Assembly (NCBI GenBank): GCA_964016885.1
Contig: OZ024740.1
Span: forward strand, 357,306,001-357,370,000
From: Eledone cirrhosa
Taxonomy: Eukaryota
DNA length: 64,000 bases
Direction of reading: 5' to 3'
In this document: one piece after another, positions 1 to 64,000 of the stretch
Layout of the letters: every line of letters begins with the position of its first letter
Position numbering within the stretch: the stretch's first letter is position 1
Made by a program: the position numbers and the translations under genes
Notes under the pieces: model-generated
Databases searched by the model: none
What the model saw: only the letters and a program-made list of their open reading frames with translations
Told to the model about the DNA's origin: nothing

Positions 1-379
1 GCAAAAAGATTTTACAGCGAGCTTCTAGCATAATGTCATTGGCGTGTACAGCCAGAGACCATATACGGAAGAAACTTAAACGTGGAATAGATGGGTAAGC
101 ACCTTAAACTGCCGGAGAACAGAGTGATAATACTGAGCACAGAGACTGTTGTAGTGTTTTGTTTAACGTTGCTTCCTCTGCCAGTGGTTGTGACCGGCAG
201 ATAGCATTAGCAATGGAAAGACCAAAGGCCATTAGAAGTATTGTTTCCTTGGTCCGCTCTGACAACGGCGCCTTTCTTTTCTATATATAATAATAGACCT
301 CGTGAAAATTACATGGTTTCATTAGAAACAACCACTATGTAGTAAAGATAAATATCGCATATCAAATGTTCAGAATATA

Positions 380-453
380 TATAGAGAGATAGATAGATCG
401 ATAGATAGATCGATAGATAGATCGATATATAGACAGATAGATAGATAGATAAA
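380..453. repeat. (GATA)n microsatellite with GATC/GACA variants
   Basis: Directly visible. The same repeat continues at 7157-7267 (GACA/GATA) and 7510-7590. Confidence 0.95.
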
Positions 454-683
454 TTTCTTTATTAGCCACAAGGGCACAAAAGAAGGGGACAAATACAAAT
501 GGGGAGTTTACATACAGGTATATGAAAATAAAACTATTAATACAATAACAAATAACAATTGAAATCCCAAATAGGGGGGAGGTGTTACGCAGGAGTTGTA
601 CACACCCCGACAAAATGTACAACCCTCATCTCCAGGAGCACCAAGAGTGAGTACTCCCTTCCTCTCTTCTCTTTTTCCTCAAC

Positions 684-3600
684 CTACAGGCTTATATAGA
701 GAGAAGGCCCAACCACTCGGGCCATCTTTGCCACCTTTTATAAAATTTGCTGGGGTACAGCATATCTCTCTCTCAACCCTGATACTTCTTCCAAAATGAT
801 ATTTGAAAAAAACGAATCAGTTGCTCGCCGGAGAGAAAGGTGTCTGACCTCAGCGCTTTTAACCTCGTCCACCATATAACCTCTTTCACCATAGCCATAA
901 CACATAGGAAAACCGCCTCTCCCTCGTTTTTGAAGGACGGTGGCGGTTTGATCATGACAATGGACTCGGTGGTCAACTGGATTGGTCCCACCCGCGACAA
1001 TAGTCGTTCTACATAGCCCCACAGGTCGGTAACGCCCGGGCAGTGTACAAATGCGTGTGCGACGGTTTCCTCGTCGCGCACGCATCTCGGACAGATCTGT
1101 TTCGAAGGGTCCCTACCCGGGCGCCCGTGTCTGTAGAGCTTGTCTCGAACTGGTAGAGCTCCTCGGTAGCACTGCCAGGCCAGGGACTTTTGGAAGTTGT
1201 CCATTGGTCGCGGGCGGAAGGTCCTACCGAACAGACTGGCCAGTTCGTTCTCCTCTACGCCTAGAGTTTCTCCGAGCGTGTCGTCGCACTTGCTGCGGAC
1301 CAACCCTCTATAGAATGTCGAAGTGGAGTTTTCACTGATCGCCGGGTCCGTTTGCCAGAGGACTGTGAGCGCCTGCGCACATTCGATGTGCCAGTCGCCC
1401 ATTTCCCTCGGTCTTTGCTTGACCCAGGACTGCAGCTCGGTCAGCGAGACGATACGTGGGAAGGCTCGCCTCACGAACGGGGCCCACACCGGTTGTCTGG
1501 TGAGGAATACGTGGAGGTGCCGCAACATGAGCGCGTGTTTGCGCATCGTCAGCCACGGCTTCCCCAGCCCTCCGTTTGAAGGGTGTTGGCAGCAGATGGA
1601 TCTTCTCACTAAAGGAGCCCGTTTCTTCCAAAGGAATTGGAAGAGCGCGCGCTCCGTTTTGGTGAGCGTTTTGGCTGGACAAGGCACAACGGTCAAGCGG
1701 TAGTAGATAACGGACGCTATAAAAGTGTTCGCCACCTACACTCGACCTTTCAAGGATAATTTGCACTCGGCCCACTTCTGGGTGAGCGCAAACACCTTGG
1801 CCGTCACCTCGTTCCAGTTTTTCTCTACCTGGAGGTCAGGACCAAACCAGACCCCGAGCAGCTTTACCGGTCCATCCGTCCAGCGTCCGATGACGTCATC
1901 GGAAGGCATCGGTTTGCCTCTCCACGTTCCGAGTTGCAAACCGACGGATTTGTCCCGGTTCAGCTTCGCTCCTGTGAACCTTTCGTATTCCTCCAGTAAG
2001 GTGCCGATCTCCTCGATTTGCGAAGTGCTCGACACCATTACTGTCACGTCATCAGCGTAGGCCAACGCCGCTTTTCGCAATCCCGGTTCCAAAGGGATGC
2101 CCTGCAATAGCTCCAACTTCCGCAGTAGTGGCTCTAGAGTCAGTACGTACAGAAGGGAGGAGAGAGGGCATCCCTGTCGGATGGATCGCGTGATATGGAA
2201 CGGCTCCAAGAGGTAGCCGTTCACCTTGACCCTTGAGCAGATGTTGCTGTTGTGCATTGCAGCAATCCAGCCCCTGAACACGGGTCCGAAGCCTGCCGCC
2301 TCGAGCACCGCATCCAGGTAACGATGGTCAACCCTATCGAAAGCATTAGACTGATCCAAGTTGATCAGGGCCCCACCGAAGCCGGGTTTACACGCTACCC
2401 TCTCTATGATGTATCGCATGAGGTGGAGGTTGTCGTGTGTGGAACTGGTCGGGATTGCGCATGTCTGCACTTCTCCCACCAGGTTTTCGACGACAAGCGC
2501 CAGCCTCTTTGCCAACACCTTGGCCAAAATCTGTAACTCTGTGTTGAGCAGAGTTATGGGCCGGAAGTTGCCTATGTCATCCCCCTTGTTCTCGTCCTTC
2601 CTGACTAACGTGATTACGCCCTTGGTCACAGAACTGGGAATTCACCCGTTCTGCTGCCAGTTGCAGTAGACCGCTTCCAGGAGACTGGATAACAAGTCCG
2701 GCATTGCTACGTAAAATTCGTAGGGTAGACCGTCGAGACCTGGAATTTGCGTTTGCCGCATTGGCTCAGCGCGTTCCCTATCTCAGCAGCCGAAATCGGC
2801 CTTTCGCAGAACTTCACCTCGCTGTCCGAGAGTCGCGGTAGGCCGTCGAGGTATGAACCGAAATCCATAGCCGCTCCCGGCGCGCCGCCCTGCCCGAACA
2901 GTTGAGCAAAGTGCCGCTGAAAGGCCGCGCACATTTTCTTCGGCTCACGTATCACGCGTCCGTCTTGGTCCTTCAAAGACCGAATCGTGGACTTGTTGCC
3001 ACTTTTCGCCTCCGTCACTCGGGCCCAGCTAACAGCTTTGGCTCCCTCGTTTCCCAGCGCACGTATTTTGCTTCTGACAACGCAGCCTTCATGCTTTGCG
3101 TCAAAGAACTGGTCCAAGGCTGTTCTCGTCGCTAGCACGCTGACTACGCTGCCACTCCTAAGTGCCTCTTCTACTTTATCTACCAGTTCCTTTTCGGTCT
3201 TATTTCCATCTAACACTAATTCTTTACTAAAACCTATCGAGTCTAATCTAACTGCCCTCTTGAGAGAGTACCACCATCTGTTGTTGACAATGGCCCCCGT
3301 CAAATGCTTCTTAACTAAAGTGCTAATCCGTCTACTGTAGGCTTTGGATGTCGGTAACGACAAGTTCAGCTTCCTCTAACCGGGTCCCTGTCTATGGGTT
3401 TTGTCAAGGTTGACTAAGCAGGTCACTAATTTGTGATCTGAATAAGCAACCATGAACATTTGTGGACAGCTTAACATGTCCCTATCCTTCTTTCCAACTA
3501 GAACCCTATCTAGGTACGATCTAGATGTTCCGCTACGATTAGTCCACGTCCACAGTGGCACAGTCGGAAAATCTAGTCGATATCTATCAGCCAGGTCAAA

Positions 3601-4051
3601 TCGACCGATTAACTGTTTGAGGCTGTTACACCCCCCTCTATCGGGACATGCTCCCCCATAGTCCCAACGTGCATCTAGGATTCCATTCCAGCCCTCCACT
3701 AACAGCAGGGAGCGGGACGTTCCCAGAAAAGTCTCTAGACGTTTGAAGAAGTCTGGCCGTGGTGTCCCGGATGGGGTATATGCGGCCACCAGCCTGAAGG
3801 CTCCACCTTCACTACCGTCAACGTCTAGGACCACCAGTCGACCCTCCGGGTCCAGATGTAGCGTCTGTGTTACGAGGTCCAGGTGTTTCCGCAGAAAAAC
3901 GACAACCCCACCCCACCTCCCGACTGACAGACAGATGCGTAGAGCTCAAAGTCGTCGAAGATGGGGGCCAGTTGTCGCTCTCTGTGGATCCTGGACTCGC
4001 AAATGGCTACTACTTCCATACATTCACACATCCAACTCTTATATTGGCCAT
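684..4051 (-). pseudogene. Tx1 ORF2: APE endonuclease + reverse transcriptase + CCHC, with stops and frameshifts
   Basis: Begins MANIRVGCVNV at 4051. APE motifs: DPEGRLVVLD, YTP, SYLDRVLV, SDHKLV. RT motifs: [44 protein letters not shown]-terminal CPRC..ETVAHAFVHC. Broken into ORFs 3376-3834, 2707-3363, 1736-2629 and 773-1735. Confidence 0.93.
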
Positions 4052-4089
4052 GTTGGTGCTGAAAAGTTAAAAGAAGAGGAAAAAATCAC

Positions 4090-5473
4090 TCACCTCTTCG
4101 TCTCATGGGGACTAGGCTGCACAATTTCCATGGGGGTGTTGGAGGGGTTGTTTGGTGGGGTGGTGGTCTCTGGCGGGGTGGGGACGGAGATGTTTGGTGG
4201 GGAGGGGGTGTCAGGTGGAGTGGGGGTGGGGGTGGGAGTGCCTGGGGTGGGGGTGGGGAAACATTTCAAAAGGACGCGGTTATAGGGTTTGACGCAGGGG
4301 TTACCTACGTCGTTAGGAAATTTTTCTTTCAACTGTTTATGTGTGTCCATGGAGATCCTAATCATTTTAAGACTAGGATTCTCCGCAGAGTGTGTAAAAG
4401 TTTTCCCTTCGGTCTCCACCGAAGGGTTTTTATATATGGTGTCTGTTAAAGTTTTATTGTTAGTATTTATGTAGGTGTAACATTTTTGTTGTGTTGTGTT
4501 GCTTTTTTTCTGTGGTTCTTGTGTGTGTTTACATTTTGCAGTAGGTGTTTTGTTTTCAGGAGGGGGTGTTTTTGTTTGTGCTGTTTGCGTCGCTTGTATT
4601 GGTGTTTGTGTGTTTGTTGCATTTTCGTTTATGTTATGACTTTTCTTTTTTCTTTTTACTGGTCGGAAAGGCTCTCCCTCATCATCACTGGGTGACGATG
4701 ATGAGGCCTCATCCGTGTTGTTGGGGAGGGGTACATTTTGAGGAGCTGTTATGTGTGTAGGTGTTTCTGGAGTTGTTTTAGGTGGGGAGGGGTTGGGTGG
4801 GACTGTGTTTGCAGTTTGGTTTGTTTTTGTGTGTTGTTGTTGTTGTTGTTGTGGTGGTGGTGGTGGTTGTGTTGTTGTTGTGTTGGGTGTCGGCAGTAGT
4901 GCCTTTTTTTTACTGCAGTTAATTGAGGACAGGAAACCCTCAGGTGACCACTACTTAAACAGTGGTAACATGAAGGCCGCCTACCCTCAACAGAAATGTT
5001 TATGTAGGAATTTCCATCCAGAGGCACACGTTGTGGTATTCTAGCTATCCGTTCTGGTCTCATTTGGACCAGAACTTCTAAGCTTGTACCGTTGAATATG
5101 CCCCTGGAGGACTTTCCTACCGAAATTACTGTGTCTTCATCAAAATTGATGAAACCAGCTATTATTCACCAGATGTTTACATTTGGTGTGATATTTGTTA
5201 TTTTTATTTTTTGGCTCCTTTTTCCCATGTATGTGGGGGAAAAGGTGTAGAGGGGGACACAATTAGCGACACAGAATATTTCTGTGCCGTCAATTGGTCT
5301 TTCATTATTATTGATAAACTCCCGAAGAGTTTTCCCTTCTGTATGAAGGCAATGTCCTTCATAGAGTTTCTTAGAACCAGCTCAATTTCGTTTCGAGTTA
5401 ATTGAGCTGGTTTTCTGGTGGTATTTGAGATTGTCCTAAAAACTATGGTCTTCAGTACAGTGTCTCTACGCAA
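4090..5473 (-). pseudogene. Tx1 ORF1 (gag-like nucleic-acid-binding protein), frameshifted
   Basis: ORF pieces 5204-5473, 4749-5063 (CYHCLSSGHLRVSC = CX2CX4HX4C) and 4090-4419 (Pro/Thr-rich tail) lie directly upstream of ORF2. Confidence 0.75.
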
Positions 5474-5486
5474 TTCTAGATAGATA

Positions 5487-7146
5487 TATTTCTTTATTTA
5501 CCATAAAGGCATAAAAAGAAGGGACAAATACAAAGGGGGAGTTTACATAAAACCGAGTAAAAAGGGTATAAAATGAAAATAATCAAAAACAACCTCAAAA
5601 GGGAGGGGACGTGATGGGGGTTGCACACACCCCCGAAAAAGTGTGCAATCCTTTGCCCAGGGAGCACATGGAGAAGGTGCTCCCCTCTCCTTCACTTCTT
5701 TACCTACAGGATGGTATACAGAGAAGGCCCATTTACACGAGCAATTCTCGCCACTATCACCCACCTTTCATAAAACTGCCTGTGGCCAAGCACCTCTCTC
5801 TCCATTCTTATCCTTCTTCCGAAGCGATATCGGAAGAAGTAGACCAGACTATGGCCAGAGAGGAAGTTGCCTGACCTTAGACCTTTCAATCGTGTCCGCA
5901 AAACAACTTCTTTCAACATGGCTATTACGCACAGAAAAACCGCCTTTGCTTCCTTTGTAAAGAGGGGAGGCGGCTTGATTGTCATCACGGACTCGGCGGT
6001 CAATCGAATCGGCGCCACCCGCGACAGCAGTCGTTCGGCGTAACCCCACAGATCAGCCACGCCCGGACATTGCACCAATCCGTGCGCAACGGTTTCTTCG
6101 TGACGCACGCATCTAGGGCAAATCTTTTTCGAGGGATCCCTGCCCGGGCGCCCGTGTCTGTAGAGCTTTTCTCGAACGAGTAGAGCCCCTCGGTAGCACT
6201 GCCAGGCCAGTGACTTCTGGAAGTTGTCCATTGGTCCCGGGCCGAAAGTCCTACCGAACAGGCTGGCCAGTTCGTCCTTTTCCATGTCCAGTGACTCTCC
6301 AAGGGTGTCATCGCCCCTGCTAGCCACCAGCCCTCTATAGAATGACGAGGTGGATTCTCCACCGGTGGCCGGGTCCGCTTGCCAGAGAGCCCTGAGCGCC
6401 TGGATACACTCAGTGTGCCAGTCGCCCAGTTTTCCGGATCTTTGCTTGACCCAGGACTGCAGCTCGGTGAGCGAGACGAGTCTGGAAAGGCTCGTCTCAC
6501 GAACGGAGCCCACACCGGTTGACCAGTGAGGAATACCTGTAGGTGCCGTAGCCTTAATGCGTACCTACGCATCATCAACCACGGCATCCCCAGCCCTCCT
6601 TTCGAAGGTTGTTGGCAGCAGATGGATCTTCTCACCATAGGAGGGCGCTTTTTCCAAAGAAATTGAAAGAGCATGCGTTCCATGGTGGTGAGTGTTTCCT
6701 TAGGGCAAGGCACGACAGTCAGGCGGTAGTAGGTGACGGACGCTATGTAAATGTTCGCCACCTCCGCCCGACCTTTCAGGGACAGCTTACACTTAGCCCA
6801 TTTCTGGGTCAGTGCAAACACCTTGCTCGTAACCTCGCCCCAGTTCTTTTCCACCTGGAGGTCCGGTCCAAACCAGACCCCAAGCAACTTCACCGGGCCC
6901 TCCGTCCAGTGTCCGACGACACCGTCGGGAGGCATCGGTCTGCCTCTCCACGTTCCGAGTTGCAGCCCGATGGATTTTTCCCGGTTCAGTTTCGCTCCTG
7001 ACAACCTTTCGTATTCCTTCAGTAAGGTGCCGATCACCTCGATCTCCGAGTCGGTCGATACCATTACTGTTACGTCATCGGCGTAGGCCGACACCGCTTT
7101 CCTCAATCCTGGTTCCAGGGGGATACCCTGCAACAACTCCAACTTG
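5487..7146 (-). mobile_element. 5'-truncated Tx1 copy (E2): RT C-half to 3' end, with 19-bp target-site duplication
   Basis: ORFs 6000-7142 (SAYADDVTV) and 5704-6513 are homologous to E1, with one frameshift near 6485. Flanked by identical ACGCAATTCTAGATAGATA at 5468-5486 and 7147-7165. Confidence 0.93.
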
Positions 7147-7155
7147 ACGCAATTC

Positions 7156-7551
<396 letters not shown>

Positions 7552-7729
7552 TTAGATAGTTAGATAGATAGACAGAGAGATAGATAGAAATATATATATT
7601 CTAAGCATAGATATTTATATGATATTTATAACATTTGATATTTATTTATAAACATACCATATTTCTTTAGAAATACGAAATTCAAATACATATTTGTATA
7701 CAGCTTTGTTCGAAGCTAAATTCAAATTC

Positions 7730-7795
<66 letters not shown>

Positions 7796-8091
7796 ATGTA
7801 TATATATACATTGTTATACTTGGGGAGCGTCATATTGTGTAATAATATTGCCAGAAATAATAACAGAACACACTCACTGTTTGGTTGGTTTTCGCTTCTG
7901 GATCTTTTATATCTCCATAGTTAATTTATTTAGCAATCAACGTTTATCATTGATTAACCAACGGTTAAAAATACAGATATAAATATATATATATATAGTC
8001 TATCAAAGTTCTTTCGTTGCACATCTGCAACATCATCAGTGCTACTATTATGTTTCCTCCTGTTGTATTGTATGGCTACGCCATTTTCTCT

Positions 8092-8154
<63 letters not shown>

Positions 8155-8365
8155 TTTCCCCTTGTGTCCGTCTCTGCGCATGCGTTTGCGTGTGTGTCTA
8201 ATGTTAGGTGTGTGTGTTCGCGTTTGAGTGTATGTTTTTGTTTTCTATCTTTGTTTACTAGTGTGTGTTTATATGTGTTTGTTGTTATTGTACCTGTGTA
8301 TATATTTATTTATTCATTTATTTATATTTCCCTTAAGTCAGAAATATAAATAAATAAATAAATAA

Positions 8366-8428
<63 letters not shown>

Positions 8429-8429
<1 letters not shown>

Positions 8430-9388
8430 TAGCAGCAGTACCCAGCGTTGCCTGGGTAGATAAAATAATATCTGCTTTGATGAAAAGGTATTGATCTTAG
8501 CGACTGCTTCTCGATGACTCATCCATGGCCACACACAGGCCATGCGCGGGAGGGTGGTGATGACCTCTATCACTGAGAAACGCGGGTGATTGACGAAGGG
8601 GCATGCTGGGGGAGGTAGGTAATGACCTCTAACACTAAGCCAAATTCCTCACGCTACCTGATTGGAAACCGATGAATTCTCAAATACACAACTAAAAGCT
8701 CAGATGACGTCAGTAGCCATCGTTTTGCCTTTGACTATCTATAAGATATGCAATGATAGGTTCTATCGCAGTATAAAAGTTGAACCAAATAAATTGATTT
8801 ATGTGTGAGGTGGAGCCGAAGTTTCGAATTTGAACGAAATCGGTTGAAAAATGTGGGAACTAGAGCCGAAAAGGCGGAAATTTGAGCGAAAAGGTGGTAT
8901 TTTCGAATATTTAAGCTGCTGCCACGCCGTTCCTGAGCAAAAAATTCAAAATTTTAAGACGTGAAATAATCAGATCTAGCGTAGTGTAAAATTTGAACAA
9001 AGTAGGTTGATTAATGTGGGAGCTAGGACCGAAAAAGTGGAAATTTGAGTCTAAAAGTGGTATTTTTGATTATTTAAGCGGCTGCGACGCCGTCCCTGAA
9101 CAGCAAATGCAAAATATAAAGCTATTACAGGATGTGAAATGATAAATTCTATTTTGCTTTTAAATTTGAACAAAATCGGTGGCAAAATGTGACCCCCCTA
9201 TCGATTTTTATCTGCAGAATGACCCCGGAATAAAAAAAAAAACGATACGCTAATATATAGAAAACACTCCCCGATGACTAATCTATGAGCCTGTAAAGTT
9301 TCATGAAAATCGGTCGTAAGATGTAGGCCCCTATAGGTAATACACAGACACACAGACACACACACTCATACTTAATTTTATATATATA
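8429..9388 (-). mobile_element. Non-autonomous Helitron (Lep1-like) with three ~165-175 bp internal subrepeats
   Basis: Minus-strand 3' end has a hairpin (tacccagcgttgcctgggta, 8439-8458), then CTAG|T. The 5' region is TATAAAATTAAGTATGAGTGTGTGTCTGTG. The motif aatttgaac-aa-t-ggt recurs at ~8827, ~8990 and ~9163. Embedded in (TA)n. Confidence 0.75.
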
Positions 9389-9389
9389 C

Positions 9390-9504
<115 letters not shown>

Positions 9505-9800
9505 TATTATAAATGTAAGCTATCGCCGTATTTTGACTAAAGAAATTATTTAGCCTGATAGTGGGGTTAAGAACCCTCGGAGAAATGGAAGAAGATGAGT
9601 ATTGACGTACATCAATACTCATCTTTTATTATCCCCTGTGATTGTTTCATGTGTTTATTTTAAATATATATATGTCAATCAATTTCTAGTTGATATAAAA
9701 TGCTCGGATCTATTCATTGGAATCTTTGAGCTTATTCTACGGTGGATATGGCGCATGTCTCGGACATGACTCCCTTAATTTAATTTTATTTTATTTATTT

Positions 9801-9854
<54 letters not shown>

Positions 9855-9861
<7 letters not shown>

Positions 9862-10042
9862 ATTATGTAATAAACAACATAAGGCAATTATTCCATTTAC
9901 CAGTGGTTTCTTAAAAGCAAAAGGTTTTGCTTTCAATCCTCAGAATGAACATTCTGAGGATTGAAAGCAAAACCTTTTGCTTTTAAGAAACCACTGGTAA
10001 ATGGAATAATTGCCTTATGTTGTTTATTACATAATAATAATA
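9855..10042. repeat. Perfect 93-bp-arm palindrome (2-nt spacer), likely a Penelope-like element fold-back remnant
   Basis: Arms 9855-9947 and 9950-10042 are exact reverse complements, and each contains a hammerhead core. Confidence 0.9.
9950..10003 (+). ncRNA. Type I hammerhead ribozyme motif (mirror copy on minus strand 9894-9947)
   Basis: catt-CTGAGGA-[ttgaaagcaaa acct tttgcttttaa]-GAAA-CC act GG-TA^-aatg. Stems I, II and III and the core are all present; predicted GUA cleavage after 9999. Confidence 0.75.
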
Positions 10043-10129
10043 ATTAAGCTCTGTTGCTTACATAGAGCACTCTTTTTTCCTGGACTTTTCCGATGGAATT
10101 ACTTCATTTATATATATATATATATATAT

Positions 10130-10812
10130 ATTAAGAAGTATATGATAAAGTTACACTGTATAAATATAGAATGTGTGACTGTGACTGCACCAACGTGTAT
10201 AAATGTATACACATATCTAATATGTAGGCATGTAAACATGCCAGAAAATAAGAATTTCCTTGAAAAATATGATAAACATCTTTAATCAATTTCCAGATCC
10301 AATTGGACCCTTATCAGAAGACTAGGAAACAATTACAAGGAAACAAGTACATAATGGGTATATATACCCATTCGCTCTTAGTATTATTTTGAAATGGACA
10401 TATTAATTTACAAGGAAATTCGCATTTTCTTGCATGCTTACATGCCTTCATATTAGATATGTGTATATATTTACACACGTTGGTGCAGGCTCGGTTACAC
10501 ACCCTGTATTTATACAGATATAACTGTATCATATACTTCTTAATATATATCTTAATTAATAACCAACTCGAACGCTAATAATATGCAAATTACTACGACC
10601 ACTTCAAAATAATACTAAGAGCGAATGGATAAATATACCCATCATATTGTGGTTGTTTGTATAATATACGCGTCTTCTGATGAGGATCAAATTAGTTCCC
10701 AAAATTAATTAAAGATGTTTATAATGTTTTCAATTTACAGGGAAATTCGTATTTTCTGGCATGTTTAGATGCGTGTAGTCCCGGTTACACACTCTTTATT
10801 TATCCAATCATA
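10130..10812. mobile_element. Penelope-like terminal-repeat fragments in inverted/tandem arrangement with degenerate hammerheads
   Basis: 10130-10265 is inverted relative to ~10405-10548. Decayed HHR cores lie at 10278-10322 (-; CTGATAA..GAAAttgatta) and 10673-10716 (+; CTGATGA..CAAAAttaatta), with stem I gtctt/aagat. Confidence 0.6.
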
Positions 10813-12031
10813 TATATTTATATATATATGTATATATATATATATATATAGGTATATCTTCAGCTGACTTCATCAGGAACTCCGGCAGTATGCTGGTATG
10901 TTGATTAGTATATGACGAATGCATTCTCCAGTTGAGTTAGGGTTTTTGCTTTTGAGCTATAAACTTCTTCCTTTTTCCACCCCCACAGGAAAACATCACA
11001 TGGTATTAAGTCAGGGCTTTATGCTGGCCATCTATGTGGACGGCGACGACCCAGTCAACGTCCTACAGTGCATGCAAAATGAGGACGGGCCTCATTTTGC
11101 ATGTATATGAGGTCATTGGTGTTGTCCCAAGTGGTCACAGTAGACCAAATATCTTATTAATTTTCAATAGAGAGTTTCTTTCCACTCATATAAATGACAA
11201 TTCCTTTCAAGTCAACTTGCTAGGTGAATGTGCTTCGCTAAGAATATCTAACAAGATCAAAGCATGTCCATTGCTTTCACCAAGTTAGCATTAAGATAAC
11301 GCTAACTCTCACTGCATTGTCGAAAAAAAGGCCTAACGACATTGAATGAACATCAATTGTAGAAACCCCCCACCCCTCCATTGCATACTTTTCTTGGGAT
11401 TGAAATTTCACAAAGTAAGTTTCAGTCTTGAGTATAATGAGGCGTCGTAGGCGGGTGGTGTTTGGCATGATAAAAAATATGTGATGTGATTATATTTTCA
11501 TGTAAATATAACATATAACTGTAACACAGTATTCATAATGGTACAACAAAAGTGAGTGGGATTGTGAGAGGTAGATTATGAAATCGGTGACAGATGAAAT
11601 GAGTCAGCTTTAACCTTTGGCCTGTCTTGCAATATTAAAGATACAGAAAGATGGTAGACATGCGAATGTCGACGTTTTTTCATCAACGGTTTAGAAATAA
11701 GAATATACAAATAAGTAAATAAAGAGATAAAATATATACAAAGGAACGCGCGAGCGAGAAAGTGAAGGGTGGTTTCTAATTTAGGAAAACAACTTATTTG
11801 GATGTAATGTTTAACATAGTTTTGAGGCTGAATTCAAACGAAAACAACATCAACGGCAGAGATTAACAACAACGTCAGTCTCATGTTATCATAATTAGAG
11901 AGTAAAAAAAAAAAGAACAGAAAAAGGAATCAGACTAGATTAGTTTCGGTATCTAGTTTAATGGGTGTCGTAGATGAGTTCAAATCTTGTCAATAAAGAA
12001 AGAAATCTTCCCATGATCTTTCTAGACACTC

Positions 12032-12104
<73 letters not shown>

Positions 12105-12252
12105 AGTATATATATATATATATATAAGTATATATATATATAGAGAGAGAGAGAGAAAGAGAGATATGTATGTGTGTGTGTGTGTATATATGTGTAATAT
12201 ATATATATATATGTATATATATACATATATATAATATACATATATATAAATA

Positions 12253-12324
<72 letters not shown>

Positions 12325-12540
12325 ATATATATATATATAATATATATATATATAATATATATATATACATATAATATATATATATATATAATATATATAT
12401 ATATGTTATATATATATATATACTTCTTCAAATTTATTATTATTACTATATATATATATATAAGCAGAGATATTTAATTTGAACCTGAACCGATAAGGTC
12501 TGGTTTCTTGGGTATGTCAACATTTATAAAACAAATTTTG

Positions 12541-12591
12541 TATTTTATCTGATGAGAGTGTACCAAAATGTTGGTATCCTTGAAATATATA
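12541..12591 (+). ncRNA. 5' part of a hammerhead ribozyme interrupted by a Helitron (3' part at 15141-15150)
   Basis: tattttat-CTGATGA-stem II-GAAA-tatata | insertion | TA-ataaaata. Joining the halves restores an 8-bp stem I. Confidence 0.75.
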
Positions 12592-12740
12592 TCTATAATA
12601 TTATAAAGCTGAGCGTCGTCTCTCTATCTCTCCCTCTTTCACCCTCTCTATAATTTAACTGCTTTACTCTCTGTCTCTCTTCACTCTCTATATGACAACA
12701 CTCTTTTACTTTCAGTATCTACCTTCAATATATCAATATA

Positions 12741-13072
12741 TATCCAGGTTCTGCTGCACGTCGGGCTGAGGGGGCCAAACTCCTCAAATACCGGTCGCTC
12801 TCCGACAGGTTTGCGGTCGTACCCCTGGCAGTGGAGACTTCTTGTGTCCTCGGCCCCAGGGCTACCTCCTTACTCACCACCATAGGCGCTGAGCTGGCCA
12901 GCCGCAGGTGTGAGCCCCGCGAGTTGGAGTGGCTTTTCCAGTGCGTCTCCCTTGTCGTACTCCGGGGAAACGCCTTCTCCATTCTGTCCGCCGGGGCTGT
13001 GGGTGGGCCCCATCGAGTACCGTTGTAGTTGTTGTATACAGATATTAACTCATCAATCCCATTATTTATATC
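12741..13072 (+). mobile_element. CRE-clade non-LTR retrotransposon 3' fragment (RLE C-terminus)
   Basis: Translates to PGSAARRAEGAKLLKYRSL..FAVVPLAVETSCVLGP..LFQCVSLVVLRGNAFSIL, the typical CRE RLE tail. Probable TSD atatatcaa(t/c)ata at 12728-12740 and 13073-13085. Confidence 0.82.
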
Positions 13073-13353
13073 ATATATCAACATAGAGATGAGCGTCGTA
13101 TGTATGTTTATTTCAAAAGGATAACCTCCTTCAAATTCGGTCAACACACAAGCAGGTAATACATACATCAAAAGGCAACCCTCTTAGAGAGACAGAGAGT
13201 GAAAGAGACAGATTAGGAAAACTACACACGCACACACATCTAAAGAGAGGGAGAGGCGAGAGGAGAGAGAGAGAGACAGGGAAAGAGAAAGAGAGGGACG
13301 GGCAAGAAGGTAATACATACATCTAAAATCATTTGGATACAAATATCATAATA

Positions 13354-14415
13354 CTAGCATTAAAGCCCGGCGTTGCTCGGGGTCATTAAGTTACCAAAGT
13401 TAGGTTGCACCACCCATTTTATGGCAGCACTTTTTTGTCTGCCAGGCACTGGGTGAATGAATTGCAGACCTGGAAGCAGGAGCTGCGCCAGCAGTGACAA
13501 TTGTAGTTTCGCCTATGGATATTATCTCTGTGCAAAAAAGTGTTGAAATTTATTGTTTCACAGTACTTGCGCAACACGCGCGTAGACGATGCCAGCCGAA
13601 CAACAGAGCTGCGATGGAGTTGTTCTGCATGGTTGTCTGTGTGTTTTCTAAATTTAAGACAGTAGGGAGGGTTGTGGTATGAGGGAGAGTTAGCTGTTGT
13701 TTCTAGCAGGTTTAGTGACCTCATAGAGGATATGTGTTTTCTAAATTTAAGACAGTAGGGAGTGGTGTGATATGGGGGAGAGTTAGCTGCTGTTTCTAGC
13801 AGGTTTAGTAACCTCATAGAGGATATGTGTTTTCTAAGTTTAAAACAGTAGGGAGTGGTGTGATATGGGGGAGAGTTAGCTGCTGTTTCTAGCAGGTTTA
13901 GTGACCTCATAGAGGATATTATTGTTTATCATTATCTATAAAAGGCAGATTGTTTTTGTTGTTGTTGAAGTGAGTGTGTGTTTGTATGCGTTTGGAAAAG
14001 AGGTTTTAAAAAAGATTTATCGCTTGTTGTTTTGTTGAATAAATGTATATGTATAAAAGAGAAAGTAGCAAAATGTGTGGGTTGTAGTTAGAGGTAAGCA
14101 GATGATATGAGAGAGTAAAACGGACAGTATCACCATCAAGCTTGGAAAGAGAAAGTAGCAGAAACTATGAAGTTGTATAGATTTTGAATGGTAGTGGAAA
14201 GAGTTTAGCAGTTTAAATGACAGAGAAAAATCGTAAAATATTGAGTTTTATCTATTTTTTGCGTAATTGTGGGTGAAATTGAAAAAATGAGATGTGCCAA
14301 GACGCAATCGAAACTATTTCGAATACTGAATTGTAAATTTCAATTGAAGAAATTCTATATCGTAGATTTCTATAACGAAGGAGCATGACCACACACTGAG
14401 CTTTATAGATTATGA
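13354..14415 (-). mobile_element. Non-autonomous Helitron nested in the opposite orientation, with 3 x 93-bp internal tandem repeat
   Basis: Minus-strand 3' hairpin cccgagcaacgccggg followed by CTAG|T at 13354. The 5' end is TCATAATCTATAAAGCTCAG. The 93-bp repeat spans ~13639-13918. Confidence 0.75.
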
Positions 14416-14496
14416 TGATAATGGTTGCGGAACGAAAATACAGACAAATATAATAATGTATGTATCCCACACACTTTTTCTGTCGTCGCTCGCATA

Positions 14497-14594
<98 letters not shown>

Positions 14595-14856
14595 TTTCAC
14601 ACCTGATTTCGCCAATTGCCGGATAACATAAAAACAAAACACACAGACACACATGCACATACACACATACACATACACAAACACACACACATATCTATAC
14701 TTTATATGTATGTATGTATGTATGTATGTATGCATGTATGTATGTAAGATCATTCCCCTTCTCTATAATTTAACTGCTTTACTCTCTCTGTCGCTCTTCA
14801 CTCTCTAAATGACAACACTGTTTTAGTTTCCGTATCTCCCTTCAATATATACACAC

Positions 14857-14920
<64 letters not shown>

Positions 14921-15004
14921 GGAAAACTCCACACACACATCTACAGAGAGAGACAGAAAAACAGAGGGAGGGGAAAAGAGAAAAATACAATTAAAGTGTT
15001 AGTT

Positions 15005-15044
<40 letters not shown>

Positions 15045-15184
15045 AAGGACAATGTGACACGGGAGGATGTGTGGTATCTTTGCAGTGGAGTGGTGGAGGC
15101 AGCTATACCTAGCCGGACGCCAGCCGGACGGGCCTGCTAGTAATAAAATAAATATGGTTTTATAAATATAGTTTCCATTTATCA

Positions 15185-15235
<51 letters not shown>

Positions 15236-15240
<5 letters not shown>

Positions 15241-15840
15241 ACGTCAAGACGGGCGGTCTCAAAAGTGAAAGTAAATTTATTTTCATTTTCGAACGTCGTG
15301 TTTACATTTTGTGTGTGTGTTTAGATCTAAATTAGTTACTGAGATTAAAGACAGAATCAGAGCCTCTGTCGTTTTAACTGATTATATATATATGTATATG
15401 TGTGTGTGTGTGTAGTTGACGGTTGAGCGAAGAGTACTCAATACCGAAGTAATCTTGTAATGAGGCTTGCAGAATGGTGAGTCTGCCATTCTAGACGCTG
15501 CTGCCTTGCAGAAGTCCCAAATCGAAGCTCTGACACTCTCGTCCCCATCATTCAGCAGGGATTTTGCCAGGCAGCCGCATCATCTCCGATGGTTGGGCTT
15601 CCTATTCGGAAATTGAAGGTGGGATTTACGTTCATGATGTTGTGGTGCACGAACGGAACTTTGTAGATCCTGCGGACCCTGATGTGCACACACAGCTCAT
15701 AGAGAAGACATGGAGCCGTGCAAAGAAGAAGCTTCGTCGCCAGCATGTTTCGTTTGAACACACACACAAAATGTAAACACGACGTTCGAAAATGAAAATA
15801 AATTTACTTTCACTTTTGAGACCGCCCGTCTTGACGTATG

Positions 15841-15842
<2 letters not shown>
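15236..15842 (+). mobile_element. Internally deleted Merlin (IS1016/ISXO2-like DDE) DNA transposon
   Basis: ~86-bp perfect TIRs starting GGCATACGTCAAGAC. Internal fragment 15564-15750 reads PGSRIISDGWASY..VVHERNFVDP..VHTQLIEKTWSRAK. Inserted in (TA)n. Confidence 0.88.
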
Positions 15843-15923
<81 letters not shown>

Positions 15924-16115
15924 ATGTATGTATGTATGTATGCATGTATGTATGTATGTATGTATGTATGTATGTATGTATGTATGTATGTATGTATGTA
16001 TGTATGTATGTATGTGTATATGTAAAAGGTAAACAGAATAACAACACAATCGGTACAATATATGGAAGGTTGAAAGGGATATATTATGTTAACGCTTGAT
16101 ATAGCAGGAGGAGGG

Positions 16116-16146
16116 TCTTAACGTTTCGGAGCCCTTCATCAGAAGA
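16116..16146 (-). ncRNA. Minimal PLE-type hammerhead motif
   Basis: tctt-CTGATGA-agggctcc-GAAA-cg-TT-aaga. Stem III is reduced to the palindrome AACGTT and stem II is weak. Confidence 0.5.
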
Positions 16147-16235
16147 AAGAATGAGAAATAAGATATATTGAGGGGACGAGTAGGTTGGAATTGGAAAAAA
16201 TGTCTTTAGATAACAATAACAGGTCCATTCATGTT

Positions 16236-16309
<74 letters not shown>

Positions 16310-16623
16310 TCCCAAACAGACCTATTGTATTGAATCTTTGTTTTTTTCAATAAACAAATATCATTATTTCTGAAGACAGCATATATATGTGTAGGTATGT
16401 ATATTCCCTCTGATAGTTTGTATAAATATTGTACATAGATCTATAGAATATGCATACCAATTCTAACACATATATATCCTAGAAACGATCGTAAAATGAT
16501 GAATTTTTTTTAATATAAGGAACTGTTTCTTTTTTATTCATTATTTTATTAATATATATATATATATATATATATATTATGGAATACTGTTAGCTTCTCG
16601 CTACAATAATTTCTATACTTTTC

Positions 16624-16681
<58 letters not shown>

Positions 16682-16805
16682 TATATATATATATATATAT
16701 AAGTACATATATATATATATATATAAGTACATATATATATATACTTCGTTTTTTAATTTGTTTTGCAATACTTCTTATCTGAAAATGTGTATTGAAACAG
16801 ATATT

Positions 16806-17325
<520 letters not shown>

Positions 17326-18365
17326 ATAGTTATCAACAAAAGTCTAAATTCATAGTCAGTGAATCAAAACCTAGACAACATATCTCGCTATTTCTCACCG
17401 ACGTATGATAAACAGTAACAACTTCCATTAAGTTTATTATGAGAGATAGAGATTGATACATTGTTAGGTGATTATATTGACTTCAGGAGAGAATATTTGT
17501 CCTTTTTATAATAGACATTGAGTGTATCTTAGATGGATGTCGTGAGTCAAGACATTAGACTTTCATAAAACGCTGTCACTGCTTACATAGCCGATCCTGG
17601 TAGATAGCTACAAACTGATCGAACTTTCGAGAATTAATTACTAGAGGCATAGGCCCAGATTGGCTCTAGTAGTGGTATACGAACCATCGATCCTTTGGTT
17701 CCTAAAACGTCACCCTATCGTTTCAGATTGTTGATGTTCTTACCATTTAATATATATTGGAGTTAAATCAATTAATCTTAAAGCAGTTAGAATATAGTAG
17801 TTTAGCCCTAGATTGGTTCTGATTTAACAGCCTTATTTAGAGGCATTTCAAACGTAACCGCCCCGTCTTTTTGTTAGATAAAATGTATTTTGAACAAGAT
17901 TATCTAATGTGGCCTTACCTTTTTTAAGTCTACAGTGTTGTACGAGGAAAATTTTGCTAGTATTTCTAGAAGATCGAACGTCCATGAAAAATTTTCTTCG
18001 TTGGTAGTTCAGTAGAGTAGCTGCTTTTCTATATCTAACCTAAATGTATTCTAGCTTTAACGGTTTTCACTCATGGGAGTTCTTGAAATAAAAAAACATA
18101 TATAGCCAGGTAATTGAATTAAGCCAATTGTTTGAAACTTTGTATTTACAAAACGAATAATAGTTTCTGATTTAGGCACACGGCGAACAATATTGCGTTA
18201 CTAATACTTTATTTGATTGATCCCCTAAGGATGTAAGGCAAAGCTAACCTCGGCAGGATTTGAACTTAAAATAATAATGATAATAATAAATGATAAAAAC
18301 TGGACGTAGTAACAACAAGGCATAGGAATTAAAGAGGGAGGGGGAGTATTATAAATATATATATC

Positions 18366-18425
<60 letters not shown>

Positions 18426-18488
18426 AACACACACACACACATATATATACATATATACACATTCACGCACACACACACACACACACAC

Positions 18489-18559
<71 letters not shown>

Positions 18560-18715
18560 TATATACATATTATATATATTATATATATATACACACAGAG
18601 AAGAGGGATAAGTTGTGATATAGAGAGGAAAAACAAGGATGGTGTGAAAGTGACAAAGAGAAGGACAAAAGAATGCGACGCGAATAGCATAAGGTGTGTG
18701 TGCATGTGAGTGTGT

Positions 18716-18776
<61 letters not shown>

Positions 18777-20181
18777 TGCTTGTGTGTGAGTGCGTGAGTG
18801 GGTGTGTGTAGAGAGAGAAAGAATGAGAGAGGTGGAGAGGGTGGGTGTATTTTTCTCATCCGTTTGACTCATTGCGGTAGTTTTGTTGAAAAAAAACATC
18901 CCAGTGGCTGTATTAATTATTCCGCCACCTGCCAGTAAGACTAGTGAAAGGTGACAGCTACGTAGTTGTTGTTTAACCCCAAGTCAGTCATGATCAAACA
19001 AACCTATGATCAAAAAATCGTCCAGCCATCACTTTGTCATCCTTGTTTTTTTACTTTTGTTAATTGTTTTTCAGACAATTTATCTAGATCCAGATATGTT
19101 TTCGTTGTCCAATTCTTTTTAAATGGTAGGTTGCGATTTGGTGTAGATTTGACTGATGCTTCTAGCAGATTCAGCAACCAGGTACTAGCTCCTTCACTGG
19201 CTCGTTACAGCTGTGTTATCAGATGTTCAACGTAACTTCACAAGTCAGTAATGTTCAGTCACTGTACGAGTTTATGGAGGACGATATCGTTGTTGAGCAT
19301 GCATTTCGGACACACACGGCTGTCAGCACTACTGTGCCTGTTGATTTTAACACACATTGATAACACACAGTAGCATTGTCTGGCCAAGAACGTTTCGAAA
19401 TTGTTCATATCCCTCAAACTGAAAAACATTCAGAAGTGACTATTGAACCTGCTATGTCCAGATTTTTTCCAATCTATCTTCACTTATTGTTTCCACTATA
19501 AAAAGGTAGCTGGAGGAAAATAGTGATGGCTTCGTAACATTCCACATATCAGGCCTCGACCTACACTGGAATTCAGACTGCAATTCAGTCAAAGAAATGA
19601 GCTGCGGAAAAACATGTCTTACAAACAGCGACTATTCCTGTTCACCAAATATCGCAGCCTCTGTGCGTGCTAAACATGGCATTTTGAGACATGCTGAACT
19701 GGGCGTTGGCCGCAGATGGATCTTTTGATCAATGAAATTTATCCATTCTTCAAAAAGCTTTCTAAGACATGACATGAGATGGTGGTCAGGTGGCAGTACA
19801 CCACGAAACACTCTGCCAGTGGTTAAAACCAGGTGAACACCTTTGCGAAAATCTTTGTCTCTGTATTCGCAGAATATATGGAAGAGTTCGTTTACTCCAC
19901 ATTTGGATCAACCGACTGTGGAGTAAATGTTATTTTCGAGCATTGCACTCATTTTAATTCTCCCCTCTTCATGTAAGGATTTTAACTGCAAATATTTGTA
20001 GATTGAATTGGCAGAATACAGAACGTCATATAGAATGCTTTGCCTGTCATCCTTTTAATGTTGATAAAGAGTACAATCCAGTACTGCAGTTGAATTTTCC
20101 TCTATATCACTTTTATCCCTTTCCCACTTCCTTACTACCACTCTTTCTCTCTTTCTCCCCCTCTCTCTCTATATATATATA

Positions 20182-20278
<97 letters not shown>

Positions 20279-20397
20279 CGGGTTGAATCGGTGGTAACCA
20301 CAGTAAGTAAGGTACTCAATACATATCAGAGTATAAATGTTTAATATAGAAATGGCTTCTACAGGACTAGAACTGTTTCATTCGAAGAAAATCATCA
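20279..20397 (-). mobile_element. Short PLE-like terminal-repeat family member (second copy 41116-41267; trace at ~26422-26458)
   Basis: Near-identical ccgggttgaatcgg..gtaaccacagtaagtaaggtactcaatac..ctacaggactagaactgttt at both loci, with a minus-strand (C)TGATGA..GAAAcagTTC remnant. Bordered by TA/TG tracts. Confidence 0.6.
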
Positions 20398-20448
<51 letters not shown>

Positions 20449-20454
20449 AAGTCT

Positions 20455-20842
<388 letters not shown>

Positions 20843-20874
20843 CATTAGGCTTGCAATTGAAAGGTTGTGAGTTC

Positions 20875-20964
<90 letters not shown>

Positions 20965-21364
20965 GCTGTGCTCTGACCTGGTTAGGTAATGTGCTTCACA
21001 TTTCTGACAGCACCCCTAAGATTCCATAACTCAGCCAACAACTCAGCTAATGCTATGCAATTTTCATTCAGTACTTTAACGCATCCCACAAACCTCTGCA
21101 CATACTCTGCACAACCACCACTCCCAATATATCATAACTCACATTCTATACATATTCTATACAACAAACATACAAAACACTGAAGTAACGAAAGAATCAA
21201 CCAAACAAATTCCACAACATAACAAAACCAAACATTTAATAAAATTCAGCTTAAATGTTTGCTACTATAGATAATAAACAAGGGCCCTCATGCTAGCTTC
21301 ATTCGACCCTGCTTGGGACAACTGAAGTGCACATGGTGGTAATTTGCAGGAAACTATTGAAAAT

Positions 21365-21424
21365 ATGATGATGATGATGATGATGACGACGATGATGATG
21401 GTGATGGTGATGACGACGGCGATG

Positions 21425-21455
<31 letters not shown>

Positions 21456-21507
21456 TGATGATGATGATGATGGTGGTGATGATGATGATGATGACGACGA
21501 CGACGGC

Positions 21508-21559
<52 letters not shown>

Positions 21560-21618
21560 GTGATGACGATGATGATGATGATGATGATGATGGTGATGAC
21601 GACGACGATGATGATGTT
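21365..21618. repeat. (GAT)n/(GAC)n trinucleotide array
   Basis: Directly visible; it accounts for the poly-His and poly-Met ORFs. Confidence 0.95.
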
Positions 21619-21676
21619 GAAACATAACGTCGGATTTATACCGAAAATTGAAACCGTCCCCTTTCGAGCTTCTCTG

Positions 21677-21745
<69 letters not shown>

Positions 21746-22177
21746 TATATAGTAAAAGATTATATATAAAGGTAGTTGGATGAGTTGTTGTGTGTTTATT
21801 TGCTTCTTGTCTTGTCTTGTCTTTTTTTTCTTCTTTCCTCTTCAATGTATTCTACTATAGGCGATTGCCTGATCCCTACTGACATTCTTAAATTAATGAC
21901 AACGAGGTAGACAACATACATCATAAGATAGAGAAGAAAGAAAAAACCCAGGAATACGACATAAAATGTCAAAGACAGAAAACATTGAGATGGAAAAGCT
22001 GCCATTCTTGTTAACAGGTAATTAGCCGTACAAGGACCAACCAAGTTAAATCTTCCAGGCTTAGAAGATAATTGAATAGACAGCATATCAACTAAGATTT
22101 ACTAAGATTTCGTTATATTATCTAGATATGCGTAATGTATGGGTTTCTCTCTCACATGCTTATATACGTATATATAA

Positions 22178-22223
<46 letters not shown>

Positions 22224-22481
22224 AAAGATTATATATATATGTATATATATAAGCATATACATATATAATTGTATATATTATATAAACACACAGACGCACA
22301 CACACACACACACACACACACGTATATATATATATATATATATACATGCATACATATTTCATCCCCTTTCCCTCACCCTTTCTTTAGAAGCAAATATGCA
22401 GTGACATACGTACGTATGTGCATACGGCTGAACGAATATATTATGTAAATATATTTAAGCATACACGCACATATACATATT

Positions 22482-22529
<48 letters not shown>

Positions 22530-22545
22530 TGCATATATATAAGTA

Positions 22546-22582
<37 letters not shown>

Positions 22583-22606
22583 GTGTGTGTGTGTATATAT
22601 ATATAC

Positions 22607-22655
<49 letters not shown>

Positions 22656-23282
22656 ATGCATGTATATATATATATATGTATGTATGTAGGTATGTATATA
22701 TATATATATATCATGTATATCATGTATATAATATATATAATGTGTGTGTGTGTGAATGTGTGTGTGTGTGTATGTGTGTGTGTGCGTGTGTGTGTGCGTG
22801 TTGGGGAAGTATTATTCAGAAAATATTTACTAAACAATATAATTCATAAGAATTCATATATAGGCGTATGTGTGTGTGTGCATGTGTATGTATGCATGTA
22901 TGTATATACTGACAAAAAGAGGGGCATATATATGGGTGCATTAAAATCCATTGTTCCTCTACATGTACATGCAACCGTACATATGAAGCACCAAAACTTA
23001 ATAACACAAAGAAATATAGAAACATACATGCTTATCTATTACACATAAGGCTATGTATAATAAGCACTACCACACATAAACATGCAATACACACTTAGAC
23101 ACATATATATTAAACAGGTGAAACACCCATCCACACACACACACAGACGTACGCGCACACACACATATACGTACATACACACACACATATATGTACATAC
23201 ATACATACATATAGACATACATACATACATACATACATACATACATACATACATACATACATACATACATACATACTTATAT

Positions 23283-23816
23283 GGTGGCTGCCAACTCGTT
23301 TTCGATTACGGCCACTACTTTATATCCATGTAGGAGAACCCCTACCGATGCGCTAAACAAGTGTGACTTTTTAGTCCAGCCAGCGACTTGACAACTCTGG
23401 TACAAACACTACACTTGTGGAAATTATTGACACATAGTGCTGGGCCCATGGTACCATGTGACGACAAGTGCAGAGAGATATCCAGATATAAAGCAATGCC
23501 TGTGCCGTGAAGCTTTTATAGTGAGCAAAGGCACTGCACAAAGCCAGTCCCACTCTCTTAACCAAGATGATATTTACCAAAAAGAAGAACAAGTCAACAT
23601 CATTGGATACCATCAGGGTTGCAGGTGTTATATCAGAGTTTTCCTTCTCCTAGAATTCTGCCTTGACAGGTTTTGTTTTTAGTCCTGCAGGATATCCAAA
23701 GTCACCCTCCTTACCAAGAAACCTTGGTGGGGTTGCCAGTTTAGTCGCCAACGACCCGACCATGAGACAGGTTGTACTGGGATACATGTTACCAGTAGCA
23801 CCAAGTGGTGACCTGA
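23283..23816 (-). mobile_element. Non-autonomous bipartite RTE-derived retroelement, copy 1 (73-bp internal deletion)
   Basis: Near-identical to 23898-24504. Lies in (CATA)n, and the variant unit acatactta is duplicated at 23271-23279 and 23822-23830. Confidence 0.75.
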
Positions 23817-23827
23817 CATAAACATAC

Positions 23828-23858
<31 letters not shown>

Positions 23859-23897
23859 CATACATACATACATACATACATACATACATACATACAT

Positions 23898-24504
23898 GGT
23901 GGCTGCCAACTCGTTTTCGAGTACGGCCACTACTTTATATCCATGTAGGAGAACCCCTACCGATGCGCTGAACAAGTGTGACTTTTTAGTCCAGCCAGCG
24001 ACTTGAAAACTTTGGTACAAACACTACACTTGTGACAATTATTGACACATAGTGCTGGGCCCATGGTACCATGTGATGACAAGTGCAGAGAGATCTCCAG
24101 ATATAAAGCAATGCCTGTGCCGTGAAGCTTTTATAGTGAGCAAAGGCACTGCACAAAGCCAGTCCCACTCTCTTAACCAAGATGATATTTACCAAAAAGA
24201 AGAACAAGTCAACATCATTGCATACCATCAGGGTTGCAGGTGTTATATCAGAGTTTTCCTTCTCCTAGAATTCTGCCTTGACAAAGGCTAAGGGGTCATC
24301 TCTCCCGGTGATTTTGGATGGCCATTGACTCTTAAGAGCTCCTTTGCCCTTTGACAGGTTTTGTTTTTAGTCCTGCAGGATGTCCAAAGTCACCCTCCTC
24401 ACCAAGAAACCTTGGTGGGGTTGCCAGTTTAGTCGCCAACGACCCGACCATGGGACAGGTTGTACTGGGATACATGTTACCAGTAGCACCAAGTGGTGAC
24501 CTGA
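23898..24504 (-). mobile_element. Non-autonomous bipartite RTE-derived retroelement, copy 2
   Basis: Has an RTE 5'-UTR-like motif (ctaggagaaggaaaactctgat). The 3' part encodes WRSLC and a terminal C2H2 finger CSVCTKVFKSLAGLKSHTCSAHR* (24028-23957), followed by a short 3' stem-loop and an (ATGT)n tail. No RT. Confidence 0.75.
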
Positions 24505-24578
24505 CATACATACATACATACATACATACATACATACATACATACATACATACATACATACATACATACATACATACA

Positions 24579-25237
24579 ATAAATGTAGGCTATGTAAAAC
24601 AAAGATCGAGGATGTAAGCCACATTGTTGCCAGCTGCGAAAGAATGTCATCTCGCTACTACCTCCCCATGAGACAGGATGGGATAGCTAGAACCATCTGG
24701 AACGCACTTCGGAAAACAAAATTAACAACAAACGAGGAAGAATATATTGAGACAGATGGCACTAAGGAATACTGGTGGAACCTGAAAATAAAAACTGCCA
24801 CCAAATTAAAGCACAACCGGCCTGATATTGTAGTTTGGGAACACACATTGAAAACGTGTTCTGTTGTGGAGATCAGCTGCCCACTTGATGTAAATGTTGT
24901 CAGAAAAATACAGGAGAAGGAGGACATCTACGGACCATTGATGAGGAGTTTACAAATCCAGTATCCAAGATACACCTTTAGCTTCATACCCATCATTATT
25001 GGTGCTACGGGTTATATACCAACCCGCTTGGACCAAAGTATGACTGAACTTGGATTTGCGGACAAAAAGCGCAGCTCCCTAATTCATGGTCTGCAAATGG
25101 CTGCGATAGCTGGCACCTTCAAAATTTGCAAAACATTCTTGCGATTCAAGGGATGACAATTTCTTTTCTTTTACAACCTTGCCAGCAGGAAGGTGGCCGG
25201 TCAAAAAAATATACTCGAAATTAAGAGAAAGAGAAAA
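24579..25237 (+). mobile_element. R4/Dong-like non-LTR retrotransposon 3' fragment (CCHC + restriction-like endonuclease)
   Basis: Open frame 24581-25156 reads [25 protein letters not shown] (RHD-like), HNRPDIVVW..VEISCP..EKEDIY, IPIIIGATG. An ~80-bp 3' UTR is followed by (CATA)n, and (CATA)n also lies upstream. Confidence 0.87.
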
Positions 25238-26259
25238 CATACATACATACATACACATATACATGAGTATGATTACCCTCCGTGCTCCATTTCGTCTTTT
25301 CTGTCACTGTGTTTCCCCGTCAAGGGCTCTAATGCAGCCTTTAAGGCCAGCTACTGACCTGCAGGATTCTATTGCAGATATCACAGCTGTCTAGCACACC
25401 CATGCGAATTTCTTGATTCCCATTGGTATTTGACATGTTAATGTGCTTTGTTAAACCTGATTTTATCGTCAGATGTTATTACACGTTGGCCACTTAAAAA
25501 TGCTTATCTACGTTGCATATGACGCCAAGTGGTTAGTCATTTCAGCTCTCGACAGCTGAACACAACAGCAGCATATGCATGTTAACATCTTATTTAACAA
25601 TAGTCCCGATGTCCCAATTATGAAGGTTACCAACGATAGCAGGACGATATCAAATGCAGTTCAACCTGCACTTGAATCGAGTCTTCCTTGGATCAACGCA
25701 TTTTCGCCTTTCTGCCGAACAGCGATGCCTGACTCTATTTGGTGCCCTCTTTCTTCATCAACCGGTAACCTTTCTTCATGGTGCTTGTATCCACATCGAA
25801 GACCTGTCACTTGAACTCCACGTAAAGCCCTGTCAATGAGTTTGGACTACATCCGCTCTCTTGTCGCCACAGTGTGTGTCATCGTCCTCGGCATGTGAAT
25901 CTAAATAAATAGTAACAAGCTTGATGATTTAAAACTACAACGATTTCCAGAGGTTCACTGATGAGAAGGAATTGTCCGTTTTTCTATTGTCTTTGTCATG
26001 TGCACTTCCCTGTTTTGGATTCATATTCGAAAGTCTTACACCTACAAACTTTTTTGAGTTTGAAATAATTTGCAAAATTTTATATATAAAAAAGTTTAAC
26101 TTTCTTTCGTCCATGCCGAATGAATAAATATCACTGAAAGTGAATTATTGATCCAGAAATGTTATAGGATTTAGCGATCTCTCGTGGTTACAACGGTAGC
26201 TGTGACATGATCACAGAATAAAATGCTCACGCCAAAATTTATATACGTTTATTATACAC

Positions 26260-26408
<149 letters not shown>

Positions 26409-26492
26409 CGTGTATGTATGTATAGAAATGGCTTCAAAACAAGACTAAAACTGTTTCATATATATATATATATACCTGTCATTATTTAATTC

Positions 26493-26687
26493 GGCGGCGA
26501 GGCGGTGGATTGGCAGTATCGGTAGAAGGTCGGACGCCATGCTTTGCAGCATAGAGTTACGGCTCTTGCCATTCTGAGTTCAAATCCCGCCGAGGTTAAC
26601 TTTGCCTTTCATCCTTACAGGGTCGATAAAATAAAGTACCAGTAATGCACTGGAATAATTGCTGGCCTTGTGCCAAAAGTAGAAACA
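26493..26687 (+). mobile_element. tRNA-derived SINE, abundant octopus-type family
   Basis: A-box-like tggcagtatcggtag, B-box-like gagttcaaatccc, body aactttgcctttcatcc..gggtcgataaaataaagtaccag. Further decayed copies at ~18160-18270(-), 27695-27790(-), 28250-28350(-), 34370-34500(-), 38080-38217(-), 40395-40490(+), 42885-43020(+) and 43270-43430(+). Confidence 0.75.
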
Positions 26688-26899
26688 ATTATTTAATTTG
26701 GCGAGAATGTGTTGGCCGTTCCAAGAGTGAGGGACGAACTCAGATTACACACTGTATAAAATATTATCTGACCCCATGGGAATTCTATGGTTTAACTAGG
26801 AATAACTATCAAGCATTAAAGATTAATATGAGAGTTTAAGTGTTATGGTTATAAGTTATATATATGTATATATTTGAGCAATATCGGTCTTATTTATGA

Positions 26900-26935
<36 letters not shown>

Positions 26936-26951
26936 GCACACACACACACAC

Positions 26952-26995
<44 letters not shown>

Positions 26996-26999
<4 letters not shown>

Positions 27000-27292
27000 C
27001 AAAATAAGATGTTGAGGGTACATAAATCGTTTAATCATTATAATTATTTCCACGGTTCTCCATGCAATAGAGAAGTCCTTAATACATTTGTTGTTGTTAT
27101 GAGAACGGTTTCCTTCGATGAAAATCGATTTATTGATATGCCGCCAGCAGGAAAGCACATGTCCTTTTGCTCGTGGGCCCAGCAGACATAACAACAACAA
27201 ATGCATAAAGGGCTTCTCTATTGCATGGAGAACCGTGGAAATAATTATAATGATTAAACGATTTATGTAACCTCATCATCTTATTTTGTTAT
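26996..27292. repeat. Fold-back element with ~105-bp inverted arms next to (TA)n
   Basis: ataacaaaataagatg..catttgttgttgttatg (26996-27101) is the near-exact reverse complement of 27187-27292. Confidence 0.8.
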
Positions 27293-27382
27293 TTTTATAA
27301 AAATCTCTAAAAACTGCGATTGTTGAGAGCTTTCTCCTGCTTGCTCCTGTTTTTACCAAAACAATCTATTCGGAATAAATAC

Positions 27383-27479
<97 letters not shown>

Positions 27480-27648
27480 AAGACACAAATAATACGATCA
27501 CATTTAACAAAGGGCTAAAACTACCAAAATGGAATATTTTACTCTGACATAATTTGAATGAAGATAAACAGTAACTTCTCTTTTCGCTCTCTCTAACTTT
27601 CTTTCTCTGTCTGTCTCCCCACCCCTCTCTCTCTCTCTCTCTCTCTCT

Positions 27649-27700
<52 letters not shown>

Positions 27701-28821
27701 CTCGGCCGGATGAAAGGCAAAGCTGACCATGGCGGGATTTGAACTCAGAACGCAAAGAACCGGGACAAATTCTGCTATGCATTTGACTGATGCTCAATTG
27801 ACTGGAGACTTTCATTTTGTCTGTCTGTACGACTGATTAGGACATTCGTTTTCAACATGTTAACGTCTATCTATATTTATAAATTTGTCTACATACGTAT
27901 ATTTATGTAACAGTATAGTGTATGACTGCATATCAAAGTACATATGCATGCTTGTATATATAAATACAGAAATATATACACATGTGGAGATAGAGGAAGA
28001 ACTGTACGTGTAAATTATAACTGCAAACGCGCTCCATATCATCACAGAGAGACAAATTACGCAGACATACACAGATATGTGTGTATCTATATATGCATGC
28101 ATGGGTGGGCAGATCCTTCACTTTTGATGAAGTCTTTGTGGCACCGTAGTGACGTCATACGTCTTGGGTGTTTCAGGTGTAGCGAAGTCCATCCCTCTCC
28201 AGGTTTGAAAACAACAGATTTCTTCCATCTTTATCGACTTCGAAAGGACGAAAAAGGGTAAGTTAACCTCGACAGGTTTTGAACATAGAGTGCAGACAGC
28301 CGGAAATAAAACTGCAAACTGTTCCATCCGATGTTCCAATAACTCTACCTATATAGTTTCGGTTAATATTAGCTTAACCTTATTTATTCGTGAACAACGA
28401 GATTTGGTATGCATGGACGAGAACCAACGAATATGATATTTGCGTTTATGGTTCGGTAGATGTAACATTAAGTACTCTGCAGAGTATATTGAGCTTATTT
28501 ATCTAGTGGCAACAACCTTTGACAGAAACTGGAAATTAAGGGCGGTTGTGGCCTGATGAAGTTTGTTATCTTAGTATCAGTATTGTGGGTTGGTTATATT
28601 ACGCTAACGTCTTCCTTTGAGATGTTTAAATTAGCTTTCTATTTATAAGTTTCATGGCTTGTGGATTAGATATGAATTATTTGGTGGTTGATTTGCCCGA
28701 GGCGGATGTAGTTTTATTATGTTGAAAATTATGTTTTGTGAGTGGGTAAATGTATTTGTGTGGTGGGTCTTGGTTTGTGGTATTCGTTACTATTATCCTG
28801 TTGTTGGGTGGGATTATGAGA

Positions 28822-28956
<135 letters not shown>

Positions 28957-29069
28957 GAGAGAGAGATAGGCAAATCCCGACCGCTTGGCGTCACTGTCGT
29001 GATTTTACCTATGTCTATACCAACTCTGTATCTCCCCATCTATTGAGCACTCCCATGATTAGTCCATAC

Positions 29070-29125
<56 letters not shown>

Positions 29126-30784
29126 TATCATTCTTCTGATAATGTATGGACTAAGATCCCCGTTGAAAGGTCTCTGGTACGAAGGGTTTCTCTCGTGATA
29201 TGATTAGTATGGTGTAGTATTAGTAGAGCCAAGGTTTAATTGAGTGGTGTGTTACATGATCTTCTCTTTTAAGGTATGTTTAATATAAGAAAAATATGTT
29301 CTGATTTAGATTGTTACATAATGTCCACATTAAATTTTTTTTAATTTTGTCTACGCTGTTTAGTTTCTTTAATATGGGTATAATATATCGTTAAATGGTT
29401 AAACATTATTAATTTTGTTAACCGTGGTTTGGGTAGCTGAGTAATTGTATTTCGTGTGGGTCATGGTTGGCTTGTGTTAGTTTTATTCGTTTACCTTTAT
29501 TTCGATGTTGGGTGGGGTTACGAGAGAAGTAATTTCATATATGGAAGTATAGAAACACAAACACATTCTCATCCAAAAACACTCTCATAAAAAAACTCAT
29601 TTTCACACAAACACACACTCATACACACACATAAACAGATATATAGATATATGGAAATAGAGAAACACAGATACATATACAAACATAGAAAGGCATAGAT
29701 GTATGAACGTATAGAGACACACTCACGCATACAGAAAGAGACAGGGGTAAGGACTACGTTTAAGCTACATCTACAAAACATTATGCTCTATATTTATAGT
29801 CTTGTCGGTTTGTAAAATATCAACTGTACAAATATGATCACCTGATGTAGCGAGGATATTGACACCAAAGCGAAACACAAACATACACAAACACACGCAT
29901 GTATATATGTATATATGTATAAATATGTATGCATATATATACTATATATATATATATATATATATATACTGTATATATACACGCATTTATATACACAAAT
30001 ACATACACACACATTCATTCAAGATACTACATAAGCGATAAACAATACGCTCCAGATTCACTGCCCTCCACCCCTAAAATGCTTTCTACAACAATCCCTT
30101 GAAAATACCTAAAACCCAAACCCACCCTAAAAACCACCATCGAGTCTACCAGCACCGTTTCATCTCGTTTCTGCCACCCACTATTAACCTATCCCATTTA
30201 TCTGTAAAGGGACCGAGCCAACAAGGGAGTAGCTCCGTGGTTGATCGACTGCTAGAAATAGCAGTTAAATCACTCCCTATTTCCTTGGTGATTCGTCACA
30301 TAATGTTGCCCTATGTACAGTAAGCATAAATGAGTGAATGGAGAGGCATGTCTGGCATGTTCTTGATCACAAGTCAGCTCGATTAAGATTCACAACAGAC
30401 TAAACTACAAAACAACCAACAAGCTTATAACCAAAGCCCTTGACTGGATGTATATGACTTGATTGTTGTTCGATCATAAGTCTACATCAGGGTAGACCTA
30501 GGGCTAAATAGAAACGGCAACAAAAATGGCAGCAACTACAACCCATCAATATTACTTGGAATTTGAACCAACGAGAGATCATATATATGGTCACTCAACA
30601 GACTAGAAATGGCAGGCAAATCTCTATCAAATCACATGTTCGCGTGTTTAAAAATGGACACATTGAATAATGTACTCCCAAATATACTGTGCAAAAAAAA
30701 GCACTGGCTTGTTAGTGATAAAGCTAAAGGAAAACTCACTTTGCTCAAATATCGTGGTCATGTAAAAATATGTATAATCTTCCT

Positions 30785-30878
<94 letters not shown>

Positions 30879-31511
30879 CATATATATATATATATATATG
30901 AAAATGTTCAACCCCGACGGCAGAGCTCAAGCCGTTTCGACGGCTATTTCTGGACTCAGGGTAGACCTAGGGCTAAATAGAAACGGCTGGAATGTTCATA
31001 CACTGAATAGAAGCTCTACCTAAGGTTTCAAAGCATAATATTGACCATATCTCCAGATTGTAAGAAGGATCAAACTTGTGACCAAGTCTTCAGGTGCTTT
31101 ATTTATATATGTGTGTGTGTGCGTGTGTGTGTGTGTGTGTGTGTGGTGTAATGAAGACGTGGGTTCGACTCTCATGTACGTCAAAACTCATTTTTTCTAT
31201 TTCTTAGAGGGGTCTAACTCCCCACTATCAGGCTAAAAAATGTCTTTAGTCAAAAAATACGGCGAAAGCTTCTATTTCTAATTTCAAACTCGCTCGCTGT
31301 TTCAAAAACATACTTATATATATATAGTTCGAAATAATACTAAACAAACAAACGTAATAAATAGGTTACATGTACTTCTTGACCAAGATTGAAACCAAGG
31401 CCAGGATCTCCATTGTCTCTAGTACCTACCACTAGGCCATAGAGACATATAGCCGTCCAGAAATAGCCGTCGAAACGGCTTGAGCTCTGCCGTAGGGCTC
31501 CTGACCCTTTT

Positions 31512-31557
<46 letters not shown>

Positions 31558-31617
31558 TCGATCGACTTTCGTCAAATCGGATCGAGGAAACAATGTTTCC
31601 GTTGGTCTTTCCAATTG

Positions 31618-31664
<47 letters not shown>

Positions 31665-31796
31665 CAAGAAGGTGTGGTAAGATACCAGGTGGACCATAAC
31701 GTACCAGAGTACTCGATACTTAGAGTAGTAGAGTGGGTAATAAGAAAAGAGTCAGGACCCCGACGGCTGAGCTCCGGCCGTCTCGACAGCTAGATT

Positions 31797-32191
31797 CGAG
31801 GGTAAGCCCAAAAGTAAGGTCTCCAAAGCGATGGGGACGCAGAGAAACTGTTCGTACGGCTGTTGGCAACACTGTTGTGATTGGTGCTTCCTTAACTCCC
31901 AAACAAGCATGCGCGCGCTTCGCTGGGATGCTCAAACTTGGCTTGGCAGCCGTTGAGAATGGAGCTCCCGTCGAACGCTATCGCCAAGTGCGAATTTCGC
32001 GCAGTTATTATATAGAGGACAATCCCAAAAGTAAGGTCTCCTTCCGAGGAAAACATGCGTAAAGATCGGCGGATCACTCTGGATGCTCTCTGCATTTTAG
32101 TTCCTGAGGTTTCCCGAAGCACCATCCACAGGATTTTAACGGAAAATTTGCAATATCGGAAGGAGACCTTACTTTTGAGATTGCCCTCGTA
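31797..32191 (+). mobile_element. Rearranged, deleted mariner element
   Basis: TIR CGAGGG..AAAAGTAAGGTCTCC at 31797, again at ~32014, and inverted at 32162-32189 followed by TA. Transposase pieces MELPSNAIAKCEFRAVI (from 31959) and ENMRKDRRITLDAL..VSRSTIHRILTENLQYRK. Confidence 0.82.
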
Positions 32192-32472
32192 TATATTTAT
32201 ATTTATATACACACATATATATAATACGTAATATGACGGCTGCAACCTGGTGATGGACATCACAAGGAATTGGAGCAGGTTGGTTGTTGTTTTATTAAGA
32301 GAGGTGGGGTATGTTTTTGAAGAACGTGTTTGAATTCAATTTATGCCTTATGCGGTATGTGTATGGTGGAAGAGGTTGATTTGCGTTTGCTTGCGTTCGG
32401 GAATAGCATACATTTGGTTTAGATTTGTTTACTTTATAGTTAAAGCAAATGGCGGTCTTGATTTTTATATGT

Positions 32473-32540
<68 letters not shown>

Positions 32541-33731
32541 ACACACACACACACATCCACACATACATTTATACCCCCTCCACACACACACACACACACA
32601 GTTATATAGAGAGAGGGAGAAAAGGAAAGAAAGAAACATGAGAGAAAGAAAGAAAGAAAGAAGGTGGCATGGTTTTTGGAACTTTGGTTGTGATAATCAA
32701 GCCATCCGGTATACTACCAAAACCTTTCTGGTAGTCCAACCATATTTACAACTAGCATTGCTCTTCCGTCTTAAATCATTCGCGTAAGTAGTTGTTCTAT
32801 ACAGTCATATTCTTTCTTCTTCTCCCAGCTTGGACAGGTGCGGTAAGAAAAGTTTGAGACACCATAAAATCAGATCCCATAAGAATAGACTGAGGAGACC
32901 TTATATGTAATGTTCTAGCAAATTATTGGACGGTCATATTTAACCTGAATGATTCGGCGATTTGGGAGAATGAAAACATTATTTCCAATACTGTGCCATA
33001 TATTTCACACTATACTTGTTCAACATGTTTGTAGAAGTCTTGCTCAAGTTTTTTCATCCATGCTGCTTATTTGTTTAATGTCATCATTTCTTCCCAGTAT
33101 AGACTTCCAGTAGCTTTCAACTTGTTCTTCTCATGGGGTGTCTTTTACAAAATAATGTGTTGTTTATGCTTGAAGCTACGGTAGACTGATTCAGGGTCTT
33201 TGGTGAACAGTTTATTCAGCATTTTGCGTTTATAATACGTTGATTTGTATTTTTGTTTTTCAACTTTCAGTGTAAGTTCTTGTTACAGCTGAAGTAGTTC
33301 AGAGTTTAATGTTTCAAATTGCGTGTCACCAAATAGTTTTCTAATTTTCGTTTATTTGTTTCTACACTTCATAACTACGAGAATCTGAGAAATTTTTCTT
33401 CATAGAAATAAAATTTTGTTTCAAATTATAGGACCACCCTGACTAATACTTAAGTACCAGATACATGCCGTTAGTAAATACCCGAAGTAGGCAATGAATT
33501 TTCAACAAAATAAATTATCTCTATGAGACAATGCCGTACAGATTTCTCATGATTTTTTAAAGCATTAGGCAAATCATTCAAAATGTCAATACTCGGTTTT
33601 TATTCTCAGACCTACAAGAGTTAGAAAATTACGAACAAATGTTTTCTATGTCAGCCACACTGTATGTACTACATGGTTTGAAATGTGCTGAGCATTTTCG
33701 TACCTTTGCGTTGTTCAAGCTATATGTATAC

Positions 33732-33762
<31 letters not shown>

Positions 33763-33815
33763 TGTATGTATGTATGTATGTTCTTCTGGTTTCATAATTT
33801 TATAAATGTCTACCA

Positions 33816-33876
<61 letters not shown>

Positions 33877-35213
33877 TTTTCTAACATAAACACAAGACTC
33901 TTTAATTGGAATTTAAACATCAACTAGTTAGATATGTATGCATGTGTGCAGACATGGATGTTATTGTATGTTTGGATGTGTATGTTTTTAGTTATATGTG
34001 TGAATGTGCATGTATCTGTACATGTGTACATGCAGTTATTAAATGCAGAATGTTTGGACTGATTTACATATTTTTACTGTTTCATTAATGGACTGTTCTT
34101 GTAATTTCCTACTCAGTCGTGTTCCTTCTGGTTCTGTGAAGCCCAGCTTCTCAAGATTTGTACTGAAGCAGTTACTAACATATCCCAGTGCCCCAATAAT
34201 CACAGCTGTAAATATGAAGATATAGTCAGAGTGGAGTATCTGTAGATTCCTTATTAGTTCTGCATAGATATTCTCCTATGTATGCTCCAGGTCTGAATAT
34301 AGCAGATTTCTTCCAGAGAAGGATAGAGAGTGAGAGTGGAACTGAAAAAGAGATATAAAGGAAGAATCAACTCCGGTACCAGACTGATACATTTTTATCG
34401 GTCTGAATGGATGAACAGCCAAGTTGATCTCGATGGGATTTGACCTCAGAGAACAAAGAACCTGAAAGAATACTGCACAGCATTCTATCTAATTCGCCGC
34501 CATATGTATTCATATAGAATATATAAGTAAATTTGTTTCAAATTATTGCATGTTACGTTATTGCTGTTGTTATTTGGTCCTAAGATGGCCCCAATCGAGC
34601 AGACATGTGATTAAATGCATTCAAGAATAATGTAGCTCTGACTATATTTCCAACATGTGGTTTGAATGATATTTAGCTGATGTTTCTAGCATGTCAATCG
34701 ACTGCATAAAGTTCTACTCGCTGATATGTTCAATGCGTATCATGAAAATCTTTTTTCTTTAACTGTTGTTATTGTTTAGATTCACGTCTGTCGTAATTGA
34801 GTACACAAATGATCAAATATACTCACGCTGTGATCAACCCGTTTTCCCTGAGACAGATTTTAACCAGAGCCATATTATCCAACGTTCTTCCTTTTTATTA
34901 GTCATAGGGTTTGATTGGAGAGAGATTCGGCATCTTTTGATAGCAGAGTGTTATGCGTTAGAGATGACTCTCTACACATACACGTAAATACACAAACACA
35001 ATAAATGTAATCTGAGTTTTTCGAATATTAACAATAATATTTGATTAGTTCGTAATTATGCAAACAGCCTCTTTAAGTCATGTCAGTAAAATGACCTCGT
35101 AATTCTTGCTCTTGTGTTGGCATGTAAACAAAACTGCAGCCACTATATATATGGTACTCAACATAATTGTAGAGGATAAAATATATATTTGTCCCGTAGA
35201 ATTCATTTCTGTA

Positions 35214-35271
<58 letters not shown>

Positions 35272-35470
35272 GTTATAGAAATGAACTCTTCGGGACAAAT
35301 AAATATGCTTCTTCTCTACTAATCTATTGAGTACCTTATTTTACAATGGGTTTTTCCGCCCCTTTCACACACACACACGCCACATATATATATATATGAA
35401 GTTGGAGACATTATATGAGTGCAACTGACACATTTTAATTTGTCTAACTATATTACAGACAAATAACTTT

Positions 35471-35574
<104 letters not shown>

Positions 35575-35685
35575 CGAGCGATAAATGGCCGGCTTTGCCA
35601 AATTCAAAATAAAAAAGAAAATTTGCTCTACATGGCTGAATACAATAAATGTAATCTGAGTTTTTCGAATATTAATAATTTTTTC

Positions 35686-35835
35686 TACTTTAGGCACAAG
35701 GCCAGCAATTACCCAGTGCATTACTGGTACTTCATTTTATCGACCCCGTAAGGATGAAAGGCAAAGTCAACCTCGGCGGGATTTGAACTCAGATCGTAAA
35801 GGGACGTAACTATGCTGGAAAGCATGGCGTCCGAC
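35686..35835 (-). mobile_element. tRNA-derived SINE (same family as 26493-26687)
   Basis: Reverse complement of the SINE body: ctggtacttcattttatcgaccccgtaaggatgaaaggcaaagtcaacctcggcgggatttgaactcag. Confidence 0.75.
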
Positions 35836-36082
35836 CCTAACATTCGATTCGTTTGCAATTATGCAAACAAGCCTCAATTGCAAACGAATCGAACGTTATT
35901 ATTGATATTCGAAAAACTCAGATTACATTTATTGTATTCAACCATGTAGAGCGAAATTTTATTTTATTTTTTTTCTTTTGAATTTGGCAAAGTCGGCCAT
36001 TTATCGCTCGTATAGAGGAAACTGACTGGCCAGTCTGTTGATATGGAAATCTGGCTATATATATATATATAGCCAGATTTGC

Positions 36083-36180
<98 letters not shown>

Positions 36181-36389
36181 TGATTAATCAGATTATGTGT
36201 TAGTTTAACACCAACACTATAGTTTGCAGGGTAGAGCACCCAACGAAGTCCACACGAGGGTCTGTTAAGTCCAGAGTAAATTTATAAACAAGAGGTATAG
36301 GTCAACATTTCATAATTTACTACTTTCATTACCGTATGAAAGAAGTAGATTATGAAATGTGGCATTATACCTCTTTTTATATATATATA

Positions 36390-37193
<804 letters not shown>

Positions 37194-37774
37194 TGTATAT
37201 ATATATGTATATATATAAATGTAATCTGAGTTTTTCAAATATGAATAATAATATTCAATTCGTTTGCAGTTATGCAAACAAGTCCAATTTTAAAAGCCAT
37301 GTCAGTAGAATGAGCCCTTCATTCTTGCTCTAATGTTGGCATGTTAACAGAACTGCAGACACTAAATGTTTTGGGGTATCGCCCTTCTTCAGTACAGCTC
37401 ACTGTTCACCTGCCAAACTGTCAGAGCTAGTGAAAATATATGCCATTTTCAAAAATACACAGTGACTGATCGGCCTGATCTGCATATTAGCAGACTGGCT
37501 GATCAGTCAAATCTGCATATTAGCAGATCCACTGTTCAGTCAGATTTGCATATCAACAGACTGGCCAGTCAGTTTCCTGCATACGAGTGATGAATGACCG
37601 GCTTTACCACATTCAAATAAAAAAAAAATGTTCGCTCTACATGGCTGAATACAATAAATGTAATCTGCTTTTAAAATGAGGCTTGTTTGCATAATTGCAA
37701 ACGAATCGAATATTATTATTAATATTTGAAAAAACTCAGATTACATTTGTTATTTCTGTTTACCTTTTATATAC

Positions 37775-37833
<59 letters not shown>

Positions 37834-38241
37834 TTTAGTTTAGCCAAGGTCTCCGAGATAGGGACGATGGCGGTAACCTCAAACCGGAAACTTGGTCCGG
37901 ATGCTTGCAAAAGATTTTGCAAAAGGTACCCAAAATGCAGGTGGTGTGTTAAATCGGTTGATGAATTATGTCTACCACCCAAATAGGCCGCAACGGCATC
38001 TGCACGCAATGAGCCAGAACGAATACAGCAAATCTTTTGTCCGACGCCCTAACAATTCTGCTAATCCATTAATTCTGAACTGTTACTTTGTTTTATTCAC
38101 CGAGAATGGATGAAATACAAAGTTGTCCACGGTGGGATTTGAACTGGGAAAGCAGACAGCCGGAACAAATACCACAATGCATATTATCATACGGGCTACG
38201 ACTCTGCCAATTCACCGCATACATACACACACACAGACACG

Positions 38242-38315
<74 letters not shown>

Positions 38316-38328
38316 TATGCATGTCTAA

Positions 38329-38435
<107 letters not shown>

Positions 38436-38436
38436 A

Positions 38437-38504
<68 letters not shown>

Positions 38505-39157
38505 CTGTGTGTGTACGTTGTATGTGCGTGTATTATATTATGGGCGTCATTACCACGCTGGTAAGGGAGCTAAGCCAGCAGTGATTACGACAATGATGGC
38601 AGTAGGTTAGTGTCATAATCTGACACAAGCATATAACTAAAGAGCCACCCCTCACATCCTCACCCCACACATCATTCACCCTGTCCCCCTCCGTTTCCTT
38701 CCACTCCTGTTTAGCATTTCAGCCCCGCTCCTCTTTCTACCTTCATCCTCTCCCTCTAATGTTTTCTCTCTCATCTTTCATGCCGACCACCACCGTGCTT
38801 TCTGGATTGGTTGTGTGTTTAAAAGATGTTCAGGTGTATATGTGTGTGGTGATCATTGGGTAGCGGTATGTGTTTGTATTTATGTATATATACGTATATG
38901 TTGTATGTGCGTGTGTGGCGATTAGGTATGCGAGAAAGACGGGAGTGGAGTGTGATGATCTGTGGCTGATTGTGAGTTGTAGAGGAAAGCAGAAACGAGG
39001 TTGTGTAAAGGACGGGGGAAATGAAGAACTGCATGCGTGTGGATAAGAGGAATGCCAAAACAAAACGTGTTCGTAGTGTGTGGGACAGAGGGTGTGTACG
39101 TGCGTGCTGATGTGAGAAAGAGATAGATAGATAGACAGATAGATAGATAGATAGATA

Positions 39158-39485
39158 TGTTTCTTTATTAGCCACAGGAGCACAAAAGAAGGGGACAACT
39201 ACAAAGGGGGAAGTTTACATACAATAAAAACGTGTAAAATACTATCACAAATGTAATTTAAAAATTAATCGATTTTCCCCAATAGGGGGAGACATTACAC
39301 ATGGGTAACACATATCCCCGAAAAAAAATGTGCAACCCTCATCTCCGGGAGTACGAAGAGTGTGTACCACTTTCCTCTCTTCCTCTTTTTCCTCAACCTA
39401 CAGACTGATATATAGAGAAGGCTCATTCACTCGGGCCATTCTCGCCACTTTCACCCACCTTTCATAAAATTTGCTGGGGTACAGC

Positions 39486-39486
<1 letters not shown>
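39158..39486 (-). mobile_element. Tx1 3'-terminal fragment (E4)
   Basis: Homologous to E1 454-762; (GATA)n on both sides. Confidence 0.9.
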
Positions 39487-39537
<51 letters not shown>

Positions 39538-39903
39538 TTCTTTATTTGCCACAGGGGCGTACAAAAATGGGACATTACTAGACGTGACGGCGGGTTTTTA
39601 CATAAAATCTTTAACAATAATGAATAACAATAAACTATATATAAAATAAAACAATCGAAATCGCCAATAGAGGGAACGTTACTGCGGGGTTGTTTTACAC
39701 CTCGTGGATAGAACAACCCTCAACACCAGGAGCACGTTTGTAGGTGTGCCCGTCTTCCCTCTGTTTGTCTTCCTCAACCTACAGGTTTATATACAGAGAA
39801 GGCCCATTCGCTCGGGCCATTTTCGCCACATTCACCCACCTTTCAGTGAATTTACTGGGGTGTATCACCTCTCTCTCCACTCTCACCTTCCTTCTGAAGT
39901 GGT

Positions 39904-39904
<1 letters not shown>
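39538..39904 (-). mobile_element. Tx1 3'-terminal fragment (E5)
   Basis: Homologous to the 3' ends of E2/E3; (GATA)n at 39487-39537 and 39905-39958. Confidence 0.9.
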
Positions 39905-39959
<55 letters not shown>

Positions 39960-40287
39960 AGAGTGCGTGGGAGTCCGAATTTTTACTTTGAGTTTAACGT
40001 GCAGATGGCCTGTGTCTATAAGTTTTATAGTTCAAATCCTAGCAGCATTTCCTAGTGCCTGCCTTTAGTGAAGTTCACTTGTTATATACTGTCGTATGGG
40101 TGTAGCAATTTAGCATTATCCCTGCTCCATTTTACCACCCTATAACTTAAAATGTTGTTCAGATTATCGATGTGTAGGGTGAAGTCGGTTTCAAGTTACT
40201 TCAGTTAGTCGGTTGAAGTTATTTCATCTTATAGTCCCACTTTCATTTTAGATCACTCCCACAAATCAATGTACATCAACTCTTGTA

Positions 40288-40324
<37 letters not shown>

Positions 40325-40517
40325 CTACTACCACCACCACCACCACCATCACCACCACCACTGTTATAATTATTATTATTTCTTCTGGCTATTTACGCCC
40401 TGAGTTCAAATCCCACCGAAGTCAATTTCACCTTTCTAGTGACGATAAAATAAAGTACCAATCAAGTACTGGGTTAATTTAATCGACACCTCTCCGCATA
40501 AATAATAGTTCACTTAT

Positions 40518-40720
40518 GAATTGGCAGGGTTGGTAGAGTATCGGATTAAATGTGATTGCGGTATTTGTTCTCACTCATTACATTCCGAGTTTAAATCCCG
40601 CCAATGTCAACGTTGCTTTTCATCCTTCCGGGACCAATAAATAAAGTATCAGTCAAGTACTGGGAGTGATCTAATCAATGTTACCCTTCTTCCAAGTGGC
40701 CTTGTGTCTAAATTAAAAAT
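40518..40720 (+). mobile_element. tRNA-derived SINE (same family as 26493-26687)
   Basis: tggcagggttggtag..gagtttaaatcccgcc..ttgcttttcatcc..aataaagtatcag..ggccttgtg. Confidence 0.7.
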
Positions 40721-40787
40721 CAATAGTTCACTTTTCTTTGAAGCATTTTTCTTTTATTTTGTTGGAATTGAAAAATGTTTATATTTA

Positions 40788-40956
40788 CCGTATTTCCCGG
40801 TGCCGAAGACGCTTCGTCCTCGAGGACGCACCCTAATTTTGACAACCAAAAATTTTGAAAAAAAATAATAAACAACCTTCGGCCTCCAGAACGCATAGTA
40901 GATTCTTGAAACTTATTTTAGGGGGGAAATAGCGTCTTTGATGCCGGGAAATACGA
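40788..40956. mobile_element. pogo/Tigger-like MITE
   Basis: TA|CCGTATTTCCCGGtgccgaagacgct ... agcgtctttgatgCCGGGAAATACGA|TA: ~26-bp imperfect TIRs with a TA TSD. Confidence 0.78.
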
Positions 40957-41284
40957 TAATTCAAATTTGAATATTTTTCTATATTATTTGAACGTAAATT
41001 GTTTCTTTTGCTTTTACTCTTTCCCTTTTATACTAGTATATTAACAATATCGGTTAAACGATTTACTTTCTAAAGTACTGAGTACTAACGGATATATATA
41101 TATATATACGTTATTCCGGGTTGAATCGGAGGTAACCACAGTAAGTAAGGTACTCAATACATAGCAGAGTATAAAAGTTTTAATATAGATGAGATTCTAC
41201 AGGACTAGAACTGTTTAATTCTTTAGAAATAATCAGGAATCTGATTCCTGATGATTTCTAAAGAATTATATATATATATATATA

Positions 41285-41553
41285 CAAACACATATGGTGT
41301 ATTATTGTGGTGAAACATATACACCAGGTCATAACACAAAGGAACTAAGCTCCCCCTGTCACTGCATCCATCTCTCCCGTTCTCCCCATCTATTATGAGC
41401 AAATGGGGACCCACGTACTGGCCGCCCCGACGGAGAGAATAGAGAAGGCGTTTCCAGCTCGCAAGGGTCACACCTGGAGGTAGGCAACTCTGTACCGATG
41501 GTGGTGAGTAGTGAGGTGGCCCTAGGGCCAAGGACATCTGAATTCTCCACTGC
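41285..41553 (-). mobile_element. Second, more decayed CRE 3' fragment
   Basis: AVENSDVLGPRATSLLTTIGTELPTSRCDPCELE matches the 12831-13028 translation; the 3' end runs into (TA)n. Confidence 0.78.
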
Positions 41554-43599
41554 TACTTGTTTACTAATATTTCAAAAATATAATTTAGTGATATCACTTT
41601 TTATATTTTCTTGATAATTATGGTTAGTCAAATAAAAAAAATAGCCTTTTAAATATATATAATACCTAATAAATCAATAGTTTAAAACATAAAAATACTC
41701 TATTAAATACCAGAAGTGTGTGTGTCTATGTGTGTATGTGTGTGTGTGTGTGTGTGTGTATGTGTGTGTGTGTGTGTGTGTGAAGAAACAAGGTTTAGTG
41801 GTTAGAGTGTTCTGTTCGCAATTGTAAGGTTGTTAGCTCGATTTCAGACGTCGCGTTGTGTCCTTGAGCAAGACACTTTATTACATGTTGCCACAGTCCT
41901 TTGAATCCTCCTGGGAAATTGTGTTATGGGCACACCCGTCTGTAGAATAATTAGCCCCTTGAAAGTTATTTTCACTAGCAGGATGTTTCCGTCGTTAATC
42001 GTATCAACTGGAACATTCGCCGTCGGACAATTCTGAGCTTTATGAGAATAAAAACGACTGAATCTGATCCATAGCTCATCTCTTTCTCGACTTTGTTCAA
42101 CGCTTTTATTCCAACGCTAGAACATTTTGGTTTCGTTCTTTCAAAAGAACCATATCATGATCAAGTGTCTTTGTGACACGAGATGGTCAGTATATGTCAA
42201 TGGTGTCACTACTCTTCAGGAAGGCTTCGAGGAAATCTAAACTAGATTAGATGCCATTGCATTTGGCAGTGAAGAACGCAACGCAAGAAGCGAGACTAAA
42301 AGAGAATTCAAGGTAGAAACATACCCCTCTAGTCTGGACTCTGTTAACTCTCACCTGACAAACCACGCAGAAGCCAGCGAAAATAATGATAACCAGTTTT
42401 CTTTCTCCAATCAGTTAAAAACAGTCGACTGCGATAACCCGAGCCAACAGTTTGAAAAATTTCTCATGGTTATCATAAACATATATATTTGAATGAATTA
42501 CTCAATGAATGTAAGCAATGCAAGCACTTCATTGTCTTCGATGAAAAATACAGACAGTTCCAGATACATACGACGAAATTATATCAGATAAAATGAAATT
42601 TTTATGTCCCAGTATTGAAATTGTACTCCAAATATATATGTGCATGGCGCAGTGGTGACCGATTTTACCAGGTAGCGTTAATTTTCTAGGTTGAAATTTA
42701 CAAAAACCACCTTCGCAAAACAATGGGACAGCCGAGGTTAAATCTGTTTTTCGTAGTATGCATTAAAAACGGTATCCTAAAAAATAGACTTTCATTCAAT
42801 TTTAAAGCGAGGATTTCTTATAGCGAGCTATCTTTGATTTCATGTACTTCTCTTTGGTTTATATATATTGCTGTAAAGCGTCGAATTGGCAAAGTCATTA
42901 GGGAGTCGGATTTAAAATGTCTCGTTATTTGTTCCAGCTCTCTGAACTCTGAATTCAAATACCTCCGCGATGAACTTTACTTTCATCCTTTCGTGATCGA
43001 TAAAGTACCAGTCCATTACTGAGGCTGGTTCTTTTTCTCTCTCTTTCGACGGAAGAAATTGGTTGTGTTCTGATCTGGAGTGGAATAGGGGTTCCGCCAG
43101 TTTTATAACACCCACGATACGCCATGTGTCAGGGGCTCCTACGACTTCATCGAGAGTTAAGGACATTTCGTAGAATCTCTCTCTCTCTCTCCAGTTTTTT
43201 CCTTGCGTTATTGATTTTCTTAAAGATTTAAAGATCTATCTTTTTACCTTCCATCGTTTTCTATATATTTTTGGCAGAATCATTAGAAAGTCATACTCTG
43301 TAGTGTTTGTTCTGGTTTTTTTTACATTCTGAGTTCAAATCATGCCTGTTAATTGTCCCTTTAATCCTTATGGGGTCAATAAAATAAAATACCAGTCAAG
43401 AACTTGATCGATTTAATCGATTACTACCTCGAAACAAACGTATGTCTCTTTAAATCACTTCCCAATTTTTCTTCCCTCTTTATCATCAACCTAATCATCG
43501 TAGTCGCCATTGTTAGTGTCAACATCATTAACCTTCTTCTCCTCCTCCTACTCCTTCCCCTTCTCGCCGTCCACTCTTACTCATCCTCATACTTATCAT

Positions 43600-43637
43600 A
43601 ATCCTTATCATCATTATGCTCCTCCTCCTCCTCCTCC

Positions 43638-43673
<36 letters not shown>

Positions 43674-43830
43674 ACATCATCATCATGAATCATCCCTCTC
43701 TTCCTCCTCATCATCATAGTCATCATCGTCTTCATCATCATCATCCCCGCCTCTACCTCCTCATCAGTCGTCATCCTCGTCATCATCATCATCATCATAA
43801 TTCTCAGCATCATCGTTATCATCCATCTCC
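43600..43830. repeat. (TCC)n/(TCA)n low-complexity tract
   Basis: Directly visible, just left of the satellite. Confidence 0.9.
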
Positions 43831-43959
43831 TCTCATCCCCACCATCCTCCCTTCCTCTTCTTTCTCATCATCAACATATTCTCTACTTCTCCCTCTTATG
43901 CCCCACCCTCCTTCACTAACTCATCTTTATATCCACTTCAATTCTTTTTCTCCTCTGTT

Positions 43960-46900
43960 ACTGTTGTTGTTGTAACAACTACTGTTGTTGTAACTACTGT
44001 TGTTGTAACTACTGTTATTGTAACTACAGATGTTGTGACTACTGTTGTTGTGACTACTGTTGTTGTAACTACTGTTATTGTAACTACAGATGTTGTGACT
44101 ACTGTTGTTGTGACTACTGTTGTTGTAACTACTGTTGTAACTACTGTTGTTGTAACTACTGTTGTTGTGACTACTGTTGTTGTAACTACTGTTATTGTAA
44201 CTACAGATGTTGTGACTACTGTTGTTGTAACTACTGTTGTTGTAACTACTGTTGTTGTAACTACTGTTGTTGTAAGTACTGTTGTTGTAACTACTGTTGT
44301 TGTAACTACTGTTGTTGTAACTACTGTTGTTGTAACTACTGTTATTGTAACTACAGATGTTGTGACTACTGTTGTTGTGACTACTGTTGTTGTAACTACT
44401 GTTGTAACTACTGTTGTTGTAACTACTGTTGTTGTGACTACTGTTGTTGTAACTACTGTTATTGTAACTACAGATGTTGTGACTACTGTTGTTGTGACTA
44501 CTGTTGTTGTAACTACTGTTGTTGTAACTACTGTTGTTGTAACTACTGTTGTTGTGACTACTGTTGTTGTAACTACTGTTGTTGTGACTACTGTTGTTGT
44601 AACTACTGTTGTTGTAACTACTGTTGTTGTGACTACTGTTGTTGTAACTACTGTTGTTGTGACTACTGTTGTTGTAACTACTGTTGTTGTAAGTACTGTT
44701 GTTGTGACTACTGTTGTTGTAACTACTGTTGTTGTAAGTACTGTTGTTGTGACTACTGTTGTTGTAACTACTGTTGTTGTGACTACTGTTGTTGTGACTA
44801 CTGTTGTTGTAACTACTGTTGTTGTGACTACTGTTGTTGTAACTACTGTTGTTGTAACTACTGTTGTTGTAACTACTGTTGTTGTGACTACTGTTGTTGT
44901 AACTACTGTTGTTGTAACTACTGTTGTTGTAACTACTGTTGTTGTAACTACTGTTGTTGTGACTACTGTTGTTGTAACTGCTGTTGTTGTGACTACTGTT
45001 GGTGTAACTACTGTTGTTGTAACTACTGTTGTTGTGACTACTGTTGTTGTAACTACTGTTGTTGTAACTACTGTTGTTGTAACTACTGTTGTTGTGACTA
45101 CTGTTGTTGTAACTACTGTTGTTGTAAGTACTGTTGTTGTGACTACTGTTGTTGTAACTACTGTTGTTGTAACTACTGTTGTTGTGACTAATGTTGTTGT
45201 GACTACTGTTGTTGTAACTACTGTTGTTGTAACTACTGTTGTTGTAACTACTGTTGTTGTAACTACTGTTGTTGTAACTACTGTTGTTGTAAGTACTGTT
45301 GTTGTGACTACTGTTGTTGTAACTACTGTTGTTGTGACTACTGTTGTTGTAACTACTGTTGTTGTAACTACTGTTGTTGTGACTACTGTTGTTGTAACTA
45401 CTGTTGTTGTGACTACTGTTGTTGTAACTACTGTTGTTGTAACTACTGTTGTTGTAACTACTGTTGTTGTAAGTACTGTTGTTGTGACTACTGTTGTTGT
45501 AACTACTGTTGTTGTAACTACTGTTGTTGTAACTACTGTTGTTGTAACTACTGTTGTTGTGACTACTGTTGTTGTAACTGCTGTTGTTGTGACTACTGTT
45601 GTTGTAACTACTGTTGTTGTAACTACTGTTGTTGTGACTAATGTTGTTGTGACTACTGTTGTTGTAACTACTGTTGTTGTAACTACTGTTGTTGTGACTA
45701 CTGTTGTTGTAACTACTGTTGTTGTAACTACTGTTGTTGTAACTACTGTTGTTGTAACTACTGTTGTTGTAACTACTGTTGTTGTAACTACTGTTGTTGT
45801 GACTACTGTTGTTGTAACTGCTGTTGTTGTAACTACTGTTGTTGTAACTACTGTTGTTGTAACTACTGTTGTTGTGACTACTGTTGTTGTGAATACTGTT
45901 GTTGTAACTACTGTTGTTGTAACTACTGTTGTTGTAACTACTGTTGTTGTGACTACTGTTGTTGTAACTACTGTTGTTGTGACTACTGTTGTTGTAACTA
46001 CTGTTGTTGTAACTACTGTTGTTGTAACTACTGTTGTTGTGACTACTGTTGTTGTTGTTGTTGTTGTTGTTGTTGTAACTACTGTTGTTGTAACAACTGT
46101 TATTGTGACTACTGTTGTTGTAACTACTGTTGTTGTGACTACTGTTGTTGTGACTACTGTTGTTGCGACTACTGTTGTTGTAACTACTGTTGTTGTAACT
46201 ACTGTTGTTGTAACTACTGTTGTTGTGACTACTGTTGTTGTTGTTGTTGTTGTTGTTGTTGTAACTACTGTTGTTGTAACAACTGTTATTGTGACTACTG
46301 TTGTTGTAACTACTGTTGTTGTAACTACTGTTGTTGTGACTACTGTTGTTGCGACTACTGTTGTTGTAACTACTGTTGTTGTAACTACTGTTGTTGTAAC
46401 TACTGTTGTTGTAACTACTGATGTTGTAACTACTGTTGTTGTAACTACTGTTGTTGTAACTACTGTTGTTGTAACTACTGTTGTTGTAACTACTGTTGTT
46501 GTAACTACTGTTGTTGTAACTACTGTTGTTGTAACTACTGTTGTAACTACTGTTGTTGTAACTACTGTTTTTGTAACTACTGTTGTTGTAACTACTGTTG
46601 TTGTAACTACTGTTGTTGTAACTACTGTTGTTGTAACTACTGTTGTTGTAACTACTGATGTTGTAACTACTGTTGTAACTACTGTTGTTGTAACTACTGT
46701 TGTTGTAAATACTGTTGTTGTAACTACTGTTGTTGTGACTACTGTTGTTGTAACTACTGTTGTTGTAACTACTGTTGTTGTGACTACTGTTGTTGTGACT
46801 ACTGTTGTGGTAACTACTGTTGTTGTAACTACTGTTGTTGTAACTATTGATGTTGTAACTACTGTTGTTGTAACTACTGTTGTTGTAACTACTGTTGTTG

Positions 46901-49826
46901 TAACTACTGTTGTAACTACTGTTGTTGTAACTACTGTTTTTGTAACTACTGTTGTTGTAACTACTGTTGTTGTAACTACTGTTGTTGTAACTACTGTTGT
47001 TGTAACTACTGTTGTTGTAACTACTGATGTTGTAACTACTGTTGTAACTACTGTTGTTGTAACTACTGTTGTTGTAAATACTGTTGTTGTAACTACTGTT
47101 GTTGTGACTACTGTTGTTGTAACTACTGTTGTTGTAACTACTGTTGTTGTGACTACTGTTGTTGTGACTACTGTTGTGGTAACTACTGTTGTTGTAACTA
47201 CTGTTGTTGTAACTATTGATGTTGTAACTACTGTTGTTGTAACTACTGTTGTTGTAACTACTGTTGTTGTAAGTACTGTTGTTGTGACTACTGTTGTTGT
47301 AACTACTGTTGTTGTAACTACTGTTGTTGTGACTAATGTTGTTGTGACTACTGTTGTTGTAACTACTGTTGTTGTAACTACTGTTGTTGTAACTACTGAT
47401 GTTGTGACTAATGTTGTTGTGACTACTGTTGTTGTAACTACTGTTGTTGTAACTACTGTTGTTGTGACTACTGTTGTTGTAACTACTGTTGTTGTAACTA
47501 CTGTTGTTGTAACTACTGTTGTTGTAACTACTGTTGTTGTAACTACTGTTGTTGTAACTACTGTTGTTGTAACTACTGTTGTTGTAACTACTGTTGTTGT
47601 AACTACTGTTGTTGTAACTACTGTTGTTGTAACTACTGTTGTTGTAACTACTGTTGTTGTGACTAATGTTGTTGTGACTACTGTTGTTGTAACTACTGTT
47701 GTTGTAACTACTGTTGTTGTAACTATTGATGTTGTAACTACTGTTGTTGTAACTACTGTTGTTGTAACTACTGTTGTTGTAACTACTGTTGTAACTACTG
47801 TTGTTGTAACTACTGTTTTTGTAACTACTGTTGTTGTAACTACTGTTGTTGTAACTACTGTTGTTGTAACTACTGTTGTTGTAACTACTGTTGTTGTAAC
47901 TACTGATGTTGTAACTACTGTTGTAACTACTGTTGTTGTAACTACTGTTGTTGTAAATACTGTTGTTGTAACTACTGTTGTTGTGACTACTGTTGTTGTA
48001 ACTACTGTTGTTGTAACTACTGTTGTTGTGACTACTGTTGTTGTGACTACTGTTGTGGTAACTACTGTTGTTGTAACTACTGTTGTTGTAACTATTGATG
48101 TTGTAACTACTGTTGTTGTAACTACTGTTGTTGTAACTACTGTTGTTGTAAGTACTGTTGTTGTGACTACTGTTGTTGTAACTACTGTTGTTGTAACTAC
48201 TGTTGTTGTGACTAATGTTGTTGTGACTACTGTTGTTGTAACTACTGTTGTTGTAACTACTGTTGTTGTAACTACTGTTGTTGTAACTACTGTTGTTGTA
48301 ACTACTGTTGTTGTAAGTACTGTTGTTGTGACTACTGTTGTTGTAACTACTGTTGTTGTGACTACTGTTGTTGTAACTACTGTTGTTGTAAGTACTGTTG
48401 TTGTGACTACTGTTGTTGTAACTACTGTTGTTGTGACTACTGTTGTTGTAACTACTGTTGTTGTAACTACTGTTGTTGTAACTACTGTTGTTGTAAGTAC
48501 TGTTGTTATGACTACTGTTGTTGTAACTACTGTTGTTGTAACTACTGTTGTTGTAACTACTGTTGTTGTAACTACTGTTGTTGTGACTACTGTTGTTGTA
48601 ACTGCTGTTGTTGTGACTACTGTTGTTGTAACTACTGTTGTTGTAACTACTGTTGTTGTGACTAATGTTGTTGTGACTACTGTTGTTGTAACTACTGTTG
48701 TTGTAACTACTGTTGTTGTGACTACTGTTGTTGTAACTACTGTTGTTGTAACTACTGTTGTTGTAACTACTGTTGTTGTAACTACTGTTGTTGTAACTAC
48801 TGATGTTGTAACTACTGATGTTGTAACTACTGTTGTTGTAACTACTGTTGTTGTAACTACTGTTGTTGTAACTACTGTTGTTGTAACTACTGTTGTTGTA
48901 ACTACTGTTGTTGTAACTACTGTTGTAACTACTGTTGTTGTAACTACTGTTGTTGTAACTACTGTTGTTGTAACTACTGATGTTGTAACTACTGTTGTAA
49001 CTACTGTTGTTGTAACTACTGTTGTTGTAAATACTGTTGTTGTAACTACTGTTGTTGTGACTACTGTTGTTGTAACTACTGTTGTTGTAACTACTGTTGT
49101 TGTGACTACTGTTGTTGTGACTACTGTTGTGGTAACTACTGTTGTTGTAACTACTGTAGTTGTAACTATTGATGTTGTAACTACTGTTGTTGTAACTACT
49201 GTTGTTGTAACTACTGTTGTTGTAACTACTGTTGTAACTACTGTTGTTGTAACTACTGTTGTTGTAACTACTGTTGTTGTAACTACTGTTGTTGTAACTA
49301 TTGATGTTGTAACTACTGTTGTTGTGACTACTGTTGTTGTAACTACTGTTGTTGTGACTACTGTTGTTGTAACTGCTGTTGTTGTGAATACTGTTGTTGT
49401 AACTACTGTTGATGTAACTACTGTTGTTGTAACTACTGTTGTTGTAACTACTGTTGTTGTAACTACTGTTGTTGTGACTACTGTTGTTGTAACTACTGTT
49501 GTTGTAACTACTGTTGTTGTAACTACTGTTGTTGTAACTACTGTTGTTGTAACTACTGTTGTTGTAACTACTGTTGTTGTGACTACTGTTGTTGTAACTG
49601 CTGTTGTTGTAACTACTGTTGTTGTAACTACTGTTGTTGTAACTACTGTTGTTGTGACTACTGTTGTTGTGACTACTGTTGTTGTAACTACTGTTGTTGT
49701 AACTACTGTTGTTGTAACTACTGTTGTTGTGACTACTGTTGTTGTAACTACTGTTGTTGTGACTACTGTTGTTGTAACTACTGTTGTTGTAACTACTGTT
49801 GTTGTAACTACTGTTGTTGTGACTAC

Positions 49827-49871
<45 letters not shown>

Positions 49872-52338
49872 AACTACTGTTGTTGTAACAACTGTTATTG
49901 TGACTACTGTTGTTGTAACTACTGTTGTTGTGACTACTGTTGTTGTAACTACTGTTGTTGTAACTACTGTTGTTGTAACTACTGTTGTTGTAACTACTGT
50001 TGTTGTAACTACTGTTGTTGTAACTACTGTTGTTGTAACTACTGTTGTTGTGACTACTGTTGTTGTGACTACTGTTGTTGTAACTACTGTTGTTGTAACT
50101 ACTGTTGTTGTAACTACTGTTGTTGTAACTACTGTTGTTGTAACTACTGTTGTTGTGACTACTGTTGTTGTAACTACTGTTGTTGTAACTACTGTTGTCG
50201 TAACTACTGATGTTGTAACTACTGTTGTAACTACTGTTGTTGTAACTACTGTTGTTGTAACTACTGTTGTTGTAACTACTGTTGTTGTAACTACTGTTGT
50301 TGTAACTACTGTTGTTGTAACTACTGTTGTTGTAACTACTGTTGTTGTAACTACTGTTGTTGTAACTACTGTTGTTGTGACTACTGTTGTTGTAACTACT
50401 GTTGTTGTAACTACTGTTGTTGTGACTACTGTTGTTGTGACTACTGTTGTGGTAACTACTGTTGTTGTAACTACTATTGTTGTAACTACTGTTGTTGTAA
50501 CTACTGTTGTTGTAACTACTGTTGTTGTAACTACTGTTGTTGTGACTACTGTTGTTGTAACTACTGTTGTTGTGACTACTGTTGTTGTAACTACTGTTGT
50601 TGTAACTACTGTTGTAACTACTGTTGTTGTGACTACTGTTGTTGTAACTACTGTTGTTGTAACTACTGTTGTTGTGACTACTGTTGTTGTAACTACTGTT
50701 GTTGTGACTACTGTTGTTGTAACTACTGTTGTTGTAACTACTGTTGTTGTAACTACTGTTGTTGTGACTACTGTTGTTGTAACTACTGTTGTTGTAACTA
50801 CTGTTGTTGTAACTACTGTTGTTGTAACTACTGTTGTTGTAAATACTGTTGTTGTAACTATTGTTGTTGTAACTACTGTTGTTGTAACTACTGTTGTTGT
50901 AACTACTGTTGTTGTAAATACTGTTGTTGTAACTACTGTTGTTGTAACTACTGTTGTTGTAACTACTGATGTTGTAACTACTGTTGTTGTAACTACTGTT
51001 GTTGTGACTACTGTTGTTGTAACTACTGTTGTTGTGACTACTGTTGTTGTAACTACTGTTGTTGTAACTACTGTTGTAACTACTGTTGTTGTAACTACTG
51101 TTGTTGTAACTACTGTTGTTGTAACTACTGTTGTTGTAACTACTGTTGTTGTAACTACTGTTGTTGTAACTACTGTTGTTGTAAATACTGTTGTTGTAAC
51201 TACTGTTGTTGTAACTACTGTTGTTGTAACTACTGATGTTGTAACTACTGTTGTAACTATAGTTGTCGTAACTACTGTTGTTGTAACTACTGTTGTTGTA
51301 ACTACTGATGTTGTAACTACTGATGTTGTAACTACTGTTGTTGTAACTACTGTTGTTGTAACTACTGTTGTTGTAACTACTGTTGTAACTACTGTTGTTG
51401 TAACTACTGTTGTTGTAACTACTGTTGTTGTAACTACTGTTGTTGTGACTACTGTTGTAACTGCTGTTGTTGTAACTACTGTTGTTGTAACTACTGTTGT
51501 AACTACTGTTGTTGTAACTACTGTTGTTGTAACTACTGTTAGTTGTAACTACTGTTGTTGTGACTACTGTTGTTGTAACTACTGTTGTTGTAACTACTGT
51601 TGTTGTAACTACTGTTGTTGTGACTACTGTTATTGTAACTACTGTTGTTGTAAGTACTGTTGTAACTACTGTTGTTGTAACTACTGTTGTTGTAACTACT
51701 GTTGTTGTGACTACTGTTGTTGTAACTACTGTTGTTGTAACTACTGTTGTAACTACTGTTGTTGTAACTAATGTTGTTGTAACTACTGTTGTTGTAACTA
51801 CTGTTGTTGTAACTATTGATGTTGTAACTACTGTTGTTGTGACTACTGTTGTTGTAACTACTGTTGTTGTGACTACTGTTGTTGTAACTGCTGTTGTTGT
51901 GAATACTGTTGTTGTAACTACTGTTGTTGTAACTACTGTTGTTGTAACTACTGTTGTTGTAACTACTGTTGTTGTAACTACTGTTGTGACTACTGTTGTT
52001 GTAACTACTGTTGTTGTAACTACTGTTGTTGTAACTACTGTTGTTGTAACTACTGTTGTTGTAACTACTGTTGTTGTAACTACTGTTGTTGTGACTACTG
52101 TTGTTGTAACTGCTGTTGTTGTAACTACTGTTGTTGTAACTACTGTTGTTGTAACTACTGTTGTTGTGACTACTGTTGTTGTGACTACTGTTGTTGTAAC
52201 TACTGTTGTTGTAACTACTGTTGTTGTAACTACTGTTGTCGTGACTACTGTTGTTGTAACTACTGTTGTTGTGACTACTGTTGTTGTAACTACTGTTGTT
52301 GTAACTACTGTTGTTGTAACTACTGTTGTTGTGACTAC

Positions 52339-52377
<39 letters not shown>

Positions 52378-55300
52378 AACTACTGTTGTTGTAACAACTG
52401 TTATTGTGACTACTGTTGTTGTAACTACTTTTGTTGTGACTACTGTTGTTGTAACTACTGTTGTTGTAACTACTGTTGTTGTAACTACTGTTGTTGTAAC
52501 TACTGTTGTTGTAACTACTGTTGTTGTAACTACTGTTGTTGTAGCTACTGTTGTTGTGACTACTGTTGTTGTGACTACTGTTGTTGTAACTACTGTTGTT
52601 GTAACTACTGTTGTTGTAACTACTGATGTTGTAACTACTGTTGTTGTAACTACTGTTGTTGTAACTACTGTTGTTGTAACTACTGTTGTTGTAACTACTG
52701 TTGTTGTAACTACTGTTGTTGTAACTACTGTTGTCGTAACTACTGATGTTGTAACTACTGTTGTAACTACTGTTGTTGTAACTACTGTTGTTGTAACTAC
52801 TGTTGTTGTAACTACTGTTGTTGTAACTACTGTTGTTGTAACTACTGTTGTTGTAACTACTGTTGTTGTAACTACTGTTGTTGTGACTACTGTTGTTGTA
52901 ACTACTGTTGTTGTAACTACTGTTGTTGTGACTACTGTTGTTGTGACTACTGTTGTGGTAACTACTGTTGTTGTAACTACTATTGTTGTAACTACTGTTG
53001 TTGTAACTACTGTTGTTGTAACTACTGTTGTTGTAACTACTGTTGTTGTGACTACTGTTGTTGTAACTACTGTTGTTGTGACTACTGTTGTTGTAACTAC
53101 TGTTGTTGTAACTACTGTTGTAACTACTGTTGTTGTGACTACTGTTGTTGTAACTACTGTTGTTGTAACTACTGTTGTTGTGACTACTGTTGTTGTAACT
53201 ACTGTTGTTGTGACTACTGTTGTTGTAACTACTGTTGTTGTAACTACTGTTGTTGTAACTACTGTTGTTGTGACTACTGTTGTTGTAACTACTGTTGTTG
53301 TAACTACTGTTGTTGTAACTACTGTTGTTGTAACTACTGTTGTTGTAAATACTGTTGTTGTAACTACTGTTGTTGTAACTACTGTTGTTGTAACTACTGT
53401 TGTTGTAACTACTGTTGTTGTAAATACTGTTGTTGTAACTACTGTTGTTGTAACTACTGTTGTTGTAACTACTGATGTTGTAACTACTGTTGTTGTAACT
53501 ACTGTTGTTGTGACTACTGTTGTTGTAACTACTGTTGTTGTGACTACTGTTGTTGTAACTACTGTTGTTGTAACTACTGTTGTAACTACTGTTGTTGTAA
53601 CTACTGTTGTTGTAACTACTGTTGTTGTAACTACTGTTGTTGTAACTACTGTTGTTGTAACTACTGTTGTTGTAAATACTGTTGTTGTAACTACTGTTGT
53701 TGTAACTACTGTTGTTGTAACTACTGATGTTGTAACTACTGTTGTAACTACTGTTGTTGTAACTACTGTTGTTGTAACTACTGTTGTTGTAACTACTGAT
53801 GTTGTAACTACTGATGTTGTAACTACTGTTGTTGTAACTACTGTTGTTGTAACTACTGTTGTTGTAACTACTGTTGTAACTACTGTTGTTGTAACTACTG
53901 TTGTTGTAACTACTGTTGTTGTAACTACTGTTGTTGTAACTACTGTTGTTGTAACTACTGTTGTTGTAAATACTGTTGTTGTAACTACTGTTGTTGTAAC
54001 TACTGTTGTTGTAACTACTGATGTTGTAACTACTGTTGTAACTACTGTTGTTGTAACTACTGTTGTTGTAACTACTGTTGTTGTAACTACTGATGTTGTA
54101 ACTACTGATGTTGTAACTACTGTTGTTGTAACTACTGTTGTTGTAACTACTGTTGTTGTAACTACTGTTGTAACTACTGTTGTTGTAACTACTGTTGTTG
54201 TGACTACTGTTGTAACTACTGTTGTTGTAACTACTGTTGTTGTAACTACTGTTGTAACTACTGTTGTTGTAACTACTGTTGTTGTAACTACTGTTGTTGT
54301 AACTACTGTTGTTGTGACTACTGTTGTTGTAACTACTGTTGTTGTAACTACTGTTGTTGTAACTACTGTTGTTGTGACTACTGTTGTTGTAACTACTGTT
54401 GTTGTAAGTACTGTTGTAACTACTGTTGTTGTAACTACTGTTGTTGTAACTACTGTTGTTGTGACTACTGTTGTTGTAGCTACTGTTGTTGTAACTACTG
54501 TTGTAACTACTGTTGTTGTAACTACTGTTGTTGTAACTACTGTTGTTGTGACTACTGTTGTTGTAACTACTGTTGTTGTAACTATTGTTGTTGTAACTAC
54601 TGTTGTTGTGACTACTGTTGTTGTGACTACTGTTGTTGTAACTACTGTTGTTGTGACTACTGTTGTTGTAACTACTGTTGTTGTAACTACTGTTGTTGTA
54701 ACTACTGTTGTTGTAACTACTGTTGTTGTAACTACTGTTGTTGTGACTACTGTTGTTGTGACTACTGTTGTGACTACTGTTGTTGTAACTACTGTTGTTG
54801 TAACTACTGTTGTTGTGACTACTGTTGTTGTAACTACTGTTGTTGTGACTACTGTTGTTGTAACTACTGTTGTTGTAACTACTGTTGTTGTAACTACTGT
54901 TGTTGTGACTACTGTTGTTCTAACTACTGTTCTGTGACTACTGTTGTTGTAACTACTGTTGTTGTAACTAATGTTGTTGTAACTACTGTTGTTGTAACTA
55001 CTGTTGTTGTGACTAATGTTGTTGTAACTACTGTTGTTGTAACTACTGTTGTTGTAACTACTGTTGTTGTAACTATTGTTGTTGTAACTACTGTTGTTGT
55101 AACTACTGTTGTTGTAACTACTGTTGTTGTAACTACTGTTGTTGTAACTACTGATGTTGTAACTACTGATGTTGTAACTACTGTTGTTGTAACTACTGTT
55201 GTTGTAACTACTGATGTTGTAACTACTGTTGTTGTAACTACTGTTGTTGTAACTACTGTTGTTGTAACTACTGTTGTTGTAACTACTGATGTTGTAACTA

Positions 55301-58300
55301 CTGTTGTAACTACTGTTGTTGTAACTACTGTTGTTGTAACTACTGTTGTTGTAACTACTGTTGTTGTAACTACCGTTGTTGTGACTACTGTTGTTGTAAC
55401 TACTGTTGTTGTAACTACTGTTGTTGTAACTACTGTTGTAACTACTGTTGTTGTAACTACTGTTGTTGTAACTACTGTTGTTGTAACTACTGTTGTTGTG
55501 ACTACTGTTGTTGTAACTACTGTTGTTGTAACTACTGTTGTTGTAACTACTGTTGTTGTGACTACTGTTGTTGTAACTACTGTTGTTGTGACTACTGTTG
55601 TTGTAACTACTGTTGTTGTAACTACTGTTGTTGTAACTACTGTTGTTGTGACTACTGTTGTTGTAACTACTGTTGTTGTAACTACTGTTGTTGTAACTAC
55701 TGTTGTTGTAACTACTGTTGTTGTAACTACTGTTGTTGTAACTACTGTTGTTGTAACTACTGTTGTTGTAACTACTGTTGTTGTAACTACTGTTGTTGTA
55801 AATACTGTTGTTGTAACTACTGTTGTTGTAACTACTGTTGTTGTAACTACTGATGTTGTAACTACTGTTGTTGTAACTACTGTTGTTGTGACTACTGTTG
55901 TTGTAACTACTGTTGTTGTGACTACTGTTGTTGTAACTACTGTTGTTGTAACTACTGTTGTAACTACTGTTGTTGTAACTACTGTTGTTGTAACTACTGT
56001 TGTTGTAACTACTGTTGTTGTAACTACTGTTGTTGTAACTACTGTTGTTGTAAATACTGTTGTTGTAACTACTGTTGTTGTAACTACTGTTGTTGTAACT
56101 ACTGATGTTGTAACTACTGTTGTAACTACTGTTGTTGTAACTACTGTTGTTGTAACTACTGTTGTTGTAACTACTGATGTTGTAACTACTGATGTTGTAA
56201 CTACTGTTGTTGTAACTACTGTTGTTGTAACTACTGTTGTTGTAACTACTGTTGTAACTACTGTTGTTGTAACTACTGTTGTTGTAACTACTGTTGTTGT
56301 AACTACTGTTGTTGTAACTACTGTTGTTGTAACTACTGTTGTTGTAAATACTGTTGTTGTAACTACTGTTGTTGTAACTACTGTTGTTGTAACTACTGAT
56401 GTTGTAACTACTGTTGTAACTACTGTTGTTGTAACTACTGTTGTTGTAACTACTGTTGTTGTAACTACTGATGTTGTAACTACTGATGTTGTAACTACTG
56501 TTGTTGTAACTACTGTTGTTGTAACTACTGTTGTTGTAACTACTGTTGTAACTACTGTTGTTGTAACTACTGTTGTTGTGACTACTGTTGTAACTACTGT
56601 TGTTGTAACTACTGTTGTTGTAACTACTGTTGTAACTACTGTTGTTGTAACTACTGTTGTTGTAACTACTGTTGTTGTAACTACTGTTGTTGTGACTACT
56701 GTTGTTGTAACTACTGTTGTTGTAACTACTGTTGTTGTAACTACTGTTGTTGTGACTACTGTTGTTGTAACTACTGTTGTTGTAAGTACTGTTGTAACTA
56801 CTGTTGTTGTAACTACTGTTGTTGTAACTACTGTTGTTGTGACTACTGTTGTTGTAGCTACTGTTGTTGTAACTACTGTTGTAACTACTGTTGTTGTAAC
56901 TACTGTTGTTGTAACTACTGTTGTTGTGACTACTGTTGTTGTAACTACTGTTGTTGTAACTATTGTTGTTGTAACTACTGTTGTTGTGACTACTGTTGTT
57001 GTGACTACTGTTGTTGTAACTACTGTTGTTGTGACTACTGTTGTTGTAACTACTGTTGTTGTAACTACTGTTGTTGTAACTACTGTTGTTGTAACTACTG
57101 TTGTTGTAACTACTGTTGTTGTGACTACTGTTGTTGTGACTACTGTTGTGACTACTGTTGTTGTAACTACTGTTGTTGTAACTACTGTTGTTGTGACTAC
57201 TGTTGTTGTAACTACTGTTGTTGTGACTACTGTTGTTGTAACTACTGTTGTTGTAACTACTGTTGTTGTAACTACTGTTGTTGTGACTACTGTTGTTCTA
57301 ACTACTGTTCTGTGACTACTGTTGTTGTAACTACTGTTGTTGTAACTAATGTTGTTGTAACTACTGTTGTTGTAACTACTGTTGTTGTGACTAATGTTGT
57401 TGTAACTACTGTTGTTGTAACTACTGTTGTTGTAACTACTGTTGTTGTAACTATTGTTGTTGTAACTACTGTTGTTGTAACTACTGTTGTTGTAACTACT
57501 GTTGTTGTAACTACTGTTGTTGTAACTACTGATGTTGTAACTACTGATGTTGTAACTACTGTTGTTGTAACTACTGTTGTTGTAACTACTGATGTTGTAA
57601 CTACTGTTGTTGTAACTACTGTTGTTGTAACTACTGTTGTTGTAACTACTGTTGTTGTAACTACTGATGTTGTAACTACTGTTGTAACTACTGTTGTTGT
57701 AACTACTGTTGTTGTAACTACTGTTGTTGTAACTACTGTTGTTGTAACTACCGTTGTTCTGACTACTGTTGTTGTAACTACTGTTGTTGTAACTACTGTT
57801 GTTGTAACTACTGTTGTAACTACTGTTGTTGTAACTACTGTTGTTGTAACTACTGTTGTTGTAACTACTGTTGTTGTGACTACTGTTGTTGTAACTACTG
57901 TTGTTGTAACTACTGTTGTTGTAACTACTGTTGTTGTGACTACTGTTGTTGTAACTACTGTTGTTGTAACTATCGTTGTTGTAACTACTGTTGTTGTGAC
58001 TACTGTTGTTGTGACTACTGTTGTTGTGACTACTGTTGTTGTAACTACTGTTCTTGTGACTACTGTTGTTGTAACTACTGTTCTGTGACTACTGTTGTTG
58101 TAACTACTGTTGTTGTAACTACTGTTGTAACTACTGTTGTTGTAACTACTGTTGTTGTAACTACTGTTGTTGTGACTACTGTTGTTGTAACTACTGTTGT
58201 TGTGACTAATGTTGTTGTAACTACTGTTGTTGTAACTACTGTTGTTGTAACTACTGTTGTTGTAACTATTGTTGTTGTAACTACTGTTGTTGTGACTACT

Positions 58301-61300
58301 GTTATTGTAACTACTGTTGTTGTGACTACTGTTGTTGTGACTACTGTTGTTGTGATTACTGTTGTTGTAACTACTGTTGTTGTAACTACTGTTCTGTGAC
58401 TACTGTTGTTGTAACTACTGTTGTTGTAACTACTGTTGTTGTAACTACTGTTGTAACTACTGTTGTTGTAACTACTGTTGTTGTAACTACTGTTGTTGTA
58501 ACTACTGTTGTTGTAACTACTGTTGTTGTAACTACTGTTGTTGTGACTACTGTTGTTGTGACTACTGTTGCTATAACTACTGTTGTTGTGACTACTGTTG
58601 TTATAACTACTGTTGTTGTGACTACTGTTGTTGTGACTACTGTTGCTATAACTACTGTTGTTGTGACTACTGTTGTTATAACTACTGTTGTTGTAACTAC
58701 TGTTGTTGTGACTACTGTTGTTATAACTACTGTTGTTGTGACTACTGTTGCTGTGACTACTGTTGTTGTGACTACTGTTGTTGTAACTACTGTTGTTGTG
58801 ACTACTGTTGTAACTACTGTTGTTGTGACTACTGTTGTTGTAACTACTGTTGTTGTAACTACTGTTGTTGTAACTACTGTTGTTGTAACTACTGTTGTTG
58901 TGACTACTGTTGTTGTAACTACTGTTGTTGTGACTACTGTTGCTGTGACTACTGTTGTTGTGACTACTGTTGTTGTAACTACTGTTGTTGTGACTACTGT
59001 TGTAACTACTGTTGTTGTGACTACTGTTGTTGTAACTACTGTTGTTGTAACTACTGTTGTTGTAACTACTGTTGTTGTAACTACTGTTGTTGTGACTACT
59101 GTTGTTGTAACTACTGTTGTTGTAACTACTGTTGTTGTAACTACTGTTGTTGTAACTACTGTTGTTGTAACTACTGTTGTTGTGACTACTGTTGTTGTAA
59201 CTACTGTTGTTGTAACTACTGTTGTTGTAACTACTGTTGTTGTAACTACTGTTGTTGTAACTACTGTTGTAACTACTGTTGTTGTAACTACTGTTGTTGT
59301 AACTACTGTTGTTGTAACTACTGTTGTAACTACTGTTGTTGTAACTACTGTTGTTGTAACTACTGTTGTAACTACTGTTGTTGTGACTACTGTTGTTGTG
59401 ACTACTGTTGTAACTACTGTTGTTGTAACTACTGTTGTTGTGACTACTGTTGTAACTACTGTTGTGACTACTGTTGTTGTAACTACTGTTGTTGTAACTA
59501 CTGTTGTTGTAACTACTGTTGTTGTAACTACTGTTGTTGTAACTACTGTTGTTGTAACTACTGTTGTTGTAACTACTGTTGTTGTAACTACTGTTGTTGT
59601 AACTACTGTTGTTGTAACTACTGTTGTTGTAACTACTGTTTTTGTAACTACTGTTGTTGTAACTACTGTTGTAACTACTGTTGTTGTAACTACTGTTGTT
59701 GTAACTACTGTTGTTGTAACTACTGTTGTAACTACTGTTGTTGTAACTACTGTTGTTGTGACTACTGTTGTAACTACTGTTGTTGTGTCTACTGTTGTTG
59801 TGACTACTGTTGTAACTACTGTTGTTGTAACTACTGTTGTTGTAACTACTGTTGTTGTGACTACTGTTGTTGTAACTACTGTTGTTGTAACTACTGTTGT
59901 TGTAACTACTGTTGTAACTACTGTTGTTGTAACTACTGTTGTAACTACTGTTGTTGTAACTACTGTTGTTGTAACTACTTTTGTTGTAACTACTGTTGTT
60001 GTGACTACTGTTGTTGTGACTACTGTTGTTGTAACTACTGTTGTTGTAACTACTGTTGTTGTGACTACTGTTGTTGTGACTACTGTTGTTATAACTACTG
60101 TTGTTGTGACTACTGTTGTTGTGACTACTGTTGTTGTTACTACTGTTGTTGTGACTACTGTTGTAGCTACTGTTGTTGTAACTACTGTTGTTGTAACTAC
60201 TGTTGTTGTAACTACTGTTGTTGTGACTACTGCTGTTGTGACTACTGTTGTTCTGACGACTGTTGTTATAACTACTGTTGTTGTGACTACTGTTGTTGTA
60301 ACTACTGTTTGTGTAACTACTGTTGTTGTAACTACTGTTGTAACTACTGTTGTTGTAACTACTGTTGTTGTGACTACTGTTGTTGTAACTACTGTTGTTG
60401 TAACTACTGTTGTTGTAACTACTGTTGTTGTAACTACTCTTGTTGTGACTACTGTTGTTGTAACTACTGTTGTTGTAACTACTGTTGTTGTAACTACTGT
60501 TATTGTAACTACAGATGTTGTAACTACTGTTGTTGTAACTACTGTTGTAACTACTGTTGTTGTAACTACTGTTTTTGTGACTAATGTTGTAGTAACTACT
60601 TTTTATTGTGACTACTGTTGTTGTAACTACTGTTGTTGTAACTACTGTTGTTGTAACTACTGTTGTAACTACTGTTGTTGTAACTACTGTTGTTGTGACT
60701 ACTGTTGTTGTAACTACTGTTGTTGTAACTACTGTTGTTGTAACTACTGTTGTAACTACTGTTGTTGTAACTACTGTTGTTGTGACTACAGTTGTTGTAA
60801 CTACTGTTGTTGTAACTACTGTTGTTGTAACTACTGTTGTTGTGACTACTGTTGTTGTAACTACTGTTGTTGTAACTACTGTTGTTGTAACTATTGTTGT
60901 TGTAACTACTGTTGTTGTAACTACTGTTGTTGTGACTACTGTTGTTGTAACTACTGTTGTTGTAACTACTGTTGTTGTAACTACTGTTGTTGTGACTACT
61001 GTTGTTGTAACTACTGTTGTTGTAACTACTGTTGTCGTAACTACTGTTGTTGTAACTACTGTTGTTGTAACTACTGTTGTTGTAACTACTGTTGTTGTAA
61101 CTACTGTTGTTGTAACTACTCTTGTTGTAACTACTGTTCTTGTAACTACTGTGGTTGTAACTACTGTTGTAACTACTGTTGTTGTAACTACTGTTGTTGT
61201 AACTACTGTTCTTGTAACTACTGTGGTTGTAACTACTGTTGTTGTGACTACTGTTGTTGTAACTACTGTTGTTGTAACTACTGTTGTTGTAACTACTGTT

Positions 61301-62875
61301 GTTGTAACTATTGTTGTTGTAACTACTGTTGTTGTAACTACTGTTGTTGTAACTACTGTTGTTGTGACTACTGTTGTTGTAACTACTGTTGTTGTGACTA
61401 CTGTTGTTGTAACTACTGTTGTTGTAACTACTGTTGTTGTAACTACTGTTGTTGTAACTACTGTTGTTGTTACTACTGTTGTTGTAACTACTGTTGTTGT
61501 AACTACTGTTGTTGTAACTACTGTTGTTGTAACTACTGTTGTTGTAACTACTGTTGTAACTACTGTTGTTGTAACTACTGTTGTTGTAACTACTGTTGTT
61601 GTAACTACTGTTGTTGTAACTACTGTTGTTGTAACTACTGTTGTTGTAACTATTGTTGTTGTAACTACTGTTGTTGTAACTACTGTTGTTGTAACTACTG
61701 TTGTTGTAACTACTGTTGTTGTAACTACTGTTGTTGTGACTACTGTTGTTGTAACTACTGTTGTTGTAACTACTGTTGTTGTAACTACTGTTGTAACTAC
61801 TGTTGTTGTAACTATTGTTGTTGTAACTACTGTTGTAACTACTGTTGTTGTAACTACTCTTGTTGTAACTACTGTTGTTGTAACTACTGTTGTTGTGACT
61901 ACTGTTGTTGTAACTACTGTTGTTGTAACTACTGTTGTTGTAACTACTGTTGTTGTAACTACTGTTGTTGTAACTACTGTTGTTGTGACTACTGTTGTTG
62001 TAACTACTGTTGTTGTAACTACTGTTGTTGTAACTACTGTTGTTGTAACTACTGTTGTTGTGACTACTGTTGTTGTAACTACTGTTGTTGTAACTACTGT
62101 TGTTGTAACTACTGTTGTAACTACTATTGTTGTAACTACTGTTGTTGTAACTACTGTTGTTGTAACTACTGTTGTTGTGACTACTGTTGTTGTAACTACT
62201 GTTGTTGTAACTACTGTTGTAACTACTATTGTTGTAACTACTTTTGTTGTAACTACTATTGTTGTAACTACTGTTGTTGTAACTACTGTTGTTGTAACTA
62301 CTGTTGTTGTGACTACTGTTGTTGTAACTACTGTTGTTGTAACTACTGTTGTAACTACTATTGTTGTAACTACTGTTGTTGTAACTACTGTTGTTGTAAC
62401 TACTGTTGTTGTAACTACTGTTGTTGTAACTACTGTTGTTGTAACTACTGTTGTTGCAACTACTGTTGTTGTGACTACTGTTGTTGTAACTACTGTTGTT
62501 GTAACTACTGTTGTTGTAACTACTGTTGTTGTAACTACTGTTGTTGTAACTACTGTTGTTGTGACTACTGTTGTTGTAACTACTGTTGTTGTAACTACTG
62601 TTGTTGTACCTTCTGTTGTTGTAACTACTGTTGTTGTAACTACTGTTGTTGTGACTACTGTTGTTCTAACTACTGTTATTGTGACTACTGTTGTTGTAAC
62701 TACTGTTGTTGTAACTACTGTTGTTGTAACTACTGTTGTTTTAACTACTGTTGTTGTAACTACTGTTGTTGTAACTACTGTTGTTGTAACTACTGTTGTT
62801 GTAACTACTGTTGTTGTAACTACTGTTGTTGTAACTACTGTTGTAACTACTGTTGTTGTGACTACTGTTGTTGTT
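43960..62875. repeat. ~19-kb tandem minisatellite, unit GT(A/G)ACTACTGTTGTT (15 bp, with 12-bp variants)
   Basis: Directly visible. Rare variant units reveal higher-order duplications. The array decays into GTT/ATT-rich low complexity to ~63260. Confidence 0.97.
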
Positions 62876-64000
62876 TTTGTCGTGATTACTGTTGTTGTTT
62901 TTGTAGTCGTCGTTAGTAATGTTGTTTTTGTTGTAGATATTACTGTTGTTTTAGTTGTTGTAATTAAAGTTGTTGTAACTACTGTTGTTTTTGTTGAAAC
63001 AGCTGTTGTTGTTTTTGTTGTTGTTATTACTGTTGTTGTAATTACTATTGTTGTTGTAATTAGTGTTGTTGCTATAGTTGTTTGTTCATATTACTATTTT
63101 CGCTGTCTCTTCGCTTTTCTTAATGCTGTTATCCTCTAATCTGTATTACTGTAATTATTATTGCTATCTTATTTATCTTATTGTTATTACTGTTGCCGTC
63201 GTTGTCGTCATCATTGTGTTTATTGTTGCTGTTATTATTGTTATTGTCGTTGATGTTGTTATATTTCTTTTTTTTTTTCGAAAGCACTCTCCACACCTCC
63301 ACACCTCCACACCTCCACGCTTACATAGATAGTATTAAAGAAAATGAATAAAACAAACATATGATGGAGGGGCAAATGTGAAGAAAAACATTAGGATTCC
63401 CTGAGCATTTTTATCATCACCACCGCCATAGTCGTGGTCATTTTACTGCGTGGTTTTGTTATTATTATTGTTGTTATTATTAGTTTATAAAAATCCAGAT
63501 AGAATTCTATTGACATCCTGACATATGCCAAAAATCTTCTGTCTATCCTTGGCACCCTCTCGACACTTGCTTTGACAACTTATTGTGTGTGATCGACATT
63601 CTAAGCATGCTGCTATGTAGTCATTCTTAGACCATCTGTTTGATGTTACAAATTTTAGGACAGCATGCATATATTGTGCACCACAAATATATACTTTGCC
63701 CGAATTGTTATGAAGTTCGCTTAGCGGTGATGAGGTCTCTGGTTCGATTCACTGCATGTCCTTTACTCTAGATTCTGGTCTACCCAAGCTAAGTGAGGGA
63801 CAGGCGTAAAACGTATAATTCAAAGCGCAACCCTGTATCTCGCTGTCTCATGCTGACTCTGCCCATTTCCTTGAGAATTAATACTAAGTTAATGAGCAAA
63901 CAGTCCAATTGATCGAATGACTGAATGCTCATCGTCGAAGTCAATGAAGATTCATTTACTGAAATACAATGCAGCGAATATCTAAAGTACTATCAGTCCA

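What the first reader, a model, noticed from the sequence alone, without database searches (positions are those of the whole stretch)
23191..25262. One (CATA)n array colonised by two unrelated retrotransposon clades on opposite strands
Seen: (CATA)n - RTE-derived copy (-) - (CATA)n - RTE-derived copy (-) - (CATA)n - R4/Dong-like RLE fragment (+) - (CATA)n. The RTE derivative has a sense (ATGT)n tail and the RLE element a sense (CATA)n tail. Known: RTE uses an APE endonuclease and is generally not site-specific, while R4-clade Dong targets (TAA)n. Inference: an APE system and an RLE system have converged on the same tetranucleotide with opposite strand polarity.
Basis: partly seen in the sequence, partly recalled or inferred. 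Interest (0 to 1): 0.75.

Follow-up and report, generated by a model that had tools for sequence, protein, structure and literature searches.

The report
Two retrotransposon clades share CATA repeats
Two unrelated kinds of jumping gene sit inside the same four-letter DNA repeat across this animal's genome and almost always face opposite ways; one is nearly confined to that repeat, while the other, from a group usually described as not choosy, strongly prefers it but also uses AT repeats, likely because the two cut opposite strands of the repeat.

Summary
Confirmed, with one correction. The locus holds two copies of a ~606-nt internally deleted RTE element (minus strand) and the 3' 660 nt of an R4/Dong-type RLE LINE (plus strand), separated by (CATA)n. 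I recovered both autonomous partners. RLE family: 55 of 61 copies, with 55 different 5' end points, have (CATA)n on the 5' side (background 0.33%); 1,231 of 1,656 3' ends are followed by CATACATA and none by TATGTATG. RTE family: 28,817 3' ends, followed by ATGTATGT 9,136, ATATATAT 8,681, ATACATAC 9; 5' polarity 2,889 to 13. The repeats are mainly target DNA, not tails: target-site duplications (mode 12 nt) occur, one inside the window. Correction: the RTE is not CATA-specific. It uses (AT)n nearly as often in raw counts, though it prefers (ATGT)n about 40-60-fold per available site. Precedents exist: TRAS/SART sit in opposite directions in telomeric repeats, Waldo (APE) targets ACAY, and Dong targets (TAA)n. 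A CATA-targeting Dong and a strand-polar, microsatellite-seeking RTE were not found in ten literature searches. This scan reported the same pairing earlier on other DNA of this genome. The nicking chemistry is inferred, not tested.

The parts
23167..23282 (+). (CATA)n array 1, ending in the left copy (23271-23282) of copy A's 12-nt target-site duplication
23283..23815 (-). Copy A of the bipartite non-autonomous RTE element (533 nt; 73-nt internal deletion relative to B, between short TGTCAA repeats)
   Evidence: partner
23816..23820 (-). TATGT leader found before 26 of 36 full-length copies of the family
23822..23897 (+). (CATA)n array 2; 23822-23833 is the right copy of A's duplication, so arrays 1 and 2 were likely one array before A inserted
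23898..24076 (-). Copy B, 3' part (element positions 428-606): last C2H2 zinc-finger codons and 3' UTR of the partner RTE LINE
   Evidence: 92-98% identical to the 3' end of LINE copies; zf-C2H2 in the partner
24075..24503 (-). Copy B, 5' part (element positions 1-429): 5' UTR of the partner RTE LINE
   Evidence: 94-98.6% identical to the 5' end of five full-length ~4.0-kb LINE copies L152, L154, L156, L158, L165
24504..24578 (+). (CATA)n array 3, between the 5' end of B and the truncated 5' end of the RLE copy; cannot be the 3' tail of either
24576..25237 (+). 5'-truncated copy (last ~660 of ~4,215 nt) of an R4/Dong-type LINE: CCHC knuckle, restriction-like endonuclease, stop at 25154-25156, 81-nt 3' UTR ending GAGAAAA
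25238..25264 (+). (CATA)n array 4, short downstream target remnant

Best explanation
Two unrelated retrotransposon families occupy pre-existing (CATA)n/(TATG)n microsatellites in opposite orientations genome-wide, likely because their enzymes nick and prime on opposite strands of the repeat. Shown: the R4/Dong-type family is almost confined to (CATA)n in sense orientation. The RTE family and its 606-nt deletion derivative join at ATRT, make duplications of about 12 nt, and sit in (ATGT)n far more often per site than in (AT)n, almost never in (ATAC)n. Inferred from target-primed reverse transcription: the RLE protein (predicted N-terminal Myb/SANT-like domain plus PD-(D/E)xK nuclease) reads a long upstream CATA tract and nicks the TATG strand. 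The RTE APE nuclease nicks at TpA on the CATA strand, as other RTEs cut at TA. TpA is symmetric, so the polarity needs a second determinant; the likeliest is an RNA 3' end of (AUGU)n/(AU)n, picked up by read-through from the donor site, pairing with the nicked strand. Stacks such as this locus would then build up because each insertion leaves or duplicates repeat on both sides.
For: RLE: 5' flank CATA in 55 of 61 copies with 55 distinct 5' end points, and 15 of 17 resolved copies in a set picked only by the 3' end. 3' end + CATACATA 1,231 of 1,656; + TATGTATG 0. Upstream tract longer than downstream (median 70 vs 32 nt; 43 vs 18 copies; p=0.0008). Predicted three-helix N-terminal domain matches Myb/SANT folds, Z 5-6.2. 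RTE: partner recovered with APE, RT and C2H2 domains. 3' end 28,817; +ATGTATGT 9,136; +ATATATAT 8,681; +ATACATAC 9. 5' end after (ATGT)3 2,889, after (ACAT)3 13; after ATGTATGT 2,101, after ATATATAT 1,234, while ATATATAT is 38 times commoner in the background. 5'-truncated copies: TATG 15, TA 5, CATA 2 of 48. Duplications of 8 nt or more in 41 of 85 copies vs 20.4 in shuffled pairings, maximum 30 in 1,000. 13 of 62 RLE 3' ends are followed by an RTE 3' end on the opposite strand, none by an RTE on the same strand.
Against: No nick site or RNA end was measured. 14 of 85 RTE copies have non-repeat 5' flanks and 30 of 85 show no duplication, so some 3' repeat may be true tail. Copies with TATG 5' and TA 3' flanks (9) outnumber the reverse (3), which hints that upstream sequence read by the protein, not RNA pairing, sets part of the preference. 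Full-length 5' counts could be inflated if upstream repeat is co-copied. Background rests on 390 kb, and arrays partly owe their size to the elements. The Myb match is of middling Z, with no Foldseek hit at E<=0.001.
Confidence: 0.72

Rival explanations
1. The RTE's APE nuclease itself has evolved strand-specific recognition of the CATA strand (a true target-specific APE as in the R1 and Tx1 clades), and RNA pairing is secondary.
For: Polarity of about 1,000:1 at the 3' end and 200:1 at the 5' end. G at -2, -6, -10, -14 upstream of the duplication in 17-23 of 35 copies, and the usual RTE upstream T-stretch in only 2 of 35. TATG-5'/TA-3' copies 9 vs 3. The endonuclease is the primary determinant in TRAS/SART (PMC7265360, passages).
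Against: About 30% of 3' ends are followed by pure (AT)n. The upstream G pattern follows from sitting in an array. RTE 3' repeats are proposed to steer site choice (PMC6007223).
Confidence: 0.3
2. One family builds the arrays with its 3' tail and the other merely colonises them (RTE tail as the RLE's target).
For: RLE and RTE 3' ends are often only 3-20 nt apart, tail to tail. Some RTE copies have repeat only at the 3' side (L068, L069, L150). RTEs are known to generate microsatellites (PMC2887409, passages).
Against: Array 3 lies between two 5' ends. 5'-truncated copies of both families have repeat on the 5' side. Copy A duplicated a variant unit. 10 of 12 (CATA)5+ arrays in 390 kb of evenly placed DNA have no copy of either family within 60 nt (other families were not all searched).
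Confidence: 0.12
3. Passive accumulation or assembly artefact: random insertions survive in repeats, or the stack is a misassembly.
For: The genome is very rich in microsatellites (about 8% of sampled 16-mers are alternating purine-pyrimidine repeats).
Against: Survival bias cannot give strand polarity of 9,136 to 9 or 1,231 to 0. (TA)n is 14 times commoner than CATA, yet none of the 61 RLE 5' flanks classed as TA. The same junctions recur at thousands of places on many contigs.
Confidence: 0.02

Closest known systems
Dong, DongAg, DongBg and ostracod Dong (R4 clade, RLE)
   Same: Single ORF, RT, CCHC, C-terminal restriction-like nuclease, no N-terminal zinc finger, predicted N-terminal Myb/SANT-like domain, microsatellite target (PMC7998251, PMC3812793; passages). 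Dong elements are reported in octopus genomes (PMC9115989, PMC8967140).
   Different: Target is (CATA)n, not (TAA)n, which PMC7998251 gives as the target in most insects, molluscs and cnidarians. A second family about 50% identical in the C-terminal part also ends at CATA with the same polarity.
TRAS1 and SART1 of Bombyx mori (telomeric (TTAGG)n)
   Same: Two non-LTR families inserted in one repeat in opposite directions (PMC7265360, passage).
   Different: Both use APE nucleases (R1 clade, from my own knowledge) and the target is telomeric. Here one is APE (RTE) and one RLE (R4), and the target is a dispersed microsatellite.
Waldo (R1 clade, APE): WaldoAg1, WaldoAg2, WaldoFs1
   Same: APE elements that target ACAY microsatellites, which include this tetranucleotide (PMC3812793, passage).
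   Different: Insect R1 clade, not RTE; no RLE co-tenant described in what I read; the original paper was not read.
RTE/Bov-B LINEs with the Tn-TA signature, and RTE-2_OV of Octopus vulgaris
   Same: TA at the duplication start, duplications mostly 7-15 nt with 10-12 commonest, 3' microsatellite-like ends (PMC6007223; PMC13295347). RTE-2_OV has endonuclease, RT and a C2H2 finger (PMC9115989 section 6).
   Different: No upstream T-stretch here (2 of 35). [quoted passage not shown] RTE-2_OV was not aligned.
Bipartite non-autonomous RTE elements (Bov-A unit, RTESINE1/2, WALLSI3, MAR4_MD)
   Same: 5' and 3' parts of an RTE LINE joined by internal deletion (PMC5786205, passages).
   Different: Only in its target bias and high copy number (at least 10,402 exact 5'-end matches, nearly all sampled being the short form); the structure is ordinary.

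Membership tests
R4/Dong clade (RLE) | Single ORF with RT followed by CCHC and PD-(D/E)xK-type nuclease | tested here: met
   L047: one frame of 1,172 codons with one internal stop; RVT_1 and zf-RVT; CRLC..H..C, RHD, PDIV, EISCP. Best PDB sequence hits are R2 proteins.
R4/Dong clade (RLE) | No N-terminal zinc finger (unlike R2) | tested here: met
   No zinc-finger family in the 274-aa N-terminus or in the N-termini of 17 homologues at E<=1; sequence.
R4/Dong clade (RLE) | Divergent N-terminal SANT/Myb-like domain (PMC7998251) | tested here: inconclusive
   Model has a three-helix bundle at 27-79 with pLDDT above 90 over 21-80; top VIA matches are Zeste, GT-1, Sap1, ISWI, DMAP1, TRF1 (Z 5-6.2, rmsd about 2-2.5 for most, 50-64 residues); Z is middling and Foldseek E>0.9.
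R4/Dong clade (RLE) | RT phylogeny groups with R4, Dong, Rex6 | not testable with these tools
   No named R4/Dong reference among 120 listed homologues.
Dong proper | (TAA)n target | tested here: not met
   55 of 61 5' flanks are CATA. It works like Dong but is not a (TAA)n Dong.
RTE clade | Single ORF, APE then RT, no ORF1, no RNase H | tested here: met
   Copies of about 4.0 kb; ORF starts some 50 nt after the 429-nt shared 5' part; Exo_endo_phos, RVT_1 and C2H2, no RNase H hit. Homologues are mostly 1,040-1,200-aa APE+RT proteins. No intact ORF among 20 long copies.
RTE clade | RTE-type endonuclease | tested here: met
   Named homologues of the APE domain include 'craniofacial development protein 2-like' at 44-51%; that this name marks the Bov-B/RTE endonuclease is from my own knowledge.
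RTE clade | Duplications of 7-15 nt, mostly 10-12, starting at TA | tested here: met
   Mode 12 nt; T before the duplication in 33 of 35. The repeat context makes T likely anyway.
RTE clade | Upstream T-stretch (Tn-TA signature) | tested here: not met
   TTT in 2 of 35. This is a reported tendency, not a clade-defining trait.
RTE clade | RT phylogeny | not testable with these tools
   No named RTE, Vingi or Ingi references available.
Bipartite non-autonomous LINE | 5' and 3' parts both from one LINE | tested here: met
   Positions 1-429 and 428-606 match the two ends of full-length copies; joint at a shared TCA.
Strictly target-specific APE element (as R1, Tx1 clades) | Nearly all copies at one target | tested here: not met
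   32% ATGTATGT and 30% ATATATAT after the 3' end; 31 of 85 clean TATG 5' flanks.
5' self-cleaving ribozyme of RTE elements | HDV-like fold at the 5' end | tested here: inconclusive
   No ribozyme family in Rfam at E<=5; seven related 5' ends share hairpins with one two-sided change in 35 pairs.

The most novel reading that the evidence does not exclude
An RTE lineage has become a strand-specific microsatellite-targeting element, a third APE route to targeting besides the R1 and Tx1 clades, through a loop in which the donor site supplies the RNA tail that selects the next site. It partitions one dispersed repeat by strand with an RLE lineage that left (TAA)n for (CATA)n, and the two keep renewing each other's landing sites.
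Probability: 0.3. Interest if true: 0.75.

Novelty: new variant of a known kind. Interest (0 to 1): 0.52.

Why it matters
Target-specific APE elements are described from the R1 and Tx1 clades (PMC4640811), and RTEs are treated as dispersed integrators, also in gene-writing work (PMC13708176). A very abundant RTE with about 1,000:1 strand polarity in one repeat makes an open question testable: does the RNA 3' repeat or the nuclease choose the site (posed in PMC6007223 and PMC13295347)? The CATA-specific Dong-type family adds a new RLE target and a natural contrast to (TAA)n Dong for mapping specificity to the Myb-like domain. It would also explain stacked, polarised retroelement clusters in these genomes.

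Tried and rejected
DNA search of the own genome with the short element's 5' end returned nothing because common words are skipped; exact patterns were used instead. Rfam gave only repeat-driven or weak hits and no ribozyme; alignment folding did not establish one. Duplication length for the RLE family could not be read: arrays are too regular, with 2 candidate imperfect cases. Pfam did not detect Myb/SANT in N-termini; Foldseek had no hit at E<=0.001. The protein atlas was unavailable. RTE-like ORFs next to short copies in L101, L108 and L111 were rejected as the partner (different 3' ends); L086 proved to be it. Rejected readings: a fixed (ATGT)n tail (3' flanks vary and match 5' flanks); strict CATA specificity of the RTE; a satellite or gene reading of the non-coding element. 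Rows dropped: 13 of 30 RLE copies whose 5' end lay beyond the fetched DNA; copies within 60-80 nt of a locus edge; L120 (reached through the ATACATAC pattern) is kept in the 85 but left out of the 48 truncated copies. Of the 40 best RLE hits, 39 were fetched. No supplements were read; Repbase entries and Kojima and Fujiwara 2003 and 2004 were not seen and may already note these targets.

Full report
Observation. The region 23167-25264 holds four (CATA)n arrays separating three inserts. A (23283-23815) and B (23898-24503) lie on the minus strand, are 97-98% identical, and A lacks 73 nt. C (24576-25237, plus) encodes the C-terminal end of a restriction-like-endonuclease LINE. The window lies on contig C1 of a 3.0-Gb microsatellite-rich animal genome. 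The one homologue named to a close species is from Argonauta (61%), so an octopod host is likely.

The RLE family. Copies 98-99% identical to C are widespread. Full-length copies are about 4.2 kb; L047 has one frame of 1,172 codons with a single internal stop, with RT, CCHC and the nuclease motifs. Its best PDB relatives are R2 proteins. It has no N-terminal zinc finger, and a predicted three-helix domain at residues 27-79 resembles Myb/SANT folds with middling Z. This fits the R4/Dong description in PMC7998251 (passages). A tree with named references could not be built.

RLE target. Of 61 copies with both ends in hand, 55 have a CATA 16-mer on the 5' side, 4 non-repeat and 2 mixed, with 55 different 5' end points. 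A truncated 5' end cannot carry its own flank, so this is target. In the set picked only by the 3' end, 15 of 17 resolved copies were CATA; 13 of 30 were unresolved. Background is 0.33% for CATA and 4.62% for TA. Genome-wide, 1,231 of 1,656 exact 3' ends are followed by CATACATA and none by TATGTATG within 3 nt. The upstream tract is longer than the downstream one (median 70 vs 32 nt, p=0.0008), as expected if the protein reads upstream DNA (inference). A second RLE family, about 50% identical in the C-terminal part, also ends at CATA (26 of 27 rows begin with CATA or TACA; some rows are the same place).

The RTE family. The short element has no long ORF, but its 3' part encodes a C2H2 finger remnant. 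L086 showed an ORF running into it. Five full-length copies of about 4.0 kb match the short element over positions 1-429 at their 5' end and 428-606 at their 3' end, so it is a bipartite deletion derivative of the kind reviewed in PMC5786205 (passages). The partner has APE, RT and C2H2 domains in one ORF, and its nuclease is close to proteins named craniofacial development protein 2-like, which I recall as the mark of RTE/Bov-B nucleases. An octopus RTE with the same domains is described in PMC9115989 (section 6); I did not align it.

RTE target. There are 28,817 exact 3' ends: 9,136 continue ATGTATGT, 8,681 ATATATAT and 9 ATACATAC. At the 5' end, 2,889 matches follow (ATGT)3 (a few places counted twice) and 13 follow (ACAT)3; 2,101 follow ATGTATGT and 1,234 ATATATAT. 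ATATATAT is 38 times commoner than ATGTATGT in 390 kb of evenly placed DNA, giving a per-site preference of about 40 (3') to 64 (5'). In 85 sampled copies the 5' flank was TATG 31, TA 13, mixed G-rich 6, CATA 2, other repeat 3, other 30; of those 30, 9 are nested or rearranged element DNA, 7 have a short repeat at the joint and 14 are non-repeat. The 3' joint begins ATAT or ATGT in 80 of 85. Duplications of 8 nt or more occur in 41 of 85 against 20.4 for shuffled pairs, mode 12 nt. In the window, A is bracketed by ACATACTTATAT and ACATACTTACAT, which hold the only CTTA units in arrays 1-3. So the RTE is strongly polar and strongly biased, but not exclusive.

Co-tenancy. 13 of 62 RLE 3' ends are followed, across a short tract, by an RTE 3' end on the opposite strand; none by an RTE on the same strand; 3 by another RLE copy on the same strand. 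Gaps of 3 and 7 nt are shorter than an RTE duplication, so in those cases the RLE likely came second. 10 of 12 background arrays had neither family within 60 nt, though other elements also abut such arrays, so the ultimate origin of the arrays is open.

Mechanism. Shown: flanks, polarity, duplications, partner structure. Inferred from target-primed reverse transcription: the RLE primes on the TATG strand and the RTE on the CATA strand. RTEs are reported to start duplications at TA (PMC13295347, passages), and T precedes the duplication in 33 of 35 copies here. TpA is symmetric, so a second determinant must set polarity. I favour pairing of an (AUGU)n/(AU)n RNA end with the nicked strand, one of two roles proposed in PMC6007223 (parts 2-4 of 6 read). 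An (AUGU)n end would pair fully with ACAT, with one wobble per unit with ATAT, and with two with the other strand, which matches the observed order (inference). Nuclease specificity is the main rival, with some support from the 9-to-3 asymmetry of mixed flanks.

Comparison and novelty. Opposite orientation in one repeat is known for TRAS1 and SART1 (PMC7265360, passages). ACAY targeting by APE elements is known for Waldo, and (TAA)n for Dong (PMC3812793, passages). RTE sites are described as not sequence-specific (PMC2887409, passages), and Bov-B is rarely flanked by target like its 3' repeat. Ten full-text searches found no report of a CATA-targeting Dong or of a polar microsatellite-seeking RTE; PMC8967140 (passages) lists both families in cephalopods without targets in the passages seen. 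PMC4640811 and PMC13708176 were seen as passages. Subscription papers, Repbase and supplements were not seen. Earlier notes of this scan describe the same pairing elsewhere in this genome; they are not counted as support.

Verdict. A real feature and a new variant of known kinds. The Dong-type half is a new target for a known targeting group. The RTE half is the more surprising, but it is a bias, not strict specificity, and may extend a known RTE tendency. Interest 0.52.

Noticed in passing
window 442-~4950 (-), 5477-7145 (-), 7197-7510, 39121-39953: APE + RT + zf-RVT LINE copies whose 3' ends, and several truncated 5' ends, abut (GATA/TAGA)n arrays, always in the same orientation in the window; related ends in L002, L159, L188, L190, L193, L208 also mostly abut GATA-type repeats. 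Likely a third microsatellite-targeting family, possibly L1/Tx1-like.
   Followed up: partly
window 33733-34330 (-); L036, L038, L079, L130, L139, L153, L168: Second RLE family, about 50% identical in the nuclease region, ending AAAACCAGAAGAA and followed by (CATA)n with the same polarity.
   Followed up: partly
L108:1-1050, L111, L010, L015, L049: Second RTE family with C2H2 fingers, a microsatellite-filled 3' UTR and a related 3' terminus followed by (ATGT)n; matches the description of RTE-2_OV but was not aligned to it. It appears to have a short derivative too.
   Followed up: partly
RLE copies: The CATA tract 5' of RLE copies is about twice as long as the 3' tract (median 70 vs 32 nt); either an upstream binding requirement or repeat added at the 5' joint.
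   Followed up: partly
window 16016-16240; L169, L171, L173, L199: A ~220-nt repeated element whose end abuts TA, TG or TATG tracts; class not determined.
   Followed up: no
window 43977-62874: 19-kb satellite of a 15-bp unit, 1,277 copies, 93% matches.
   Followed up: no
window 24370-24510 (-): The 5' 140 nt of the RTE family keep hairpins across seven diverged copies and full-length copies start at one position after a TATGT-like leader; no known ribozyme matched.
   Followed up: partly
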